A DNA stretch of 64,000 nucleotides from Candidatus Omnitrophota bacterium. GTDB lineage: Bacteria > Omnitrophota > Gorgyraeia > B26-G9. The DNA lies in assembly GCA_016213925.1 (NCBI GenBank), contig JACQZH010000013.1, positions 14,034 through 78,033 of the forward strand. The letters are read 5' to 3'. This document shows, piece by piece, positions 1 through 64,000 of the stretch (positions within the stretch are counted from its first letter, which is position 1; the number at the start of each line of letters is the position of its first letter). The position numbers were made by a program, and so were the translations under genes. The notes under the pieces were generated by a model. That model was not told the DNA's origin and made no database searches. It saw only the letters and a list, made by a program, of their open reading frames with translations.

Positions 1-136
1 TGATATCGTTCGGCAGTCCTCGTGCTGGATTTACCTTAACTCCGTTCATAATTTTATTTGCGGCCTTTTCTGTTTATTGCTTGATGGATTTAATAAGGTT
101 CGGGTTTTTATTTTTAATAAATATGACAAGGATGGG

Positions 137-1024
137 ATGATGCTCCAAAGTTTGAATGAAAAGTTGTCAAAATATGATGTGCCGTTATTTTTTCTGCTTG
201 CGGCTATCCTTATCGTGTCAAACTACCAAAGCAAAACAATGTTTGGGGTTGTCTTACTGGGAGGTTTTTATTTAATTGCCATGCCGCGGCTAATCTATCT
301 TTATTTGAAAGATAATAAAAACAGTTTCAAAAAGGTTATTTATATATATTTTATTATGATTTTTGTGCATGTGCATTTGACAACTCAGAGAGCTGATAGG
401 GCGGATAAAACCGAAGGGGCCGGCAACGAGCCTAAAAAAGTTTATAAAGTTTCCTTATCTTCCGAAGATAATATTCCGTTTTTGGAAAAACCGTATTTTT
501 ATAGCGGGATAAAAGTGCGGACTACGGAATTCAGTGAAGGCCGGAAGGTGGTTGATTGTTCCTTGGATGAGAAAAAATTATATTTTCAGTGCACTAAGAA
601 ATACAGTAACATAGAGAATTCTGATTTTTCTTTTTTGGTTACTTATTATCCGGAAATGATATCAGGCACTTCGAAGTTTACTATTGTTTTTCAGTTTACC
701 GATGAGATGGAAAGGGAACTGGGTTTTCTTACCTATGTTCTATACGGGGCAAGCGATTTTTATTTCCACGTCAACAATAAAGTCGAAGATAAGGTTTTCG
801 CGACTTATATTGTTGATCCTATAGAAGGAGAGTGGAAGACGTTTGAGGCAAAAAGCATAATCGATGACTATAACGCAAGGGCTAAACAATTGGAAGGCAA
901 GCTCTGGGCTGAGCTTAAGGTGAAAAAAATGAAATTAACGATAATGTCCTGGAATGCTGACGGAGAAATCATGAATGTTTATTTAAAAGGGTTGCAATTG
1001 CAGGAGCGTAAAAAGGAGCAATAG
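137..1024 (+). CDS. Bitopic membrane protein with a C-terminal copy of a novel ~130-aa domain (NSDFSF..YYP..LTYVLYG.SDYY..GEWK..DDYN..GKLW). The start is uncertain: the frame is open back to nt 2, so the gene may begin upstream of the window.
   Basis: ORF track 77..1024. The first in-frame ATG pair is at 137, preceded by an AAGGA at 127-131. A hydrophobic segment follows. The C-terminal domain aligns by eye with the two repeats at the end of the 977-aa protein (9752..12685). Confidence 0.5.
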   Translation: MMLQSLNEKLSKYDVPLFFLLAAILIVSNYQSKTMFGVVLLGGFYLIAMPRLIYLYLKDNKNSFKKVIYIYFIMIFVHVHLTTQRADRADKTEGAGNEPKKVYKVSLSSEDNIPFLEKPYFYSGIKVRTTEFSEGRKVVDCSLDEKKLYFQCTKKYSNIENSDFSFLVTYYPEMISGTSKFTIVFQFTDEMERELGFLTYVLYGASDFYFHVNNKVEDKVFATYIVDPIEGEWKTFEAKSIIDDYNARAKQLEGKLWAELKVKKMKLTIMSWNADGEIMNVYLKGLQLQERKKEQ

Positions 1025-1050
1025 AGAAAATTAATAAAATCGATGATTTT

Positions 1051-2052
1051 ATGCAGAAAAATCTGGATAATAAATTCAAAAACAAAAATATCTTAATAAC
1101 CGGTGGCTTGGGTTTTATCGGCAGTAATTTGGCGATAAAACTGGTTAATCTAGGGGCAAAAGTTACTTTGATGGACGCAATGCTTGCTGATTATGGGGCA
1201 AACAGGTTTAATATCGAGCCGGTAAAAGATAAAGTTAAAGTTGATGAAAGCGATATCCGCGACGCGGATTCGGTTAACAGGCTTGTTCAAGGTAAAGACT
1301 TTATATTTCATTTAGCAGGGCAGGTATCTCATGTTTTAAGCCTGTCTAATCCGTTTCTTGACATTGACATTAATATCAAGGGTACGGCAATGTTGATGGA
1401 AGCCTGCCGTAATTATAACAGGAGCGCGAAAGTAATTTATACTGGAACACGCGGCCAGTATGGAAGCGTCGTAAAACTGCCGGTAGATGAAACTACTCCG
1501 ACAAATCCAAAGGGAATTTATGAGATTTCAAACCTGACCGCGGAAAAGATTATTAAAGTTTACAATGATAACTTTGGCATAAAATGTGTGTTGCTCAGGC
1601 TGACCAATGTTTACGGGCCGCGTTCCCAAATGAAAAATGACCATTATGGGGTCGTGAACTGGTTTATGCGTTTAGCTCTTGAAGATAAAGAAATTAAGGT
1701 TTTTGGCGACGGCAAGCTAAAACGGGATTTCCTTTATGTTGACGATTGCGTGGATGCGTTAATAATGAGCGCGGCAAATGAGAATGCTTATGGTGAAATA
1801 TTCAATGTCGGCATAAATAAACCGACAACTTTTGTTGAATTGGCCGAGCTGATCGTTCAGATAGCGGGAAGCGGCAGGTGGGAATTCGCTCCTTTCTCCG
1901 CAGAAAGAAAAGCTTTGGAACCGGGAGATTATTATTCGGATATTTCTAAGATCAAGGAACATGTTACCTGGGAACCTAGAATTTCTCTTGCTGAAGGGAT
2001 AAAAGCATCGATTGGTTATTATCAAAAATACCGGACGCATTATTGGGAATAG
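1051..2052 (+). CDS. NAD-dependent sugar epimerase/dehydratase (extended SDR)
   Basis: N-terminal Rossmann motif ITGGLGFIGSNL. Its length and context in a glycan cluster fit a nucleotide-sugar epimerase/dehydratase. Confidence 0.75.
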   Translation: MQKNLDNKFKNKNILITGGLGFIGSNLAIKLVNLGAKVTLMDAMLADYGANRFNIEPVKDKVKVDESDIRDADSVNRLVQGKDFIFHLAGQVSHVLSLSNPFLDIDINIKGTAMLMEACRNYNRSAKVIYTGTRGQYGSVVKLPVDETTPTNPKGIYEISNLTAEKIIKVYNDNFGIKCVLLRLTNVYGPRSQMKNDHYGVVNWFMRLALEDKEIKVFGDGKLKRDFLYVDDCVDALIMSAANENAYGEIFNVGINKPTTFVELAELIVQIAGSGRWEFAPFSAERKALEPGDYYSDISKIKEHVTWEPRISLAEGIKASIGYYQKYRTHYWE

Positions 2053-2057
2053 AGAAT

Positions 2058-3020
2058 ATGAAAAAAATAAATATACTTGTCAGCGGAGTAAGCTCATCTA
2101 ATTCAATTACTTTTATAAAAGCATTGCGTAGACAGAAAGAAATTAAATTCAAAATTTTTGGAACTGATATTTATGAGAAAAACCTTTCGCAGGGTGCTTA
2201 TTTTTGTGATGGTTTTTTTAAGGTTTCAAAGGCAAATCAAAAAATGTTTATTCCCAAGTTATTGAAAATCTGCAAAGAAAATTCAATTAGAGTGCTGGTT
2301 CCGATTATTGAAGAGGAGTTTGCTTTAGTATCAAGAGCAACCGCTGAATTTAAAAAATGTGGTACTTTGGTTATGCTGCCTGATTCGAAAACGATACTAA
2401 TGTGTTTGAATAAGATAAAACTTTCCCGGTTTTTAGAAAAGCATGAATTCCCGACTCCTAAAATATACTTATCAGTGCCAGAAAGGAGCAGTTTTCCTTT
2501 AGTGAAAAAGCCGATTAAGGGCAGGGGGAGCAAGGGGATAAGCATAGTATACAGAAAAGAGGACATTAAACAGGCAAACCGTAATGATAAAAGCTGCTTT
2601 TTTCAGGAATTTATCAAAGGGCAGGAATACAGCGTGGATGTATTATCTGATAGAAGCGGAAAAGCAAAGGCGGTCTTTTGCCGGGTAAGATTGGAAGTAA
2701 GGGATGGTAAAAGCGTTAAGGCAATAACAGTGAGAAATAAAACAGTTGAGGATTTGGCGGTTAGGATCGCTGATGCTCTCGGCTTAAAGGGGCCTTCGTG
2801 CCTACAGTGTATTGTTGATAAAGACGGAGTGCCTTATTTTTTTGATGTTAATACAAGGATTGGCTCGGCTACTATTTTGACAGTTGAGGCAGGAGTAAAT
2901 ATCCCTTTTTTAGCGGTTAAAAGTTTGCTTGGCATGAAAATTGATAAATTAACCGGAAAGTTTAAAGAAAATATTATTATGCTGCGTTATCTTGATGAAA
3001 TTTTCACGCTGGTTGATTAA
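2058..3020 (+). CDS. ATP-grasp domain protein, a carboxylate-amine ligase-like enzyme in a glycan cluster
   Basis: ATP-grasp-like layout: N-terminal pre-ATP-grasp region, then the FPLVKKPIKGRGSKGI nucleotide-binding loop, then QEFIKGQEYSVDV. The start is either ATG 2058 or TTG 2043. Confidence 0.55.
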   Translation: MKKINILVSGVSSSNSITFIKALRRQKEIKFKIFGTDIYEKNLSQGAYFCDGFFKVSKANQKMFIPKLLKICKENSIRVLVPIIEEEFALVSRATAEFKKCGTLVMLPDSKTILMCLNKIKLSRFLEKHEFPTPKIYLSVPERSSFPLVKKPIKGRGSKGISIVYRKEDIKQANRNDKSCFFQEFIKGQEYSVDVLSDRSGKAKAVFCRVRLEVRDGKSVKAITVRNKTVEDLAVRIADALGLKGPSCLQCIVDKDGVPYFFDVNTRIGSATILTVEAGVNIPFLAVKSLLGMKIDKLTGKFKENIIMLRYLDEIFTLVD

Positions 3021-3034
3021 GGGGAAATATTTAT

Positions 3035-3703
3035 ATGAACATTTTTTTGGATTTTGACGGGCCTGTGCTTGATAACAAGGCTAGATTATATCAACTTTAT
3101 TTTGACCTTTTGGCCGAATTCGGCGGCAATCCTTTGCCTATCGATGAATATTGGCAGTTAAAAAGAAATTGTGTCAAAGAGGATGTAATATTAAAAGAAA
3201 AAAGCGGGTTTACCGAAGAGTTGAACGGAGATTATCAGAGGCTGCGTATTGAGCAAATTGAATCAAAGAGATATTTGAGCTTGAATGCGGTAATAAACGG
3301 TTGTTATGAGAGCCTTGACTTTTTGGCGAAACAAGGCGATTTGATGCTAATTACCAGCCGCAGGAACAGGGATAACCTTATCTGGGAGCTTAAAGATAAG
3401 AAACTTGAAAAGTATTTTAAAAAGATCCTATCGGATTTTAATGATTATCTGCCGGCTTGGCAGCTTAAGGTTGATTTAATACGAGAATTTATCCCTGAAT
3501 TCGGAAAAGCAGATATTATTGTGGGAGATACAGAAGCGGAGATTTTATGCGCAAAGGAGCTGGGGATTTATTCTATCGCTCTTTTGAGCGGAATCAGAAA
3601 TGAAGAAAAATTAAAATTATATGTTCCGGATATAATCTATGAGAATATAAATGAAGTTGTTAAAAATTGGACGCAGATTAAAACAAACGCGCAGAAGATA
3701 TGA
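3035..3703 (+). CDS. HAD-superfamily hydrolase/phosphatase
   Basis: N-terminal DxDGxV motif (FLDFDGPVLDN) and a downstream GDT..E motif, typical of a HAD phosphatase. Confidence 0.6.
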   Translation: MNIFLDFDGPVLDNKARLYQLYFDLLAEFGGNPLPIDEYWQLKRNCVKEDVILKEKSGFTEELNGDYQRLRIEQIESKRYLSLNAVINGCYESLDFLAKQGDLMLITSRRNRDNLIWELKDKKLEKYFKKILSDFNDYLPAWQLKVDLIREFIPEFGKADIIVGDTEAEILCAKELGIYSIALLSGIRNEEKLKLYVPDIIYENINEVVKNWTQIKTNAQKI

Positions 3704-4827
3704 AAAATATACTTTTTGTAGAGCTTTCCAGGGAATATAAGGCGCTAAGAAAAGAAATTGATTCAAAAGTGGCTAAGGTATTGGACTCTGGCCGTTTTTT
3801 GCTCGGGCCGGAATGCGCGAAATTTGAAGAAGCATTTGCCAAATATTGCGGAATTAAATTTTGTGTCGGGGTCGCTTCCGGGACAGAAGCAGTGGCATTG
3901 GCATTAATGGCATCAGGTACCGGGCATGGGGATTTGGTAATTACAGCAGCTAATACTGCGGTGCCTACTGTTTCGGCTATATCAATGAGCGGTGCAGAGC
4001 CTTTGTTTGTCGATATTGACGAAAAAACCATGTTAATGTCTCCGGAAAGTTTGCAAATCTGCTTAAAAAAGATGCCAAAGGCGATATTAAAGCGTATTAA
4101 AGCAATAATTCCTGTGCATCTTTACGGGCTTATGTGTGCGATGGATGAGATTAAGGCTATAGCTGATAAATATAAAATCGCTATTATAGAAGATTGCGCG
4201 CAGGCACACGGTGCGGAATATAAGGGTAAAAGAGCCGGTACTATAGGGATGTTTGGCTGTTATAGCTTTTATCCCAGCAAAAATCTCGGTTGTTACGGCG
4301 ACGGCGGTGCGGTTATTGTAGATAATACGAAATTATATGAAAAACTAACAATGCTTAGAAATTACGGGCAAACAGACAGGTATAACCATGAAATTATCGG
4401 TATTAACAGCAGGTTGAGCGAATTGCAGTCAGCGATATTGAACGTTAAACTTAAATATCTCGATGCTTGGAACGCAAGGCGCCGGTTTTTAGCGCAGATG
4501 TATACGAATGGGCTTAAAGATTATAATGTATGGTTTCAGGAATTCAGGCAACAGGAAAGATCGCATGTTTATCATCTTATGGTTTTGCGCAGCGATAAAA
4601 GGCAATCACTTGTAAAATATTTATCAGAGCAGGGCATCCACACGTTAATCCATTATCCTAGGCCGGTGTATTTGCAAAAGGCATACAGGAATATTATATA
4701 TAGAAAAAACAGCTGTAAAATTGCGGAGCGCACCTGCAAACAAATTTTCAGTATACCGCTTTATCCTTTTTTAAAAGATAAGGAAGCTAAATTTATAGTA
4801 GATAAATTAAGGAGGTTTTTAAAATGA
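3700..4827 (+). CDS. DegT/DnrJ/EryC1/StrS-family PLP-dependent sugar aminotransferase
   Basis: Family-typical N-terminus (LGPECAKFEEAFAKYCG..VGVASGTEAVALAL) and a length of about 375 aa. It overlaps its neighbours by 4 nt, indicating an operon. Confidence 0.85.
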   Translation: MKNILFVELSREYKALRKEIDSKVAKVLDSGRFLLGPECAKFEEAFAKYCGIKFCVGVASGTEAVALALMASGTGHGDLVITAANTAVPTVSAISMSGAEPLFVDIDEKTMLMSPESLQICLKKMPKAILKRIKAIIPVHLYGLMCAMDEIKAIADKYKIAIIEDCAQAHGAEYKGKRAGTIGMFGCYSFYPSKNLGCYGDGGAVIVDNTKLYEKLTMLRNYGQTDRYNHEIIGINSRLSELQSAILNVKLKYLDAWNARRRFLAQMYTNGLKDYNVWFQEFRQQERSHVYHLMVLRSDKRQSLVKYLSEQGIHTLIHYPRPVYLQKAYRNIIYRKNSCKIAERTCKQIFSIPLYPFLKDKEAKFIVDKLRRFLK

Positions 4828-5753
4828 CTACCTTAAGCATAATAGTGCCGGTTTTTTTTAATGAAGAAAGTCTTCCTTTGCTTTATGAAAAGCTTGAGCA
4901 GGTTTCGCGACAAATGAATAATGTGTGTTTTGAATATGTTTTTGTTGATGACGGCTCCAAAGATAATTCCTATAAGGTACTGCTGGATATTTCGAAAAGT
5001 GATAAACGTGTTAAAATTGTCAAGCTATCGCGCAATTTCGGTTCTTTTGTTGCCTGCTTTGCAGGGCTTACTTACGCAAAAGGCGATTGCGCTTTGATAA
5101 TGGCCGCGGATTTACAGGATCCTCCGGAATTGATCCCTGAACTTTTTAGTAAATGGCAACAAGGCAGTGAGGTGGTGTTTGCCGTTAAGCAAAAAAGGGA
5201 AGAAAGTAGTATGAATATTTTCTTTTCTTCGATATTTCACAGGATTTTTCGTCTTATCGCGTTGGGGAATGCTCCAAAACATGGATTTGATTTTGTTTTG
5301 ATCGGCAGAAAAGTAATTGATGTGCTGGTTAAATCAGGGGAGAAGAATTCTTCGATCATGGGGCAAATTATTTGGGCAGGATTTAAAACCGACCAGATAA
5401 GTTATACAAAGAAAGCACGCCTGCATGGTAAATCCCGCTGGAAATTCTGGACGAAAATAAAATATTTTATAGATTCAATAATGGCTTTTAGTTATTTCCC
5501 GATAAGAATGGCCTCATTTTTGGGTATTGGAATAGCTTTAATCGGTTTTATATTTGCTGTATATGCAGTCTACCGCAGGATTTTTTTTGGTGTTAATGTC
5601 CCGGGTTTTACGCTTTTGCTGGTTGTAATATTGCTGACCTCAGGCGCGCAAATGATTCTTTTGGGGATTATCGGCGAGTATATATGGAGAGCGCTTGATG
5701 AGGCAAGAAAAAGGCCTATTTTTATCGTAGACGAACTTATTAATAATGACTAG
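4824..5753 (+). CDS. GT2 polyprenyl-phosphate glycosyltransferase (ArnC/DPM1/GtrB-like) with C-terminal transmembrane helices
   Basis: Motifs IIVPVFFNEE, FVDDGSKDNS and LSRNFGSF, a DxD-type AADLQD, and two C-terminal hydrophobic helices. Confidence 0.85.
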   Translation: MTTLSIIVPVFFNEESLPLLYEKLEQVSRQMNNVCFEYVFVDDGSKDNSYKVLLDISKSDKRVKIVKLSRNFGSFVACFAGLTYAKGDCALIMAADLQDPPELIPELFSKWQQGSEVVFAVKQKREESSMNIFFSSIFHRIFRLIALGNAPKHGFDFVLIGRKVIDVLVKSGEKNSSIMGQIIWAGFKTDQISYTKKARLHGKSRWKFWTKIKYFIDSIMAFSYFPIRMASFLGIGIALIGFIFAVYAVYRRIFFGVNVPGFTLLLVVILLTSGAQMILLGIIGEYIWRALDEARKRPIFIVDELINND

Positions 5754-5816
5754 ATAGGATAATCCCAAATTTTGGGATAATAAATATAACTAATTTCTCT
5801 GAAGAAAGATAAGAAT

Positions 5817-7223
5817 TTGAATATTGCTTTGGTCTGGCCTTTTGGAAATGATTGCAACTGGGTTTTTCCAATGTCCATAGGGTTCCTTGAGGCTAATTTG
5901 CCTAAGGATAAGTTTAATACCTATGTTTTTGATTTTTCCCTGGAAAAAGTTAATCCGTATACGGAGAGAAAAAGATTAAAAACCTTTTTCGCGGATTTGG
6001 ATATAAATGTTTTTGGAATAAGCAGTGCCTTGTCTTTTAATTACCCTTATGCGCGTAAGACCGCTGAAATTATAAAAGAATTGATACCGCGGGCAAAAAT
6101 AGTCTTAGGCGGATGCCACGCGTCAATGACTGCATGTAAAATACTCGGAGAAAATGACAATATTGATTTTATATTAAAAGGAGAAGCAGAGTTTTCTTTC
6201 CCTGCATTGCTTGATTATTTTAAATCCAATTTATCGGAAGATGCTTTATCGCTGGTGCCGGGTTTAGTTTATAGGCGCAATAACAGCATTATGGAGAATC
6301 CTGCGGTTATTACTCAGGACTTAGACAGTATTAAGCCGGTTAATTACAGGAAAATGCGTTTAGAAGATTATGTCAAAGCCGGGTACCGTTACGGTACGAA
6401 TAATTTCGGTTTATCAGCGCCTTTGTGGATAAGCCGCGGCTGTCCTTACGGATGCACTTTTTGCTCGGCGTCGATTATGAACGGCAGAAAAGTCAGGTAC
6501 CACTCCATAGAATATGTAATCAAACTTATTAAGCATCTTTATGAGAAAGAAAATGTGAGAACGTTTACAATTATTGATGATAATTTCACGTTTGACCGTG
6601 CTTATGTTAAAAAATTCTGCTTTGAAGTAAAAAAACTCGGGTTTAAAGATATAAATATTGTTGCGCCTAACGGAGTGCGCATAGACAGGCTTGATCAGGA
6701 GACTTTAAAGCTGATGTATGAAGCCGGCTGGAGAGTCTTGATGGTTGCGATCGAAACGGATAATGAAAAAATAATGCAAAAAATGGATAAAAAGATCGAC
6801 CTTAAGGAAGTCCCCGGAAAAATTGCAATGATTAAAAGAGCAGGATTTAAGGTGCATAGCAATTTCATTTTAGGATTTCCCGGGGCATCCAGGGGAGATA
6901 TTAAGAAAACAATTGATTATGCCTGCCGTCTGGAGCTTGACATGGTTGGTTTCCCTAAATTTCAGCCTTTGCCTGGAACTAAGATGTTTGATGAGTTGTG
7001 TTCGAACGGAGAAATTGACGAGGATTTTCTGCCTGTTGAGTATAATGAAAAGTCTAAATATGCGCCAAAGGGAATAAAGACGCAAATGCTGGATAAGCTT
7101 CAGAGAAATGCGTATTTATTATTTTACCTGAGACATCCGGCTTCAATTTTGTTGTTGTTTGAGAATTATAGTATCAAGCATTTGCTCGGATATATAAGAA
7201 GAGTAATTATAGGAAAAAGTTAA
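5817..7223 (+). CDS. B12-binding-domain radical SAM enzyme (class B type), paralog 1
   Basis: CxxxCxxC motif (SRGCPYGCTFCS) preceded by a Rossmann-like B12-binding N-terminal region. The apparent start is TTG, and there is no in-frame ATG before the conserved N-terminus. Confidence 0.8.
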   Translation: MNIALVWPFGNDCNWVFPMSIGFLEANLPKDKFNTYVFDFSLEKVNPYTERKRLKTFFADLDINVFGISSALSFNYPYARKTAEIIKELIPRAKIVLGGCHASMTACKILGENDNIDFILKGEAEFSFPALLDYFKSNLSEDALSLVPGLVYRRNNSIMENPAVITQDLDSIKPVNYRKMRLEDYVKAGYRYGTNNFGLSAPLWISRGCPYGCTFCSASIMNGRKVRYHSIEYVIKLIKHLYEKENVRTFTIIDDNFTFDRAYVKKFCFEVKKLGFKDINIVAPNGVRIDRLDQETLKLMYEAGWRVLMVAIETDNEKIMQKMDKKIDLKEVPGKIAMIKRAGFKVHSNFILGFPGASRGDIKKTIDYACRLELDMVGFPKFQPLPGTKMFDELCSNGEIDEDFLPVEYNEKSKYAPKGIKTQMLDKLQRNAYLLFYLRHPASILLLFENYSIKHLLGYIRRVIIGKS

Positions 7224-7247
7224 GATTAACTTTGGAGTTTTTTTTGT

Positions 7248-8717
7248 ATGATTTTAGATAAAACAAAAGTGTTATTGATAGAACCTCCTCCTCTATGGAA
7301 ATACGGCAATCAGAGGTCTAAAGGAGCTTTCGGTAACCTTAAGACAGATATAAGATGGCCGCCGATCGATTTGATGGTTATTGCCGGATACCTTCGTAAA
7401 AATAATGTTGAAGTTGCGCTTATTGATGCCGGAGGAGAAAGGCTTATGATCGATAAGCTGGCAGAAAGCATATCGAACGTAGATGCCCGGCTGATCGTGA
7501 TTAATACTTCTACTACAACGATATATCATGATGTCAATATCGCAGAAAGAATAAAAAGAATCAAGCCGGCGGCTTTGGTAGGAGCAATCGGAGTTCATGT
7601 AATGGCATTGCCGGAAGAAACGCTAAAATTATCAGAGGGGTTGGATTTTGTCGTGGTTTCTGAGCCGGAAATTCCGATACTAAATCTGGCGAAAATCCTG
7701 GACTTGCCCGGAACCAAGGGTATTTGTTATCTGAAAAACAGTCAAATAATAAAAAATTTACCTGAGTCCCCGATTTCTAATCTGGATGAACTGGGAATGC
7801 CGGCGCATGATCTGGTGCCTTTGAATATATATAAAGAACCGCAGCTTAAAAGAAAGCCGATGACAATTACTATGGTCTCACGCGGTTGTATAAATAGGTG
7901 TATTTTTTGCAGTGCCTGTTTTTATGGTGATTACAGGTTGCGTTCGATTTCTAATGTTATGGAAGAACTAAAATGGATAAGCAGTGAACTAGGGGTAAAG
8001 GAGTTGAAATTTTATGACGATGGGATCACCTATAACCGTAAATGGGCAGTGAGCTTGTTTCAGGCAATGATTGATGAGAAAATTGACTTAACCTGGAATA
8101 CTAATCTCCGCGCGGATTCTATTGATTTGGAACTGGCTCAACTGATGAAAAAAGCAGGCTGCCATACGGTGAATATGGGGCTGGAAAGCGCTAATCAGGA
8201 TATTTTAAACAACATTAAAAAAAATGTTACGTTGGAAAAAATGGAGCAAGCTGTTAAATATTGCAAGCAAGCGGGATTAGAGGTTTGCGGGTATTTTGTT
8301 ATTGGTTTACCAGGGGAAACATTGGAAACTGTTAATCAGACTGTGGAATTTGCAAAACGGCTTGACTTGGACCTGGCTACTTTTAATGTGACGGCGCCAC
8401 ACCCCGGAACGGAATTTTTTGACTTTTTGCAGAAAAAAGGGTTTCTGAAAACTAAGAATTGGGAAAAATATGATACAAACAGCCTGCCTGTGTATGATTA
8501 TCCCAAAATGAGCGCGCAGGATATTTATAGCCTTGCGTTAAAGGCATACCGGCATTTTTATATGAGGCCGGGTTATTTTTTAAAAAGGCTTAAAAGAGTG
8601 AATTCCTTGCTGGAAATGAAAAATCTGGCAGAAAATTTTTTTGCGTTTATGGAAAATTTTATTATTAAAAGCGTAGCAAGGGATGTAATTGCTATTTTTA
8701 AAATGGAGAAGAAATGA
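7248..8717 (+). CDS. B12-binding-domain radical SAM enzyme, paralog 2
   Basis: CxxxCxxC motif (SRGCINRCIFCSA). The N-terminus KVLLIEPP is typical of the B12-binding domain. It is a clear paralog of the upstream gene. Confidence 0.8.
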   Translation: MILDKTKVLLIEPPPLWKYGNQRSKGAFGNLKTDIRWPPIDLMVIAGYLRKNNVEVALIDAGGERLMIDKLAESISNVDARLIVINTSTTTIYHDVNIAERIKRIKPAALVGAIGVHVMALPEETLKLSEGLDFVVVSEPEIPILNLAKILDLPGTKGICYLKNSQIIKNLPESPISNLDELGMPAHDLVPLNIYKEPQLKRKPMTITMVSRGCINRCIFCSACFYGDYRLRSISNVMEELKWISSELGVKELKFYDDGITYNRKWAVSLFQAMIDEKIDLTWNTNLRADSIDLELAQLMKKAGCHTVNMGLESANQDILNNIKKNVTLEKMEQAVKYCKQAGLEVCGYFVIGLPGETLETVNQTVEFAKRLDLDLATFNVTAPHPGTEFFDFLQKKGFLKTKNWEKYDTNSLPVYDYPKMSAQDIYSLALKAYRHFYMRPGYFLKRLKRVNSLLEMKNLAENFFAFMENFIIKSVARDVIAIFKMEKK

Positions 8718-9733
8718 AGAAAAAAGATTTATCTTTTTTTTACTGCCGCAGTTGTAATAAATCACTTGAAATAAAAGTAATTGATTCAAAAGCAGATGAT
8801 GTGCAAGAAGGAATTTTCAGCTGCTCTGGTTGCGGCCAGTGGTATCCGCTGACAGAGAGAATAGGGTTCTTTCTGAAAAATGATTACTCTTTTGCTGAAG
8901 AATTCAGGCAGAGGTTTGTGAAGAGGCATGCCTTAAAATTGGAAAATAAGAATTGTGACAGCGAGCAGTTATCTATTAAAGAAAAAAATAAGCAAATTGA
9001 ATTTTTTAATATTGAATCAGATTGTTATACCTATGTACATACTATGAGCCAATTTGTCCGGCTTTTAGATGCGCAGTTACTTAAGTTCTGGGGGCAATAT
9101 ATTCTTGAAAACGGTGTGATCATTGATCTGGGCTGTGGGACAGGGATGAGGACTTTGCCTTTGGCAGGGCAGTATACAAACAGTAATATAATCGGAGTTG
9201 ATATTTCAATAGGTATGATCCGTGTGGCGTTGAAGCATGCCCAAGATAAGGGATTAAATAATATTAGTTTTATTGTTGCTGACGCAGATAATCTTCCATT
9301 TGCCGCTGAAATTACTGAAACAGTTATCGGCCCAGGCATATTGCATCATGTGCCGGAACCTAAAGCTGTACTAAGGGAGGCGCAAAGGGTTTTAAAAACA
9401 AACGGATGTTATCTGGGAATTGAAAACAACCGGTCTGTTTTTCGTTTTGTTTTTGACTTTCTTCAGAAAATAAAACCTGCCTGGAGAGAGGAAGCGGGAA
9501 GGCATCCTTTGATTTCTGTTGAAGAGTTAATAAGATGGGGCAAGGAAGAGTTATTGGAGATTAGTGCTCATTCGCGTGTATTCCTTCCGCCGCAGCTAAT
9601 TAATAGTTTATCTTTGAATATGGCGGAAAAAGTTTTTAATTTTTCTGAAAATACAGGGCGATGGTTGCCGTTTATCCGCAATCATGGAGGGATGCTTTTT
9701 ATTCAGGGGAGAAAAATCGTTTCTCGCGATTAA
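8714..9733 (+). CDS. Class I SAM-dependent methyltransferase with an N-terminal Trm112-like zinc ribbon
   Basis: CxxC..CxxC (CRSCN..CSGCGQWYP) followed by motif I IIDLGCGTGMRT. A 4-nt overlap with the upstream radical SAM gene couples them. Confidence 0.75.
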   Translation: MKKKDLSFFYCRSCNKSLEIKVIDSKADDVQEGIFSCSGCGQWYPLTERIGFFLKNDYSFAEEFRQRFVKRHALKLENKNCDSEQLSIKEKNKQIEFFNIESDCYTYVHTMSQFVRLLDAQLLKFWGQYILENGVIIDLGCGTGMRTLPLAGQYTNSNIIGVDISIGMIRVALKHAQDKGLNNISFIVADADNLPFAAEITETVIGPGILHHVPEPKAVLREAQRVLKTNGCYLGIENNRSVFRFVFDFLQKIKPAWREEAGRHPLISVEELIRWGKEELLEISAHSRVFLPPQLINSLSLNMAEKVFNFSENTGRWLPFIRNHGGMLFIQGRKIVSRD

Positions 9734-9751
9734 AAATACAATTATCGGATT

Positions 9752-12685
9752 ATGAGTGCACAGAGGAAAAGAGTATTTAGTTTGTCTTTGGCGGGTCTAT
9801 GTTTGGCATGGATAATTTATGTTAGTTTTTTTGTGCGGCATGGATTGAGCCTGACTGATGCGGGATTAATATGCGCCCAATCATGGAGATTTTACTTGGG
9901 TGATATTCCTTTTAAAGATGTTTTTTGCATCCCGGTAAGTTTGTCGGATTACTTTTTAAGCATAGTCTTTGTAGCATACCCTGATTGCGGATTGCTGGCT
10001 TTGAGAATTATCTGGGCAATAATATTATTTATAGCGATTGCTTTTTCATACAAAATTATAACCAGGTTTTATTCCGTTTATCTGGCATTTCCGGCAATGA
10101 TATGCTCGTTAAGTATATTTGCCATGCATGGAATTGACTTGCCGGGTTATAATAATACCCCAGAGATGTTTTTTATTATTTCAATATTTTTACTGTTTTG
10201 GTCACTTTGTTCAAACCATAAGCAGAAAATATTTATTTATGGCGTTCTTTCCGGGTTTGCTGCGTTTACAGCTGTTTTGTGTAAGGTCACTTATCTTCCC
10301 ATAGCCGGGATTGGTTTTATTTGCCTGTTAGTTTCACTATTGATTAAATCAGAGGTAAAAAAACACATTTTGTGCGCATCGCTGATTTTTACGATGACTT
10401 TTTTTGTAAGTTTAGCAGCGTTCCTGATATTTTTATACGTAAACGGATTGTTCGAAGAGTTTTTGATGGATTTTCGTGTGCATACCCAAGGGGGTGCTTA
10501 TTCTTCAATTATTATTTCCGGATTGTTTGGAAAAGGAAGTATTTTTTTGTTAAAGGCATTACCTCTGGTTATATCATGTATTTTTTTTAATCTAGTTTGT
10601 GGTTATTTTTTGCGGAAAAAAATGATTTTTTTACGGATAGGATGTCAAGCCATACTTGTATGTTTGTTTTATTTATTTTTTCTGCGTATGTTTTCTTTTC
10701 CTGGATATTTTATTTATGGATATGCTTATGCTTTGCTAGGCGTAGGAATAATTTTGTATTGGAAAAATATCTTTGAAGAAAAAGATAAAGATATAATTGT
10801 AACTAATCAATTAAAAATAATATTACTTTTGCTGGCAGGATTTCTGCAGTGGCTGTGTACGCTTTATTCGAGCCATGGGATATACACTTCTCATAAAGGG
10901 ATGTTTTTAAGCCTGCCGCTGGCCTGGATAATATCCTGGGAATTGCCGGTATACATTAAAAAAGCGGGGCAATTAAATAAGAAAGAATTACTATCCTATC
11001 GAATAGTAATTCTGGTTTTTGCGCTTATTATTGCGTTTTATGCATTTGGTTTTAAATTAAAACACCCTTATCTGGATAGTCCTGACCGATCTGAACTATG
11101 CGTTGCGTTCAAAACAAAAAAGCTTAAGGGGATTTTTTCAACTAAAAAACATGTAGAGATAATAGACCGTTTAACTGAGTTTATGGGGACGAGGATAAAA
11201 AGAGGCGAGTATCTGCTTACTTATATAAATTTGCCGATGATCAGCTTTTTACTGGAGGCGCGTCCGGCAACAAGGATTACCTGGTTTTCCGGGATATCCA
11301 ATCCTCTGGATAAGCCGGCTGTGGAAGATTTGAAGAAAACCAAGCCGAAATTTGTTATACGCACTCACCAGTATATGTGTTCAAATACCTGGCCTGATAA
11401 GGTTAACCTTTTACTGGATGCGCCTGGGTCTGAAGTTTTTTACGTAGATAATTATGTGCAGGCAAACTACGAGCTTGTAAATAAGATTGATGCTTTTGAG
11501 ATTTTGCAGAGAAATGATGAATATTTTAATGAAGAATTAAATATTGATAATAAAATCAGCTTTTTTGAACAGGATTTTTACGTTAAGAATGATAAACATA
11601 AATTTAAAATAAATGATTTTTTCGGAGAAAAGGCGTATGATTTTTCGGTTTCAGGGAAGCGTATGGTATATAAAAACTGTTATAAATTTTTTAAAAATGC
11701 AGGTAATTCTGATTTTTCTTTTAAGCTTAAATACTATCCTCAAAGATTAACAGGATTTGCTGATTTTAATGTGCGTTTTAAGGCGCTGACTTATGTGCTT
11801 TATGGCCGGGCAGATTATTATTATCCGGCCAATGAGATAATTGACGGAAAAGTTTATGCTTGCCGGATAATTGAGCCGCAATTTGGACATTGGAAAGAAT
11901 TACGCGTGGATTCTATTGTGGCAGATTATGAAAAGATAAGCAGGCAGTTGCAAGGGCCGTTATATGATGAGATGGAAATATCCCAGGTTATGGTTTCGCT
12001 TAATTCCAGAGCAGGCCAGGATTCTTCGATTTTGGTGTATCTTGCTGATTTTAATGTAGTTGAGAATAATGTTGACTATGCAAGGATAGATAATGCTATC
12101 AAAAATGCATCAGTATATAGCCAATATGGGATCATTTTATTTAATAAAAGGCATTATGTTGATAATAAGGTGATGGAAAGATGTGTGCAACAGTTTGAAA
12201 AAGAGAATGTAATCCGGTTTTCTGAACCAAGGCTAGAAGGGCAGTTGGTTTTTACCAAGGAATATCAAAATGCGGACAATAGTTATTTTTCTTTTCAAAC
12301 GGAATATTTTCCTGAAAAATTACAAGGCATAACCAAATTTAACCTGCAGTTTGAACTTTTGGATAATAGCTCAATTCCTGTAGGGAACTTAACTTATGTA
12401 TTATATGGCAAGAGCGATTATTATTGTAACGTAAATCAAAAGATTAACGGAAATATTTTTGCAACCTATATAATAAATCCTCAGCAGGGAGAATGGAAAA
12501 ATTTAGTTGTCAATTCGCTTACAGACGATTATAATAATATTTCTACTCGGCTGGGGGGGAAGTTATGGCAAGAATTAAATATAAGTAAAATAAAAGTACT
12601 GTTGTTTTCTTTTGGTACGCAACAGCCGGATGATGAGATGTCAGTTTGCCTTAAGAGGTTGGAAATAAAGAAGAACCAACGTTAG
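9752..12685 (+). CDS. Large membrane protein: an N-terminal polytopic domain of about 450 aa, then two tandem copies of a novel ~130-aa domain
   Basis: Many hydrophobic helices in the N-terminal half. The C-terminal repeats (about 11676..12070 and 12260..12640) share NSxFSF..YYP..LTYVLYG.(A/S)DYY..GxWK..DYxxIS..L.G.L(Y/W). The same domain occurs at the C-terminus of the first gene in the window. Confidence 0.7.
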   Translation: MSAQRKRVFSLSLAGLCLAWIIYVSFFVRHGLSLTDAGLICAQSWRFYLGDIPFKDVFCIPVSLSDYFLSIVFVAYPDCGLLALRIIWAIILFIAIAFSYKIITRFYSVYLAFPAMICSLSIFAMHGIDLPGYNNTPEMFFIISIFLLFWSLCSNHKQKIFIYGVLSGFAAFTAVLCKVTYLPIAGIGFICLLVSLLIKSEVKKHILCASLIFTMTFFVSLAAFLIFLYVNGLFEEFLMDFRVHTQGGAYSSIIISGLFGKGSIFLLKALPLVISCIFFNLVCGYFLRKKMIFLRIGCQAILVCLFYLFFLRMFSFPGYFIYGYAYALLGVGIILYWKNIFEEKDKDIIVTNQLKIILLLLAGFLQWLCTLYSSHGIYTSHKGMFLSLPLAWIISWELPVYIKKAGQLNKKELLSYRIVILVFALIIAFYAFGFKLKHPYLDSPDRSELCVAFKTKKLKGIFSTKKHVEIIDRLTEFMGTRIKRGEYLLTYINLPMISFLLEARPATRITWFSGISNPLDKPAVEDLKKTKPKFVIRTHQYMCSNTWPDKVNLLLDAPGSEVFYVDNYVQANYELVNKIDAFEILQRNDEYFNEELNIDNKISFFEQDFYVKNDKHKFKINDFFGEKAYDFSVSGKRMVYKNCYKFFKNAGNSDFSFKLKYYPQRLTGFADFNVRFKALTYVLYGRADYYYPANEIIDGKVYACRIIEPQFGHWKELRVDSIVADYEKISRQLQGPLYDEMEISQVMVSLNSRAGQDSSILVYLADFNVVENNVDYARIDNAIKNASVYSQYGIILFNKRHYVDNKVMERCVQQFEKENVIRFSEPRLEGQLVFTKEYQNADNSYFSFQTEYFPEKLQGITKFNLQFELLDNSSIPVGNLTYVLYGKSDYYCNVNQKINGNIFATYIINPQQGEWKNLVVNSLTDDYNNISTRLGGKLWQELNISKIKVLLFSFGTQQPDDEMSVCLKRLEIKKNQR

Positions 12686-12708
12686 TTAAATTTAAAAATG
12701 AGAATTAA

Positions 12709-13887
12709 ATGAAAAGTGAACTATTGCTTTTAACCCGCAATTTTTATCCGACAATAGGCGGGGTTGAAGTTTATATTCTGGAGTTTATTAAGTTTTTTAC
12801 GGCAAAAGGCAGGGGAAAAATCCATGTATTATGCCCCAAAAAAAGTGCTTTGCCAGATGAACTTAAAAACGGGCATGTTTATTTATATTCTCCAAAAAGT
12901 AATTTTACTTTTTTCGAGATAGATCATGTTTTAACGGGGATAAAGGCTTATTTTCAAATAATTATTTTTTTTGTTATTTTTTTTATTCAGGGAAGCGGAT
13001 TCCTGCTTAAAAAAAACAATAAAATTAAGGTAATATATGCGGTCGGCGGAATAGTAGCTATTATGTCAGCTTTGGCCTTGGGCAGGATATTCGGCAAAAA
13101 AATATTCGGGCATATGCATGCTGATTTTCAGTTTTCCCAGTTTCCAAAGTTGTGGAAGGATTTTTATAAAAAGATTTTTTCGGGCTTGGATAAGGTCTTT
13201 GTTAACTCCCGGGACGGCAAAATCGATTTGGAAAAAATAGGGGTGGACAAAACAAAGATTGAAATAATAGATAACTGGGCTGATGGGAGCATATTTGAGT
13301 TAAAAGACAAAGAAAGCTGCCGAAAGGCTTTGAAGTTGCCCTTAGATAAAAAGATCTTTTTGTTTGTAGGCAGGCTGTCTTTTGAAAAAGGCATTAATGA
13401 GGTTTTGGATTGTATTGAGCAGTATAGAAATAGAGAGGATATTTTTTTTGTTATTATCGGTGACGGCCATTTGAAAGAGAAGGTATTCAATTGCATTAAA
13501 GATAATAAACAGGCTGTTTATGCCGGTTCGAAAAAAACAAAAGAACTCGTGGATTACTATAATGCTGCGGATGCTGCTTTATGGGGGTCGATTGATACAT
13601 ATTATATATCGATTACTATGATAGAAGGCTTTCATTGCGGGCTGCCGGCATTATGTCCAAAGGGCACAACCAATGTGCCTAAATGGGGAAAGAAAGAATT
13701 TGAGATTAAAGACGGGGTTCTCCCTGATTTTGCCGGAATATTATTTGAAAGCAGTGCTAAGGGGTTGTCTGAGGCAATAGAAAAGTTCTTAAAAATGAAA
13801 TTTGACAGCAAAAAAATTAAAGAATATGCGCTAATGAAATATTCCGAAAAGAACGCAGAACGTATCGTAGAGGAGATGTTTTCTTAA
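12709..13887 (+). CDS. GT4 (GT-B fold) glycosyltransferase
   Basis: N-terminal LLLTRNFYPTIGGVEVYI, a typical GT4 start. The C-terminal half has an E-x7-E-like region. Length is about 390 aa. Confidence 0.75.
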   Translation: MKSELLLLTRNFYPTIGGVEVYILEFIKFFTAKGRGKIHVLCPKKSALPDELKNGHVYLYSPKSNFTFFEIDHVLTGIKAYFQIIIFFVIFFIQGSGFLLKKNNKIKVIYAVGGIVAIMSALALGRIFGKKIFGHMHADFQFSQFPKLWKDFYKKIFSGLDKVFVNSRDGKIDLEKIGVDKTKIEIIDNWADGSIFELKDKESCRKALKLPLDKKIFLFVGRLSFEKGINEVLDCIEQYRNREDIFFVIIGDGHLKEKVFNCIKDNKQAVYAGSKKTKELVDYYNAADAALWGSIDTYYISITMIEGFHCGLPALCPKGTTNVPKWGKKEFEIKDGVLPDFAGILFESSAKGLSEAIEKFLKMKFDSKKIKEYALMKYSEKNAERIVEEMFS

Positions 13888-13888
13888 G

Positions 13889-14545
13889 ATGAAGATAATT
13901 GCTCACCGCGGCTTATGGAAAAAGGCGAATGAGAAAAATACGCCTGATGCCTTTGAAAAAGCGCTTAAAAGCGGCTACGGTATTGAATTTGATGTACGCG
14001 ATTATAAAAAAGGGCTTGTTATTGCCCATAATATGGCTGATAAAAATTCTCCCGGTCTTTACTGGGTTTTTGACCGGTTAAAAAAGATTGAGAGTTTTTC
14101 AAAGGTAATATTTGCCGTAAATATAAAATGTGATTCTATTGAGCGGGAAGTTTTAAAATTCCTCCAGGATTATGGCATAATCAAAAATTCTTTTATTTTT
14201 GATATGTCTTTTCCTGCGACGTATGTTTTTAAGAAGTATTGCGAAAAAATAAATATTGCAGCCAGGCAGAGCGAATTTGAAAAAGAGCCTTTCTTTTACA
14301 GCCAGGTGCAGTGGCTTTGGCTGGATGAGTTTGAAAAGCACTGGATAGATAATAAGACTATCGTCAAACATATAGAAAACGGTAAAAAGGTTTGTATCGT
14401 TTCTCCTGAATTGCATGGAAGAAACCATGAGAAAGCCTGGGCGCAATATTCGAAATTGCCGGAAAAATATTTTAAATATATGGCTTTGTGCACTGATTTT
14501 CCGGATGAGGCAGAGCGTTTTTTTATAACAGGTGAAGGTAGATGA
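13889..14545 (+). CDS. Glycerophosphodiester phosphodiesterase (GDPD)-family protein
   Basis: N-terminal IIAHRG motif followed by EFDVR, the catalytic signature of GP-PDE. Confidence 0.6.
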   Translation: MKIIAHRGLWKKANEKNTPDAFEKALKSGYGIEFDVRDYKKGLVIAHNMADKNSPGLYWVFDRLKKIESFSKVIFAVNIKCDSIEREVLKFLQDYGIIKNSFIFDMSFPATYVFKKYCEKINIAARQSEFEKEPFFYSQVQWLWLDEFEKHWIDNKTIVKHIENGKKVCIVSPELHGRNHEKAWAQYSKLPEKYFKYMALCTDFPDEAERFFITGEGR

Positions 14546-15225
14546 ATATAGTTATTCCGTTGGCAGGCAAAGATGCTCGTTTTGAGCAGATGAATATTGC
14601 CAAGCCTCTTATAGAGGTTGAGGGAAAACCTCTAGTTAAGTTTTGCATAGATACTCTTGAGTATCCGTTTAAAACGCACAAATACAAGCTGTATTTTTTA
14701 ATATTAAAAGAGCATGATGAGAAGTATAATTTAAAAAATAAATTAAAAGGGCTTTATCCGCAGGCGCTAGTTATAATTATTGAAAAATTGACAGAGGGTA
14801 CTGCCTGTACTGTTTTAACTCTGGAAAATGAAATAAATAATGACGAGGAGTTAATAGTCTATCTGGCGGATATTTATTTTCGCGCTGATTTAAAGGCCGG
14901 TATAGAGTCCGGCCGGATGAGTAATACTGCCGGTTTTATTCCGGTGTTCAAATCGGATAACCGTAAATATAGCTATGCAAAAATCGGTCCAGAGGGAAAA
15001 GTCGGAGAGGTTGCCGAAAAAAAAGTGATTTCCGAAAATGCCAGCAGCGGGTTTTATTATTTCAGAAAAGGCAAATATTTTGTGGATGCGGCAAAAAAAA
15101 TGATAAATAATGGTGACCGCGTAAACGGGCTTTTTTTTTTATGTCCGGTATATAATTACCTTATCAGAGCCGGCTTAGAAGTCAGGACAATAGATGCAGA
15201 GTTTATCTTTGACCTGGTATTTTAA
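14542..15225 (+). CDS. Nucleotidyltransferase (GT-A-like NTP-transferase fold), paralog A
   Basis: N-terminal IVIPLAGKDARF. Similar to the two downstream genes (GFYYFRKG..CPVYNY). Contains a T10 homopolymer at 15131-15140. Confidence 0.65.
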   Translation: MNIVIPLAGKDARFEQMNIAKPLIEVEGKPLVKFCIDTLEYPFKTHKYKLYFLILKEHDEKYNLKNKLKGLYPQALVIIIEKLTEGTACTVLTLENEINNDEELIVYLADIYFRADLKAGIESGRMSNTAGFIPVFKSDNRKYSYAKIGPEGKVGEVAEKKVISENASSGFYYFRKGKYFVDAAKKMINNGDRVNGLFFLCPVYNYLIRAGLEVRTIDAEFIFDLVF

Positions 15226-15268
15226 ATGTTTATCCAAAAGTATGTTCAAAAAAAGGGGAGTGTGGGCA

Positions 15269-15913
15269 ATGATAAAAGCGGTTATCTTTGATATGGATGG
15301 TGTTCTTATAGACGCTAAGGAATGGCATTACGAGGCGCTTAACAAGGCGCTTCGTTTATTCGGTTATGAGATTACCCGGCATGAGCATCTGGTAAGTTAT
15401 GACGGGCTTCCGACAAAAGAAAAGCTTAAAATGTTGTCTCTGGAAAGGGACCTTCCGGCAAAACTGCATGATTTTATCAATGAAATGAAACAGCGCTATA
15501 CGGTTGAAGCTATTTTTAATCATTGCCGGCCTTATTTTACTCATCAATATGCTTTAGCCAGATTAAAACAGCAAAAATACAAGATTGCCGTGTGTTCGAA
15601 CTCGATAAGGGACACTGTTCAGTTAATGATGGAAAAAAGCGATCTGCTAAAATATATTGATTTTTATCTTAGTAACCAGGATATTAAAAAGCCGAAACCT
15701 GATCCGGAGATGTATGAAAAGGCGGTTATAAAGTTATCGCTAAAACCTGAAGAGTGCCTGGTATTGGAAGATAATAAAAACGGGATTATTGCTGCGGAAA
15801 CTGCCGGGTGCAATGTTTATGTTGTTGATAGCGTCGAAGAGGTGAATTTTACCAATATCGAAAAGAAGATAAAAGAGATAGACGCTCAAAAGAGAGGTAA
15901 AAAACATGCATAA
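15269..15913 (+). CDS. HAD-superfamily hydrolase (beta-phosphoglucomutase/phosphatase-like)
   Basis: Motif IKAVIFDMDGVLID. A GGGGAG RBS lies 8 nt upstream of ATG 15269. The ORF-track start at 15194 probably over-extends the gene. Confidence 0.7.
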   Translation: MIKAVIFDMDGVLIDAKEWHYEALNKALRLFGYEITRHEHLVSYDGLPTKEKLKMLSLERDLPAKLHDFINEMKQRYTVEAIFNHCRPYFTHQYALARLKQQKYKIAVCSNSIRDTVQLMMEKSDLLKYIDFYLSNQDIKKPKPDPEMYEKAVIKLSLKPEECLVLEDNKNGIIAAETAGCNVYVVDSVEEVNFTNIEKKIKEIDAQKRGKKHA

Positions 15914-16652
15914 GATCAATATTGTTATTCCTATTGCCGGAAAGGGCAAGAAGTTTGAGGAAAGCGGTTCGATTTTTCCTAAGGCGCTGGTCGAGGTAAA
16001 GGCAAAGCCGATGATACAGGTGGTTGTGGAAAATATCAGCCTTAGCAAAAAATATGACCAGCGGTTTATTTTTATAGTGAATAAAAGGGATCATCAGAAA
16101 TTTGCGATCGCACAGGTATTGGAATTGCTTGCTCCGGGATGCAAGGTAATCGTCGTTGAATCGGATACAAAGGGCTCTGCCTGCAGTGTGTTATTGGCCA
16201 GCGAGTATATTGACAACGATGTTCCTTTGCTGATTGCTAACGGAGACCAGTATCTTGACATGGATATGAACAGTTTTGTTGGCGATGCCGAGAGCAGAAA
16301 CCTTGACGGAAGCTTGATTGTTTTTGATTCAATCCACCCGCGCTGGTCTTTTGTTAAAACCGATGAAGGTGGATATGTTATAGAGGCCGCGGAAAAACGG
16401 CCGATCAGCCGCAATGCCACCGCCGGAGTCTATTATTATAAAAAAGGGTCTTTTTTTATTGAAGCTGTAAAGGAAATGATCAGAAAAGAAGCAACGGTAA
16501 TGGAACAGTATTTTGTCTGCCCGACATACAATGAAATGATTCTAAAAGGCATGAAAATAGGCGTATTTGAAATTGAATCGGATAAAATGTATGGATTGGG
16601 GACTCCTGAACAGGTTAAAGAATTTGAAACCATAAAATTAAAGGGCGCATAA
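15906..16652 (+). CDS. Nucleotidyltransferase, paralog B
   Basis: N-terminal INIVIPIAGKGKKF. The C-terminal block GVYYYKKG..VCPTYN..LGTPEQ parallels paralog A. Confidence 0.65.
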   Translation: MHKINIVIPIAGKGKKFEESGSIFPKALVEVKAKPMIQVVVENISLSKKYDQRFIFIVNKRDHQKFAIAQVLELLAPGCKVIVVESDTKGSACSVLLASEYIDNDVPLLIANGDQYLDMDMNSFVGDAESRNLDGSLIVFDSIHPRWSFVKTDEGGYVIEAAEKRPISRNATAGVYYYKKGSFFIEAVKEMIRKEATVMEQYFVCPTYNEMILKGMKIGVFEIESDKMYGLGTPEQVKEFETIKLKGA

Positions 16653-17193
16653 TGATCAATATTATTATCCCAATGGCAGGGGCAGGTTCCCGTTTTGTAA
16701 AGGCAGGGTATAGGAAACCAAAACCTTTTATAGACGTGCTTGGCAAGACAATGATTGAAAGAGTTATGGAGAATCTTACTCTGGAGAAAGCCAGGTATAT
16801 TTTGATTACAAGAAAAGAATTTTTGGAACAGGAAAAGGAAATTGTTAACCGGATTGAAAAAGAGTATAATTGTGAATTTTTATCGGTTGATAAGCTTACC
16901 GAAGGCGCCTGCTGTACGATTTTGCTGGCAGTGGACTTTATAAATAATGAGATGCCACTGTGGGATTATATTATTTTTCAAAAGGCAGGGATTTTGTAAA
17001 TAACGCCGTTAAAATGATCGCTAATAACGAGAGGGTAAATAACGAATTTTATACATGCCCTGTATATAATTATGCGATAAAGTCCGGGCTGAAGATTGGG
17101 GTGTTTAATGTTGATAAAAATGCCATGTACGGGCTGGGAACTCCGGAAGATTTGGATAAGTTTATAAGCGCGCGGAAGAATAAGGTTCTTTAA
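16652..17193 (+). pseudogene. Nucleotidyltransferase paralog C, disrupted by an internal deletion of about 180 nt plus a frame change
   Basis: Two ORFs (16652..16999 frame 2, 16960..17193 frame 1) together match paralogs A and B. About 60 residues between the INNEMPL block and the GLYYFSKG block are missing. The junction lies near 16955-16962. Confidence 0.6.
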
Positions 17194-17216
17194 AGCTTTA
17201 ATATGGAAAAGGAGAT

Positions 17217-18553
17217 TTGCACAATATGCTTGATTTATCGGATAAGCAGTTTGTAAAAGGCGAAGGCGTAAAGCGCTGGAGCGCGCCTTTAAATCAGCTT
17301 TACCGGCCGCTATCGTTTTTTGAAGAAGACAGCCAGAAGCTTGTTTATTGCCGTGATAACCTTAATACAACAAAATTTGTCCCGATATTGCTGAAGGAAT
17401 GGTTTAGTCTGGTTGCAAAGGACGGCTATCTGTGTATTGACTATAAGCCGAATAAGGTATGTGATTGGAGAAAGCTTGAAGAAAACTTTTGGTGGCTGTG
17501 GAAAGGCAAATACGAAATAATTTTTCATGGTGAAATTTCCGGAGAGGATCTGAATGGATTAAACAAAAGTAAAATTAGTGTATTTATCGACCGGCAGGAA
17601 AAATATTTCAAAACTGATCTGGATAAAAAAACGCTTTTGCCAGCGCCGTTGAAAGGAAAGTTAAAGGCAAAGCGTGAGAGCGCTTATCTTCGGTTTGTCT
17701 GCAAAAAGAAGACGGCGACAAAATTGGAAAATGATTCTATGGACAAATGGACGTTTGGTATTATTACAAACGGCATGAGAATGGACTGGATGGAACTGGT
17801 TATTGAATCGATAAGAAAACAGAAAATAGCGCATTATGAGATATTATAGTTTGCGGGACTTATTTTGACAAGAAAGAGCAGGATTTTACTTATATAGCGT
17901 TTAATCAGCGCGATGATATAGGATGGATTACGCGGAAAAAGAATCTGATTGCCGAAAAAGCAAAATATGAAAATATCTGTGTGTTGCATGACCGCTTAAT
18001 ACTGGCGGATGATTGGTATGAACAAATGAAAAAGTGGGGAAATTCTTTTGACTATCTTACCTGCAGCCAGCTTTTTGAAGGAAAACGCGCTTATGACTGG
18101 CTTACTGCAGGCGGAAAAATGGATGTGCATTTCCGGATAAAGATGCTTGATTACAGGGATTGGGATTTTTATGCGATCATAGCAGGGATGGTTACAATTA
18201 CGAAAAAATGTTTTATCAGGCAGATTAAATGGAACGAAGCAAGGTTTTGGAACGATTATGAAGACATACAGCTAAGCCTGGAATATCACTATAGCGGACT
18301 TCTTGGAAGGGTAAATCCCAAAGCTAAGATGACTTCGCTTGGTTTTCGTCACGGTATCGTTCCTTTTAAAAGATATTTTCCTTATGAAACATGGCTGACG
18401 ATTATTCCGCAGAACATGTATCTGCGCAGTATAATAAGGTTTTTTTTAAGCTTGTTAAGCAGGATTCCTTTTATGCTTAAGACCATTAATTTTTTATACG
18501 AAAAGGTTTTTAAGAATTCCCGGATTTACCAAAAGATTATAAAAAGTAGCTAG
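17217..18553 (+). pseudogene. GT-A-fold glycosyltransferase-like gene with an N-terminal extra domain, split by an apparent frameshift near 17840-17848
   Basis: Frame 0 ends ..KQKIAHYEIL*. The overlapping frame, open from 17840, continues (D)IIVCGTY... Spliced, the sequence reads FGIITNG..(30 aa)..HYEIIVCG, then about 80 aa later LILADDW. This is the beta1 .. EIIVVDDG .. DxD spacing of GT-A folds. It may be a true pseudogene or a sequencing or assembly error. Confidence 0.5.
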
Positions 18554-18586
18554 GAAAAGTAGAGTTTCGCTTAAAAAGGATGAAAA

Positions 18587-19342
18587 ATGACTACAAAGAA
18601 AAATTATAAAGTGGTTATAGTAATGCCGGCATATAATGCTGAAAAAACATTGCTGGCAACTTATAAGGCAATTCCTCCGCATAGCTATGATGAAATTGTT
18701 TTGGTTGATGATGCTTCTCATGATTTAACTTATGAGCTGGCTAAAAAGCTGCATTGTCATGTTATTAAACATGACAAGAACCGCGGCTACGGCGGTAATC
18801 AGAAAACCTGCTACAAAAAAGCCTTGGAGCTGGGGGCGGATGTTATTGTTATGCTGCATCCGGATAATCAGTATGATCCCCGGTTGATTCCAAATATTGC
18901 TTTGCCGATAATTGAAGGACAAGCTGATGCGGTTATGGCATCGCGTTTTATCCGCGATCCTTATGACGGAGGCCCTCTAAAAGGCGGCATGCCTTTGTAT
19001 AAAATTATCGCTAATAGGCTGTTAACCTGGTTACAGAATTCTGTTATGCACACATATTTTACGGAGTTTCATACCGGATACCGGGCATTTTCGCGCAAGG
19101 CTCTAGAGTCGGTGAAGTGGGAGCTTAATTCAGATGATTTTATTTTTGATAATGAAATTATTGTTCAAATGGTTATGAAACGAATAAGATTTAAGGAGAT
19201 TCCGGTTTTAACAAAGTATTTCAAAGAAGCAAGCTCGATTAATTTTATCCGGTCGTGTAAGTATGGTTTAGGGATATTAATAAATTGCATAAAATATACT
19301 TTGCATAGAAAAAAAATAATGCGGTTTGAACAGTTCGAATAA
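18587..19342 (+). CDS. GT2 glycosyltransferase (DPM1-like, soluble)
   Basis: Motifs KVVIVMPAYNAEKTL, EIVLVDDASHD and DxD-like HPDNQYD. Confidence 0.75.
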   Translation: MTTKKNYKVVIVMPAYNAEKTLLATYKAIPPHSYDEIVLVDDASHDLTYELAKKLHCHVIKHDKNRGYGGNQKTCYKKALELGADVIVMLHPDNQYDPRLIPNIALPIIEGQADAVMASRFIRDPYDGGPLKGGMPLYKIIANRLLTWLQNSVMHTYFTEFHTGYRAFSRKALESVKWELNSDDFIFDNEIIVQMVMKRIRFKEIPVLTKYFKEASSINFIRSCKYGLGILINCIKYTLHRKKIMRFEQFE

Positions 19343-19366
19343 AAATTCAGGTGAGGATAACCAGTG

Positions 19367-20293
19367 ATGTTAGATTGTGACCATAGCTGTTCGGAAAAAC
19401 TATTTTTTGTTAACGGTTATAATATTGTTTTTTGCAAGAAATGCGGTTTTAGAAAGACTTTTCCAATTCCTAAACGGCAGGATCTTGCGGATATATATGA
19501 TAAAAATTTTTATTCCGGGAATGATTCGCGCCGTTTCGGGGATATCGGAGAAATGCTTGTTAGATTTTTCCGTTTTTTAAGAGCTTTTAAGGCCGCTTTA
19601 TTTTATTTTCCAAAACGGGTTTTGGATGTCGGCTGCGGAAGAGCATTAATGCTTTATTATCTAAAAAAATATTTTAAAGCCGAATATGTTATCGGTACGC
19701 AATATTGCAGCGCGTCAATTGCTTACGCGAAGAAAAAATTTGGCATTGATGTTAAAAAAGGTGAATTGGCAGATAATATTGGTTCTATAGAAAAAAACCT
19801 GGATTTGATATGTTTTTGGCATGTACTTGAACATATCGATGATGTTGAAACATATATTAAGCTGAGTTATCAACTTCTAAAAAAGGGAGGAAAACTTCTG
19901 ATTGAGGTGCCGAATAGCGAAAGTTTTTCTGCTAAGATAAGTAAGAACGGCTGGATGGGCTGGGATACTCCAAATCATTTAACTCATTTTACTCCTGATT
20001 CACTTGCCGGTTTGCTTGAAAATAATGGCTTTAAAATATTCAAAAAAAAATATTTTTCCGCTGAATATAGTGTTTTTACTACTATGCAGAGTTTATTAAA
20101 TAAAATTTCGGGGGAATGGAATTATTTTTACAAATCACTACTGGTTGGTAAGGATAAACAGGAATTTTCCGCGAAGTTTATCGGGTATTTTCTGCTTGCC
20201 GTATGTTTGGCTCCGCTTGCGATTATTGCGAATCTAATTTTTTATAATAGCCGGCAGGGTGAAGTAATACATTATGTGGCGGAAAAAGTTTAA
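19367..20293 (+). CDS. Class I SAM-dependent methyltransferase with an N-terminal Cys-rich (zinc-ribbon-like) segment and a C-terminal transmembrane helix
   Basis: Motif I VLDVGCGRALM. The N-terminus has C..C....CKKCGF. A C-terminal hydrophobic helix is present. A GAGG RBS lies before ATG 19367. Confidence 0.7.
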   Translation: MLDCDHSCSEKLFFVNGYNIVFCKKCGFRKTFPIPKRQDLADIYDKNFYSGNDSRRFGDIGEMLVRFFRFLRAFKAALFYFPKRVLDVGCGRALMLYYLKKYFKAEYVIGTQYCSASIAYAKKKFGIDVKKGELADNIGSIEKNLDLICFWHVLEHIDDVETYIKLSYQLLKKGGKLLIEVPNSESFSAKISKNGWMGWDTPNHLTHFTPDSLAGLLENNGFKIFKKKYFSAEYSVFTTMQSLLNKISGEWNYFYKSLLVGKDKQEFSAKFIGYFLLAVCLAPLAIIANLIFYNSRQGEVIHYVAEKV

Positions 20294-20329
20294 CTTAAAT
20301 GGTTGCGCTATACCGGATAAATTATTGAT

Positions 20330-22504
20330 ATGAAAAATGCGAAAAACTTTTTTATCATTCTAATCTTAGCCTGCATCTTTTCTTTTTTTTATACTTGGAT
20401 GGCAGTGCGGGAGTTTAGCCCCTTTCAGGCGAAGTACAATGATGTTCCTGCTAAGTTGGATTTTGAGCTTCCGGCTAAGGATGTTTACCTGCTTAAAGTG
20501 AAAACTGAAGATGAATTACCAGAAATCAGTGTTAATGGGTATGTTTTAAAGAGTTTTTCCGAAAAAGCCTATAATAATGTTTTTATTAAAATCATTCCGC
20601 AGAATGCTGCCTTGAAAGGAGTAAACCGCCTGGTTGTTAAAGGCAGGGGCGATAAAAATGCGGATAAGCTTATTACTAAACTGAAAATCTCAAATTATTT
20701 GGCGAAAGATTCATCCGGCGGATTTCTGCTTTTGGCAGGGGCGCCGGTTCTTAGTCAATATCTCACAAGTAAAATAATTTTTTCCATTTTACTTGTATTG
20801 GTGATGGGAATAATTATCTTGGTGCTTAAATCAAATTTGGAGATTTTCAAGGTGCATGCTTTTGAATATAGGAAAAAATATTTGCTGCTTTTTTTATTCT
20901 GGTTTTCCGGTTTTACGGCAATGAGTGTTGTGCCTGCATTTTATAAGCTCAGGATAGCTTTTTATTCCGGCTCTTTCTTGAAGTTCAATATTTGTTATAT
21001 TCTTTTTATCGGTATGTTTTTATTTTTCCGGGTTGTATTTACAGCTTTTAAAAATTGGATTAAGTTTATCGGGCATAAGCTCAAAGAATGCGGTTCAGGG
21101 AAGGAAGATGATAAAGATGATTATAGTTACAGATCTTTGACCAGGGATATTATCCCGCAGGCTTTCTTGGCGGTTAAGGGCGCAAAAGGTTATCAGTGGA
21201 TAATCGCGGCGGTTGTTATTATTAATGTAGTGCTTAAAATTCATTTTATTGCCTCTAATTCAAAAGTGTTTTACCCTCCGGGAGGGGATGCAGCAGGGTT
21301 TGATTACTGTGCTGAACATCTGTTGAGCTGGTTTTTCAGCCCTGAAATGGTACGGCCTCCGGTCTACATATTCTTTTTAAAATTCATATATTTTTTAATT
21401 GGCATATTCCGGCTTGAAAAATTACCTGCGGTATATTTTGCCCACTGTTTGCTGGATGTCGGAACAATGCTTGCGGCGCTTTCCATGATTGAGATAATTT
21501 TCATAAAACTGAAGGCGAGGAACCTGTTAAAAATAACTTATGCTGTTTGTTATACTTTGTACTTTCCGTTTATAATTAATAGCGCGGCTATATTAAGGGA
21601 AACTTTGAATAATTTTCTCACGGCTTTGTTTTTGGTTTTTTTATTGAGATTTCATGTCGCGGAGGAAATGATGGTGAAACTGAAAATTGCAGGCAGGAAA
21701 GTTTCTTGTAATCTTAAAACGGGCTATCTTTTTACCGCGGCATTTTTTTTTACCATGACGTATCTTAACCGTGAGGATAATTTTTTGTATTTATTTTTTA
21801 TTTTGCCGTACTTTTGGTACCTGCATTTTTTTAAAAAACAAAACGGCTTTGGGAAAAAGGCGGTATTCTTTCTCGCGGTTATCGCGTTATTTAATCTGCC
21901 GTGGTTATTGCGCAATATTGTTTTTTCCCGCGAGTTTGTATGGCTTACAAAGCAAGGCGGCCTTAGCATTGCGCTTGGGCATATGTATGATTATCCTATC
22001 TTTGATGATCTGCGATGCCCTTACCTAAGTGATATGGCTGCTTCTTTTGCTGAAAAAAATGAACAATCCGGCAGTGGAATCAAAGCGGCTTTTTATTTTG
22101 TTAATCAATTATGGGCAAATCATACTTTTTGGGAAGTTTTTAAATTTTATATGACTAAAATTATAAATATGTTTAAAATTGCGCTTATCCTGTGTATATA
22201 TCCGATAAATCTGGGTTTCTACACCATATATACGACATTTATTAATGTTACGCATACGGTATTTTTAAGATTTTTTATTATATCTTGGCCGATATTATTT
22301 ATATACCGCAGGTTACTAAATCCTTGTATTATTTATGTTATTTTCATTTTCGCGCTTAAAATCTTAATGGCTTTGATGATGTTCGGATGCCCCAGGTATG
22401 CGTTTAATATGATTCCATATATGATTTTATTTGCGTGTTTTGCAATGTATATGCTGGTTGCAATGTTTGGGAAACTACTTAAAGTTTTGGGAAGAATAGT
22501 ATAA
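20330..22504 (+). CDS. Polytopic membrane protein (724 aa), candidate glycan polymerase or GT-C-like enzyme
   Basis: A signal-anchor, then a soluble segment of about 120 aa, then more than 10 hydrophobic helices. No soluble-enzyme motifs recognised. Confidence 0.5.
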   Translation: MKNAKNFFIILILACIFSFFYTWMAVREFSPFQAKYNDVPAKLDFELPAKDVYLLKVKTEDELPEISVNGYVLKSFSEKAYNNVFIKIIPQNAALKGVNRLVVKGRGDKNADKLITKLKISNYLAKDSSGGFLLLAGAPVLSQYLTSKIIFSILLVLVMGIIILVLKSNLEIFKVHAFEYRKKYLLLFLFWFSGFTAMSVVPAFYKLRIAFYSGSFLKFNICYILFIGMFLFFRVVFTAFKNWIKFIGHKLKECGSGKEDDKDDYSYRSLTRDIIPQAFLAVKGAKGYQWIIAAVVIINVVLKIHFIASNSKVFYPPGGDAAGFDYCAEHLLSWFFSPEMVRPPVYIFFLKFIYFLIGIFRLEKLPAVYFAHCLLDVGTMLAALSMIEIIFIKLKARNLLKITYAVCYTLYFPFIINSAAILRETLNNFLTALFLVFLLRFHVAEEMMVKLKIAGRKVSCNLKTGYLFTAAFFFTMTYLNREDNFLYLFFILPYFWYLHFFKKQNGFGKKAVFFLAVIALFNLPWLLRNIVFSREFVWLTKQGGLSIALGHMYDYPIFDDLRCPYLSDMAASFAEKNEQSGSGIKAAFYFVNQLWANHTFWEVFKFYMTKIINMFKIALILCIYPINLGFYTIYTTFINVTHTVFLRFFIISWPILFIYRRLLNPCIIYVIFIFALKILMALMMFGCPRYAFNMIPYMILFACFAMYMLVAMFGKLLKVLGRIV

Positions 22505-24367
22505 ATGAAGTTGGAATTTTCAGAAAAAAAACTTGATTTTGTCCTGATGCTGGCGATATTTTTTATTGCTTGCCTGATAGTTTTTTCTAATCTTGGCATC
22601 AAATATTCGTTTGTCGGTGATGATCCTGGTGTGTCAATGCAGTTTCTTGAAGGCGTGAACAGATATGATTGCTACCTCTGGAATGAGTATGTGGGTGCCG
22701 GAGCTCCTTTGCCCAGCGGGGTCCAGTCATTAGCCTGGAATACCTTATTAAGGGTTATTGGGTTATTCGTTGCGCAAAAATTTATAATCCGCATTATGAG
22801 TATTTTATTTTTTAGCTTATGCGGAATGTCAATGTATTATCTTGTGCATATGATATCAAAGACAGAAGGCATGATGCGTAAAGACACGCGTTTTTTAAAA
22901 CTGGGGGCTTTTATCGGCGCGCTTGTTTATATGATGAACCATCTAATTATGATTTTGCTGAATTTTCCTTTGTCGAAATTGCAGTTTCCTTATTGCATAT
23001 ATCCATTTATTATTGCGTTGTTTATTTATGCATTACATAAGCCGATGCCTTTTTATAAGATTTTTATTTCAGCAATGCTTTTATTAATATTATTTTGCGG
23101 GAATCCAGCAAACATGGTAGTTATTTTTAATATTTTACTTCTATATTTTATATATTTTATTTTTATTAAAACAGGGGCAAAGGAACAGTTGTTTCGAAAA
23201 CTAGCTGTATTTTTATGTGTTACGGTATTGTTCTTGTTGTTTACTGCTTTTATATGGCTGCCTACTTTGCTGTTACCTCTTTATGGAGAGGCTTTGGCAA
23301 AAGTGGATAATGCTAATTTTTTAAATGATGTTAGTTTTAACAGCCATCGAAGCTCGTTTTTATCCTTGTGGCGGTTGGACGGTTATATGTGTTTTCTAAA
23401 TTTTCCTTTTGCCGGCCAATACTATTCCAATGCTTTTTTGGTATTTTTGGGGTTTGCGGTTTACACGCTTTTACCTTTTAGCGTGCTTTTGTTTTTTCGG
23501 AAAAGCCGGTTTATTAATTATTTTGTTTTTGTTTATTTAATGTTTCTTTTTTTTGCAAAGGGAACGTATCCGCCGGGAAGAGTAGTTTTTGAATGGGTTT
23601 TTATCCATGTGCCGTATTTTGCCATGTTTAAATCGCAGTACATAAAATTGATTGTAGTGCCGGTAATATTAGGAGCGGTTTTCAGCGGTTTTTCCTCTGC
23701 GAAAATTTTATCCGAGTCGCCGAAATCTTATTTACGTTTTTTTATTGGTTTGGTTGCGATGATAATCGGATATAATCATATTTTTGTCGATGGAAGCTGG
23801 AATTATAAGTCTTTTTTGACGGAAATCCCCGCGGATTATCAGCAAACAGCCGATTTTATAAATTCGCTTGGCGGTAATAAAAGGATACTAATGTGCCCTG
23901 AGACTTCCGGTTTTCAGATTTCCGGCTGGAAAAAGGAAGATGAGACCTGGGCCAGGCATCATCTGAATGATTATCAGCAGATGTATGTTGGGGGATTGAT
24001 ACATCCGTATGTGTTCAATAAACCTTGTTTGAATATGTGGTATTTTAAAAAGTATTTTTCTTCGGAGGAGAATGCGGAATTCCCATACTTATTTCCTTCG
24101 ATATTTTTAAGGCTTAAGTACTATGATGTGGGGTATATATGCCTTGAAAAGAGTTTTTTGGATGAATATAACGGCGGATTTGGCTGCGGCAATATGATAT
24201 TAAACGGCTATAAAAAATATCAGGATTATAAGGAAATATTAAAAAAAACTAATGGCTTGGCCCTGGTTTTGGATACGCCTAACTGGTCGGTATATAAGAT
24301 TTCCGATGACATGACTTGCGCAAAAATTTATTCCAGCTATGAGGATGAGTTGTATAACACCAAGTAG
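22505..24367 (+). CDS. Polytopic membrane protein (620 aa) with a C-terminal extracytoplasmic domain
   Basis: Its start codon immediately follows the upstream stop. Many transmembrane helices are followed by a soluble C-terminal domain of about 200 aa. Confidence 0.5.
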   Translation: MKLEFSEKKLDFVLMLAIFFIACLIVFSNLGIKYSFVGDDPGVSMQFLEGVNRYDCYLWNEYVGAGAPLPSGVQSLAWNTLLRVIGLFVAQKFIIRIMSILFFSLCGMSMYYLVHMISKTEGMMRKDTRFLKLGAFIGALVYMMNHLIMILLNFPLSKLQFPYCIYPFIIALFIYALHKPMPFYKIFISAMLLLILFCGNPANMVVIFNILLLYFIYFIFIKTGAKEQLFRKLAVFLCVTVLFLLFTAFIWLPTLLLPLYGEALAKVDNANFLNDVSFNSHRSSFLSLWRLDGYMCFLNFPFAGQYYSNAFLVFLGFAVYTLLPFSVLLFFRKSRFINYFVFVYLMFLFFAKGTYPPGRVVFEWVFIHVPYFAMFKSQYIKLIVVPVILGAVFSGFSSAKILSESPKSYLRFFIGLVAMIIGYNHIFVDGSWNYKSFLTEIPADYQQTADFINSLGGNKRILMCPETSGFQISGWKKEDETWARHHLNDYQQMYVGGLIHPYVFNKPCLNMWYFKKYFSSEENAEFPYLFPSIFLRLKYYDVGYICLEKSFLDEYNGGFGCGNMILNGYKKYQDYKEILKKTNGLALVLDTPNWSVYKISDDMTCAKIYSSYEDELYNTK

Positions 24368-24404
24368 GAAGAGGCTGTTCTTAAATGAAGAGGAAAGTTT
24401 TAGT

Positions 24405-25334
24405 ATGAATAAAAACAGTAAGATTCTTATTGTCGGGTATAAAAGCATGCTTGGCAATGCTCTTGCCGATTATTTCAAAACGGAGGGTTTTAAAAATATT
24501 TTAAGCGAAGTTTTAAATAGTTTTGATTTGATGAGCCAAAGCGCGGTTAATGATTTTTTTGCGAAGGAAGAACCGGAGTTTATTTTTATGACTGATGTTA
24601 GATCCGGAGGTATTGTAGCTAATCTGGAAAGCCCGGCAGAATTTATTTATACTAATTTGCAGGTACAAAACAATATTATCCATGCCGCTTATGAGTACGC
24701 GGCGGAAAAACTTTTATTTTTGGGTAGTTCCTGCGGGTATCCTAAAGATTGTCAGCAGCCGATTAAGGAAGAGTATTTTCTTGGCGGAAAAATTGAAGAG
24801 TCAAGCGCTCCTTACGCGGTTTCCAAGATTGCAGGGATCAAGATGTGCCAGGCTTATCAAAAGCAGTACGGAGTAAATTTTATTTGTGCTGTACCTGCTA
24901 CGGTTTATGGGGGTAATGATGATTTTGACCTGAAGAGTTCGCATGTTATAAGCGCGTTGATCAGAAAATTTCATGAAGCAAAATTAAAAAATGAGGACGA
25001 GGTTAGTATCTGGGGCACAGGCAATCCTAAACGGGAGTTTTTGTATATAGATGATATGGTCAAAGCCTGTGTATTTTTGATGAATAATTATAAAAACCCT
25101 GAGATTATTAATGTTGGTTATGGAGAAGATATCAGCATCAAGGAGCTGGCTAAAACCATAAAGGATGTGGTTGGCTTTAAAGGGAAGACAGTTTTTGATA
25201 GTACAAAACCGGATGGAGCAATGCGGAAACTTTTGGATAGTACAAAAATATTTGGTCTGGGTTGGAGCCCGAAAATTAACCTAAAAATGGGAATAGAAAG
25301 AACATATAAATGGTACAAGGAGGGAGTAAAATGA
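24405..25334 (+). CDS. fcl: GDP-L-fucose synthase (GDP-4-keto-6-deoxymannose 3,5-epimerase/4-reductase)
   Basis: Near-collinear match by memory to E. coli Fcl: GGIVAN..P.EFIY.N..NIIHAA, KLLFLGSSC.YPK, YA..KIAGIK.C, SHVI.ALIR.FHEA, WG.G.P.REFL..DDM, INVG.G.D..I.ELA, FD..KPDG..RKLLD, GW. The RBS-supported start is ATG 24405; the ORF-track start at 24339 is probably upstream read-through. Confidence 0.85.
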   Translation: MNKNSKILIVGYKSMLGNALADYFKTEGFKNILSEVLNSFDLMSQSAVNDFFAKEEPEFIFMTDVRSGGIVANLESPAEFIYTNLQVQNNIIHAAYEYAAEKLLFLGSSCGYPKDCQQPIKEEYFLGGKIEESSAPYAVSKIAGIKMCQAYQKQYGVNFICAVPATVYGGNDDFDLKSSHVISALIRKFHEAKLKNEDEVSIWGTGNPKREFLYIDDMVKACVFLMNNYKNPEIINVGYGEDISIKELAKTIKDVVGFKGKTVFDSTKPDGAMRKLLDSTKIFGLGWSPKINLKMGIERTYKWYKEGVK

Positions 25335-26263
25335 AAATATTAGTTACAGGAGCTGCTGGTTATATCGGGTCGATTTTAGTGCCGGAATTATTGGAAAAAG
25401 GCCATGAGGTTATTGCTTTGGATAATTTTATGTATAACCAAAGCTCTCTATTGAACAGTTGTTTTGATAAAAAATTAACGGTGATAAGAGGCGATACTCG
25501 CGATAAGGGCATTATTGCTAATTGCTTAAAAAAGACGGATGCTATTTTTCCGCTTGCTTGTTTAACCGGTGCTCCGCTATGCAATAAATTCCCGCAGGAG
25601 GCGCAATCAATTGTTGTGGATGCCATACAAATGATCCTGGAACTGCGTAGTAAGGAGCAGATGATTATCTACCCGACTACGAATAGCGGTTACGGTATCG
25701 GGCAAAAGGGCATTCATTGTGATGAAAAAACACCTTTAAATCCGATTTCATTGTACGGTAAGGTCAAAGTCGAAGCGGAAGAAAAGCTTCTTGCTTCTGG
25801 TAATGCGATTACTTTAAGGCTGGCTACCGCGTTTGGCGTCAGCCCGCGCATGCGGCTTGATTTGTTGGTGAATGATTTTGTCTACCGGGCTGTAAATGAC
25901 CGCTTTATTATACTTTTTGAAGCAGGTTTTAAACGCAATTATATACACGTACGCGATGTTGCAAAAGCTTTTATGCATTCATTAAACAATTTTAAGAAAA
26001 TGAAGAATGAGCCGTATAATGTCGGGCTTAGTGATGCTAATTTGAGTAAATGGGAATTATGCGAAGAAATAAAAAAACAGGTGCCTGATTTTTATTTTGT
26101 CGAAGCAGAGGTGGGAGAGGATCCGGATAAACGTGATTATATTGTAAGTAATGAGAAAATTGAAAAAACAGGATTTAACCCGGATTTTTCTTTAAAACGA
26201 GGGATAGAAGAATTAATAAAAGCTTATCAGATAATCAGGAGAAATCAGTTTGCCAATATTTAG
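25331..26263 (+). CDS. NAD-dependent epimerase/dehydratase (extended SDR). It could be the dehydratase partner of fcl, but this is unproven.
   Basis: Motifs ILVTGAAGYIGSIL and a YGKVK catalytic Y..K. An AAGGAGGGAG RBS precedes it. A 4-nt overlap with fcl couples the two genes. Confidence 0.7.
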   Translation: MKILVTGAAGYIGSILVPELLEKGHEVIALDNFMYNQSSLLNSCFDKKLTVIRGDTRDKGIIANCLKKTDAIFPLACLTGAPLCNKFPQEAQSIVVDAIQMILELRSKEQMIIYPTTNSGYGIGQKGIHCDEKTPLNPISLYGKVKVEAEEKLLASGNAITLRLATAFGVSPRMRLDLLVNDFVYRAVNDRFIILFEAGFKRNYIHVRDVAKAFMHSLNNFKKMKNEPYNVGLSDANLSKWELCEEIKKQVPDFYFVEAEVGEDPDKRDYIVSNEKIEKTGFNPDFSLKRGIEELIKAYQIIRRNQFANI

Positions 26264-26309
26264 GCTTAGTTATATAATATTATTTCTCTTAAATTAAGGA
26301 GGATAGATT

Positions 26310-27305
26310 GTGATCATAAGTAAAACACCGTTCAGGATATCATTCTTCGGCGGAGGCACGGATTATCCTGTTTGGTATGAAGCCAATAGCGGAGCAGTAT
26401 TGTCAACGACAATAGACAAATATTGTTATCTTACCTGCCGGTATCTTCCGCCTTTCTTTGAACATAAGCACCGGATAGTTTATTCAAAGATTGATACAGT
26501 TAGGAATATCGCGGATATCCGCCATCCTGCGGTAAGGGCTTTGTTACAGTTTATGGATATACATAAGGGTATGGAAATCCATCATGATGGCGATTTGCCG
26601 GCGCGTACAGGACTGGGATCGAGTTCTGCGTTTACGGTCGGCTTATTATATTCATTATATGCTTTAAAAGGTATGATGCCGACAAAGCATCGTTTGGCAC
26701 AAGAAGCTATCCACATTGAGCGTGATGTGCTTAAAGAGCATGTTGGTTCGCAGGACCAAGTGGCTGTGGCTTATGGCGGTTTTAATGAGATAAGCTTTAC
26801 CCAAGACGGAAATTTCAGGGTTGAGCCGGTTGTTATTAATCGGCAGAGGCTAAACAATCTGCAGGAACATATCATGCTGTATTTTACCGGTTTTTCCCGG
26901 ATTGCCTCAAAAATAGCCAAGCGTCAGATAAAAGATACACCTAAAAGGAGCAATGAATTAAAAGCGATGCATCAAATGGTGGAAGAAGCGAAAAAGATTT
27001 TGTATAGTGATAACGGGCTTGTTGATTTCGGTAAATTACTTCATGAAGCCTGGCTGCTAAAACGGTCACTGACGCATAAAATTTCTAATATGCAGATTGA
27101 TGATATTTACTCGCAGGCGCTTTGTGCCGGCGCTATAGGCGGAAAACTTCTGGGAGCCGGCGGCGGAGGGTTCATGATATTATTCGTAAAACCTGAATTG
27201 AAAAACAAAGTTAGGAAAAGATTATCGAAGCTGTTGGAAGTTAATTTCCAGTTTGAATCAGAAGGCAGCCAGATAATATTTTATAAAGATTCCAGTATAA
27301 TTTAA
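26310..27305 (+). CDS. GHMP-family sugar kinase (HddA/heptose-7-phosphate kinase-like)
   Basis: GHMP motif PARTGLGSSSAF and a C-terminal GAGGGGF. GTG start with an AAGGAGGA RBS. Confidence 0.75.
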   Translation: MIISKTPFRISFFGGGTDYPVWYEANSGAVLSTTIDKYCYLTCRYLPPFFEHKHRIVYSKIDTVRNIADIRHPAVRALLQFMDIHKGMEIHHDGDLPARTGLGSSSAFTVGLLYSLYALKGMMPTKHRLAQEAIHIERDVLKEHVGSQDQVAVAYGGFNEISFTQDGNFRVEPVVINRQRLNNLQEHIMLYFTGFSRIASKIAKRQIKDTPKRSNELKAMHQMVEEAKKILYSDNGLVDFGKLLHEAWLLKRSLTHKISNMQIDDIYSQALCAGAIGGKLLGAGGGGFMILFVKPELKNKVRKRLSKLLEVNFQFESEGSQIIFYKDSSII

Positions 27306-27319
27306 AGAAGAGGACTGAT

Positions 27320-28150
27320 GTGAAAAAAAACGTAAAATTAACTGATTTTTTGGAAAAGAAAGCCTTTGATGTAAGGCGCAGGACCTTATCTATTCACGGG
27401 TTGGCGCCTGAAACAAGAGTGGCTTCTTCATTGTCGTGTGTGGAAATATTTGTTGCTTTATATTACGGGAAAATACTGAAATTTAAAGCGACGGATCTGC
27501 AATGGGATAAAAGGGACCGTTTTATTATAAGTAAAGGCCATGGTGCTATTTCTTTATACCCTATTCTTGCGGACCTTGGTTTTTTTAGTAAGTATGAATT
27601 GCTTAAAGTCGGTACAAAAGATTCTTTTTTGGGAGGTATACCTGACCCTGTAATCCCCGGATTTGAAACAGTTAACGGTTCTCTGGGGCATGGATTGGGA
27701 GTTGCGTGCGGGATTGCAGTAGGGCTTAAGAGAAAAAAGAAAAAAGAATCAGTTTTTGTTCTTAACGGCGATGGGGAAATGTCCGAAGGTTCTGTATGGG
27801 AAGCGATAATGTTTGCCGGACACCATAAGCTGGATAATATTACTTTGATTGTGGATAATAATAAAATCGGCATGCTTGATTATTGTAAAAACGTGATTGA
27901 TCTTGCTCCTCTTGAGGAAAAATTTAAGGTGTTTGGCTGGCATTCGGAAACGGTAGACGGGCATAATATGCAAAAAGTTTATGATATTCTAAAATATTTA
28001 AAAGAAAAAAGGACCAACAAACCCAAGGTATTGATAGCCGATACGATTAAAGGTAAAGGGGTGCCTTCGCTTGAATGCGATGTGCTTTGCCATATAAGGA
28101 ACCTTTCTAAGAATGAGATAGATAAACTTTTAAAAGATAAGGAGTTTTAA
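27320..28150 (+). CDS. Transketolase N-terminal (TPP-binding) subunit
   Basis: Motifs GHGAISLYPILADLG, GSLGHGLGVACG and NGDGEMSEGSVWEA. GTG start with an AAGAAGAGGA RBS. Confidence 0.8.
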   Translation: MKKNVKLTDFLEKKAFDVRRRTLSIHGLAPETRVASSLSCVEIFVALYYGKILKFKATDLQWDKRDRFIISKGHGAISLYPILADLGFFSKYELLKVGTKDSFLGGIPDPVIPGFETVNGSLGHGLGVACGIAVGLKRKKKKESVFVLNGDGEMSEGSVWEAIMFAGHHKLDNITLIVDNNKIGMLDYCKNVIDLAPLEEKFKVFGWHSETVDGHNMQKVYDILKYLKEKRTNKPKVLIADTIKGKGVPSLECDVLCHIRNLSKNEIDKLLKDKEF

Positions 28151-29109
28151 TGGAACAAGTTAAACAAAAGACGATGCGGGATGCCTTCTTGGAGCAGCTC
28201 TATAATCAAATGCAGAAAAGAGAGGATCTTTTTTTTGTTAGCGCTGATTTCGGTTCCCCTGTTTTGGACAAAATCAGGACAGAATTTAAAAATAATTTTA
28301 TTAATGTAGGCATCGCCGAACAAAATCTTATTAATGTTGCAACAGGCCTGGCTTTGGAAGGATTTATTGTCTATGCTTATGCGATTGCTCCTTTTTTATC
28401 AATGCGTGCGTATGAACAAATCAGGACTAATCTGGCATTGCTCTCGCAGATAAAGCAGGTTAATGTAAACTTAATCGGAGTAGGCGCGGGCTTAAGCTAT
28501 GATGTTTCCGGGCCGACGCATCATTGCCTTGAGGATATAACTTTGATGAGGCTGCTTCCGAATATAATGCTATTTTCCCCGGCTGACTGGGTAACAGCAA
28601 AGTGTTGTGCGGATTTTTCGATTGATGTTAAACAGCCGAAATATCTGCGTTTTGACGCGAAACCTTTACCGGCAATTTATGCTGATTTTAAAAATATTGA
28701 TATGGAAAAGGGTTTTTGCGAATTGAAGAAAGGGAATGATGTTTGTTTTGTGTCTACTGGGTATATGACGCACCGGGCACTGGAGCTTTCAGGTATACTG
28801 CTAAAAGACGGCATAAACTGTGGAATAATTGATATATTTATGTTAAAGCCTTTTGATGAAAAAGCCCTTCAGAAAGCCATGAAAAAATATAGGGCAGTTA
28901 TAGCTCTGGAAGAGTCTTTCGGGGAAAAGGGAGGGCTTGATAGTATTTTGTTTAATTTAATTTCCGGGCTAAATAAGGAAATGATCTATAAGAATTTTGG
29001 TTTTGCCGATAAATATGTGTTTGAATTGGGAAGCCGCAAAGAGTTACATGAACAAAACGGGTTGTCGGATAAGGTGTTGCTTGATGCAGTTAAAAAATGT
29101 CTGAATTAA
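28150..29109 (+). CDS. Transketolase C-terminal (pyrimidine-binding) subunit
   Basis: Motifs AEQNLINVATGLALEG..AYAIAPF and a C-terminal domain. Its start overlaps the stop of the N-terminal subunit by 1 nt. Confidence 0.8.
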   Translation: MEQVKQKTMRDAFLEQLYNQMQKREDLFFVSADFGSPVLDKIRTEFKNNFINVGIAEQNLINVATGLALEGFIVYAYAIAPFLSMRAYEQIRTNLALLSQIKQVNVNLIGVGAGLSYDVSGPTHHCLEDITLMRLLPNIMLFSPADWVTAKCCADFSIDVKQPKYLRFDAKPLPAIYADFKNIDMEKGFCELKKGNDVCFVSTGYMTHRALELSGILLKDGINCGIIDIFMLKPFDEKALQKAMKKYRAVIALEESFGEKGGLDSILFNLISGLNKEMIYKNFGFADKYVFELGSRKELHEQNGLSDKVLLDAVKKCLN

Positions 29110-29121
29110 AAAAACAAAATA

Positions 29122-30330
29122 ATGAAAGGCAATATTATGAAAATTCCCTTTGGCACTATTTCTATAACAGATAAAGCAAAGATGCTTGTCAATGAGGCTC
29201 TTGAATCAAAAAAGGTTTCGCAAGGCAAATTTGTTCGTGAATTTGAGGAAAAATACGCGGAATTAGTCGGCAGTAAGGAAGCTGTGGCGTTAAGCAGCGG
29301 GACTGACGCGGATATCCTAGCTTTAGCTGTGCTTTATGATTTTGGCGCTTGCCGCGGGGATGAAGTTATTATTCCGTCGCTTTCTTTTGTGGCAACGGGA
29401 AACGCGGTTTTACAGGCGGGGTTTATTCCTATATTTGTCGATATTGAAAGAAATACTTTAAATATAAATCCGGATAAAATTGAAGCGGCAATAACGGATA
29501 AGACCAGAGCGATTATGCCGGTGCATTTGATGGGAAAACCGGCACAAATGGATAAAATAAATGCAATAGCTAAAAAGCATAAGCTTTTTGTTATTGAAGA
29601 CGCAGCTGAGGCGCATGGTGCTGTATATAAAGGAAAAAATATCGGTACTTGGGGAGATATGGCGGCGTATAGCCTTTACGTCGCGCATATTATTACAACT
29701 ATAGAAGGCGGAGTTGTTGTTACAGACAGGCCTGATTTTGCCGATGTTTTAAGGTCATTGCGTTCACACGGCAGATTTTGTAAATGTAATAAGTGTGTAA
29801 TGAGTACCGGCGCGGTTACTTGTTCGAAACGTTTTAAAAAAGGGCAGGATCTAAGGTTTTTCTTTGAACGTGTGGGCTATTCTTCAAAAATGAATGAGCT
29901 TGAAGCAGCTGTAGGGCTGGGCAATCTTGAAATATATGATGAAATTCTTAGCAAACGCCGGGAAAATCTTAGGTATCTGTTTGAAAATTTTACTCAATTT
30001 GCACCGCTTCTTAATACTATTACCGAAGAAGAATATGAGGAAATTGGGCCACATGCGTTTCCGGTAATTGTCGGAGAAAGAGCGGGCTTTACCCGCGATG
30101 AATTAGTTGAGTACCTGAAAAATAAAGGCATAGATTCGCGTAATTTGTTTTTATCTATGCCTACACAGTGCCCTGGATTTGAGTTTCTTGGGCATAAACT
30201 CGGTGAATTCCCAGAGGCAGAATACGTTGCGGATAACGGTTTTCATATCGGTATACATCAGGATATCGGAGTAAAAGAGTGCCGGTACTTTTTGGATAGT
30301 GTAAAGGAATTTTTGAAAGACAATGCTTAA
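29122..30330 (+). CDS. DegT-family PLP/PMP-dependent sugar-modifying enzyme with a four-cysteine insertion, a candidate E1-type (RfbH/DdhC-like) Fe-S sugar 3-dehydrase
   Basis: DegT-like N-terminal half (GKFVREFEEKYAELVGSKEAVALSSGTDA), then an insertion HGRFCKCNKCVMSTGAVTC (C-x-C-x2-C-x8-C) at about 29770-29825 that ordinary DegT aminotransferases lack. Confidence 0.6.
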   Translation: MKGNIMKIPFGTISITDKAKMLVNEALESKKVSQGKFVREFEEKYAELVGSKEAVALSSGTDADILALAVLYDFGACRGDEVIIPSLSFVATGNAVLQAGFIPIFVDIERNTLNINPDKIEAAITDKTRAIMPVHLMGKPAQMDKINAIAKKHKLFVIEDAAEAHGAVYKGKNIGTWGDMAAYSLYVAHIITTIEGGVVVTDRPDFADVLRSLRSHGRFCKCNKCVMSTGAVTCSKRFKKGQDLRFFFERVGYSSKMNELEAAVGLGNLEIYDEILSKRRENLRYLFENFTQFAPLLNTITEEEYEEIGPHAFPVIVGERAGFTRDELVEYLKNKGIDSRNLFLSMPTQCPGFEFLGHKLGEFPEAEYVADNGFHIGIHQDIGVKECRYFLDSVKEFLKDNA

Positions 30331-30380
30331 GTAGATATTTAGTATAGAATTAAAGCGAACAAATAAGGATTATTTAAAAG

Positions 30381-31088
30381 ATGAAAGCAGTTATTTTAGC
30401 CGGAGGATTTGGAACCCGTCTTAAGCAAACAGTGAAAGATTTACCAAAGCCTATGGTAGATGTGGATGGAAAACCGTTTTTGGAATATCTGGTTTTGCAG
30501 CTTAAGAAGTGGGATATCAAAGAAGTCGTGCTTTGTGTGGGTTATTTAAAAGAGGTTATTAAAGGCTATTTTAATGACGGCAGTAAATGGGGCTTAAATA
30601 TCTCTTATTCTGAAGAGAATTCTCCTTTAGGCACTGGAGGGGCTTTAAGACAGGCAATGTGTTTGTGTAATGAAGATGATTTTCTTGCCATGAACGGAGA
30701 TTCTTTTTTGGATGTAGATTTTGATAAAATCATTTCGTTTCATCGTAAAAAAAGCGCTTTGGCGACTTTGAGCTTAATTAAAGTTGAGGATGTAAACCGT
30801 TATGGAAGGATATCAATCAATGTTGAAAATGAGGTCATTGAATTTTGCGAAAAAGGCAATAGCGGGCAGGGTTTTATCAATGCAGGGGTGTATGTTTTTA
30901 GTAAGGAAATAATTGAGCATATTCCGCTGGGTAAGGTTTCACTGGAACATGAAGTTTTGGCTAAACTTATCAATAAAAAATTTTACGGGGTGGGAATTGA
31001 AGGATTTTTTTCAGATATAGGTACCCCTGATTCTTACAAGCGTATTTCAGAAAATCCGGCCGGTTTATATAACGCATTGGGGTTATGA
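30381..31088 (+). CDS. Sugar-1-phosphate nucleotidyltransferase, short HddC/ManC-N-terminal type
   Basis: N-terminal MKAVILAGGFGTRL..DLPKPM and GTGGAL motifs, about 235 aa. Confidence 0.75.
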   Translation: MKAVILAGGFGTRLKQTVKDLPKPMVDVDGKPFLEYLVLQLKKWDIKEVVLCVGYLKEVIKGYFNDGSKWGLNISYSEENSPLGTGGALRQAMCLCNEDDFLAMNGDSFLDVDFDKIISFHRKKSALATLSLIKVEDVNRYGRISINVENEVIEFCEKGNSGQGFINAGVYVFSKEIIEHIPLGKVSLEHEVLAKLINKKFYGVGIEGFFSDIGTPDSYKRISENPAGLYNALGL

Positions 31089-31095
31089 ATAAAAT

Positions 31096-31665
31096 ATGAG
31101 CAAAACGTTAATAATACTTATAATTTTTATAAATGTTATAGTATTTTTTAACTGCGATATTTTAGTAGGAGGTAATATAGTTTTAGTTCCAAACCAGGGG
31201 CCTGAAATAATTTTCAAAAAGTTTAATCCGACTAAATATTTAGTAAAAGTGCAAGGCGCAAAAAAGCCTTTTTGGCTGGTATTCAGTGAAGGTTTTCACT
31301 CTGAATGGAAGCTGTATAAGTGCCAATCAATTGATTGCGGGCCAGAATTTTTTTCGGAAGTTGATCTGGAATACCCGGATATTAGTGTAAAAGAATCAAA
31401 GCCATTTTTTAAGTTTACTCCGGGGGATATTAAGTTTTTGTTTGAAAAACCTTTTGACATTATTCATGAGGAGGTAAATGAATATTCAAACGGCTGGTAT
31501 ATAGACCCGGATAAGCTTGGGCTGGGAGAGGATTTTACGTTTGTGCTGTTTTTTTATCCGCAAGCGTTTTTTTATCTGGGGTTTTTAATCTCTATTGGTT
31601 CGTTTTTGTGCTGTTTAGTTTGTTATATTACTGGTTTTCTGAATAGAAAAAATCGAGTGAGATAA
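31096..31665 (+). CDS. Small bitopic membrane/exported protein, unknown function
   Basis: An N-terminal hydrophobic signal-anchor and a C-terminal transmembrane helix flank a soluble domain of about 120 aa. Confidence 0.4.
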   Translation: MSKTLIILIIFINVIVFFNCDILVGGNIVLVPNQGPEIIFKKFNPTKYLVKVQGAKKPFWLVFSEGFHSEWKLYKCQSIDCGPEFFSEVDLEYPDISVKESKPFFKFTPGDIKFLFEKPFDIIHEEVNEYSNGWYIDPDKLGLGEDFTFVLFFYPQAFFYLGFLISIGSFLCCLVCYITGFLNRKNRVR

Positions 31666-31685
31666 GTGACCGAAGAAGGGCTATT

Positions 31686-32720
31686 ATGAGCAAAAATGTT
31701 AACGGATATGACTATAATCTGAAATTCAGAAAGTTTAAAGGGCTGGTTTTTAGTTTTGGGTTATCTTTTGCTTTTATAGTTAGTGTCTCAGCGTTTTTTC
31801 TGATTGGAGATATTAGTAAGGAAAAGATTGTAAATATTGAAGGGGAGTTTCCGGTCAGAGGCAATAGTTTCAGCAGAGAGTTTAACTTGCCTGAAAACAG
31901 TGATTATATAGTAAACATAAAATATGCTTCCGGAAATACGGAAATGGAGAGGGTAACTTTAAACGGCAAAATCTTGGAAGGCAGGATATCAAATATATCC
32001 AAAAGCTTGATTTCCAGCAGGTATTTTTATGCGCCTAAAAATATTATTCTTCCTAAAAACAAACTGGAGATAAAGTTTTTTCCTTGCGGGCCGCAGACAA
32101 TTGATTTACGTTTTAGAAATTATCTTACTTTTTTTGCCGAAGGGAACGCGGTGGCGGCTCTTAGAGAAAATCCTTTTCGATTTAACGAGAAATATGCGTT
32201 AATGTTTAATGTGATTTTATTTTTCGCAGCGGTTCTTTTTATGTGGTATTTTATTTTTAATTTTGAAGTTAAATTTCTAGGAATTTCTTTGCAGTATGCG
32301 ATTATTAACAATCTGTTATCTTTTATTTTTCCTGTGTTTTTATGTGTGGTGCTTGGCTTAGTCTCAAAATTAAGCCCGTATTTAGTAATTATGAACAATG
32401 GTTATTTATTACTGGCTTTCATGGTATTTGTCGGAGTGATTAATCTGCTGGTTAATATTATTTGCGTTTATTTTGAAGGGGCTGTTTTGAAAGTTGAAAC
32501 ACTTGAGTTCGCAGTTATAAGAAAATCTCTGTTCTGGTTTAAAAAGTTGTTATTTACCGATAAAATTGTGATAATTTTTATGGCGGTTATTATAGCAGGT
32601 GCGATTATTCTGTGCTTAGGATTGACTAAAATAGCTGAGATTGCGGCAAATACAGCATACTTTTTGATATTAAGTGCGGTTTTATTGCGATTGGTTGGAA
32701 GTGTTGCCTGGAAAGAATGA
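31686..32720 (+). CDS. Membrane protein: an extracytoplasmic N-terminal domain plus a C-terminal polytopic region, unknown function
   Basis: A transmembrane helix near residue 20, a soluble domain of about 130 aa, then at least 5 hydrophobic helices. Confidence 0.4.
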   Translation: MSKNVNGYDYNLKFRKFKGLVFSFGLSFAFIVSVSAFFLIGDISKEKIVNIEGEFPVRGNSFSREFNLPENSDYIVNIKYASGNTEMERVTLNGKILEGRISNISKSLISSRYFYAPKNIILPKNKLEIKFFPCGPQTIDLRFRNYLTFFAEGNAVAALRENPFRFNEKYALMFNVILFFAAVLFMWYFIFNFEVKFLGISLQYAIINNLLSFIFPVFLCVVLGLVSKLSPYLVIMNNGYLLLAFMVFVGVINLLVNIICVYFEGAVLKVETLEFAVIRKSLFWFKKLLFTDKIVIIFMAVIIAGAIILCLGLTKIAEIAANTAYFLILSAVLLRLVGSVAWKE

Positions 32721-35185
32721 AAATGTTTAAAATAGACGCGGTTAAAAATAATAGCCTGGTAATTATTTTTTTTATTTTTTTAAGCCTGGTTGCTACATTT
32801 CCGCTTGTATTGAATTTTTCCGGACAGATTTACGGCGATGCGAAAGATGCTTTGGGTGCAGTTTGGAATTTCTGGTGGATTAATTATGCAAAAATAAACA
32901 AAATCTCTCCGACAACAATTTCCTCATTGGTTTTTCCATTCGGCACTGATTTGAGTTCAGGGATTGATTATCCGGTTTGGAATCTGCTGAATTTATATTT
33001 AACTTATATTCTAGGGGAAATTGCTGCGTATAATCTGCAGATTTTATTTGGATTTATATTTTCCGGACTTGCGATGTATTATCTGGTTTTCTTTTTTACT
33101 AAAGATGTATATGCTTCAGTCCTTAGCGGTTTGATATTTACGTTTTCCCCGTATCATTTTGCGCATGCGTTTGAGCATCTTGGCTTATCTAATATGCAAT
33201 GGGTGGTTTTGTATATTTTGTGCTTATTCAATTTTCAAAGGCAGACAACATATAAGAATGCTGTTATTTGCGGTTTTGCTTTTTCGATTGTAGGATTTTT
33301 TGATTATTATTATTTATATTTTATGCTTATTTTTACAGCTTTATTTTTAGTGTATTGTTTTTTCTATTTTCGCGCTGATTTAAAAGTTTTTGGCAGTGGC
33401 AAGATAAAAGCAGTTTTTTTAGCGGTTGTTAATGCTGTGCTATGCTTGCTCCCGTTTATTTACAATATCGTAAAGCTGTCTTTTTTTGTTCAAAGCGCTG
33501 AAAAGCCGCAAGCATTTACTTATACGCGTCCGTTCGGGCATTTATTTGCTGATTCTGCGCGTTTATTGGACTATTTTTTACCGGCGCATTTCCATCCTTT
33601 TTTAGGCAGAATAACTAAACCGTTTATAGGATCATTTTTATATGGTGATAATCCGCCGGAACAGACGTTGTATTTGGGATTTGTCGGGCTGATTCTGGCT
33701 TTTTTGGGGTGGTGGAAGCGTGGAAAAGGGCGATACCTGGTAGGTTTGTCTGACTTAAAAAAGGAAGAAAATTTCATAATAACTTTTTTTTCGTTTTCAT
33801 TTATTGCGTTTATGATATGTTCGTTTCCTCCGTATCTTGAAATTGGAAAAATTTTCTTACCGTTTCCTTCATTTTTTTTATATAAAATATTTCCGATGTT
33901 CAGAAATTATGCGCGTATGGGTATGCTGGTTTTAATTTCTATGTGTGTTTTGACCGGATTCGGACTGAGATATGTTTTTGATAAAATTGATTCTAGCCGG
34001 AAAAGAGGAATTTTGGTTTGTTTGCTGGGGGTGGTAGTATTTTTTGAATTTCTGCCGTATCCGCCGGTTAGAGTAATTGATGTGAGTAATACTCCGGCAC
34101 TGTATAAATGGCTTAAAAACCAGCCGGCAGATACTGTTATCGCGGAATATCCTTTGGACGCTGATATTCGCGCGTATATTTTGTATCAGCGTGTCCATGA
34201 GAAAAAGCTGATTAACGGTGCGCTGCCTGGTACATATGCTTATGAAGTTTTTCAAAAAATAATTGATATTGAAAACCCGAATACAGCAGGTATTTTAAGT
34301 TTTCTCGGAGCAAAATATATTATTATTCATAAGGATAGATACCAGGCTTATGAAGGAGGTAATGTTTTGGGAAGAGCCCCTGATTTAAGCGCACAAGCTT
34401 CATTTAGGCTGGTTAAAAGTTTTGGCCCGGCAGATGTTTATGAAATAAATGCAGAAAAAATTGATCCTAAAACTGTAAAGGTAAAAGAAGCGCAAAAGGA
34501 TATTTTAGAAAATAGCAGGTATCAAAAAGAAAAAAATAACGAATGTGAAAGTCTTAATAACAGCGTATACCAGGTCAATTATTTCTGGTTTATCCCTGCT
34601 TTTGACGTCAATATCTGCAAAAGAGAAAATATTGCGGATATATCCACGGCAGTTTTAATTGCGCAGGTTAAGAGTACGGATTTTTTCTCGAATTTTTTTA
34701 AAATGAAAGGAAAGTATGTTTCGGTTTTTGATGTTAAAAATTTATATCCGCTCGAATACAGTGAAGAGGTATTAATAAAGGAGAATAAAAAAAGGGAAAA
34801 ACATGTGGTTTTTGACCATAAAAATCTTTTTATGCAGGCAAAGGATAAAATGGTCAATATATTCCCCGGAACACAGGACCCTGTTTCTATGTTCTTTTTT
34901 ATTCCGGAGCAACAGTTTGAAAAGCACAAAAAGATTATAACTTATGTCAATCCGGGTAAATCTAATTATAAAATGCAGATGGAAGTTATCGGTAAAGAAA
35001 AGATAACCTTAAATGGCTTTCAAAAAAGCTGCTGGAAAATAGAGGGTGAGTTTTTTAAAGTAAAAGAAACTGATATGAAAATTGGTTCTTTGGTGTTTTG
35101 GATTGATGAGGAATCGCGGAACAGAAAAATCCATCGGCTTCAAATCTATTCTAAAATCGGGGTGCTTAATCTAATACTCAAATAA
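32717..35185 (+). CDS. Large polytopic membrane protein (822 aa), paralog A; candidate GT-C/YfhO-like membrane glycosyltransferase
   Basis: Block-wise identity to the downstream 841-aa gene: YNLQILFGF..YYLVFFFTK, SPYHFAHAFEHLGLSNMQW, FPSFFLYKIFPMFRNYARMG, AEYPLDAD, HKDRYQAYEGGNVLG and a shared C-terminal domain. More than 10 transmembrane helices and a soluble C-terminal domain of about 300 aa. Confidence 0.65.
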   Translation: MKMFKIDAVKNNSLVIIFFIFLSLVATFPLVLNFSGQIYGDAKDALGAVWNFWWINYAKINKISPTTISSLVFPFGTDLSSGIDYPVWNLLNLYLTYILGEIAAYNLQILFGFIFSGLAMYYLVFFFTKDVYASVLSGLIFTFSPYHFAHAFEHLGLSNMQWVVLYILCLFNFQRQTTYKNAVICGFAFSIVGFFDYYYLYFMLIFTALFLVYCFFYFRADLKVFGSGKIKAVFLAVVNAVLCLLPFIYNIVKLSFFVQSAEKPQAFTYTRPFGHLFADSARLLDYFLPAHFHPFLGRITKPFIGSFLYGDNPPEQTLYLGFVGLILAFLGWWKRGKGRYLVGLSDLKKEENFIITFFSFSFIAFMICSFPPYLEIGKIFLPFPSFFLYKIFPMFRNYARMGMLVLISMCVLTGFGLRYVFDKIDSSRKRGILVCLLGVVVFFEFLPYPPVRVIDVSNTPALYKWLKNQPADTVIAEYPLDADIRAYILYQRVHEKKLINGALPGTYAYEVFQKIIDIENPNTAGILSFLGAKYIIIHKDRYQAYEGGNVLGRAPDLSAQASFRLVKSFGPADVYEINAEKIDPKTVKVKEAQKDILENSRYQKEKNNECESLNNSVYQVNYFWFIPAFDVNICKRENIADISTAVLIAQVKSTDFFSNFFKMKGKYVSVFDVKNLYPLEYSEEVLIKENKKREKHVVFDHKNLFMQAKDKMVNIFPGTQDPVSMFFFIPEQQFEKHKKIITYVNPGKSNYKMQMEVIGKEKITLNGFQKSCWKIEGEFFKVKETDMKIGSLVFWIDEESRNRKIHRLQIYSKIGVLNLILK

Positions 35186-35224
35186 GACAGGCTATAATAG
35201 GGGTTATCACTGGAAACAAAATTT

Positions 35225-37750
35225 ATGATAAAAAAAGTTATAATGAAATTGAAGAATAGCCCGGTTATTAAAGTGCATTTATTGGTTATTCTTTTGTATG
35301 TTTTCCTGAGTATCTACGCCACTTTCCCTGTTATTCTTAAGATGAAAACGTCTTTTTACGGCTCAACCATGGATACCCTGGCCTGGATATGGAAATTTTG
35401 GTGGCTAAAATATTCATATTTGCATAATATGGCATCACTGAAGAGCTCGATGATTTCCTATCCTTTTGTTATGAAACTGCCGTTTTTATATCCAATATGG
35501 GACTTTATAAGCCGATGGTTAAGTTTATTTATCGGAGAGATAGCTAACTATAATTTACAGGTACTATTCAGCTTTTTTCTTTCCGGATTATCGCTGTATT
35601 ATCTGGTATTCTATTTTACAAAACATCAATGGGCGGCATTTTTCTGCGGAGCTGCTTTTACCCTTTCTCCATACCATTTTGCCCGTTCATGGGATCATCT
35701 ATGCTTATCTAATATGCAATGGATGGTTTTTTATGTTTTGACGCTTTTTGTCCTTAAAGATAGAAGTAATAACAAAAATGCAGTTTTGCTCGGTCTGTAT
35801 TTTTTGCTGATTGGGCAATTCAGCAGTTTTTATTATAACTATTTTATGATCATTTTTACCGCCTTATTTCTGCTTGCGATAGTATTTTTAAGCAAAGACA
35901 ATTCAGGAAAGCGTGATATAAGGGAGTTGAAAAAAATTATATCACGGATGGGGATCAGCGGCCTGGTTATAATTGCCGGAATGCTGCCACAATTATGGAG
36001 CAGTTTAAGGGCAATATTTTTTTCGGATGTCTCTACAGGGATTGTCGGGGTTATAAGGTATTTTAAAGACTTGTTTTCTGATTCTGCAACTCCTTTAAAT
36101 TATTTTTTACCAGCAGTTTATAACCCGTTTCTAGGCAGAATTACCCAGCCGTTTTTAGGTACTTTCTTGTATGGTGAAAACAGCGGAGGAGAGCAGTCGC
36201 TTTTTTTAGGTTATGTGCCGCTTGTTTTAGCTATATTCGGATTTTTAAAATGGAAAGGCAGAAGAAAAGACAGTCCTGATGCCCGGGGAGAAAATTTCAC
36301 AGTGCCATTTTTTTATTTTTGTTTTTTCGCATTTATGGTTATTTCTTTTAGGCCTTATTGGGGAGATAAAAGCGGGATTATAATTCCTTTTCCATCCTTT
36401 ATCCTTTTTAAAATTTTCCCCATGTTTCGTAATTATGCCCGTTTTGGGGTTTTGGTTATGCTTTCAGTATGTGTGTTAGCAGGGTTTGGATTGAAAGACC
36501 TGATGTGTTCGATTAAGAGTAAAAGTAAAAAAATAATAGTATATTGTTCCCTCTTTTTGGTTATGCTTTTTGAATTCTTAAACTTTCCTCCGTACAGGGT
36601 AAATAATGTTGCTGATGTGCCTGAGGTTTATAATTGGTTAAAAATTCAGGATGGAGATAGAGTTATCGCAGAATATCCTTTAGAGGCAGATGATCGCTGG
36701 TATTTTTATTATCAAAGGACACATGAAAAGAAAATAATAAACTATTTTGTTCCGGGCACTGAATCTGCACAGGTCAGAAAGAAGATTCTTGATATTGAAA
36801 AAGACTATGTTCCCGGAGTTTTGAAATTTCTAGGTGTTGACTATGTTTTTATTCATAAAGATAAATATCTGGCATATGAAGGAGGCACTGTTTTAGGACA
36901 AGTCCCGGATTTGAGCAGGCAATCCGGATTAAAGCTCATAAAAACCGGTGCGGATATAGATGTGTATGAAATAACCGCATATGCCTATAGTCCTGATAAT
37001 GTTCTTATTGAGAAACAGGGAGAAAACGGGCAGCCGGTTACCATTATGCCGGAAACAGAAGTTATAGTCTCCAGAGATAGTCTGGGAAATTTCAGGTTTA
37101 ATGCAGGAACAAAATTAAGTTATGTGATAAAATATTTTAGTATTTTACCGGTTTTGAAATTAGATATAACTATTGACGGACAAGATGAGGGTAGCGGTGC
37201 CCAGGATATTTTAATAAATGCGTTTTTGAGGACAGAGAGATTAATTGAGCCATTTTTTGATTTAGAGGGCAGAGCACAATCTTATTTCGATGGGGCAAGT
37301 TTATGCAGCCGCCGGTATAAAGAAATATTGAAAATGAAAAATCGCAGCGATAAAACACGTGAAATGATTTTTGAGCAGAAGGAACATATTTTGACTGTTA
37401 ACGCTGATAAAAGGAAGATTTATCCATATACGCAGGATCCGCTTTCGCTGATGTTTTTCTTTTCGTCTTTGGATTTTAATAAAATAAAAAATGCCGAAGC
37501 TTTCGTAAACGCCGGCAAGACTAATTATAAGCTGTTGGTAAAGGTTGAGGGAAAAGAGGATATTGAGGTCAATGGCAGGCAATATTCATGCTGGAAGTTA
37601 AGCGGAGAATATTTTAAACTAAAAAAAGGAACGAAAAAGTTTGCTGATCTTACTGCCTGGCTAGAGAACTCAAAAGAGCAGAGGCTTTTATTCTTAAGAG
37701 CCTTCAGCAAGTTGGGGATTATTAGCCTGGAGTTAAAGGAGAACAATTAA
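35225..37750 (+). CDS. Large polytopic membrane protein (841 aa), paralog B
   Basis: See paralog A. The same motif blocks appear: YNLQVLFSF..YYLVFYFTK, SPYHFARSWDHLCLSNMQW, FPSFILFKIFPMFRNYARFG, AEYPLEAD, HKDKYLAYEGGTVLG. Confidence 0.65.
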   Translation: MIKKVIMKLKNSPVIKVHLLVILLYVFLSIYATFPVILKMKTSFYGSTMDTLAWIWKFWWLKYSYLHNMASLKSSMISYPFVMKLPFLYPIWDFISRWLSLFIGEIANYNLQVLFSFFLSGLSLYYLVFYFTKHQWAAFFCGAAFTLSPYHFARSWDHLCLSNMQWMVFYVLTLFVLKDRSNNKNAVLLGLYFLLIGQFSSFYYNYFMIIFTALFLLAIVFLSKDNSGKRDIRELKKIISRMGISGLVIIAGMLPQLWSSLRAIFFSDVSTGIVGVIRYFKDLFSDSATPLNYFLPAVYNPFLGRITQPFLGTFLYGENSGGEQSLFLGYVPLVLAIFGFLKWKGRRKDSPDARGENFTVPFFYFCFFAFMVISFRPYWGDKSGIIIPFPSFILFKIFPMFRNYARFGVLVMLSVCVLAGFGLKDLMCSIKSKSKKIIVYCSLFLVMLFEFLNFPPYRVNNVADVPEVYNWLKIQDGDRVIAEYPLEADDRWYFYYQRTHEKKIINYFVPGTESAQVRKKILDIEKDYVPGVLKFLGVDYVFIHKDKYLAYEGGTVLGQVPDLSRQSGLKLIKTGADIDVYEITAYAYSPDNVLIEKQGENGQPVTIMPETEVIVSRDSLGNFRFNAGTKLSYVIKYFSILPVLKLDITIDGQDEGSGAQDILINAFLRTERLIEPFFDLEGRAQSYFDGASLCSRRYKEILKMKNRSDKTREMIFEQKEHILTVNADKRKIYPYTQDPLSLMFFFSSLDFNKIKNAEAFVNAGKTNYKLLVKVEGKEDIEVNGRQYSCWKLSGEYFKLKKGTKKFADLTAWLENSKEQRLLFLRAFSKLGIISLELKENN

Positions 37751-37819
37751 AAGCGGTTATTCGCGGGAAAAAATTTTATGAATTTTTCTAAAAGTGCTAT
37801 TAAAGAAAGGAAAGTTAAA

Positions 37820-38185
37820 ATGATTTCGATTGCTTTGTTAATTTTAACTGTATTTATTGCGGCGCTTGGACAGATTCTTCTTAAAAAAGGCATGATTACT
37901 GTAGGTGTAATTTCCCAAGATATTACTTTGTTCAAATATTTTTTTAAAGCTTTTACTAATGTGTATATAATTACCGGGATGATCCTGTATTTTTTGGGTA
38001 CCTTTATCTGGTTAGCGGTTTTGGCAAGGGTGCCGCTTAGCATTGCATATCCGTGTTTGGCTTTAGGATATGTTTTTGTGGCATTGGCGTCAAAAGCGTT
38101 CTTTAATGAAGAGATTGCCATGATCCGCTGGGTTGGAATAATAGTTATATGCCTGGGTGTATTTTTAATCTCAAGGTCGGTTTGA
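37820..38185 (+). CDS. Small 4-TM DMT/SMR-like protein (ArnE/EamA-like flippase subunit)
   Basis: About 121 aa with four hydrophobic helices and a GQILLKKGM pattern. An AAAGGAAAG RBS precedes ATG 37820. The ORF-track start at 37778 is probably too far upstream. Confidence 0.55.
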   Translation: MISIALLILTVFIAALGQILLKKGMITVGVISQDITLFKYFFKAFTNVYIITGMILYFLGTFIWLAVLARVPLSIAYPCLALGYVFVALASKAFFNEEIAMIRWVGIIVICLGVFLISRSV

Positions 38186-38188
38186 GCG

Positions 38189-39316
38189 ATGGAAGAAGTA
38201 GATGTGATCATTATCGGAGCCGGAGTGGTGGGCTTGAGCATCGCGGCTCGTGTTGCTGATTGCCGGCGTTCGGTGTTTGTCTTGGAAAAAAACGACTCTT
38301 TCGGCAGGGAAACCAGCAGTAGGAACAGTGAAGTTATCCATGCGGGGATGTATTATGAGCAGGGTTCTCTAAAAGCCAAGATGTGCGTTGAGGGGAACAG
38401 ATTATTGTATCAGATTTGTTCAGAGCATAATATTCCGCATCGTAAGACCGGAAAATTAATTGTTGCCACCCGCAAAGATGAAGAAACTCAATTATTAAAA
38501 TTAGAGCAAAAGGGAAAAGAGAATAATGTCCCTGGATTAAGGATGGTCTCGCAAAAAGAGGTAAATAAAATAGAGCCTAACGTAAAAGCGTTGTCAGCTC
38601 TTTATTCGCCGTTAACCGGGATTATCGATACACATAAATTAATGGAATATTTCATCTATGTTTTAAAAGAAAAAGGAGCGGATATCTCCTACGGTTCTGA
38701 AGTGATAAAAATAAATAAAATTAAAGAAGGATACGAGGTTACGGTAAAGGATTCATCAGGAGATATGTTCAGCTTTTGTAGCAGGGTTGTGATAAATAGC
38801 GCGGGCCTTGATAGCGATAAAATCGCTCAAATGGCGGGGATTGATATAAATAAAGAAAAATACAACTTGAAATATTGCAAAGGGCAGTATTTCAGAGTGG
38901 CGAATTCTCAAAAATGCAAACTTATCAACCGCTTGATATATCCTGTGCCTGAAATGGAAAAAGGGGGGCTGGGAATACATGCAACTATGGATTTGGCCGG
39001 TAGTGTGCGTCTTGGCCCGGATACCGCTTATCTTACAGGCAATATAATAAACTACGATGTTGATCTTAGCCAGAAGAAAAAATTCTTTGATTCTGTGTCG
39101 CAGTTTTTACCGTTTCTGGATGAAAAAGATTTAGTTCCTGATTTAGCCGGGATTAGGCCGAAACTTCAGGGTAAAGGCGAGCCGTTCCGGGATTTTGTTA
39201 TTAAAGAGGAAAGTGAATTAGGATATCCGGGATTGATCAATCTTATCGGTATAGAATCTCCGGGATTAACCGCAGCAGTGTCAATAGCGGATTATGTGAA
39301 AAATTTGTTAAGGTAA
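38189..39316 (+). CDS. FAD-dependent oxidoreductase of the L-2-hydroxyglutarate oxidase (LhgO) family
   Basis: N-terminal DVIIIGAGVVGLSIA. The blocks VIHAGMYYEQGSLKAKMCVEGNR..GKLIVAT parallel E. coli LhgO by memory. Confidence 0.7.
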   Translation: MEEVDVIIIGAGVVGLSIAARVADCRRSVFVLEKNDSFGRETSSRNSEVIHAGMYYEQGSLKAKMCVEGNRLLYQICSEHNIPHRKTGKLIVATRKDEETQLLKLEQKGKENNVPGLRMVSQKEVNKIEPNVKALSALYSPLTGIIDTHKLMEYFIYVLKEKGADISYGSEVIKINKIKEGYEVTVKDSSGDMFSFCSRVVINSAGLDSDKIAQMAGIDINKEKYNLKYCKGQYFRVANSQKCKLINRLIYPVPEMEKGGLGIHATMDLAGSVRLGPDTAYLTGNIINYDVDLSQKKKFFDSVSQFLPFLDEKDLVPDLAGIRPKLQGKGEPFRDFVIKEESELGYPGLINLIGIESPGLTAAVSIADYVKNLLR

Positions 39317-39377
39317 TTTCTAAATCAGAAAAAATATTGATACTCCGATACCAAACATTAGGATGATTCATTCGCGC

Positions 39378-39406
39378 TTGACAATTAGTTAAATATGTAC
39401 TAAAAT
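39378..39406 (+). promoter_or_regulatory. Near-consensus sigma70-type promoter upstream of the AbiE-like pair
   Basis: TTGACA (39378-39383), a 17-nt spacer, then TAAAAT (39401-39406), about 30 nt upstream of ATG 39437. Confidence 0.45.
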
Positions 39407-39436
39407 TTATATATAACTAAACTATAATACATAATT

Positions 39437-40225
39437 ATGAATGACAAAATATCCAATCTTTTACAAATAAGAGAAGTATTTCACCTGGAATTCTTAAGAT
39501 GGTTTGGAAGAAAAATTAAACCGGCGTGGTACGCTCTTAAAGGCGGGGTGAATTTACGTTTTTTCTTTAATAGTTTTCGATATTCGGAAGATATGGATTT
39601 AGATATCCATACTGTAAAAGTAGTGATTTTAGCCGATGTTGTTATGGGAATACTGCAATCCGTATCTTTTCAGGATAGCCTTAGGCCGTTTGGAATCGAA
39701 AAAATAATTCCTCCAAATATTACAAAAGCAAAACAAACGCAGACGACCCAAAGATTTAAAATCCATTTAATTACCCCCGCGAATGAGGATTTTTTTACTA
39801 AAATTGAATTTTTACGCAGGGGATTTAAAGGAGAAGTTGTTGTTCAGACGGTATCAACCCCTATTTTACGTTTATATAAGTCATCGCCATTAGTAGTTCC
39901 TCATTATGACGCGCAATCTGCGATAATTCAAAAAATAGAAGCTCTTTCAACAAGAGTAATGGTGCAAGCAAGGGATATTTTTGACTTATATATGTTAGCT
40001 TCTTACTATAAACCTTTGGAAAAAAAACAGATTAAAATGGATTTGGTTAAATTTAAAAAAGCGTGTGAAAATGTTTTTACGGTTAGTTTTGAGCAGTTTC
40101 GGGATACAGTAATTTCTTATTTGGCGGCGGATGAGCAGGCGGTATACGCCGAGGCTTCCTTATGGGATGAGATAAAACTGAAAGTTTGCGCTTTTATTGA
40201 GGAAATCCGAAAAACTCATGGCTAA
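39437..40225 (+). CDS. AbiEii/DUF1814-family nucleotidyltransferase (type IV toxin-antitoxin toxin-like)
   Basis: N-terminal region LKGGVNLRFFFNSFRYSEDMDLDIH matches the AbiEii signature (KGGTAL..R.SEDxDxD). Confidence 0.6.
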   Translation: MNDKISNLLQIREVFHLEFLRWFGRKIKPAWYALKGGVNLRFFFNSFRYSEDMDLDIHTVKVVILADVVMGILQSVSFQDSLRPFGIEKIIPPNITKAKQTQTTQRFKIHLITPANEDFFTKIEFLRRGFKGEVVVQTVSTPILRLYKSSPLVVPHYDAQSAIIQKIEALSTRVMVQARDIFDLYMLASYYKPLEKKQIKMDLVKFKKACENVFTVSFEQFRDTVISYLAADEQAVYAEASLWDEIKLKVCAFIEEIRKTHG

Positions 40226-40850
40226 ACATTCTATTTTGAAATTTATTAAAGGATTATATCGGCCTGTGTTTACAACACTTGAATTATCCGCTCTTTCCGG
40301 AAAATCTTTATCTGCTACAATTCAGGCGCTTAATTATCTTGAAAAACAGGGAGTGGTTTTTAAGATATACAGGGGAATTTGGTCTGAAGTTACAAATGAA
40401 TCTTTAAGCCCTTATCTAGTGGTCCCTTTTTTGCTTTCAGGGCAGCGCAGCTATGTATCTTTTATTAGCGCGTTGCATATCTATGGAATAATCGAGCAGA
40501 TTCCTCAATCAATTACTCTCGCTTCAAATGTCCATACCAAGATAATTCATACGAAAGCGGCAACTTTTTATGTCCACCGCATAGCGCCTTCTTTTTTTAA
40601 GGGGTTTAGGTGGTATAAGGACGCGGACAGTTTTTTAATCGCCGAGCCGGAAAAAGCGTTAATCGATTGCCTATACTTATCGGCACGCAAAAAAAAGCAA
40701 TTCGGGTATTTTCCTGAATTATATTTTCCTAAGTCGTTTAGTTTTGGGAAGGCTAGGGAATGGGTTGAGAAAATTCCTGATGATAAGATTAGATCTTCGG
40801 TTAAAAAAAAATTAGATAAAGTTTTTCAATTCAAGAATATTCATGTGTAA
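40218..40850 (+). CDS. AbiEi-like antitoxin/transcriptional regulator (winged helix), partner of the upstream AbiEii-like gene
   Basis: N-terminal wHTH-like segment (LSALSGKSLSATIQALNYLEKQGVVFKIYRGIW). It overlaps the toxin stop by 8 nt (ATGGCTAA). The order is toxin first, the reverse of the canonical abiEi-abiEii arrangement. Confidence 0.45.
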   Translation: MAKHSILKFIKGLYRPVFTTLELSALSGKSLSATIQALNYLEKQGVVFKIYRGIWSEVTNESLSPYLVVPFLLSGQRSYVSFISALHIYGIIEQIPQSITLASNVHTKIIHTKAATFYVHRIAPSFFKGFRWYKDADSFLIAEPEKALIDCLYLSARKKKQFGYFPELYFPKSFSFGKAREWVEKIPDDKIRSSVKKKLDKVFQFKNIHV

Positions 40851-40914
40851 AATTCAAGCTTTAATTGCATATAACGTTAATAACTTGAAAGAAAAATAAT
40901 AACGGAGGATAAAG

Positions 40915-41949
40915 GTGCGGATATTAGTTACCGGCGGAGCCGGGTTAGTAGGGTCACATTGCGCGGAATATTTCGCGAAGAAAAAATGCCAGGTGTTTGT
41001 GCTGGATAATTTGATGCGTTCTGAGTTATTTAAGTCAAAAAAGAAAAGCGTTGAATATAACTGGAATTATCTGGAAAGTTTTAAGAACATCAAAAGAATA
41101 AAAGGTGATGTGCGCAATGAAAAAGATGTTTTAAAAGCTATCGGAAGTGGTGTGGATGCGGTTATCCATACTGCCGGCCAGCCCGGGGTGCCTTCATCAG
41201 TGCGTATGCCCAGGGATGATTTTAGTATTAATGCTTTTGGCACGCTTAATGTCCTTGAATGCCTGCGTAAAAAAAGCCCAAAAGCGGCTTTTGTATATTG
41301 TTCCACAAATAAAGTATACGGAGAGAATGTTGATAAAGTTGCGCTTAGAAAATTGAAAACAAGATATGTTTTTAAAGGTATAAGTGGAATTGATGAAACA
41401 ACCCTGACTGATTTAACCGGGCATACACCGTATGGCGTAAGCAAGCTGGCGGGTGATTTATATACGCAGGAATACGCGCATATATACGCTATGAGAACAG
41501 CGGTGTTTAGGATGAGTTGTATTTACGGGGAAAGGCAGTTTGGCTTTGAAGATCAGGGATGGGTAGCCTGGTTTATAATTGCCGCTCTTTTGGGCAGGGA
41601 AATTACCGTGTATGGCGACGGCCGGCAGGTGAGAGATCTTTTATATGCAAAAGATCTTGTAAACGCTTTTGATAGATTTATCACAGGCAAACAGCAGCAT
41701 ATACTGGTAAATATCGGAGGTGGAAATGATAATACGGTTTCCTTGCTGGAATTTCTGTCCAAGCTGGAAAATATTACTGGCCGTAAACCAATAGTAGAAT
41801 TTAGTAATTGGCGGCCTTCGGACCAGAAAGTATATATCAGGAATATAGGTAAAGTTAAAAAGTTTTTATCCTGGAAACCTGAAACCGGAGTTGATGAAGG
41901 ATTAGAGCAATTGGCTAATTGGATAAAGGCTAATAAGGATATATTTTAA
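40915..41949 (+). CDS. NAD-dependent epimerase/dehydratase (extended SDR)
   Basis: Motifs ILVTGGAGLVGSH and a YGVSK catalytic motif. GTG start with a GGAGG RBS. Confidence 0.75.
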   Translation: MRILVTGGAGLVGSHCAEYFAKKKCQVFVLDNLMRSELFKSKKKSVEYNWNYLESFKNIKRIKGDVRNEKDVLKAIGSGVDAVIHTAGQPGVPSSVRMPRDDFSINAFGTLNVLECLRKKSPKAAFVYCSTNKVYGENVDKVALRKLKTRYVFKGISGIDETTLTDLTGHTPYGVSKLAGDLYTQEYAHIYAMRTAVFRMSCIYGERQFGFEDQGWVAWFIIAALLGREITVYGDGRQVRDLLYAKDLVNAFDRFITGKQQHILVNIGGGNDNTVSLLEFLSKLENITGRKPIVEFSNWRPSDQKVYIRNIGKVKKFLSWKPETGVDEGLEQLANWIKANKDIF

Positions 41950-41961
41950 TAAATTAAAATT

Positions 41962-42906
41962 ATGTCGAAGAAAAAAGTAATGATTTTTGGCTGCGGCGGG
42001 ATGTTGGGAAAAGCGGTTTATGAAAAGTTCAAAGAGCGTTATGATGTACTGGCCACTGATATAGATGTAAATGAGACATGGCTTGAGTATTTAGATGTGA
42101 GGGATTTAAATGCAATATTAAAAAGGGTTGCTGATTTTGGCCCTGGTTTATTGATAAATCTTGCCGCATTGACAGACTTGGAATATTGCGAGAAGCATCC
42201 GCAGGAAGCTTGGCTTACTAATGCCTTGGGCCAGGAAAACATTGCTTTAGCCGGGCAAAAATTTGATATAGCTTGTGTATATGTCAGCGCCGCGAGTGTT
42301 TTCGACGGAAAACAGGAGTTTTATAACGATGCCGACAACCCTAAGCCGGTCAATGTATATGGGAAAGGAAAGTATTATGGGGAAGTTGTTACGCAGCAGA
42401 TGCTTAAAAAGTATTTTATTTTTAGAGCCGGATGGATGATGGGCGGCGGAATAAAAAAAGATAAAAAATTTATTAACAAGATATTCAAACAAGTCAGCGC
42501 GGGCGCAAAGGAACTTTTTGTTGTTGAAGATAAGCACGGCACGCCGACATATACGGTTGATTTTGCAAGTTCAATGTATAATATAGTGCAGGGTGATTTC
42601 TATGGTTTATACAACATGGTTTGTACAGGCAGTGCCAGCCGTTATGAGGTGGCAAAAGAATTTATAAAATGTTTAGGGCTGGAAAAAGAGGTCAAAATAA
42701 ATCCGGTAAATTCCGCTTATTTTGAAAAGGAATACTTTGCGCCCAGGCCTAAATCGGAAAAATTAATTAATTTAAAGCTGCAAAAAAGAGGGATGCTTTA
42801 TATGAGAGAATGGAAAGAATGTTTGGCGGAATATGCGCAAGTTTTAAAAAAAGAAAAACTAAAGCACGCATCACACAAAGACGCGGAGCCGCAGAGAAAA
42901 GAATAA
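41962..42906 (+). CDS. RmlD-like sugar-nucleotide reductase/epimerase (SDR, RmlD substrate-binding-domain type)
   Basis: N-terminal VMIFGCGGMLGKAVY. No classical long N-terminal GxxGxxG stretch, which fits the RmlD-type family. Confidence 0.55.
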   Translation: MSKKKVMIFGCGGMLGKAVYEKFKERYDVLATDIDVNETWLEYLDVRDLNAILKRVADFGPGLLINLAALTDLEYCEKHPQEAWLTNALGQENIALAGQKFDIACVYVSAASVFDGKQEFYNDADNPKPVNVYGKGKYYGEVVTQQMLKKYFIFRAGWMMGGGIKKDKKFINKIFKQVSAGAKELFVVEDKHGTPTYTVDFASSMYNIVQGDFYGLYNMVCTGSASRYEVAKEFIKCLGLEKEVKINPVNSAYFEKEYFAPRPKSEKLINLKLQKRGMLYMREWKECLAEYAQVLKKEKLKHASHKDAEPQRKE

Positions 42907-42975
42907 ATAGTAAATAAACGAAGTTTGGCAGAATAGAAAAACATTGTGGGCTTTGAGGCTCTGTGTGAGGTTAAA

Positions 42976-43953
42976 ATGAATGCTGAAAAAGACAAAAAAT
43001 CAATAAGCATAGTTATTCCGACTTATAAATCAGCAGAGAATTTAACTGTTTTGGTTGAACGGTTGAAAGCTGTGCTGGATAAATGCGCGTATAGCTATGA
43101 AATAATTTTTATTGAGGATGCCAGCCCGGATAATTCCCTGGAGATTTTAAAGGATATTGCGCTAAAAGATCCGCGGGTTAAGATAATAAGCTTTTCCCGG
43201 AATTTTGGGCAGCAGATTGCTATTTGCTGCGGTTTGCAGCATTCAGAAGCGGACGCGGTAATTATTATGGATGATGACCTTCAGGATCCTCCGGAGTTTA
43301 TTCCTGAACTAATTAAAAAATGGGAAGAAGGCTATGAGGTTGTTTATGCGGTTAGAAAAGCCCGCAAAGAAGGATATTTGAAGAAAATCGGATACAGGCT
43401 TTATTATTGGATTCTTGCGAATTTAAGCAGTATCAAGATCCCTAAAGACAGCGGAGACTTTGGCCTTATAGATAGAAAAATCGTTGATATAATAAATAAT
43501 ATGCCGGAGCAGGACCGGTTTGTCAGGGGGCTTCGTGCCTGGACAGGATTTAAGCAAATCGGAATAGAATATGAGCGGGCATATAGATATAAGGGGGAGC
43601 CTGCTTATAAATTATTCAAAATATTAAAATTGTCTACAGACGGAATTTTCGCTTTTTCCAATATGCCGCTGCGGATTTCTTCAGCTTTGGGTTTTATTGT
43701 TGCCGGGATTGCTTTTTTAGGGATAGTTTTTACTCTTATACAAAAAATTATAACTTTAATTTTCCCTGACAATGTTATAGCTGTATGGCCGGGGTTTAGC
43801 ACTATTGTGCTGTCAATATTATTTATTGGAGGGGTGCAGTTAATCTGTATCGGGATTTTAGGCGAATATATTGCCAGGATTTATAATGAGGTAAAAAAAA
43901 GGCCGTTATTCTTGATTAAGGAAAAAGTTGGGTTTAAGGAAGAAAAAAAGTAA
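42976..43953 (+). CDS. GT2 polyprenyl-phosphate glycosyltransferase (ArnC/DPM1-like), a paralog of 4824..5753
   Basis: Motifs ISIVIPTYKSAENL, FIEDASPDNS, SRNFGQQ and DDDLQDPPEFIPEL, plus C-terminal transmembrane helices. These parallel the upstream paralog block for block. Confidence 0.8.
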   Translation: MNAEKDKKSISIVIPTYKSAENLTVLVERLKAVLDKCAYSYEIIFIEDASPDNSLEILKDIALKDPRVKIISFSRNFGQQIAICCGLQHSEADAVIIMDDDLQDPPEFIPELIKKWEEGYEVVYAVRKARKEGYLKKIGYRLYYWILANLSSIKIPKDSGDFGLIDRKIVDIINNMPEQDRFVRGLRAWTGFKQIGIEYERAYRYKGEPAYKLFKILKLSTDGIFAFSNMPLRISSALGFIVAGIAFLGIVFTLIQKIITLIFPDNVIAVWPGFSTIVLSILFIGGVQLICIGILGEYIARIYNEVKKRPLFLIKEKVGFKEEKK

Positions 43954-43977
43954 CATCTATTTTTTTAGGAGGAGAAA

Positions 43978-45399
43978 ATGAAAAAAGTTGTTTATTATAT
44001 TATGGCCGGAGGACAAGGAATGCGTCTTTGGCCAATGAGCCGGTCTCATTTTCCCAAGCAGCTGCATTCTTTGCTGGGAGAAGGCTCATTGTTTCAGCAA
44101 TCCGTGCAAAGGCTCATAAAGATTAGCAAGCCTGAAAACATTTTGATTGGTACAAGAGAAGATTTGTACTTTTCTATAAGGGAACAATGGCATAATCTGA
44201 ATTTTAAAACCGAGCCCTGGCTTATATTGGAACCGATGAGCCGCAATACCGCCCCGGCTATCGCATTGGCTGTGTTGGCTGTACGGGAGCGTTTTGGCGA
44301 AGATGTGATTATGGTTACGCTTGCCGCGGATCATGTTATAAAAAATCATAAACTGTTTGAAAAACTTTTAAAGGAAGCGGCCATATTTGCTGAAAAAGGG
44401 GATATCGTTACTTTTGGAGTTGTTCCTTCTTATCCGGAAACAGGATATGGGTATATTAAAACCGGCAGAAATTTAAAAAATAATGTGTTCAGTGTCGCGG
44501 AATTTAAAGAAAAACCGAATTTAAGTGTGGCTACGAAGTATGTAAATAGTAAAAAATATCTTTGGAACAGCGGAATGTTTATATTTGATACTAAAGTTAT
44601 TGCGGATAATTTAAAAGAGTTTGCTGCCGAAGTATGGACGTTGTCGCGGGATGTTTGGAAAAAGAGAATTGAAAAAGATGGGGTAATCAGGTTAAAGAAT
44701 AATTTATTCGAAAAGATTCCTAATATATCGATTGATTATGCGGTGATGGAAAAGGCGAAAAGAAAAACAGTTATTAAGGCTGACTTTAGATGGTGTGATG
44801 TAGGCTGCTGGCGTATGGTGCATGAAATATCGCGAAAAGATAAGCAGGGCAATGTGTTTTCCGGTGATGTGTTTGGATTGGATACAAAGAATACTTTTAT
44901 CAAGTCGGAAAAAAGGTTTGTCGCGGCTGTGGGGCTTGAGGATCTTATAATTATTGATACTGCGGATGCTTTATTGATATCTAAGCGCCAGCGCAGCCAG
45001 GATGTAAAACGCATAGTTGATAAACTAAATACACAGGGCTCTGAACTGACTAAGTTCCATACTACGGTTTACAGGCCGTGGGGTAATTACACTGTATTGG
45101 AAGAAGGCCCTGGATATAAAATTAAACGTGTGGTTGTTAATCCAAAACAAAAGCTTTCATTGCAAAAACATAGGTTCAGGAGCGAACATTGGGTGGTGGT
45201 TTGCGGAAAAGCTTGTATTGTCAGCGATAAAAAATCGATTACTTTAAAGTCAAATGAAAGTATTTTTATCCCTAAAGGCCATAAACACCGGATAATGAAT
45301 CCTTTTAATAAGGAAGTGGTGATTATAGAAGTTCAGACTGGATACCGAATAACCGAAAATGATATTGTCAGGTATGACGATATATATGAGCGCAGTTAG
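43978..45399 (+). CDS. manC: Mannose-1-phosphate guanylyltransferase / mannose-6-phosphate isomerase (type II, cupin C-terminus)
   Basis: N-terminal GGQGMRLWPMSRSHFPKQ. The cupin C-terminus (KPWGNY..EHWVVV) is typical of ManC/XanB/CpsB. Confidence 0.8.
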   Translation: MKKVVYYIMAGGQGMRLWPMSRSHFPKQLHSLLGEGSLFQQSVQRLIKISKPENILIGTREDLYFSIREQWHNLNFKTEPWLILEPMSRNTAPAIALAVLAVRERFGEDVIMVTLAADHVIKNHKLFEKLLKEAAIFAEKGDIVTFGVVPSYPETGYGYIKTGRNLKNNVFSVAEFKEKPNLSVATKYVNSKKYLWNSGMFIFDTKVIADNLKEFAAEVWTLSRDVWKKRIEKDGVIRLKNNLFEKIPNISIDYAVMEKAKRKTVIKADFRWCDVGCWRMVHEISRKDKQGNVFSGDVFGLDTKNTFIKSEKRFVAAVGLEDLIIIDTADALLISKRQRSQDVKRIVDKLNTQGSELTKFHTTVYRPWGNYTVLEEGPGYKIKRVVVNPKQKLSLQKHRFRSEHWVVVCGKACIVSDKKSITLKSNESIFIPKGHKHRIMNPFNKEVVIIEVQTGYRITENDIVRYDDIYERS

Positions 45400-46007
45400 C
45401 TTATTAGCGCATTAGTACATTTGATTATTAGGCAGAAGATGCAAGGATAAATGCGCTAAAATAAAAAAATTGGCAAATGAACGGATTTTAAGGTATAATT
45501 ATTAAGGTAAGGTAAATATCCATAATAGGATAAAAATCATATTACTTTATTTATTTTTTTTTACAGATAACGGCAAACTTTTCCCGAAGGCAGCAACATT
45601 AAAAGATGCGTGTCGGGATACCGAGGTAATGTTAGAAAAACATATTCGGGAGCAAAAGTAAAGGGCTGTGCCCAGGGTTAAATTAATTTAACCCAACAAG
45701 AGGCCTCGAAAAAAATACGAAATCATATAAATTAGGTTCGAGGCAAAACTGTGGGTCTAAAAGAGAGTCTTTTAGAAAACTGGGTTGCCTAAGTAAAGAG
45801 AAACACTGCCGAACTATCATGTAAAAAAAGGATAGTCCGGTTTTTTTATGCTTGCTAAATTATCTTTTCATTGAAAGGAGGTGCCGGATAGTTTTTAAAA
45901 AGTATAAATAGAAAGGGAGGAGGTGGGAAAGAAGAAATAAGTTTAATCTACAGCTAGAGGTATGAGGTATGAGAATAAATTAATATTAAATACGGGGGAA
46001 ATAGTTC

Positions 46008-46036
46008 TTGACATTAAAAAATAGTTTTGATACATA
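46008..46036 (+). promoter_or_regulatory. Candidate promoter for the pilin gene
   Basis: TTGACA (46008-46013), a 17-nt spacer, then TGaTACATA, an extended -10-like element ending at 46036. This is about 45 nt upstream of ATG 46083. Confidence 0.3.
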
Positions 46037-46082
46037 TATAACCAATAGAAGAAATATGAGTTTAAAAATAGGGGAGGAAAAA

Positions 46083-46499
46083 ATGGATAAAAAGGGTTTT
46101 ACGCTTGTTGAACTTTTGATGGTAGTTATCATCATCGGTATACTTGTTACTTTGGCAGTACCAAACTACTATCGTTCTATCGAAAGAGCAAAGGCAGGAA
46201 AAGCGAAAGCAGCTATGGACGCGATTAGAAAAGCAGAGATTCAATATCGCGCTTTTAATGATGAATATATAGACTTAAATGGAGACATGGCTGAATTAGA
46301 ACCGTATGATCTTCCGGCTGATATTGTGGATGATGCTAATGATAGTGATTGGACATATTCTGTCGACGGATCCGGTGAAGATGCTATGCTTATTCATGCT
46401 GAAAGAGATGATGGGCCTAACGCCACAGAAGAATTAACGATGGACCAGGACGGAGTTATGGCTAATCCGGGCGCTATCCCGGAATGGGGAGTTAACTAA
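46083..46499 (+). CDS. Type IV pilin/pseudopilin with an N-terminal prepilin methylation motif
   Basis: MDKKGFTLVELLMVVIIIGIL is a class III signal peptide (G|FTLVE). An AGGGGAGGAAAAA RBS lies upstream. The ORF-track start at 46008 is read-through of the leader. Confidence 0.85.
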   Translation: MDKKGFTLVELLMVVIIIGILVTLAVPNYYRSIERAKAGKAKAAMDAIRKAEIQYRAFNDEYIDLNGDMAELEPYDLPADIVDDANDSDWTYSVDGSGEDAMLIHAERDDGPNATEELTMDQDGVMANPGAIPEWGVN

Positions 46500-46540
46500 T
46501 TTTGTAATTTGATTCACGGAGGAAAAGTAATTGAAGGTTT

Positions 46541-46598
46541 GCCGTTGGTTTATTCTTAGGTTTTATTGAACGCAAGAATGAACCAACGGCATTTTTTT
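46541..46598 (+). terminator. Rho-independent terminator after the pilin gene
   Basis: Perfect 10-bp stem GCCGTTGGTT / AACCAACGGC (46541-46550 and 46581-46590), followed by T7 at 46592-46598. Confidence 0.7.
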
Positions 46599-46635
46599 GA
46601 CATTTTAAAGGTGTTAAATTTATGAGGAGGGAAAT

Positions 46636-47706
46636 ATGCGGATAATCGCCATTGCTAATCAGAAAGGGGGATGCGGCAAAACAACTACGGCAATTAATCT
46701 TAGCGCGTGTCTTTCTAAACTTGGCAGGAATGTATTGCTGATTGATTTGGACCCACAAGGGCACGCTACCTTGGGATTAAATGTGAATCCCAACGATCAG
46801 GATAAAACAATGTACAATGTGTTAACTCCTCTTTTGGAAAAAAGATTACGCCTTGATGAAATTATTATTCCTATTTCTGATGGCCTTGACCTTGCGCCGG
46901 CAAATATTTTATTATCCGCGATCGAACAAGAACTTTCCGGCAAACCGGAACGAGAGGCAAGGCTTTCGCAGGCGATTTCCTTAATGGTTACGGATAAGAC
47001 TTATGAGTTCATTATAATTGATTGTTCCCCAAGCCTAGGGATGTTGACATTCAACGCGTTACGGGCTTGCCGCGAACTTATTTCTCCGGTTGATACGGGG
47101 TTCTTTTCTTTGCATGGGATCGGTAAATTAATTGAAACGGTTAAGCTGATTGAAAAAGAGTTAAGATATAAAATCCCCGTAACAGCTTTGGTTACTATGT
47201 TTGATCAGCGCACAAAGTTTTCACACGAGGTGAAAGAAGAAATTAACAAATATTTTTCAGGAAACGTATTCTCTGCGTCTATCCGTAATAATGTGCGTTT
47301 AAAAGAGGCGTCAAGTTATGGTAAGGCGGTAATTGATTATGATAAGCGCTCGAGCGGCGCGCTGGATTATTCTGCTGTTGCAAAAGAATTAATTTATGGA
47401 ATTGTTAAAAAAGAAGAGCCGGTTAACCCGATAAAATTAAGCAGGGAAATGATCTTTAGCTTTTATGATCCGAATGCTCAAAGCGTGGAAATAGCCGGTG
47501 ACTTTAATAATTGGACAGCAACTCAAGAAAGCAAACTTGAATATTTAAATGATGGTAAATGGAAAAAAGAGTTTAGCCTTGAGCCTGGCCGTTACCGCTA
47601 TAAATTCGTAGTAGACGGTAAATGGGTCGTTGATCCCAATAATCCGAATACAGAGCCGGACAATAGCGGGAATATTAATTCGCTATTAGAAATAAAAAAG
47701 GATTGA
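46636..47706 (+). CDS. ParA/MinD-family P-loop ATPase fused to a C-terminal CBM48/AMPK-beta-like glucan-binding domain
   Basis: Deviant Walker A KGGCGKTT at the N-terminus. The C-terminal ~100 aa (IFSFYDPNAQSVEIAGDFNNW..GRYRYKFVVDGKWVVDPNNPNTEPDNSGNINS) matches the AMPK-beta / CBM48 glycogen-binding signature. A GAGGAGGG RBS precedes it. Confidence 0.75.
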   Translation: MRIIAIANQKGGCGKTTTAINLSACLSKLGRNVLLIDLDPQGHATLGLNVNPNDQDKTMYNVLTPLLEKRLRLDEIIIPISDGLDLAPANILLSAIEQELSGKPEREARLSQAISLMVTDKTYEFIIIDCSPSLGMLTFNALRACRELISPVDTGFFSLHGIGKLIETVKLIEKELRYKIPVTALVTMFDQRTKFSHEVKEEINKYFSGNVFSASIRNNVRLKEASSYGKAVIDYDKRSSGALDYSAVAKELIYGIVKKEEPVNPIKLSREMIFSFYDPNAQSVEIAGDFNNWTATQESKLEYLNDGKWKKEFSLEPGRYRYKFVVDGKWVVDPNNPNTEPDNSGNINSLLEIKKD

Positions 47707-47721
47707 TTTTTGGGTAAATAA

Positions 47722-48639
47722 ATGAGCAAAGTTAAAAAATTGGGTAAAGGCCTTGAGGATATATCGCATTTGTTCTTGTCTTCAGGAGATAAAGAAATTT
47801 CTTTTTCAGGCCAGGAGCAATCTTTATTACTAACACGGACTAAAAGTATCTGTCTTGTCGGTAATGGGGCTAAATTTCATGATTCTTTTCTGGTTATAAA
47901 TCTTGCGCTGGCTTTAGCCCGCTTGGGCATGCGCATTGCTGTGGTAGACGCCGATGAGGATCTTCCTTGTTTAAATTTTCTTCTCGGCAAAGAACAATCT
48001 AATAACGGAATAAATACAAGCGAAGTGTTTATCCAAAAAGGCCCTTTGGGGGTTCAGCTGGTGGGCTTAAATCAGAAGCGTTTAAGCCAGTTTCCCGATG
48101 CTCAAAAACAGGAATATATGCTTGAACAGTTGAGACAGGTGGAAAATGAGGTTGATTTAATAATGGTTAGTATGGCGCGCAGGAATTTACAGGATATGCG
48201 CCGGTTTTTAGAGAATTCTATCAGGGAATTTTTAGTTTTAGTATCTCCTGATAAGGACGATATGCTTTCCGCTTATGCGGTGATAAAGTCAATTTTCAAT
48301 GCGGATATTTTGGCGAAAATAGGCGTGATTATCACAGAGATAAATCATATGTATGAGATCGATGCGGTTTATGATAAGTTATACCAAGCTGTGCAGAAAT
48401 TTTTGGATAAACAGTTATATAAGTACGGATTTCTTTTTAAGATAAATCAGGATGTTGATTCTACGGCAAATATAGCGTCATTCTATGACGCGGATCTTAC
48501 AGCCTGCATTTCTAATATTGCCCAGATTGTTGTTTTAAGGTTGAACCTGGGCAATGAATCATCTGCCGGCGGGGCATTTTTTACGCGTTTATTTAATAAT
48601 TACCGGAGAATTGAAAATAATGGCAACGGTATTTCGTAA
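47722..48639 (+). CDS. Degenerate ParA/MinD-like protein (no canonical Walker A) with a ParB-like N-terminal peptide KKLGKGLEDISHLFLS
   Basis: The region ICLVGNGAKFHDSFLVINLALALARLGMRIAVVDAD resembles a ParA/MinD fold with a degenerate P-loop. The N-terminal LGKGLE motif resembles the ParA-activating LG(R/K)GL N-terminus of ParB proteins. Confidence 0.5.
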   Translation: MSKVKKLGKGLEDISHLFLSSGDKEISFSGQEQSLLLTRTKSICLVGNGAKFHDSFLVINLALALARLGMRIAVVDADEDLPCLNFLLGKEQSNNGINTSEVFIQKGPLGVQLVGLNQKRLSQFPDAQKQEYMLEQLRQVENEVDLIMVSMARRNLQDMRRFLENSIREFLVLVSPDKDDMLSAYAVIKSIFNADILAKIGVIITEINHMYEIDAVYDKLYQAVQKFLDKQLYKYGFLFKINQDVDSTANIASFYDADLTACISNIAQIVVLRLNLGNESSAGGAFFTRLFNNYRRIENNGNGIS

Positions 48640-49264
48640 ATCTCAAATTGATAAAGAAAAGCTTAGGGAAATTATTTTAAAAAATCCGGATGATTTGTTG
48701 CCGGGTTTAAGTTTTATTGACCAGCAGATTGGTTCTGAAGAATACGGTATTATTGATTTTCTTGGAGTAAACGTTAAGGGCGAGCTGATAATAGTTAATT
48801 TGGGGACAGCTATTAATGAAGGTCTCTTGGTTTCTTCTTTGAGCCAGCTAACTTGGCTTAAAGAAAATAAAAGTCTGCTTAAACGTTTATTTTTTAGCGA
48901 AAATATTGATTTTGATAAAGCTCCTCAAATAGTGCTTGTTGGAAACTGGTTTTCAGAGAGGTTCAAGTTTGCAGTTTTCCAGTTGCCGCGGCAAAATATC
49001 CATTTGATAGAATATAAGTACCTTATCGCGGAAGGTAAAGATGCGATAATTTTCGAAGAAATTGCGGATAAGAATCGCTGTGAGTGCGAGCCAGCCGCTC
49101 CCAGGCAACCGCAAACGGAAAATATTCCGGAGAATAGAGCGCATCTAACTGTCCAATCAAAGGATACTCTTTGGAAATCGCAAAAAGAACTGCTTACCAG
49201 CGAAGAAATAGCTGAATTTTTGGATTTTGACTTCAATCTTGGCGAAGAAAGGCCAGCAGCATAA
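48620..49264 (+). CDS. PD-(D/E)xK nuclease-like (DUF91/NucS-like fold) protein
   Basis: The GIIDFLGVNVKGELIIVNL block resembles the D..(D/E)xK core of DUF91/NucS-type nucleases. A GGAGA RBS precedes ATG 48620. The ORF-track start at 48554 overlaps the upstream gene. Confidence 0.35.
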   Translation: MATVFRKSQIDKEKLREIILKNPDDLLPGLSFIDQQIGSEEYGIIDFLGVNVKGELIIVNLGTAINEGLLVSSLSQLTWLKENKSLLKRLFFSENIDFDKAPQIVLVGNWFSERFKFAVFQLPRQNIHLIEYKYLIAEGKDAIIFEEIADKNRCECEPAAPRQPQTENIPENRAHLTVQSKDTLWKSQKELLTSEEIAEFLDFDFNLGEERPAA

Positions 49265-49310
49265 TGTCCCGGCGCAGGTTGTTCTTAACAGCATATCGTA
49301 TTTTTAAATA

Positions 49311-50087
49311 ATGACTGAAGAAAAGAAACAATTAAAAAGAAAATCCGAATCAGGTTATTATTATAGCCGGTTGATCCCAAAGAACATAATCTGCGCCTTT
49401 ACCACCAGAGAACATGATTACGGCTTGCGTAATGCCGAAAACTTTCATGAGTACAGTAATAATCTTAAGGCGCGTTTAAATTTTTTTAACCGTTTTGGCG
49501 GAAAACCTGAAAATATAGTTTTTTTTGAGCAGGTTCACAAGGCGAATATTTCAGTAGTTGAAAAAAAAGATTGCGGCAGCGGAGTTTTTGATTTTAGAAA
49601 CGCGCTGCGTTCTTCTGATGCCGCGGTTTGCCAAACTGCGGATATTGGCTTATGTATATTAACGGCTGATTGTTTGCCGGTATTCTTTATTGAGCCTAAA
49701 AAAAAGGTTATTGGGATTGCTCATGCCGGATGGCGAGGGACAAATCTTGGCATCTCTGTCCGGACTGTTAAAGTAATGGTAAATAATTTTCAGGCTGATC
49801 CAAATAATATAGAAGTGTATTTTGGCCCTGGAATACGCGTGTGTTGTTATGAAGTAGGCAGGGAGCTCTTACCGTTTTTTCCTGAACAGATTAAAAAGCG
49901 AGGGAAACGTTTTTACCTGGATCTGGTAAAGGCAAATATTACAAGGTTGAAAAAGGCAGGTATTAAAACAGAAAATATATTTGATGCAGGCATCTGCACA
50001 AAGTGTAATAACGATAAGTTTTTTTCTTTTCGCGCAGGAGATACTTATAAAAGGATGATGAGCCTAATCATGATAAAAAACAAATAG
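49311..50087 (+). CDS. YfiH/PgeF (DUF152, laccase-domain, purine nucleoside phosphorylase-like) family protein
   Basis: Motifs LTADCLPVFF and IAHAGWRGT are characteristic of DUF152. Confidence 0.7.
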   Translation: MTEEKKQLKRKSESGYYYSRLIPKNIICAFTTREHDYGLRNAENFHEYSNNLKARLNFFNRFGGKPENIVFFEQVHKANISVVEKKDCGSGVFDFRNALRSSDAAVCQTADIGLCILTADCLPVFFIEPKKKVIGIAHAGWRGTNLGISVRTVKVMVNNFQADPNNIEVYFGPGIRVCCYEVGRELLPFFPEQIKKRGKRFYLDLVKANITRLKKAGIKTENIFDAGICTKCNNDKFFSFRAGDTYKRMMSLIMIKNK

Positions 50088-50243
50088 TTAGCAGTAATCA
50101 ACCTTTTGCGCGCCATTGCGAAAAAAGAAGATAGTGCGCTGTAGAAATATCTCCTTGACTTTTATTAATAAAAGTAGTAATGTTAAGGGCACGGTAAATT
50201 TTAGAATGTAATAAATAATTGCTGATTTTAGCCATGAATAATT

Positions 50244-51686
50244 ATGAAGAAAATAAAAAAAACTGTTAATAAATCCAATAAGCTGCAACATTTTAAAACA
50301 GGGTTTCCTGAAAAGACAGAAATAATTTTAAGAAAAACACAGCAGAGGAAAGTTACCCCGACTACAAAAAAATTAGGCAAAGGGCTTGAAGATATATCTT
50401 ATTTATTTTTATCCGGTTCGGATAAAAATAAACAAGCTGGGAGACAGCCAGTATCCAGCCGTTCGACAGTTAAAAAAATTGCGCCAAAGACTGAAAAAAC
50501 TTCTGTAAGAACTTTGGAATCGGCTTCTGTGAAAAAAACTAAAAAAGTTTCTGCCAAGGCTCCTGCGGTTAAGGCGAAGATAAAAACAAAAGCCCGGATA
50601 AATAAAACAGAACCTATAATAATAAGTAGAAAAACAGGGGTGATAACAATGGATAAAATTCAAAAAAACGGCTCAACACAAAAAAATAATGTTGAAGCTA
50701 AAAAAGTATCAAAAACCGAGGAAAAGAAAAGCTTGGAAACTCTAAAGAAGAAAACATCCAGGCTGGGTTCAATCAGCGAATTAAAAACATTATTCAAGAA
50801 AAAAATATCGCAGCCTGTGCCGGAAAATATCCAGCAGGAACAGGTAATTGAGGAAAGTAAATTTTTTGTCGGGCCGGCGGTATCTGAGTTGCAAAAACAG
50901 GAAATACAGGCGAGTGATATCCCTTCCGGGTACGGCGACAATCGTATTGTTATTCAGGTAAGAGATCCTTACTGGTTGCATTCTTATTGGGAAATTACAG
51001 CGGAGAAAATAAACTCTTTAAGAAATGAAATAGGCGATGTCATTGATTCTGCCAAAAGGATATTGAGAATTTATGATATTACAAATGTTGTATTTGACGG
51101 TTCCAACGCGAATAAATTTTTTGATATTGAAATAAATAATCATGCCAATAACTGGTATATTCATACCGGAGAAGCTGGGCGCGGCTATTGCGTCGATATC
51201 GGGCTGATACTGCCTGATGGGCGGTTTATTCTTTTAGCTAGGTCGAATTGTGTTGCTACCCCGATAGACGGGCCAAGCTGGATTACAGATGAAGAATGGA
51301 TGGTTATAGAAGATGATTTTAACCGCTTGTACGGTTTATCCGCAGGTTTGGGTATTGGGTTAAGCTCCATGGAATTAAGGAAACAGATAAAGGAAAAGAT
51401 GAAACATATCTCTTCCGGTATGGTTTCGTCTGCGGGCTTGGCCAGGAAAGCCGCTGAACGAAAATTTTGGCTTGTGGTAAATACCGAATTGATAGTATAT
51501 GGCGCGACTGAGCCGGATGCAAGTGTTTCCATCCAGGGCAGGCCAATAAAATTAAATGCGGATGGCACATTTAGTATTCGTTTTGCGTTACCTGATGGAG
51601 AGCAGGTAATACCTGTTAAAGCTGTTTCCGCAGATGGCTTTGAGGAAAGGGTTATTACTCCGGAAGTGCAGAAAAAAACCACATAA
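50244..51686 (+). CDS. Lys-rich protein with a ParB-like N-terminal peptide (TKKLGKGLEDISYLFLS) and a C-terminal DUF4912-like domain
   Basis: The N-terminal motif is shared with the 47722 gene. A low-complexity K/T/S-rich linker follows. The C-terminal about 220 aa (RIVIQVRDPYWLHSYWEI..NNWYIHTGEAGRGYCVDIG) resembles DUF4912, which to my recollection is often encoded next to GH57 genes. Confidence 0.55.
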   Translation: MKKIKKTVNKSNKLQHFKTGFPEKTEIILRKTQQRKVTPTTKKLGKGLEDISYLFLSGSDKNKQAGRQPVSSRSTVKKIAPKTEKTSVRTLESASVKKTKKVSAKAPAVKAKIKTKARINKTEPIIISRKTGVITMDKIQKNGSTQKNNVEAKKVSKTEEKKSLETLKKKTSRLGSISELKTLFKKKISQPVPENIQQEQVIEESKFFVGPAVSELQKQEIQASDIPSGYGDNRIVIQVRDPYWLHSYWEITAEKINSLRNEIGDVIDSAKRILRIYDITNVVFDGSNANKFFDIEINNHANNWYIHTGEAGRGYCVDIGLILPDGRFILLARSNCVATPIDGPSWITDEEWMVIEDDFNRLYGLSAGLGIGLSSMELRKQIKEKMKHISSGMVSSAGLARKAAERKFWLVVNTELIVYGATEPDASVSIQGRPIKLNADGTFSIRFALPDGEQVIPVKAVSADGFEERVITPEVQKKTT

Positions 51687-51723
51687 TTTTTAATTTTTTT
51701 TCCATAAGCTTAGTAAAAAAATA

Positions 51724-51762
51724 ACGCTGGAATTTTTTTTAAAGTATATTCCGGCGTTTTTC
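51724..51762 (+). terminator. Rho-independent terminator after the DUF4912 gene
   Basis: Stem ACGCUGGAAU / AUUCCGGCGU, 10 bp with one G-U pair, a 14-nt loop, then T5 at 51757-51761. Confidence 0.55.
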
Positions 51763-51891
51763 ATTGTTTCCATTGTTAAATATCTTGAATTATGAAAATT
51801 AGTATGTTAAACTAATTACATTATTTTTCTGACTGATCCAGAGTTTTTGGAAAACTATTATAAAATGAGTGTTTTAAAAAGGAAAAACAAA

Positions 51892-53472
51892 ATGGAAAAA
51901 GGATATCTTTGTATTGTTTTACATGGGCACTTACCGTTTGTACGGCATCCCGAACATGAAAATTTTTTGGAAGAGGAATGGTTATATGAAGCAATTACCG
52001 AAACATATATTCCTTTATTAGTAATGTTCGAGCGCTTGTTAGCGGATAATGTTGATTTCCGTGTAACGATAGGATTGTCTCCGACTTTGATTTCCATGTT
52101 AATGGATTCTTTGTTGCAGCAACGTTATATGCGCCATATAGATAAATTGATCGAATTGGCCAGCCGGGAAGTCGAACGTACGCGCTGGCAGCCTGAATTC
52201 AATAAACTTGCGTTAATGTATCTTAGTAAGCTGAATCTTGCCAGGTATACATTTGCTGAAAAATATCATCGCAATATCGTTGAAGGATTTAAGAGAGTTC
52301 AAGATGCTGGAAAACTGGAAATTATGACTTGCGGGGCAACGCACGGTTATTTTCCGCTTATGGATGTTACTAAGGCTTCAATTCGCGCGCAGGTACGTGT
52401 TGCTGTAAATCAGTATAAAAGTGTTTTTGGCCGAAACCCAAGGGGTATTTGGCTTCCGGAATGCGGTTATCAGCCTGGAGATGATGAAATCCTTAAGGAT
52501 TGCGGGTTAAGATATTTTTTCGGAGATACACATGCTGTACTGCATGGTGTCCCTCGTCCCAAATATGGGGTTTTTGCTCCGGTTTATTGTAAATCCGGAG
52601 TCGCTTGTTTTGGCCGTGATGTGGAATCTTCAAAGCAGGTTTGGAGCGCAGCTCAAGGGTATCCTGGTGATTATAACTACCGTGAGTTTTATCGTGATAT
52701 TGGCTTTGATCTGGATTTTGATTATATAAAGCCATATATACATCCGGATGGGATAAGGACTAATACCGGAATAAAATATTACCGGATTACCGGTAAAACA
52801 GACCATAAGCAGCCTTATGTTCCGGAAATAGCAATGGAAACAGCAGCTAGTCATGCCGCCAATTTTATGTTTAACCGGGAAAAACAAGTTGAATATGTAT
52901 ACGGCCTGATAAAAAAAAGGCCGATTATAGTTTCTCCTTATGACGCAGAACTATTCGGGCATTGGTGGTATGAAGGCCCGGAATGGCTGGATTTTCTTAT
53001 CCGGAAGATAGCTTATGACCAGAAAACAATTAAACTTATTAACCCTTCTGAATATCTGGAACGTTATCCGCGTAATCAGGTGATTACTCCTTCTTTATCG
53101 AGTTGGGGGTGGAAGGGGTATTCAGAGTTTTGGCTGGAAGGTTCTAATGACTGGATTTACCGTCATTTACATAAGGCATCTGAACGCATGAATAGGTTAA
53201 CTCAATTATATCCGCAGGCGCAAGGTGTGTTGGTACGTGCTTTAAACCAGGCTTTAAGAGAACTATTGCTGGCGCAAAGTTCCGATTGGGCGTTTATTAT
53301 GAAGACAGGCACGCATGTATCATACGCAGTTGAAAGGACGAAAAATCATCTGCTTAATTTTACAAAACTCTATTACCAGATCAGAAAAAATTCTATTGAT
53401 GAACCTTGGATGGCTAAACTAGAGAGCACAAACAATATTTTTCCTGATATTGATTACAAATTTCATATGTAA
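51892..53472 (+). CDS. Glycoside hydrolase family 57 enzyme (alpha-1,4-glucan branching enzyme type)
   Basis: N-terminal GYLCIVLHGHLPFVRHPEHE is the GH57 signature, with a long C-terminal alpha-helical domain. The start is probably ATG 51892 (AAAGGA RBS); alternatives are 51865 or 51847. Confidence 0.75.
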   Translation: MEKGYLCIVLHGHLPFVRHPEHENFLEEEWLYEAITETYIPLLVMFERLLADNVDFRVTIGLSPTLISMLMDSLLQQRYMRHIDKLIELASREVERTRWQPEFNKLALMYLSKLNLARYTFAEKYHRNIVEGFKRVQDAGKLEIMTCGATHGYFPLMDVTKASIRAQVRVAVNQYKSVFGRNPRGIWLPECGYQPGDDEILKDCGLRYFFGDTHAVLHGVPRPKYGVFAPVYCKSGVACFGRDVESSKQVWSAAQGYPGDYNYREFYRDIGFDLDFDYIKPYIHPDGIRTNTGIKYYRITGKTDHKQPYVPEIAMETAASHAANFMFNREKQVEYVYGLIKKRPIIVSPYDAELFGHWWYEGPEWLDFLIRKIAYDQKTIKLINPSEYLERYPRNQVITPSLSSWGWKGYSEFWLEGSNDWIYRHLHKASERMNRLTQLYPQAQGVLVRALNQALRELLLAQSSDWAFIMKTGTHVSYAVERTKNHLLNFTKLYYQIRKNSIDEPWMAKLESTNNIFPDIDYKFHM

Positions 53473-53524
53473 TAAATTTGAAGTACTGTTTAGGCAGGTA
53501 ATAATCCGCACAGAGTATAACTAA

Positions 53525-54250
53525 ATGCATGCAAAAGAGAAAATCCCCGAACATATAGCGATAATTATGGATGGCAATGGCCGCTGGGCGAATAAAAAAG
53601 GATTACCGCGGATTGCCGGGCACAGGCAGGGTGCTAAGGTTATCAAGTCGATTGTTAAACAAGCCGATGCCGTGGGTGTTAAGTTCTTGACCCTATATAC
53701 TTTTTCTACGGAGAACTGGAAAAGGCCGCAAGCTGAAGTTAATTTTCTTATGCAGCTTCTAAGTGTGTATTTAAAAAAAGAGCTAAACCATCTTAAGGGA
53801 AAAAATGTCCGGTTTCTGACAATTGGCATGATTGAAGCGTTGCCTAAGCTGGCGCGGGATATTTTAAATAAGGCAAAATTAGAAACGCGGGAGAATACCG
53901 GGTTAACGCTTATCTTAGCGCTTAATTATGGAGCACGCAGTGAGATTTTACAGGCTGCGTTATCTTTGCATGAGGATATTGAGAAAGGAAAGATTGATAA
54001 AAAATCAGTTTCAGAAATGGATTTTTCGAAGTACCTTTATACCTCCGGAATTCCAGATCCCGAATTGTTAATCCGGACCAGCGGAGAAAAGCGGTTGAGT
54101 AATTTTCTTCTCTGGCAGCTTTCTTACAGCGAAATATACATTACCGATAGATTTTGGCCGGATTTTGATAAGGATGAGTTTAACAGGGCTATTGAAGATT
54201 TTCAAAATAGGAAACGCCGGTTTGGGGACGTTAGAGAAACCAAAAGTTAA
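53525..54250 (+). CDS. uppS: Undecaprenyl-diphosphate synthase
   Basis: Motifs HIAIIMDGNGRWA, LTLYTFSTENWKRP and RTSGEKRLSNFLLWQ. Confidence 0.9.
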   Translation: MHAKEKIPEHIAIIMDGNGRWANKKGLPRIAGHRQGAKVIKSIVKQADAVGVKFLTLYTFSTENWKRPQAEVNFLMQLLSVYLKKELNHLKGKNVRFLTIGMIEALPKLARDILNKAKLETRENTGLTLILALNYGARSEILQAALSLHEDIEKGKIDKKSVSEMDFSKYLYTSGIPDPELLIRTSGEKRLSNFLLWQLSYSEIYITDRFWPDFDKDEFNRAIEDFQNRKRRFGDVRETKS

Positions 54251-54296
54251 AGGCCAAAAGCTAAAAACTAATTAAATATAAGGGAATAAGAAATTT

Positions 54297-55115
54297 ATGG
54301 CAAGCGCGGAGTTAGAAAGGAGAGCGGTTACTGCTGTTAGCGTTATATTATTTGTGATTTTCGGGATATTTATTATGCCGGAATGGTTTTTTGCCGCTGT
54401 GGTAACTTTTCTTATCGGCATGGGCTTATATGAATTCTACGGCTTGATCGAAAAAAAAGGTATTTTTATATATAAATATATCGGGATATTAATAGGCATT
54501 TTGATTCCAGTGAGTATTTATGCTAAATTTGAACCGACTAAAGGCTGGGAATTATTTTTTATCGCGGCAGTGACTTTATTGTTTTTTGTCTTGCAGTTTA
54601 TTCGTAAGGATAGCTCACAAGCTATTGTAGGGATTTCTACTACTATGTTCGGGATTTTCTATGTAAGCTGGTTTTTTTCTTTTTTGATCAAGATAAGGTT
54701 CATGCCGCAAGGGAAATTGCTTGCGGCTTTTCTGCTTTTGGTGACCAAAATGGGAGATATCGGCGCGTATATTATCGGTGCGAATTTTGGTAAAAATCCG
54801 CTGATTACGCGAATAAGCCCAAAAAAGACATTTGAAGGCGCGTTAGGAGGGCTTATTTTTAGTGTTAGCGCTGCTTTTATAAGTAAATTATACCTGGGGT
54901 TTATTCCGCTTTTCCATTTATTGGCAATGGGTGTGCTTATTGGTTTTCTTTCTCAAGTAGGCGATCTTTGCGAATCGCTGATTAAAAGAGATTGCGGAGT
55001 AAAAGATAGCGGCGCATATCTTCCTGAATTGGGGGGGATTTTGGATATTATTGACAGTATTATTTTTGCCAGCCCGTTTTTTTATTTTTATTTGATACAT
55101 TTTAATTTAATTTAA
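54297..55115 (+). CDS. cdsA: Phosphatidate cytidylyltransferase
   Basis: Polytopic, with KTFEGALGG and C-terminal SLIKRDCGVKDSGAYLPELGGILDIIDS (the CdsA signature). Confidence 0.85.
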   Translation: MASAELERRAVTAVSVILFVIFGIFIMPEWFFAAVVTFLIGMGLYEFYGLIEKKGIFIYKYIGILIGILIPVSIYAKFEPTKGWELFFIAAVTLLFFVLQFIRKDSSQAIVGISTTMFGIFYVSWFFSFLIKIRFMPQGKLLAAFLLLVTKMGDIGAYIIGANFGKNPLITRISPKKTFEGALGGLIFSVSAAFISKLYLGFIPLFHLLAMGVLIGFLSQVGDLCESLIKRDCGVKDSGAYLPELGGILDIIDSIIFASPFFYFYLIHFNLI

Positions 55116-55124
55116 GTAAGAAGT

Positions 55125-56270
55125 ATGAAGAAAATCGCAATTTTAGGTTCAACCGGATCTATTGGCACAAATACGCTGCGAGTGGTAGAACAAAGGCCTG
55201 ACGATTTTCAGGTAATTGGCTTAAGCGCGTATCGTAATATATGTTTGCTTTCCGAACAGATAAAACGGTTTCGTCCGAAGATAGTTAGTGTTAAGGATGA
55301 AAGCGCGATTAAGGAACTCAATAATTTAGCGGATCTTTCGGGGGTGGATGTGTTTACGCAGGATGATGGCCTGATTAAAATAGCCACGGAAAAACAAGTT
55401 CAGACTTTAGTAGTGGCGACTTCCGGAATAATCAGCCTTATTCCGACATTATTAGCCATAGAACAAGGTAAATGTATTGCTTTAGCTAATAAAGAGCCTT
55501 TGGTTATGGCTGGTAAAGTGGTCATGGAAAAACTTAAAAAACATAAAGGGCAAATTATCCCGGTAGATTCTGAACATAGCGCGATATTTCAGTGTATCGG
55601 TAAAGAAAATATAAATTCGGTTAAACGTATCTATCTTACCGGAAGCGGGGGCCCGTTTCGAATGGCGACAATTAAGCAATTGAAAGCAGCTAAAGCAAGC
55701 AGTGCTTTGCGTCATCCTAAATGGAAGATGGGCAAGAAGATCACAATAGATTCAGCGACTTTAATGAACAAGGGGCTTGAGCTTATTGAAGCTTCCTGGC
55801 TTTTTAATATTGCTCCGGAGAATATAGAAATATTGATACATCCTGAAGCAATTATTCATTCCATGGTTGAATTTAACGATTGTTCGGTCATTGCCCAGCT
55901 GGGGATTACTGATATGCGCCTGCCGATTCAATACGCGCTGGATTATCCAAAACGTATTGCGAATGATCTTAATTCAGTTGATTTTTTTAAAATGAAGGCG
56001 CTTACTTTTTACAAAGCGGATGAAAAAAAATTCCCCTGCCTGGCGATTGCTAAAAAAGTTGCTGAAAAAGGAGGAAGCGGCGGATGTGTAATGAATGCGG
56101 CAAACGAGGTTGCGGTTGAAGTATTTTTGAATAATAAAATTGGTTTTATGGATATTCCCAAGGTGATTGACAAAGTCCTTAAAAAACATAAGTTTATTAC
56201 AAACCCCAGCTTGGATGAGATTCTTTCTTCAGATCAATGGGCGCGAAAGGAGGCTAGGTTATTTTGTTAG
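55125..56270 (+). CDS. dxr: 1-deoxy-D-xylulose 5-phosphate reductoisomerase
   Basis: Motifs KKIAILGSTGSIGTNTL, LANKEPLV and DSEHSAIFQ. Confidence 0.9.
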   Translation: MKKIAILGSTGSIGTNTLRVVEQRPDDFQVIGLSAYRNICLLSEQIKRFRPKIVSVKDESAIKELNNLADLSGVDVFTQDDGLIKIATEKQVQTLVVATSGIISLIPTLLAIEQGKCIALANKEPLVMAGKVVMEKLKKHKGQIIPVDSEHSAIFQCIGKENINSVKRIYLTGSGGPFRMATIKQLKAAKASSALRHPKWKMGKKITIDSATLMNKGLELIEASWLFNIAPENIEILIHPEAIIHSMVEFNDCSVIAQLGITDMRLPIQYALDYPKRIANDLNSVDFFKMKALTFYKADEKKFPCLAIAKKVAEKGGSGGCVMNAANEVAVEVFLNNKIGFMDIPKVIDKVLKKHKFITNPSLDEILSSDQWARKEARLFC

Positions 56271-57355
56271 CAACAGTTTCGTTTCTATTTGTTTTAGGGG
56301 TTTTGGTGCTTGCGCATGAATTCGGCCACTTTATTGTGGCAAAATTTTTTAAAGTCCGGGTAGAAATATTTTCAATCGGGTTTGGGCGCAAGATTCTCGG
56401 GATAAAAAAGGGAGATACGGAATACCGGATTTCCTTATTCCCTTTAGGCGGATATGTTAAAATGGCTGGAGATAATCCGGAAGAAGTAAGAAAAGGCGAT
56501 AAAGGTGAATTTTTGTCAAAATCTCCGGGAGAAAGATCAGCGATTGTTTTAGCCGGGCCGGCTTTTAATTACCTAATCTCTTTTTTGATTTTTAGTTTTA
56601 TTTTTTTTACGGGATTTCCCAGATTGATAACCCAATTAGGAGAGGTTAAAGAAAACTATCCGGCGTATGAAGCAGGGATTAAAACAGGCGACAGAATTGT
56701 TTCTATTGATGGTAAAGAAGTTGAATTTTGGGATGACCTTTCGTTAATTATACACGATAAAGTTGAGAATATTCCGGTAAAACTAAGAGTAGAGAGGGAT
56801 GAACAGGTTTTAGAAATTACGGTTATCCCTAAAGTTGAAAGCGTAAAAAATATTTTTGGCGAAGAGCAAAAAATCGGGCTTAGTGGAGTAGCGCCTTCGG
56901 ATGAATCAAAAATTGTGAGATTTCCCCCTTTGGAATCAATTTATTACGGAGCGGAACAAGTAGTTTCTTTGACGAAATTAACTTACTTTTCTTTTTACAA
57001 TATGATTATCGGGAAGATGTCGGTACGCAATTCCCTTGCCGGGCCTGTAGAGATATTTCGCATTACCGGAAAGGAAGCGGAAAAAGGTTTTGTTAATTTG
57101 CTTCATTTGATGGCGGTATTGAGTGTTAGTTTGGCTATTATCAATTTATTTCCGGTCCCGGTTTTAGATGGAGGGCATCTTTTGTTTTTCTTATTTGAAA
57201 AAATAAGAGGAAAACCAGTAGGCATTAAAGGCCAGGAAGTCGCTACGAGGATAGGATTCTCCATTCTTATCGGGCTGATGGTTTTTGTTTTATACAACGA
57301 TTTATCGCGGATTGGTTTTTTTGAGAAAGTTTTTAACCTTTTTTCGAGTAAATGA
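56264..57355 (+). CDS. rseP: RseP-type site-2 zinc metalloprotease (RIP protease)
   Basis: HEFGHF (HExxH) in the first transmembrane helix, a PDZ-like middle region and an LDGGH motif. Apparent TTG start with a GGAGG RBS. Confidence 0.85.
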   Translation: MLATVSFLFVLGVLVLAHEFGHFIVAKFFKVRVEIFSIGFGRKILGIKKGDTEYRISLFPLGGYVKMAGDNPEEVRKGDKGEFLSKSPGERSAIVLAGPAFNYLISFLIFSFIFFTGFPRLITQLGEVKENYPAYEAGIKTGDRIVSIDGKEVEFWDDLSLIIHDKVENIPVKLRVERDEQVLEITVIPKVESVKNIFGEEQKIGLSGVAPSDESKIVRFPPLESIYYGAEQVVSLTKLTYFSFYNMIIGKMSVRNSLAGPVEIFRITGKEAEKGFVNLLHLMAVLSVSLAIINLFPVPVLDGGHLLFFLFEKIRGKPVGIKGQEVATRIGFSILIGLMVFVLYNDLSRIGFFEKVFNLFSSK

Positions 57356-58425
57356 ATTATATGGATATCAAGAGAAGGAAATCAAACAAAATTTTTGCCG
57401 GCGGCGTTCCTATTGGAGGAGATAGCCCGGTTACAATCCAGTCTATGACCACTACTGATACAACTGATGTTAATGCTACGGTGCGCCAGATAAAACGCCT
57501 TGAACGGGTCGGTTGTCAGATAATCAGAGTGGCAGTCTTAAATGAACAGGCTGCTAAAGCAATTATAAAGATAAAGCCTAAAATAAAAATTCCTTTGGTA
57601 GCTGATATCCACTTTGATTATCGGCTTGCGCTTAGCAGTATTAGGTATGGCGCGGACAAGATCAGATTGAATCCTGGTAACATTGAAAAAGAAGCGCATG
57701 TAGAACAGGTTATCAGGCTGGCTAAAGAGTATAAAATACCGATGCGTATAGGCATTAATTCAGGGTCTGTAAAAAGGCATCTTAAGAACAGCCTTGTTGA
57801 GGATATGGTCTCGGCGGCTAGGGAGTATCTTTTGTTATTTGAAAAATATGGATTTTTCGATGTTGTGGTTTCTTTAAAAGCACACGATATTCTTACTACG
57901 ATAGAGGCTTACCGGAGAATGGCTAATGTAAGTGATGTGCCTTTGCATTTGGGGATAACAGCTGCCGGCCCGCTGCAAAGCGGTATAGTTAAATCTTGTA
58001 TCGGTATCGGCGGGTTATTGCTTGAAGGCATTGGCGATACAATAAGAGTTTCTTTAACAGCTGATCCTATAGAGGAAGTTGAAGTTGGGAAAAAGATATT
58101 AGCGGCGCTTGAGCTGCGTAAATCCGGCATAGAGTTGATTTCCTGCCCTACTTGCGGCAGATGTACGATTGACTTGATTAGCCTTGTTAAACAGGCTGAA
58201 AAAAAGATAGCAGTATTAAACCATAATTTTAGCGGAAAAAAATTAAAAGTAGCAATGATGGGGTGTGTTGTTAACGGGCCTCAAGAGGCAAAGGATGCTG
58301 ATATAGGGATCGCATGGGGTGGCAAATCAGGGATTTTATTCAAAAAAGGAAAAAAAATAAGGCTGGTTAAAGAGAGCGAAATTATCGACGTTTTAATTCA
58401 AGAGGTGCGAAATGAGATGGACTGA
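57352..58425 (+). CDS. ispG: 4-hydroxy-3-methylbut-2-enyl diphosphate synthase
   Basis: IspG/GcpE pattern with a C-terminal SCPTCGRC cluster motif. The start is ambiguous, 57352 or 57361. Confidence 0.85.
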   Translation: MNYMDIKRRKSNKIFAGGVPIGGDSPVTIQSMTTTDTTDVNATVRQIKRLERVGCQIIRVAVLNEQAAKAIIKIKPKIKIPLVADIHFDYRLALSSIRYGADKIRLNPGNIEKEAHVEQVIRLAKEYKIPMRIGINSGSVKRHLKNSLVEDMVSAAREYLLLFEKYGFFDVVVSLKAHDILTTIEAYRRMANVSDVPLHLGITAAGPLQSGIVKSCIGIGGLLLEGIGDTIRVSLTADPIEEVEVGKKILAALELRKSGIELISCPTCGRCTIDLISLVKQAEKKIAVLNHNFSGKKLKVAMMGCVVNGPQEAKDADIGIAWGGKSGILFKKGKKIRLVKESEIIDVLIQEVRNEMD

Positions 58426-60124
58426 ATTTCTCTTGCCTACGCTTAAAGAAATTCCCTCGGAAGCGGAAGCTATAAGCCATATTTTAATGATCCGTGCCGG
58501 TTTGATCCGCAGATTAACTTCAGGGGTATATTCGTATTTGCCTTTAGGTTTGCGTGTGCTAAAAAAAGTTGAAAAAATTATCCGGCAGGAAATGGATTCC
58601 AAGCAGGCGCAGGAGGTCCTTTTGCCGGCAATTCAGCCTATTGAGTTATGGATTAAAAGCGGCCGGTTTGCGGCTCTAGGTGAAGATATGATTACGTTTA
58701 CTGACCGGCATAAAAAAGTTAATGTATTAGGGCCTACACACGAAGAAGTAATTACGGCATTAGTTAAAAATGAGGTTAATTCGTATCGGCAGCTTCCTCT
58801 TATTCTTTACCAGATTCAAACTAAATTCCGCGATGAAGCCAGGCCGCGGTTTGGGGTAATGCGTTCTCGTGAGTTCATCATGAAAGACGCGTACAGTTTT
58901 GACTGTGATGGAGAAGGATTGAATACCAGTTATAATAAAATGTATCAAGCGTATTGCCGGATATTTAAAAGGTGCGGGTTGAATTTTATTGCAGTCGAAG
59001 CGGATACAGGTATTATGGGCGGAGATGTTTCGCATGAATTTATGGTGTTGGCAGAAAATGGCGAAGATATGGTTGTTATCTGTGAAAATTGTAAGTATGC
59101 GGTAAGTATGGATAAGGCGGAATGTGTTAAGCCGGTAACCAGAGGCCAGGAACCAGTAGCCAGAAAAATGGAGGAAGTAAAGACACCTGGTGTTAGTTCG
59201 GTTGAAGATGTAGCGAGATTTTTGAAAGTAGGAGCGGAACAACTGGTCAAAACACTTATATACATAGCGGATGATAAGCCAGTAGCTGTTCTTGTGCGCG
59301 GAGATCATGAAATAAATGAAACAAAACTTAACCGTCTTTTAAAAGCAGGCAGTTTATCTATGGCGGATGAAGAAACAATTCAAAAAGTTACAGGCGGCCC
59401 TTTAGGATTCAGCGGCCCAGTAGGATTAAGCGGCTTAAAAATAATAGCGGACTTAGGTATTGCTGCTTCGTCTAATTTTGTTGTTGGGGCGAATAAATCA
59501 GATGTCCATTTTGTAGGTGTAAATATAGAAAGAGATTTTAAAGTCTGGCAATGGGCAGATGTACGTAATATCATGGACAAAGATATATGTCCAAAATGTA
59601 TGCAGCCGATTAAAATAGAGCAAGCAATAGAAGTTGGGCATGTTTTTAAGCTTGGCACGAAGTATACCGAAAACTTAAATGCTACTTTTCTTGATGAACA
59701 AGGCAAGGCTAAAAAAATTATTATGGGTTGCTATGGTATCGGAGTAACCAGGCTTATTGCCGCTTGTATTGAGCAAAATTGCGATAAAAACGGGATAATC
59801 TGGCCTAAAGAGATTGCTCCGTTTCAGGTAATACTTATGCCGCTTAATACTGCACATGTGTTATCAATGGATTTTGCCAGAACTATTTATGGACATCTAA
59901 CTGAACGCAATATTGAGGTTCTTTTGGATGATCGTGATATTCGTGCCGGAATAAAATTTAAAGATGCGGATTTAATTGGAATCCCTTTGCAGATTATAAT
60001 AGGAGAAAAGAATCTTGAGCAGAACCGTATAGAAATAAAGGAACGAATGACAGGGCAAAGATATATTATTGCGCTGGATGAAGCGTTAAAAAAAACCATT
60101 GAATTGTTAAAAATACCTGGCTGA
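58412..60124 (+). CDS. proS: Prolyl-tRNA synthetase (bacterial type with an editing insertion)
   Basis: N-terminal HILMIRAGLIRRLTSGVYSYLPLGLRVL. Class II motifs are present and the length is 570 aa. Confidence 0.9.
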   Translation: MRWTEFLLPTLKEIPSEAEAISHILMIRAGLIRRLTSGVYSYLPLGLRVLKKVEKIIRQEMDSKQAQEVLLPAIQPIELWIKSGRFAALGEDMITFTDRHKKVNVLGPTHEEVITALVKNEVNSYRQLPLILYQIQTKFRDEARPRFGVMRSREFIMKDAYSFDCDGEGLNTSYNKMYQAYCRIFKRCGLNFIAVEADTGIMGGDVSHEFMVLAENGEDMVVICENCKYAVSMDKAECVKPVTRGQEPVARKMEEVKTPGVSSVEDVARFLKVGAEQLVKTLIYIADDKPVAVLVRGDHEINETKLNRLLKAGSLSMADEETIQKVTGGPLGFSGPVGLSGLKIIADLGIAASSNFVVGANKSDVHFVGVNIERDFKVWQWADVRNIMDKDICPKCMQPIKIEQAIEVGHVFKLGTKYTENLNATFLDEQGKAKKIIMGCYGIGVTRLIAACIEQNCDKNGIIWPKEIAPFQVILMPLNTAHVLSMDFARTIYGHLTERNIEVLLDDRDIRAGIKFKDADLIGIPLQIIIGEKNLEQNRIEIKERMTGQRYIIALDEALKKTIELLKIPG

Positions 60125-60181
60125 CGGTGTGTAAATATTAGTTATTTCCTGAATTAGAACTTGCAAGGTTCAAAAAAAATA

Positions 60182-60210
60182 TTGACATAGGATTAAAATT
60201 ATGTTAATAA
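60182..60210 (+). promoter_or_regulatory. Weak candidate promoter for the pilM-pilQ operon
   Basis: TTGACA (60182-60187), a 17-nt spacer, then TAATAA (60205-60210), about 70 nt upstream of ATG 60283. The -10 element is poor. Confidence 0.2.
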
Positions 60211-60282
60211 TGATTTAACAATGAATTAAAGGAAATGATTCGCGTTTAAAAGGATTTTAGAAGAAATAAATGGACTTAAAAT

Positions 60283-61893
60283 ATGTTGTTTTTTAAAACT
60301 ACAGTAGGTCTTTATATTGGCCCTAAGGCTGTACAGCTTGCCGAGCTGCAAGCTGTTGGTAAAAAAATTCAACTAGTAAACTTTATCCATCTTGATATAG
60401 AAGCAGAGCAGGCTGGTAATTTGGATAAAGAAGAGCTTCTAGTTACAACTCTCCGCAAAGCACTTAATAAATCAAAAATAGATCCAAGACGGGTAAATAC
60501 CGTATTGCTGCCAGGGATGGTTTTGCTGCGTTATTTCCAAATGCCTAGAATTAGTGCCGAAGAAATGGAAGAGGCTGTCAGGTTTGAGGCAAGGAAATAT
60601 ATTCCTTTTCGATTGGAGGAAGCGGTAACAGGTTTTTACATTCTTAAGGATGATCATGAAAGCAGAAAAATCGGTATTCTGTCTTTAGTGACTAAAGAAG
60701 AATCTATAAAAAGTCATTTAACTGTTTTGCATAAGGTTAACGTAAGCCCTTCTTCAGTAGAAACAGCTTCTTTTGCGTTATTGCGCCTATTGGAGCATAA
60801 CGCGGAAATTGACCGTCAAAAATCTAATTTAGTGTTATATCTTTATGCGCAAAGGCTTAATATTATTATCTTGAAAAACGGTATCCCCTATTTTGTCCGT
60901 GATATTTCACTGGCTAAAAAAGAGGAATGGATAGACGATGAGGCAGCGGAGTTTTTAATGGGAGGGAAAATAATCCCTTCTGATAACCGGCTTATAACTT
61001 TGGAAAACATGGTCAGCGAACTTAAAATATCGCTAAAAAATAATAAAAAAGAATTAGGGAATGAAGAAGTCAGTAAAGTAGTTCTTTGCGGTGAGCTTGA
61101 TAACTTTGATGATCTTGCTGCGGTAAAAGAAGTGGCGCAGGCGCAACCGGATAATCTGTGTCCTTTGGGTATTTATATTGAAAAGCAGCTGAATGTTCCT
61201 GTGCATATTGTTGATCCTTTGAAGAACGTCATAATTCCGAAAGTAAAGCCGCTTCCCTATACTTTTCCGATGATTGCAGTTACTGTTGGTGCCGGTTTAA
61301 GAAATTTAACCAAATCTACAGTAGAAATAGACTTGTTTAGCGCGCGTAAAAAACCAAGTTTAAAAGCGAAAATTTTTGTATATAAACTTGTTTTAGGCGG
61401 TTTGGCTGCGTTGCTGCTTTCCTATCTTATTATATTTGTTTTTTTTCAAGTTTTTGAATCTAAAGAGAAGAATCTTTTAGAACAAGAAAAACGTAATCGG
61501 CCAAAATTTATGGATTTAAGCCATTTTAGCGACGAACAGCTTAATACCGGGAAAACAGAAATATTGCAGCGTTTGGATATATATAACCAGCTTGTATTAA
61601 AACGCTTTATAGTTACTGATAAATTAAGCATTTTCCCGGAAACTATGATGGAGGATATCTGGCTTAATTCACTTCTATTTACTTATATTACGACATCTGA
61701 CGCAAAGAGCATTAAAAAAGATGTCATATTGCAAATGGAAGGAAATGTGTTCTCTAGTCAAAAAGGCTTGGAAGTAGAGATAGTTAATGATTTTGCTGAA
61801 GCGCTGAAAACTAATGATAAGTTTTATGAAGGGTTTTTGGTAATGAAGTTCCAGTTAACTTGTTATTCTTCCCCTAGCGAGAAAGAAGAATAA
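60283..61893 (+). CDS. pilM: Type IV pilus assembly PilM (actin-like ATPase fold) fused to a PilN-like bitopic C-terminal module
   Basis: PilM-like N-terminal 350 aa (LYIGPKAVQLAELQ..). A transmembrane helix (VYKLVLGGLAALLLSYLIIFV) follows, then a PilN-sized periplasmic tail of about 150 aa. Confidence 0.65.
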   Translation: MLFFKTTVGLYIGPKAVQLAELQAVGKKIQLVNFIHLDIEAEQAGNLDKEELLVTTLRKALNKSKIDPRRVNTVLLPGMVLLRYFQMPRISAEEMEEAVRFEARKYIPFRLEEAVTGFYILKDDHESRKIGILSLVTKEESIKSHLTVLHKVNVSPSSVETASFALLRLLEHNAEIDRQKSNLVLYLYAQRLNIIILKNGIPYFVRDISLAKKEEWIDDEAAEFLMGGKIIPSDNRLITLENMVSELKISLKNNKKELGNEEVSKVVLCGELDNFDDLAAVKEVAQAQPDNLCPLGIYIEKQLNVPVHIVDPLKNVIIPKVKPLPYTFPMIAVTVGAGLRNLTKSTVEIDLFSARKKPSLKAKIFVYKLVLGGLAALLLSYLIIFVFFQVFESKEKNLLEQEKRNRPKFMDLSHFSDEQLNTGKTEILQRLDIYNQLVLKRFIVTDKLSIFPETMMEDIWLNSLLFTYITTSDAKSIKKDVILQMEGNVFSSQKGLEVEIVNDFAEALKTNDKFYEGFLVMKFQLTCYSSPSEKEE

Positions 61894-61908
61894 AAGAATG
61901 GGAGTGAA

Positions 61909-62442
61909 ATGATAAAAAAAATTATACCTAGGGAAATACAACAATCATTAATACTAGCTATAGCAATTTTTGTCTTTTTGCTTTTTTGGGGAGGGAAGTT
62001 TATATATGGGAAAAGTATTGTTCGTTTGAAAAAGTATTCAGACGAACGCAAACGTTTAAAACTTGAAAATGAAGTGGGGAACAAACTGAATCAGCTGATT
62101 AAAATACGTGAAGAAATGAAGGTGGTTACGGAAAGTTCCCGTTTTTTATCTGAAGTAGCAAAGCTAGCCGGACAAATGAATATGAAGTTAAGTTCGATTG
62201 CAGCTTTACCTGCGGATAAACGTAAGGAGTTAGTGAGCCTGGGAGTAAGTTTAGAGCTGGATACAACCTATCATGAATTGGGCCTTTTTATTAGCAAAGT
62301 AGAAAGTTCTGATTTGTTTATGAGTGTGCAAAAAATGGAAATTGTCAGCAATCTGCAGAAAGAAAACGCGGAAAAACCGCGGATTATTGCTAAACTAGTT
62401 TTAAATACGCTGACTTTAAATGATACTATTTTAGAAAAATGA
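61909..62442 (+). CDS. PilO/PilN-like bitopic pilus assembly protein
   Basis: A short cytoplasmic N-terminus, one transmembrane helix (LILAIAIFVFLLFW), a coiled-coil-like segment and an ~80-aa periplasmic domain. Position between pilM and pilP. Confidence 0.55.
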   Translation: MIKKIIPREIQQSLILAIAIFVFLLFWGGKFIYGKSIVRLKKYSDERKRLKLENEVGNKLNQLIKIREEMKVVTESSRFLSEVAKLAGQMNMKLSSIAALPADKRKELVSLGVSLELDTTYHELGLFISKVESSDLFMSVQKMEIVSNLQKENAEKPRIIAKLVLNTLTLNDTILEK

Positions 62443-62972
62443 TGAAAAAGACGATCTTATTTTATGTGATTATTGCGTTGATTCTATCAAGCATGGGGCA
62501 GGCTTTTGCCGGGAAAAAAGCTGAAAAATCTGAGTCAGCTAAACCGAAAAAATCTGAGTCAGCTAAACCGAAAAAATCTGAGTCAGCTAAAGAGAAAAAA
62601 ATTGAGGCGGATAAAGAGATTGACATTAGTAAAGTGATTAAAGAAGTAAAATATACGGGGTTTGATAAAAGGGATCCTTTTGCTGTTAATAAGCAGTTGG
62701 CAAAAATGCTTAAGACCCCTGAAATATTGCCTGGACAAAAAGAAACACCTGTTAAAATGCCTGCAGTTGATGTGCAAGGTGTAATTTGGAGTAAAAGAAT
62801 GCCGCAGGTTATAATAAATGACGCGGTCATGAAAGCAGGCGATTTTATAGGCGAGTTTGAAATAAAAGAAGTTACTAGAAATGGGATTATTCTTTTTCAT
62901 AAAGGAGTAGAATATAAATTAGGAATTCAAAATAGTGAAGAGAATTCAAAAAGTAAAAAGAAGAAAAAATAA
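62439..62972 (+). CDS. PilP-like periplasmic/lipoprotein pilus assembly protein with a K/S/E repeat linker
   Basis: A signal peptide, then the repeat (KSESAKPK)x3, then a C-terminal beta-domain (VQGVIWSKRMPQVIINDAVMKAGDFIGEFEIKEV). Position is immediately upstream of the secretin. Confidence 0.5.
   Translation: MMKKTILFYVIIALILSSMGQAFAGKKAEKSESAKPKKSESAKPKKSESAKEKKIEADKEIDISKVIKEVKYTGFDKRDPFAVNKQLAKMLKTPEILPGQKETPVKMPAVDVQGVIWSKRMPQVIINDAVMKAGDFIGEFEIKEVTRNGIILFHKGVEYKLGIQNSEENSKSKKKKK
62523..62594 (+). repeat. 3 x 24-nt in-frame tandem repeat inside the pilP-like gene
   Basis: The unit AAAAAATCTGAGTCAGCTAAACCG repeats three times head to tail; the last copy diverges at its 3' end. Confidence 0.8.
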
Positions 62973-62983
62973 GGAGTTTTAAG

Positions 62984-64000
62984 ATGAAAAATTTTTTCAG
63001 AATATGTAGCAATATGGCAATGCTGGTGCTGTGTGTGCTGTTGTTTAGCGGCGGTAGATTATTCGCTCAAACCGAGTATTCGGTGGAAGATGATATCGAA
63101 GTGAAAACTCAAGAAGAGGAAGGGGTAGTTTCGCTTGATTTTAAAGATGCTGATCTTCGGGATGTTTTGAAAGTTTTTTCGCAGCAATCCGGGTTGAATT
63201 TTATCGCGGCGAAAGAAATAGAAGAAAAAAAGATTACGCTGTATATGAGTGATGTTAAAGTAGAGGATGCTTTGAAAACATTGTTAGACGCTAACAATTT
63301 AGGAGTGTACCAGGCAGCTGGCAGCAATATACTTATTGTTAGGCAAAAACCAACTGCTCCTTTGCAAACAGAGACACGCGTTTATAAGTTACGTTATTTT
63401 TTCGGTAATATTTCTCCAGGAGCTTATTTGATGGGGGAAAAAAGCTCAGATGCTCGATCAAAAGGTGTTGCGTCGGGATGGGATAATATTATAAAACCAT
63501 TATTAAGTGAATTTGGCTCGATGGTTGCCTATTCTAATCTGGTTATTATTACTGATGTGCCAGAGCGTTTTAAGCTTATAGACCAAGTAATCAGTGAAGT
63601 GGATAAACCTGTTCCTGAAGTAATGATTGAGGTAGAGCTGATAGAAACAACTACTGACTTTTTGAAAGAATTAGGGGTGAAATGGAATAAAGAATTTATC
63701 AGCTATGCCAGCGGCCCTGCGCGGATAACACCCTTTCCTTTTACGCCTTGGGAACAGTATCAATCCGGAGAGATTGGGATTACTCCTTTGTCCAAAGACG
63801 GTGCGGTATTTCAATACGGATTAATTTCATCAACAGCGCTTAGTTGGGTTTTAGAAATGCTTCAAACAAATACAGATACAAAGTTTTTATCTAAACCGCG
63901 TATTTTGTGCCAGGATAGAGAATGGGCAGAGATTAAGATTGTTGCGGACCAGGTGGTTTCACTTAAAACAACCAGAGACAAGGATGGCAATATAGAGATG
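62984..64000 (+). CDS. pilQ: Type IV pilus secretin PilQ, N-terminal 339 codons; the gene continues past the window end
   Basis: I translated the frame by hand: it is open from ATG 62984 to nt 64000, with a GGAG RBS. It has a signal peptide, an N0-like VSLDFKDADLRDVLKVFSQQSGLNFI block and a secretin_N-like VMIEVELIETTTDFLKELGVKWN block. It is absent from the ORF track because no stop codon lies in the window. Confidence 0.8.
   Translation, partial: MKNFFRICSNMAMLVLCVLLFSGGRLFAQTEYSVEDDIEVKTQEEEGVVSLDFKDADLRDVLKVFSQQSGLNFIAAKEIEEKKITLYMSDVKVEDALKTLLDANNLGVYQAAGSNILIVRQKPTAPLQTETRVYKLRYFFGNISPGAYLMGEKSSDARSKGVASGWDNIIKPLLSEFGSMVAYSNLVIITDVPERFKLIDQVISEVDKPVPEVMIEVELIETTTDFLKELGVKWNKEFISYASGPARITPFPFTPWEQYQSGEIGITPLSKDGAVFQYGLISSTALSWVLEMLQTNTDTKFLSKPRILCQDREWAEIKIVADQVVSLKTTRDKDGNIEM

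Follow-up and report, generated by a model that had tools for sequence, protein, structure and literature searches.

ParA-type ATPases normally position DNA or organelles made of protein. What such an ATPase might act on when it carries its own carbohydrate-binding domain is the question raised by a locus in a 64,000-nucleotide stretch of an Omnitrophota genome (the window). The original prediction was that it might position alpha-glucan granules and that no ParA system for such a cargo had been described; neither a glycogen system of this kind nor a paper on one was found in the literature searched.

Layout of the locus

Six ORFs, P1 to P6, were found on the + strand, and all the domain calls that had been made for them were upheld. 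The features of the locus are as follows.

46540-46598, +: terminator-like hairpin with T-run (23-nt arms, 87% complementary, 6-nt loop)
46636-47706, +: P1, ParA-CBM48 fusion ATPase, 356 aa (public gene call 'AAA family ATPase')
46636-47415, +: P1 ATPase domain, aa 1-260, Soj-type ParA (motifs, structure-database relatives)
47470-47700, +: P1 C-terminal CBM48/AMPK-beta-type glycogen-binding module, aa 279-355 (Pfam, structure alignment)
47722-48639, +: P2, partner protein, 305 aa (Pfam, fold comparison)
47734-47781, +: P2 peptide, aa 5-20, KKLGKGLEDISHLFLS, match to the ParB-type ParA-binding/ATPase-activating motif (putative)
48620-49264, +: P3, NucS-like protein, 214 aa (public gene call identical)
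49193-49231, +: P3 C-terminal motif LTSEEIAEFLDFD, family pattern L[ST]xEEIxEF[LM], putative docking helix
49311-50087, +: P4, PgeF/YfiH family protein (Pfam)
50244-51686, +: P5, DUF4912 protein, 480 aa (Pfam)
50367-50414, +: P5 peptide, aa 42-57, KKLGKGLEDISYLFLS, second putative ParA-binding peptide
50931-51290, +: P5 DUF4912 domain, aa 230-349 (Pfam)
51723-51768, +: terminator-like hairpin between P5 and the GH57 gene (read directly from the sequence)
51892-53472, +: P6, GH57 alpha-1,4-glucan branching-type enzyme, 526 aa (Pfam, homolog starts)

The start of P3, originally placed at 48554, had to be moved to the ATG at 48620, and that of P6 (Glyco_hydro_57, 9.5e-39; BE_C, 5.8e-39), for which a mechanical ORF had given TTG 51847, is most likely ATG 51892 (MEKGYL...), as all homologs start likewise. 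The hairpin at 46540-46598, between an upstream pilin gene and P1, delimits the transcription unit at its 5' end and is much stronger than that at 51723-51768, a 10-bp stem with one G-T pair and a 14-nt loop followed by TTTTC, which a consensus terminator scan did not pick up; the terminator claimed 3' of P5 is real but modest. P4 (Cu-oxidase_4/PgeF, 3e-57) is syntenic with the module only within the Omnitrophota clade, and is probably unrelated to the system, a case of lineage-specific synteny.

A Soj-type ATPase fused to a predicted glycogen-binding module

Residues 1-230 of P1 matched AAA_31 (3.6e-50) and CbiA (2.2e-21), and residues 270-355 matched both AMPK1_CBM (2.5e-16; 60.1 bits, cutoff 26.8) and CBM_48 (2e-8), the HMM check that had been suggested for the C-terminal domain. 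The fusion is complete and conserved as well as real: its architecture was identical in at least 116 full-length homologs and it occurred at 80 genome loci, so it is not an assembly artefact.

The closest solved structures were M. xanthus ParA (8ray, 7e-51) and the Soj proteins of T. thermophilus (1wcv, 1.5e-43) and H. pylori (4e-39). The catalytic motifs are intact (KGGCGKTT as the deviant Walker A, D37/D39 as Walker A' and D129 as Walker B) and Arg192 of DxRT is present, with K10, K15, D37 and D129 invariant in the 116 fusion homologs and the DxRT Arg kept in all but one (115/116). R221 of P1 aligns with R238 of M. xanthus ParA, in which the R238E substitution abolishes non-specific DNA binding (PMC12462528), and is K or R in 109/116 homologs; these residues suggest that P1 binds nucleoid DNA. 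The ParB-peptide pocket is represented in P1 by L134/M136/F139/L171/L176, and 5 of the 6 pocket residues that match ParA contacts of the M. xanthus ParB motif are hydrophobic in the P1 family. The equivalent of V116 in the M. xanthus pocket is Gln in 111/116 members, which counts against a role in granule positioning.

The CBM, joined to the ATPase by a linker of variable length, is kept in every member of the family. It aligned end to end with the CBM of AMPK beta1/beta2 (1.9e-10; 2lu3), and LSF1 and SEX4 were also matched. Glycogen binding by AMPK beta requires W100 and K126, with a contribution from W133 (PMC6274970). As had been proposed, glycogen-contact residues are retained: the equivalents of K126 (K or R), W133 (W) and G147 are present in 116/116 homologs and that of N150 in 106/116, and the module probably binds glucan. 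The W100 equivalent is aromatic in only 77/116 (66%), a further point against granule positioning. AMPK beta and the plant proteins SEX4 and LSF1 share this CBM subtype, and the logic is alike in that the module targets a non-glycosidase regulator to glycogen or starch, but in P1 it sits on a bacterial, cytoplasmic P-loop positioning ATPase rather than on a kinase scaffold or phosphatase.

Partition and defence

P1 shares its catalytic motifs, DNA-binding Arg and peptide pocket with the ATPase of chromosomal ParABS systems (Soj/Spo0J-ParB/parS). The module differs from these in having no ParB/Srx CTPase-HTH protein or parS, in a location that is not origin-like, in a partner that is a pseudo-MinD or other scaffold, and in the carbohydrate-binding module on P1 itself. 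Pfam detected no ParB domain or ParB-Srx protein near the module, a parS search returned 2 sites with 3 mismatches where 1.06 would be expected, and the locus had no centromere-like repeat array; a chromosome or plasmid ParA with parS or ParB nearby had been put forward as one case against granule positioning, and neither was found. It is also very improbable that the locus encodes any other ordinary DNA partition system (mobile elements included) or an ATPase-nuclease defence, with the CBM-like domain a mere protein-interaction beta-sandwich. Searches for a PADLOC defence system or a PHROG match were negative, the neighbours are housekeeping genes (ManC, RmlD, UppS, CdsA, Dxr, RseP, IspG and ProS), composition is uniform across the locus and synteny stable within the clade, the glucan contacts of the CBM are strongly conserved, and the (D/E)xK motif of the nuclease-like P3 is lost across phyla.

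A ParB-type peptide on unrelated partners

The second gene had been described as degenerate and ParA-like, and P2 indeed has only a weak CbiA match (7e-7) and a P-loop that reads GNGAKFHDS. A disordered N-terminal 40 aa precedes a pseudo-ATPase domain of MinD/FlhG fold, for which FlhG/FleN gave the best structural matches (4rz2, E 9e-15, TM 0.72-0.76). FlhG, too, has an N-terminal peptide, which activates the partner NTPase FlhF; P2 differs in that Walker A is absent (37/41 members), no membrane-targeting helix is claimed for it and the context is not flagellar.

The hint that the N-termini of P2 and P5 might activate the ATPase was borne out to the extent that both contain a ParB-type peptide, identical at 15/16 positions. 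Its pattern is that of the motif by which M. xanthus ParB binds ParA, as defined by experiment (L11-G-R13-G-L15-x-x-L18-I19, with K for R in about half of ParBs). A peptide-led gene follows the fusion at 75/77 loci with enough sequence (59 strict and 16 variant matches), starting a median of 40 nt past the fusion gene, and the strict regex is rare, with 76 occurrences in the 2.25 million residues that the fusion loci give in six frames. The peptide is a portable module: the scaffolds that bear it, namely P2, Cys-rich c3 proteins of Desulfobacterales and DUF4912, are unrelated and have about 23 residues in common, no more (hhalign). It is an established general rule that ParA partners work by way of a short, basic extension at the N-terminus (PMC7993993), and we infer that the peptide activates P1. 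In PomXYZ of Myxococcus xanthus one ParA/MinD ATPase has two non-homologous activators, each using a short basic N-terminal peptide, to which the presence of the peptide on both P2 and P5 is a parallel; PomXYZ differs in cargo and in output, which is the division site, in the coiled-coil scaffolds PomX and PomY, and in lacking a CBM.

No carbohydrate-binding module was found in P2, c3 or P3, which counts against granule positioning because the classical diffusion-ratchet model needs the activator concentrated on the granule. Partners of this kind fit clients better than cargo adaptors, and glycogen might instead be the matrix, in which case the module would regulate how granules grow or branch and not where they lie. 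As a single CBM48 binds glucan weakly, P1 would then stick to the granule surface only as a dimer with ATP bound and two CBMs, much as MinD dimers attach to membrane by means of two amphipathic helices; the P2 or P5 peptide would reset the cycle, and at the granule the ATPase would time when proteins such as DUF4912-GH57 are recruited or released. ParA/MinD ATPases bind their surface or matrix with the C-terminal region (PMC11407121), where P1 has its CBM on a flexible linker, and in the window's clade an enzyme-associated DUF4912 protein bears the peptide. Against this stands the retention of the residues for non-specific DNA binding, Arg192 (115/116) and K/R221 (109/116), which there would be no reason to keep unless the nucleoid were used. 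We regard the matrix alternative as unlikely but realistic, and it and granule positioning are not mutually exclusive.

P3 and a possible DNA-side output

The fold of P3 is NucS-like, of the PD-(D/E)xK type, and its catalytic motif is degenerate; the protein also has a linker that varies and, at the C-terminus, a helix that is conserved. The helix motif is kept in nearly all lineages, in divergent form (LSxAERKSL) at L074, L076, L079 and L080 and with no clear match at L078, and would suit an interaction with P2. As the fold is of nuclease type and potentially DNA-binding, P3 could be a DNA-related partner, which would not favour granule positioning. The CBM might report glycogen load, as in AMPK beta, by sequestering or releasing a Soj-like ATPase that really acts on DNA (in organising the chromosome, controlling replication or placing the division site), with the P2-P3 complex as the DNA-side partner. 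The AMPK-beta subtype of the CBM, which targets a regulator to glycogen, the closeness of P1 to chromosomal Soj and the scarcity of glucan enzymes near most loci all agree with such a carbon-status sensor. It is nonetheless improbable: the module lacks ParB/Srx and parS, the catalytic motif of P3 and the motifs around it are poorly conserved, and a pure sensor predicts neither recurrent adjacency to DUF4912-GH57 nor transfer of the peptide onto DUF4912.

Glucan genes around the module

P5 (DUF4912, 1e-36) does not, contrary to the original description, end in that domain, since about 130 residues follow it with a Glucodextran_B-like match (4e-6); the order is a Lys-rich tail with the peptide (aa 1-225, net charge +34), DUF4912 and a C-terminal beta-domain. 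In 44/75 metagenome loci DUF4912 and a GH57 gene after it form a conserved pair. The pair lies within complete glycogen operons, which also encode a GT5 synthase, an NTP-transferase-PGM fusion and a GH57 4-alpha-glucanotransferase, and it is widespread in glycogen operons independently of the module. The DUF4912 protein of the window's clade has acquired the partner peptide.

The original prediction made GH57 and DUF4912 part of the operon's logic. Adjacency does recur in three phyla in three arrangements: ParACBM-P2-P3-PgeF-DUF4912-GH57 in Omnitrophota, a convergent operon (GT4/5-GH57-DUF4912-x-GH57-CBM48) in Thermodesulfobacteriota (L031, L065, L070), and DUF4912-GH57 6 kb upstream of the module in Eisenbacteria (L075). 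The unit conserved in 80 genomes, however, is the fusion with its peptide-bearing partner, in most lineages P2 followed by P3; this core spans at least eight phyla, and the GH57/DUF4912 neighbours are not part of it. Most loci outside Omnitrophota have no glucan gene within 10 kb, so that the CBM is the one glucan link there, and ParA genes away from glucan genes had been named as evidence against the proposal. The link survives through the CBM in every member, the adjacency in three phyla and the peptide on the Omnitrophota DUF4912.

A proposed model for granule positioning

The domain architecture, the conserved residues for catalysis, DNA binding, the peptide pocket and glucan contact, the peptide-bearing gene beside nearly every fusion and the genomic links to DUF4912-GH57 lead us to favour, with moderate confidence, ATP-driven tethering or spacing of glycogen granules on the nucleoid by a ParA-type module. 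P1 would bind ATP, dimerise as Soj does, bind nucleoid DNA non-specifically and grip a glycogen particle directly through two flexibly linked CBM48 modules. The motif L-G-K-G-L-x-x-I, displayed on the disordered N-terminus of P2, would enter a hydrophobic pocket where the two P1 subunits meet, as the ParB motif does in ParA, and trigger ATP hydrolysis and release of P1 from DNA. Repeated cycles would keep granules tethered to the nucleoid and distributed across it, so that they would not coalesce and both daughter cells would inherit them. The pseudo-MinD domain of P2 is probably a dimeric scaffold for two peptides and probably docks P3 through the C-terminal helix of P3. In the window's clade the peptide of P5, carried on a Lys-rich tail that is histone-like, would link the GH57 branching machinery with the ATPase, and P5 may be a second activator.

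McdAB, a ParA-type ATPase with a small adjacent partner of basic N-terminus, positions carboxysomes on the nucleoid (PMC13052382, PMC7993993) and offers a parallel in having a non-DNA metabolic body as cargo, as we infer here. Its cargo is bound by McdB and never by the ATPase, whereas in P1 the binding module is built in; P2 is unrelated to McdB, and the cargo would be a polysaccharide rather than a protein shell. PHB granules (PhaM/PhaF/PhaH) and polyP granules (AlgP) are attached to the nucleoid and spaced along it by proteins that join a granule-binding part to a histone-like Lys-rich DNA-binding tail; P5, like about half of DUF4912 proteins, has a Lys-rich tail that recalls this layout. 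The PHB and polyP tethers lack both ATPase activity of their own and a ParA partner, a review listing ATP dependence as 'unknown' (PMC13052382), and the literature searched described no equivalent for glycogen. A ParA-type ATPase with its own predicted glycogen-binding domain, next to the gene of a peptide-bearing partner, suggests a hitherto undescribed machine that positions glycogen granules.

Organisation of the module locus

All six plus-strand ORFs described in the original prediction were present in the window, and each of the domain calls made for them was reproduced in Pfam and NCBIfam searches.

Features of the module locus
46540-46598, + strand: strong hairpin with a T-run, closing the upstream pilin gene
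46636-47706, + strand: P1, 356 aa, ParA-type ATPase with a C-terminal CBM module (Pfam)
47722-48639, + strand: P2, the partner protein, with a weak CbiA match and no P-loop (Pfam)
48620 (start), + strand: P3, 214 aa as in the public gene call, with a weak NucS match
50244-51686, + strand: P5, Lys-rich protein with DUF4912 at aa 230-349, followed by a further C-terminal domain
about 51723-51768, + strand: terminator-like hairpin between P5 and the GH57 gene, where a terminator had been predicted; weaker than that at 46540-46598
51892 (most likely ATG start), + strand: P6, 526 aa, matching homolog lengths, with GH57 and BE_C domains

A type IV pilin or pseudopilin-like gene with an N_methyl motif (46008-46499) lies immediately 5' of P1; across the Omnitrophota clade it accompanies the module in conserved synteny, yet the strong terminator stands between them.

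A ParA-type ATPase with a putative glucan-binding module

The ATPase domain of P1 matched AAA_31 (3.6e-50) and CbiA (2.2e-21) in Pfam, and, among solved structures, a chromosomal ParA (8ray; 7e-51, over aa 2-253) and the Soj protein of T. thermophilus (1.5e-43). Its deviant Walker A motif reads KGGCGKTT, in which K10 and K15 are invariant in 116/116 full-length homologs; the aspartates of Walker A' and Walker B (D37, D39 and D129) are conserved in the same set, and Arg192 of the DxRT motif is kept in all but one of them (115/116). The domain is closest to chromosomal ParAs and carries the sequence features of a Soj-type ParA. The position aligned with R238 of Myxococcus xanthus ParA, where the R238E substitution abolished non-specific DNA binding (PMC12462528), is R221 in P1 and Lys or Arg in 109 of the 116 homologs. 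Basic residues for non-specific DNA binding are thus present at the level of the sequence, and this activity is predicted.

The C-terminal part of P1 had been called a CBM48/AMPK-beta-like domain, and it matched both family models above their curated thresholds (AMPK1_CBM, 2.5e-16, 60.1 bits against a cutoff of 26.8; CBM_48, 2e-8, 34.9 bits against a cutoff of 22.4), with an alignment to the AMPK beta CBM that spans the full length. The equivalents of AMPK beta1 W100, K126, W133, G147 and N150 are F276, K323, W330, G345 and N348, respectively. Across the 116 homologs, the K126 equivalent is always Lys or Arg, the W133 equivalent is always Trp, the G147 equivalent is conserved in all and the N150 equivalent is Asn in 106; the W100 equivalent is only partly conserved, being aromatic in 77. 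Mutation of W100 or K126 in AMPK beta1 abolishes glycogen binding (PMC6274970). The P1 module therefore has the characters of a CBM48/AMPK-beta domain, including the glucan-contact residues, and is predicted to bind glucan.

Size and spread of the fusion family

P1 homologs were taken from a collection of 5.8 billion proteins, and among the best 120 listed all but one carried a precomputed Pfam annotation of a CBM family (AMPK1_CBM, mostly with CBM_48 too). The exception (P0042), a protein of 302 aa, covers only 82% of P1 and is possibly a truncated sequence. Sources named for these 120 were Omnitrophota, Schekmanbacteria, Zixibacteria, Desulfobacterales and the PVC group. A single-pattern scan of 185,579 species genomes, with one genome for each species, gave at least 141 relatives of the fusion, which is a lower bound, and 80 of these loci were retained for neighbourhood analysis. 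The retained loci add MAGs of Nitrospirota, Thermodesulfobacteriota, Latescibacterota, Eisenbacteria and Verrucomicrobiota and others labelled Bdellovibrionota, and some belong to relatives of Desulfosudis oleivorans and Desulfocicer vacuolatum, both of which are cultured. The fusion module occurs in at least eight bacterial phyla. A search of representatives with a junction profile (A1) gives no estimate of family size, as its best 150 matches were dominated by tandem-CBM proteins and held two fusions only.

Tandem arrays, with 3-19 copies per protein, are a very common form of the AMPK-beta-like CBM subtype (P0206-P0353); they include a large class of about 480 aa with four copies and giants of 5000-6200 aa. 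In addition, three contigs of one delta-proteobacterial MAG (MFD09779.bin.1.88; L029, L030 and L050) each carry a ParA-CBM48 gene with c3, a Desulfobacterales protein described below, and in some cases its neighbour c12. Two of the three copies are nearly identical, which could reflect paralogy or strain or assembly redundancy.

A peptide-bearing partner accompanies P1 in the conserved core

All ORFs of the 80 loci were clustered without prior labels. The commonest neighbours of the fusion, both directly downstream, were P2 (41 loci) and P3 (40 loci). GH57 and DUF4912 had been put forward as conserved neighbours; they do stand in fixed order in the Omnitrophota clade (pilin-P1-P2-P3-PgeF-DUF4912-GH57-UppS-CdsA), but across the 80 loci each of them, and PgeF likewise, was found in only 12-14. 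P4, the PgeF/YfiH protein, does not occur outside the Omnitrophota synteny block; it was rejected as a system member and is treated as a neighbour. The conserved core is P1 together with a partner that carries a short N-terminal peptide.

The partner gene starts at a median of 40 nt after the fusion gene, and the N-terminal pattern of its product is (K/R)(K/R)LG(K/R)GLx(D/E)(I/V)Sxx(F/L)LS (aa 5-20 in P2). Using tblastn coordinates, and so independently of ORF calls, a strict regex, which gave only 76 matches in 2.25 million six-frame residues, found the peptide at 59 of 77 loci, and the number rose to 75 of 77 once obvious variants were included. The scaffolds that bear it are unrelated: P2 in most phyla, a shorter P2 variant in Zixibacteria, c3 in Desulfobacterales and the DUF4912 protein in the clade of the window. 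In L018 (10477-11829) and other Desulfobacterales loci, P2-P3 are replaced by c3, a Cys-rich protein of 180 aa that has only a 23-residue peptide in common with P2, followed by c12 (230 aa); Pfam searches found no family on either protein.

The peptide has the pattern of the ParA-binding motif of M. xanthus ParB (L-G-R/K-G-L-x-x-L), a comparison that rests on the published motif and not on a computed alignment. That motif was defined by experiment as L11-G-R13-G-L15-x-x-L18-I19, and about half of ParBs have Lys instead of R13. On the ATPase side, five of the six peptide-pocket residues of ParA are hydrophobic in the P1 family (L134, M136, F139, L171 and L176), and the sixth, V116 in M. xanthus ParA, is a family-specific Gln. 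As a general rule, ParA/MinD ATPases are activated through a short, basic extension at the N-terminus of their partner (PMC7993993). The P1 family has an adjacent partner with a peptide of this kind, and activation by it is predicted.

In its predicted model (pLDDT 79, pTM 0.78), P2 has 40 disordered N-terminal residues followed by an alpha/beta domain, for which the best structural matches were FlhG, FleN and MinD (Foldseek; 4rz2, E 9e-15, TM up to 0.76); hhalign placed P2 with the ParA domain at a probability of 93%. Because 37 of 41 family members have lost Walker A (that of the window reads GNGAKFHDS), P2 was filed as a pseudo-ATPase, derived from a MinD/ParA paralog, which bears out its earlier description as a degenerate ParA-like protein. 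Three deep-branching members retain GxGK[TS]. L107 (5537-6691) encodes a MinD-like ATPase whose Walker A is intact (GGKGGVGKS), two genes upstream of a DUF4912-GH57 pair; its best family-HMM match is the P2 family (4.5e-17), and it is possibly an active relative of P2 in a glycogen context. P3 had been described as PD-(D/E)xK-like. This holds for its fold, which is restriction endonuclease-like and resembles NucS, but the catalytic motif is degenerate: the first Asp is retained (IID), and the (D/E)xK site reads VNLG, VNFD, VTVN or ISVE according to lineage.

No ParB or parS found beside the module

A nearby ParB or parS would have made P1 a chromosome or plasmid ParA by the terms of the original prediction. 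No ParBc domain was found beside P1 with Pfam or NCBIfam (P2 matched only CbiA and P3 only NucS, both weakly), and no other ORF of the 64-kb window bears LG[KR]G. A consensus search for parS gave two sites at three mismatches against 1.06 expected, which is chance level. There was no centromere-like repeat array at 45300-53700, where the notable inverted repeats were the two terminator-like hairpins and one in P5. Thus neither a centromere-binding protein nor parS or centromere repeats were found for the module. An origin in DNA partition or defence is unlikely, given these results, the housekeeping context of the locus (ManC, RmlD, UppS, CdsA, Dxr, RseP, IspG and ProS) and the lack of a matching system in PADLOC or PHROGs; a defence or phage origin was rejected, as PADLOC gave only a weak fold-level match of P3 to PDC-S18 and PHROGs nothing. 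The inverted repeat in P5 (50398-50436) is of 18 bp, 94% complementary with a 3-nt loop; it overlaps the 3' end of the segment coding for the P5 copy of the peptide and runs just beyond it, and may be a coincidence or a regulatory hairpin.

In its proposed mode of action the module is likened to McdAB and not assigned as a member, on the basis of general scans with Pfam, NCBIfam and PHROGs, in which P2 matched nothing beyond CbiA/MinD-type models, and these weakly, and P5 nothing beyond DUF4912 and Glucodextran_B. All described ParA systems differ from the present one, in which the ATPase itself would bind the cargo, via its built-in CBM48.

Base composition is uniform across the window, and of the 58 ORFs that reach 150 aa, 55 run in the + direction. 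Each of the remaining three, on the - strand (37747-38241, 51185-51682 and 58760-59308), overlaps a + strand ORF, with two falling entirely inside a longer one, and these three are probably not genes. GC skew is +0.16 to +0.30 throughout the 64 kb, and the genes follow the presumed leading strand with unusual strictness. Two further features were noted: tandem paralogous large proteins (822 and 841 aa; 32717-37750), each with DUF3108 at its C-terminal end, and a homolog of AbiEii-type nucleotidyltransferase toxins (39437-40225; 1.2e-13), the 3' end of which is overlapped by an ORF of 217 aa (40197-40850), possibly forming a type IV toxin-antitoxin pair.

DUF4912, GH57 and the link to glucan metabolism

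P5 matched the DUF4912 model PF16258 with 126.3 bits (cutoff 29.4). It had been expected to end in this domain, which is indeed present, but a further domain extends beyond aa 349. A structure search showed that no solved structure exists for DUF4912, and a full-text literature search gave two incidental mentions only, nothing relevant. P6 matched Glyco_hydro_57 (9.5e-39) and BE_C (5.8e-39) in Pfam and the branching-enzyme models of NCBIfam at 6.6e-98, yet under their equivalog cutoffs. Having both the catalytic domain and BE_C, it is predicted to be a GH57 alpha-glucan branching enzyme. No other glycogen genes were found among 24 of the 58 window ORFs of at least 150 aa (23 scanned with Pfam, one by translation).

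Besides the Omnitrophota arrangement, three Thermodesulfobacteriota loci have P1-P2-P3 convergent to an operon of a GT4/5 glucosyltransferase, GH57, DUF4912, a 166-aa protein, a GH57 branching enzyme and a standalone CBM48, and an Eisenbacteria MAG has DUF4912-GH57 6 kb upstream of the module. It is unlikely that the proximity of DUF4912-GH57 to the module in three phyla and three arrangements arose by chance: a rough estimate, which we infer and did not compute as a statistic, is about 0.6% per lineage for a 20-kb neighbourhood and of the order of 1e-5 for three of about eleven lineages.

A metagenome scan with the DUF4912 profile gave 461 relatives. GH57 lay within two genes of DUF4912 in 44 of 75 analysable loci, nearly always directly after it. 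The pair was often part of a complete glycogen operon that also encodes a GT5 synthase, an NTP-transferase-phosphoglucomutase fusion, a GH57 4-alpha-glucanotransferase and, in some cases, a standalone CBM48. Compact operons in L126 (107-9643) and L130 (4513-14196) have the order GH57 4-alpha-glucanotransferase, GalT-like protein, (standalone CBM48), DUF4912, GH57 branching enzyme, 817-aa NTP-transferase-phosphoglucomutase fusion and GT5 glycogen synthase. The N-terminal modules of DUF4912 proteins are interchangeable (L084-L163, e.g. L090 8001-8432, L104, L106 and L126 3164-4144), and include a Lys-rich basic tail (net charge of at least +8 in 34 of 73), a Rho_N/SAP-like helix pair (TREELA..KSLGVKG..) and, in forms of 237-251 aa, a single transmembrane helix. 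The peptide occurs on the Lys-rich tail in the sub-clade of the window only (9 of 12 proteins, the window included; aa 42-57 of P5), and is identical to that of P2 at 15 of 16 residues. These modular N-termini suggest that, within the GH57 glycogen machinery, DUF4912 serves as a localisation ('address') subunit.

Discussion

The best-supported reading of the sequence evidence is that the module would carry out ParA-type tethering and spacing of alpha-glucan granules. ATP-bound dimers of P1 would bind the nucleoid and hold glycogen through their two CBMs, and the partner peptide would trigger hydrolysis and release; in the organism of the window, the DUF4912-GH57 machinery would be wired to the same ATPase. 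The main weakness of this reading is that the activators carry no CBM, and their concentration at the cargo is therefore left unexplained. An alternative is a MinD-like logic, in which only the bivalent ATP dimer of P1 binds glycogen and the cycle times the recruitment of enzymes. The system might instead be a glycogen-sensing regulator of a DNA-directed ParA, the least favoured of these three readings.

Under the tethering reading, the module is classed as a putative ParA/partner positioning system in which the cargo class and the placing of the cargo-binding element on the ATPase itself would be new. In the original prediction no described ParA system was known for glycogen, and our full-text search, with most subscription journals outside its coverage, found no paper on such a system, nor anything relevant on ParA with CBM48 or on ParA-like ATPases with glycogen. 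Glycogen is not mentioned in a 2024 review of ParA/MinD proteins (PMC11407121) or a 2025 review of organelle positioning (PMC13052382), which cover DNA, carboxysomes, chemoreceptor arrays, PHB and polyphosphate as cargos. PHB and polyphosphate granules are tethered to the nucleoid by histone-like proteins unrelated to ParA (PMC13052382). Tentatively, and with the balance judged to lie slightly against the claim as a whole, we propose that this may be the first ParA/MinD-family machine dedicated to storage granules made of polysaccharide, with members in at least eight phyla, in which the ATPase binds the cargo by its own CBM48 and interchangeable scaffolds deliver a ParB-type activating peptide. 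If so, a corollary is that DUF4912 would act as the 'address' subunit for the GH57 glycogen machinery, a role not recognised so far: its N-terminal module, whether membrane helix, Rho_N/SAP-like helices, histone-like tail or ParA-binding peptide, would decide the cellular site of glycogen synthesis.

Glycogen is the most widespread carbon store of bacteria, and the module offers a concrete handle on its placement and partitioning, in the form of a putative glucan-binding ATPase, a 16-residue peptide predicted to activate it, two conserved accessory proteins and a link to the DUF4912-GH57 pair of many glycogen operons. Confirmation of the proposed role would bring a cargo that is neither protein nor DNA into the ParA paradigm, reveal a new design in which the cargo-binding element is on the motor instead of the adaptor, and provide a first function for DUF4912; the module could then also serve as a compact tool to position assemblies tagged with glucan in engineered cells.

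Follow-up and report, generated by a model that had tools for sequence, protein, structure and literature searches.

The window analysed here, a stretch of 64,000 nucleotides from a Candidatus Omnitrophota bacterium, contains a forward-strand locus that opens with a ParA-type ATPase bearing a carbohydrate-binding module (ParA-CBM48) and leads to a GH57 branching enzyme, a glycogen-metabolism gene linked to the module described below. Two proteins of this locus, a pseudo-ParA and a DUF4912 protein, carry nearly the same short peptide. The genes and the two peptide copies are as follows:

46636..47706, + strand, ParA-CBM48 (Pfam AAA_31, 3.6e-50; AMPK1_CBM/CBM48, 2.5e-16)
47722..48639, + strand, pseudo-ParA of MinD/FlhG fold, Walker A lost (weak CbiA/MinD-like Pfam match, CbiA 7e-7; Foldseek)
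47734..47781, + strand, peptide copy 1, KKLGKGLEDISHLFLS (six-frame motif scan; most conserved columns of the pseudo-ParA family)
48620..49264, + strand, ‘third’ protein with a NucS-like PD-(D/E)xK fold (degenerate catalytic positions; no N-terminal peptide here)
49311..50087, + strand, PgeF/YfiH-family gene between the two carriers (Pfam Cu-oxidase_4, 3e-57; NCBIfam PgeF)
50244..51686, + strand, DUF4912 protein (Pfam DUF4912, 1e-36; Glucodextran_B, 4e-6)
50367..50414, + strand, peptide copy 2, KKLGKGLEDISYLFLS (six-frame motif scan; kept in long Omnitrophota DUF4912 relatives)
51847..53472, + strand, GH57 alpha-glucan branching enzyme (Pfam Glyco_hydro_57 and BE_C)

The first copy of the peptide occupies residues 5-20 of the pseudo-ParA and the second residues 42-57 of the DUF4912 protein. 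The initial annotation had reported the two as identical at 15 of 16 residues, and both the identity and its coordinates and sequences proved exact. The coding DNA differs at 10 of 48 bases, which amounts to nine synonymous codons and a single non-synonymous one (H/Y), and the flanks (60 nt on each side) are 32-33% identical, as expected at random. Given these synonymous differences and random-level flanks, the copies do not stem from a recent duplication or gene conversion, in agreement with the earlier proposal of selection on the peptide itself. Across all six frames of the window these are the only LG[KR]GL-type sites of such kind; by a rough estimate (~1e5 six-frame residues, ~8e9 pairs, p ~7e-18 each), ~6e-8 such pairs would be expected by chance.

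The first carrier had been described as a degenerate ParA-like protein, and Pfam, alignment, AF2 modelling and Foldseek all agree on a MinD/FlhG fold without a P-loop. Its AF2 model (pLDDT 80) superposes on FlhG, FleN and MinD, the top Foldseek matches (E 7e-16 and weaker, TM 0.66/0.77), but differs from these ATPases in having lost the deviant Walker A and in its added ParB-like N-terminal tail. The Walker A position reads GNGAKFHDS instead of KGGxGKT, and since the deviant Walker A is lost, ATP binding is unlikely. Most pseudo-ParA relatives are likewise degenerate here, one distant relative (P0194) keeping GCGKT. Residues 1-36, which include a helix of three residues (15-17), were modelled at low confidence (pLDDT <~50), as would suit a disordered tail of the ParB kind. 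Among 33 aligned pseudo-ParA homologs, conservation is highest in the peptide columns, and relatives at only 23-28% identity still read KRLGKGLEDISHLFLS there. ParA and its partner have diverged unequally: at one locus (L004), the ParA is 51% identical to that of the window, and its partner is ~23% identical apart from the peptide.

Pfam calls also bore out the identity of the second carrier as a DUF4912 protein beside GH57 (PF16258 match of 126 bits against a cut-off of 29.4). Here the peptide sits in a K-rich low-complexity leader; a second K-rich stretch (nt 50415-50930) links it to the DUF4912 domain (nt 50931-51290), and a beta domain resembling Glucodextran_B (nt 51495-51647) forms the C-terminal part. 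The initial annotation had proposed, as a check, to look for the same peptide on DUF4912 proteins of related genomes, and it is indeed kept in 23 long Omnitrophota relatives whose K-rich regions are otherwise unalignable, in 22 of the 23 at residues ~41-63. Conservation in orthologs, on which the initial annotation had staked its reading, thus extends to both carrier families, each under strong selection in the peptide. On DUF4912 proteins the peptide is confined to a subset of Omnitrophota, and the primary carriers lie elsewhere, which makes the DUF4912 protein a secondary client; the role of ‘cargo adaptor’ suggested for it earlier is a guess. We found no description of the DUF4912 family in the literature searched.

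The peptide has the consensus [KR][KRP]-L-G-[KR]-G-L-E-[DE]-[IVF]-S-[HY]-L-F-L-S and had been said to resemble strongly the N-terminal motif by which ParB contacts ParA. This holds for the first eight positions (L7 G8 K9 G10 L11 E12 D13 I14), which fit the ParB motif L-G-[RK]-G-L-x-x-[LI]; at position i+8, ParB has a hydrophobic residue and the peptide an invariant Ser. By sequence alone, however, the likeness is modest: when 35,292 window sites are scored with a 9-mer matrix derived from ParB, the two peptides come first and second, but their 9.6 bits lie only slightly above the 8.9 bits of the site that follows, and with 12 residues scored they lose the top ranks. A profile of the peptide gave zero matches to PDB chains at E<=10, and ParB was absent from its matches among 1.84e9 representative proteins. 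The case for a ParB-type peptide rests on context. The carriers themselves were considered as ParB/Spo0J proteins and rejected, as none has a ParB/Srx CTPase domain or HTH; no ParB/Srx (ParBc) match was found in the two window carriers or in the other representative carriers scanned.

That context has the gene arrangement of canonical parAB loci. Downstream of plain Soj genes, ParB genes start with LG[RK]GL[DSG]AL[LIF] 3-30 nt past the ParA stop in most loci, and here too a short motif on a disordered N-terminal tail is encoded directly downstream of a Soj-type ParA. The core L-G-[RK]-G-L-x-x-[LIV] is common to the two, K or R standing at its centre (K in about half of ParBs), as illustrated by T. 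thermophilus Spo0J, which reads GLGRGLEALLP, so that its LGRGLEALL stands beside LGRGLEDIS in the peptide family consensus. The ParA partner shares 42% identity with M. xanthus ParA and keeps most pocket residues. Unlike ParB, the peptide continues with [HY]-L-F-L-S after the invariant Ser, its ParA bears a CBM48, and in the DUF4912 protein it lies ~40-60 residues in rather than at the N-terminus.

ParA-CBM48 comprises a Soj-like ATPase (residues 1-~257), a linker, and a C-terminal CBM48/AMPK-beta-type module (residues ~279-355, nt 47470-47700). The protein is closest to M. xanthus ParA and T. thermophilus Soj, with M. xanthus ParA (8RAY) as the best PDB match (E 1.6e-50). Its deviant Walker A, KGGCGKT, conforms to the pattern KGGxGK[ST]. 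The signature lysine and the catalytic Asp are retained as well, with K10, K15 and D39 unchanged in all 64 members of the family. R221, the equivalent of M. xanthus R238 in non-specific DNA binding, is K or R in 64/64 members, and this retained basic residue would allow ParA-CBM48 to bind DNA non-specifically. We took the definition of the ParB-peptide pocket of ParA from PMC12462528. The window residues L134, G135, M136, F139 and L171, corresponding to L150/G151/L152/L155/L187, are hydrophobic or Gly throughout the 64 members (L/V, G, L/F/M, F and V/L/I, respectively), and two further pocket positions, V116 and L192 (window Q98 and position 176), are not conserved among them. The CBM48 aligns with AMPK beta1/beta2 CBM structures (E 1e-9), keeps FNNW and YKFxVDGxW, and has the aromatic residues W293, W309 and W330 invariant in 13 diverse members; by virtue of this module, the ParA is predicted to bind alpha-glucan (glycogen).

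The NucS-fold protein encoded next to the pseudo-ParA resembles the C-terminal PD-(D/E)xK nuclease domain of NucS/EndoMS in fold, but shares only 18% identity with it and is without the NucS N-terminal domain. In the window protein, N60 and G62 occupy the acidic positions, and the whole family lacks the catalytic lysine of the canonical D...(D/E)xK triad. With its catalytic positions degenerate, the product does not qualify as a NucS-like nuclease. Its disordered tail ends in a conserved TSEEIAEF motif (nt 49196-49219), an instance of the second conserved motif, [ST]xEEIxEF, of type I NucS-fold proteins. The family has no Pfam model.

The peptide profile yielded 51 matches among the 1.84e9 representative proteins, most of which have the motif in the first 30 residues, and all of which have it within ~75 residues of the N-terminus. 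When species genomes were searched with a degenerate DNA pattern encoding the peptide, 68 loci in about ten phyla were found, where ~0.5 would be expected from the information content of the pattern. In all 66 loci with upstream DNA, a ParA lies directly upstream of the carrier gene, with KGGxGK[ST] intact in every one whose N-terminus is covered and a C-terminal CBM48 detected in 64. From the ParA stop to the start of the motif is a distance of 5-506 nt, and of less than 150 nt in most loci. The scaffold is a pseudo-ParA in 31 loci and a NucS-fold protein in 35, and the latter bears the peptide only where the pseudo-ParA gene is absent, with zero overlaps. The primary carrier is thus the pseudo-ParA in this lineage and the NucS-fold protein in other phyla. 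At two loci (L076 and L077), a fourth scaffold, an unrelated 180-aa protein that has only the peptide in common with the others, adjoins ParA-CBM48 with no NucS-fold gene in the DNA covered, which leaves ParA as the sole constant neighbour. The peptide also persists beside ParAs without CBM48 (L004, L006, L025, L093 and L102), so that its target is not the CBM. Conversely, in some subfamilies of ParA-CBM48 a downstream gene with this peptide is missing, and the fusion does not require the motif. The glycogen-related neighbours of the module in several phyla comprise GH57, a GT5 starch-synthase-like gene and stand-alone CBM48 ORFs; GH57 adjoins the module in Thermodesulfobacteriota and Zixibacteria loci as well as in the window.

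We consider it probable that the peptide is a portable ParB-like motif for docking on and activating ParA in a glycogen-linked ParA system; both the binding and the activation of the ATPase are inferred from the context described above. Most likely, the peptide would bind the neighbouring Soj-like ParA in its ATP-bound dimeric form and stimulate its ATPase. ParA-ATP dimers, with two CBM48 modules, may tie glycogen to the nucleoid, and partner proteins whose disordered tails bear the peptide would limit the lifetime of this link. The main such partner in this genome would be the pseudo-ParA, with the DUF4912 protein beside the GH57 branching enzyme as a second client, and the NucS-fold protein probably takes part by way of the TxEEIxEF motif at its C-terminus. 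As an outcome, glycogen granules, or enzymes on granules, would be distributed or segregated much as ParABS or McdAB handle their cargoes. The classical diffusion-ratchet scheme has no place for a ParA that itself holds on to the cargo, and the mechanism is speculative; glycogen granules or enzymes are the cargo we infer.

Two characterised systems offer partial precedents. In McdA-McdB, as described in PMC12139897, and in other ParA/MinD cargo systems with partner proteins of their own, a ParA-family ATPase is paired with a dedicated partner. In McdA-McdB the ATPase acts with an adjacent partner that has a disordered, charged N-terminal region, and positions a metabolic cargo, the carboxysome. 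To that extent, the module shares with it an ATPase, a partner encoded by the neighbouring gene, the disordered and charged N-terminal region of that partner and an apparently non-DNA, metabolic cargo; it differs in that the ATPase is itself fused to a cargo-binding module, the motif is ParB-like, and a pseudo-ATPase, a NucS-fold protein or DUF4912 serves as the partner. PomXYZ of Myxococcus xanthus is a precedent for two different activators of one ParA/MinD ATPase. PomX and PomY, however, use different elements and sites, whereas the same peptide is found on both proteins here, and the cargo and protein families are unrelated.

An unlikely alternative is a system of DNA-partition type, in which the NucS-fold protein would be a CTP-independent binder of a centromere or the nucleoid and would stand in for ParB, activating ParA by its N-terminal tail. 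The cargo would then be DNA, and CBM48 would anchor or regulate the ATPase, for example through glycogen sequestration by carbon status. The peptide would still be a ParA activator under this model. Against it stand the catalytic lysine missing from the NucS-fold family, the degenerate N60 and G62 in the window, and the consistent CBM48 fusion and GH57, GT5 and DUF4912 neighbours, which point to glycogen.

It is also quite unlikely that the peptide docks on a component other than ParA, be it the NucS-fold protein or the partner through self-association, with the linkage to ParA reflecting a shared operon only. In the two main architectures the NucS-fold gene does occur with ParA at nearly every locus, and the [ST]xEEIxEF motif of type I proteins shows that the module uses several short motifs. 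Type II loci, however, carry the peptide on the NucS-fold protein itself, the 180-aa carrier adjoins ParA-CBM48 without a NucS-fold gene, and the match to the ParB motif in position and first eight residues, together with the mostly conserved ParA pocket, argues for ParA as the target. Finally, it is highly improbable that the peptide has nothing to do with ATPase control and serves instead as an amphipathic helix that targets membranes or granule surfaces, or as a tag for degradation or secretion. The hydrophobic second half of the motif (I-S-H-L-F-L-S) could form a short amphipathic helix, the AF2 model has its 3-residue helix there, and one locus (L099) retains the second half of the motif after loss of the LGKGL half. 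But neither the invariant G-[KR]-G core nor the acidic E-[DE] pair is typical of a membrane-targeting sequence, signal-peptide-like features are absent, and strict adjacency to ParA in 66/66 loci across phyla is unexpected for a generic tag.

ParA/MinD ATPases position chromosomes, plasmids, carboxysomes, chemoreceptor arrays, flagella and the divisome, and glycogen is the commonest bacterial carbon store. We found no description in the literature of a ParA/MinD ATPase tied to glycogen. The linkage of peptide, ParA and CBM48 suggests a cell-organising system for glycogen stores. A wider reading, to which we give slightly less than even credence, is that of a phylum-spanning, glycogen-dedicated ParA system in which a Soj-derived ParA-CBM48 couples granules to the nucleoid and a ParB-derived peptide has moved among at least four unrelated scaffolds (pseudo-ATPase, inactivated NucS-fold, DUF4912 and 180-aa proteins), recruiting different clients, including the GH57-associated DUF4912 protein, to a single positioning ATPase. 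If so, the peptide would be a naturally occurring tag for ParA activation that can pass from protein to protein.

If the docking model is correct, peptide, ATPase and carbohydrate module together would give a testable handle on how, and whether, bacteria organise glycogen granules. The ParB-type activating peptide would then be a transferable module on unrelated proteins, which would help to predict clients of orphan ParAs by sequence. Three uncharacterised families (DUF4912, pseudo-ParA and NucS-fold) would gain a first functional context, as would the cassette in little-known phyla, among them Omnitrophota, Rokubacteria, Vicinamibacterales and Zixibacteria. The PgeF/YfiH-family gene between the two carriers, with no evident part in the ParA-peptide module, shows synteny in Omnitrophota.

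The peptide occurs twice on the forward strand, carried by two products of the following gene region:

46636-47706 (+), ParA-CBM48: AAA_31 (3.6e-50) with Walker A KGGCGKT, and a C-terminal AMPK-beta-type CBM48 (2.5e-16), by Pfam/NCBIfam
47722-48639 (+), pseudo-ParA: weak CbiA/MinD likeness (7e-7)
47734-47781 (+), peptide copy 1, KKLGKGLEDISHLFLS: residues 5-20 of the 305-aa pseudo-ParA
48620-49264 (+), NucS-fold protein: no Pfam match, weak NucS match
49196-49219 (+), TSEEIAEF: C-terminus of the NucS-fold protein
49311-50087 (+), PgeF/YfiH, by Pfam/NCBIfam
50244-51686 (+), DUF4912 protein: DUF4912 and a borderline Glucodextran_B-like C-terminal domain
50367-50414 (+), peptide copy 2, KKLGKGLEDISYLFLS: residues 42-57 of the 480-aa DUF4912 protein
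51847-53472 (+), GH57 branching enzyme, by Pfam/NCBIfam

Database records of the exact window proteins come from a Candidatus Omnitrophica MAG; where records carry a name, that of the NucS-fold protein is ‘hypothetical protein’ and that of the pseudo-ParA is either the same or a generic MinD/ParA-like ATPase. A prepilin-type gene (N_methyl, GspG/PilA-like; 46008-46499, +) lies immediately 5′ of ParA-CBM48, and is likewise placed in the two Omnitrophota relatives for which gene maps were examined (loci L001 and L002).

Both peptide copies were confirmed at the exact residues and nucleotides assigned to them in the initial annotation, and a six-frame scan of the 64 kb found no further site of the same kind. 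Their identity at 15 of 16 residues is far above chance for a 64-kb window. At the DNA level the copies show 10 base differences over 48 nt, which leave nine codons synonymous and change one residue (H/Y), and the 60-nt flanks on either side are at a random level of identity (32–33%); the identity of the peptide is therefore held at the protein level. Among orthologs the variable position is mostly Y in the pseudo-ParA copy and mostly H or T in the DUF4912 copy, and this independent variation argues for long, separate purifying selection on each. Together, the synonymous differences, the random flanks and the independent H/Y/T variation rule out recent duplication and gene conversion, which bears out the earlier proposal of selection on the peptide.

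The first carrier had been described as a degenerate ParA-like protein, and this description holds. Its Walker A position reads GNGAKFHDS, as against KGGxGKT in ParA, and the P-loop is thus lost. An AF2 model (pLDDT 80, with low confidence over residues 1-36) superposes best on FlhG, FleN and MinD, and on this model the 47722 product is a predicted pseudo-ATPase with a disordered N-terminal tail. Conservation of the peptide in orthologs had been set beforehand as a test, and it was found in both carrier families. Across 33 homologs of the pseudo-ParA the most conserved columns are those of the peptide itself (K5, L7, G8, K9, L11, D13, I14, S15, L17, F18 and S20), and relatives at just 23–28% overall identity still have the N-terminus KRLGKGLEDISHLFLS. 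Loss of Walker A is not universal in the family, since P0194, a high-GC relative that bears the peptide as EKRLGRGLEDFSHLFFS, keeps a GCGKT P-loop. Degenerate peptides were also seen on two pseudo-ParA-like proteins: at L099:5253-6125 it reads SELKHVIDLYLSKAS, the LGKGL half being gone and the second half kept, and at L102:1465-2316 it reads LNKGLEEISHFFLS. The two halves of the peptide may, to judge from these two sequences, have separable roles.

The second carrier is, as had been claimed, a DUF4912 protein next to a GH57 branching enzyme. The peptide was found in 23 of its best 120 DUF4912 relatives, all 23 among the 26 closest and all long forms of 468–624 aa. In 22 of these it reads K[KR]LG[KR]GL[EKR][DE]IS[HYTA]LF at residues ~41-63, behind a K-rich and otherwise unalignable leader, while in the remaining one (P0066) the called start coincides with the motif itself. 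The short DUF4912 forms are without the peptide, even in genomes that encode a pseudo-ParA; many of them (313–366 aa; P0095-P0169) have another conserved, basic amphipathic N-terminus, MAILR[KR]IKEKLKK. A PDB sequence search with the DUF4912 protein returned spurious matches alone, to its low-complexity K-rich region.

We then consider the peptide across genomes. A peptide profile searched against 1.84 billion representative proteins (cut-off E≤1e-3) matched 51 proteins, none of them a canonical ParB; the motif is N-terminal or nearly so in all 51. The majority are pseudo-ParA-like, of ~300 aa, and in a second class, of 200–240 aa, the peptide precedes a domain with homology to the window’s NucS-fold protein. 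A degenerate DNA pattern for LG[KR]GLE[DE]xS[HY]LF, scanned over 185,579 species with one genome each, gave 68 loci, where our own estimate from the information content of the pattern predicts about 0.5. The loci, all of them MAG or metagenome sequence, come from Omnitrophota, Vicinamibacterales and other Acidobacteriota, Rokubacteria/Methylomirabilota, Thermodesulfobacteriota, Gemmatimonadales, Nitrospirae, Zixibacteria, Latescibacterota and Planctomycetes-labelled MAGs. The DUF4912-borne peptide is limited to a subset of Omnitrophota (six of the 68 loci, and the window).

In all 66 loci with upstream sequence, the gene immediately before the carrier encodes a ParA; the other two loci end at the peptide gene. 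The distance from ParA stop to motif start is 5–506 nt, mostly <150 nt, KGGxGK[ST] is intact in every upstream ParA whose N-terminus is covered, and a C-terminal CBM48 could be identified at 64 of these 66 loci. Two arrangements recur. In Type I, found in Omnitrophota, Thermodesulfobacteriota, Zixibacteria, Nitrospirae and Latescibacterota, ParA-CBM48 is followed by a pseudo-ParA with the peptide and then by a NucS-fold protein without it, often with a GH57 or stand-alone CBM48 ORF close by. In Type II (Acidobacteriota, Rokubacteria, Gemmatimonadales and Planctomycetales) the pseudo-ParA is absent and the NucS-fold protein following ParA-CBM48 bears the peptide. Across the genome loci a pseudo-ParA gene and a peptide on the NucS-fold protein are mutually exclusive, with zero exceptions. 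Two metagenome loci among the matches listed (L076, L077) have a fourth scaffold right behind ParA-CBM48, an unrelated 180-aa protein with the peptide alone in common with the other carriers, and no NucS-fold gene was found in the DNA of either locus. The peptide is also kept beside ParAs without CBM48 (L004, L006, L025, L093, L102), and with scaffolds differing as well, the ParA ATPase domain is its sole constant companion. The motif is thus strongly selected, short, borne on disordered tails and strictly linked to a Soj-like ParA, and has been relocated among four unrelated scaffolds.

Type I NucS-fold proteins have a second motif, a C-terminal [ST]xEEIxEF, in 18 of 29 cases. It was seen only in operons with a pseudo-ParA (also L001, L002, L010, L019, L041 and others), and the Type II NucS-fold proteins that bear the peptide do not have it. 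This distribution suggests that the tail may dock the NucS-fold protein onto the pseudo-ParA, which would present the ParA-binding peptide. A PDB sequence search with the NucS-fold protein gave one chance-level match only; structure prediction was run on database proteins.

The closest solved structure to the window ParA is that of M. xanthus ParA (8RAY; E 1.6e-50, 103 of 246 aligned residues identical), followed by T. thermophilus Soj. The ParB-peptide pocket has been defined on 8RAY (PMC12462528), and we mapped its residues onto the window ParA and then onto 64 family members.

ParB-peptide pocket and DNA-binding residue (M. xanthus; window; family, n=64)
L150; L134; L/V/I
G151; G135; invariant G
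L152; M136; L/F/M/I
L155; F139; F in 59/64
L187; L171; V/L/I
V116; Q98; Q/E, not conserved
L192; L176; variable
R238 (DNA binding); R221; K or R in 64/64

The signature lysine, Walker lysine and catalytic Asp are invariant in the 64 members. In the CBM48, alignment to AMPK beta CBM structures shows FNNW and YKFxVDGxW to be conserved, and three of its tryptophans are invariant across phyla. The ParA therefore retains an intact ATPase and the basic residue for DNA binding, together with most of the ParB pocket and the aromatics of its CBM48. Peptide position 8 (I/V/F) co-varies with ParA residue 176 (L/T/Y), F occurring with Y in 9/9 cases; we discounted this as evidence, as the pattern follows phylogeny.

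The initial annotation had likened the peptide to the ParB N-terminal motif, which in M. xanthus consists of L11, R13, L15, L18 and I19, the central position being Lys in about half of ParBs (PMC12462528); T. thermophilus Spo0J (PDB 1VZ0) reads GLGRGLEALLP. The control was a set of 28 metagenome loci, among the matches listed, that have a plain Soj-type ParA. Their downstream genes begin LG[RK]GL[DSG]AL[LIF], mostly 3–30 nt past the ParA stop, so that the ParB N-terminus of a canonical parAB operon and the peptide of the ParA-CBM48 operon share one position after ParA. By a log-odds matrix from the 28 ParB N-termini, the window peptides rank first and second of the 35,292 nine-residue sites in the window’s ORFs, by a small margin (9.6 bits versus 8.9 for the next site). 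That third-best match, LKRGIEELI at ~26192 (+) in ORF 25310..26263, is probably due to chance, being internal and close to a C-terminus. A 12-residue matrix no longer puts the window peptides at the top, since they have S-[HY]-L-F where ParB has L-[PG]-x-x, and the peptide profile (A2) found no match among PDB sequences at E≤10, hence no HMMER statistical support for homology to ParB N-termini. The alignment check thus upholds the likeness for the first eight residues and not for the rest: at the sequence level it is real over that stretch (eight or nine residues by matrix) and weak as a lone statistic, and the case for a ParB-type peptide comes mainly from context.

Glycogen genes recur beside the module, namely GH57, a GT5 starch-synthase-like gene, stand-alone CBM48 and DUF4912. 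In the mechanism we propose, the peptide would bind the edge of the ParA-ATP dimer and stimulate hydrolysis, ParA dimers would bridge nucleoid and glycogen (which may be the cargo or the matrix), and the partner proteins would limit the lifetime of the bridge, by which granules or granule-associated enzymes could be distributed. In the window genome, the DUF4912 protein beside GH57 may be another client of this ATPase; PomXYZ provides a precedent for one ParA-family ATPase with two activators (PMC13170346). We class the module as a probable system of ParA and activating partner, with a new apparent cargo, an ATPase predicted to bind the cargo itself, and new partner scaffolds; open-access papers and preprints yielded nothing on a ParA-CBM48 fusion, on the organisation of glycogen by ParA or on what DUF4912 does. 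Stand-alone CBM48-only ORFs of ~100–140 aa were seen beside ParA-CBM48 in Thermodesulfobacteriota, ‘delta’ and Pseudomonadota-labelled MAGs (L010, L019, L027, L029, L031, L042, L047); three of these loci, L010, L019 and L042, also have GH57, encoded on the other strand.

Not every ParA-CBM48 has a peptide gene downstream: several subfamilies among the metagenome matches listed have other neighbours. Fusion and peptide are therefore not obligately coupled, and the peptide is the mark of one branch within a wider ParA-CBM48 family. One metagenome subfamily (L079, L080, L082, L083, L100, L106) lacks an LGKGL-type gene downstream and has, just upstream, a ~190-aa ORF beginning M(D/E)KK(D/E)IYEHLAKIYLD. 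ParA-CBM48 was confirmed in L079, L080, L082 and L083, all with small K-rich ORFs downstream and two of them (L079 and L083) with GH57 further upstream; the contigs of L100 and L106 end within the ParA ORF. A different partner peptide may serve this subfamily. Finally, two metagenome FtsZ ORFs (L109:1625-2875 and L110:4773-6077) have an N-terminal extension of ~55 aa, beginning MKKKTLGRGFSKILEY in L109 and MKKKRLARGFSKIIDY in L110; the domains, examined in L109 alone, are Pfam Tubulin (2e-48) and FtsZ_C. In both loci the FtsZ gene overlaps, directly downstream, a gene for a 267-aa ParA-like protein whose Walker A reads KGGVAKTT. In appearance the extension is a ParB-like tail added to FtsZ, and a direct ParA-FtsZ coupling is possible.
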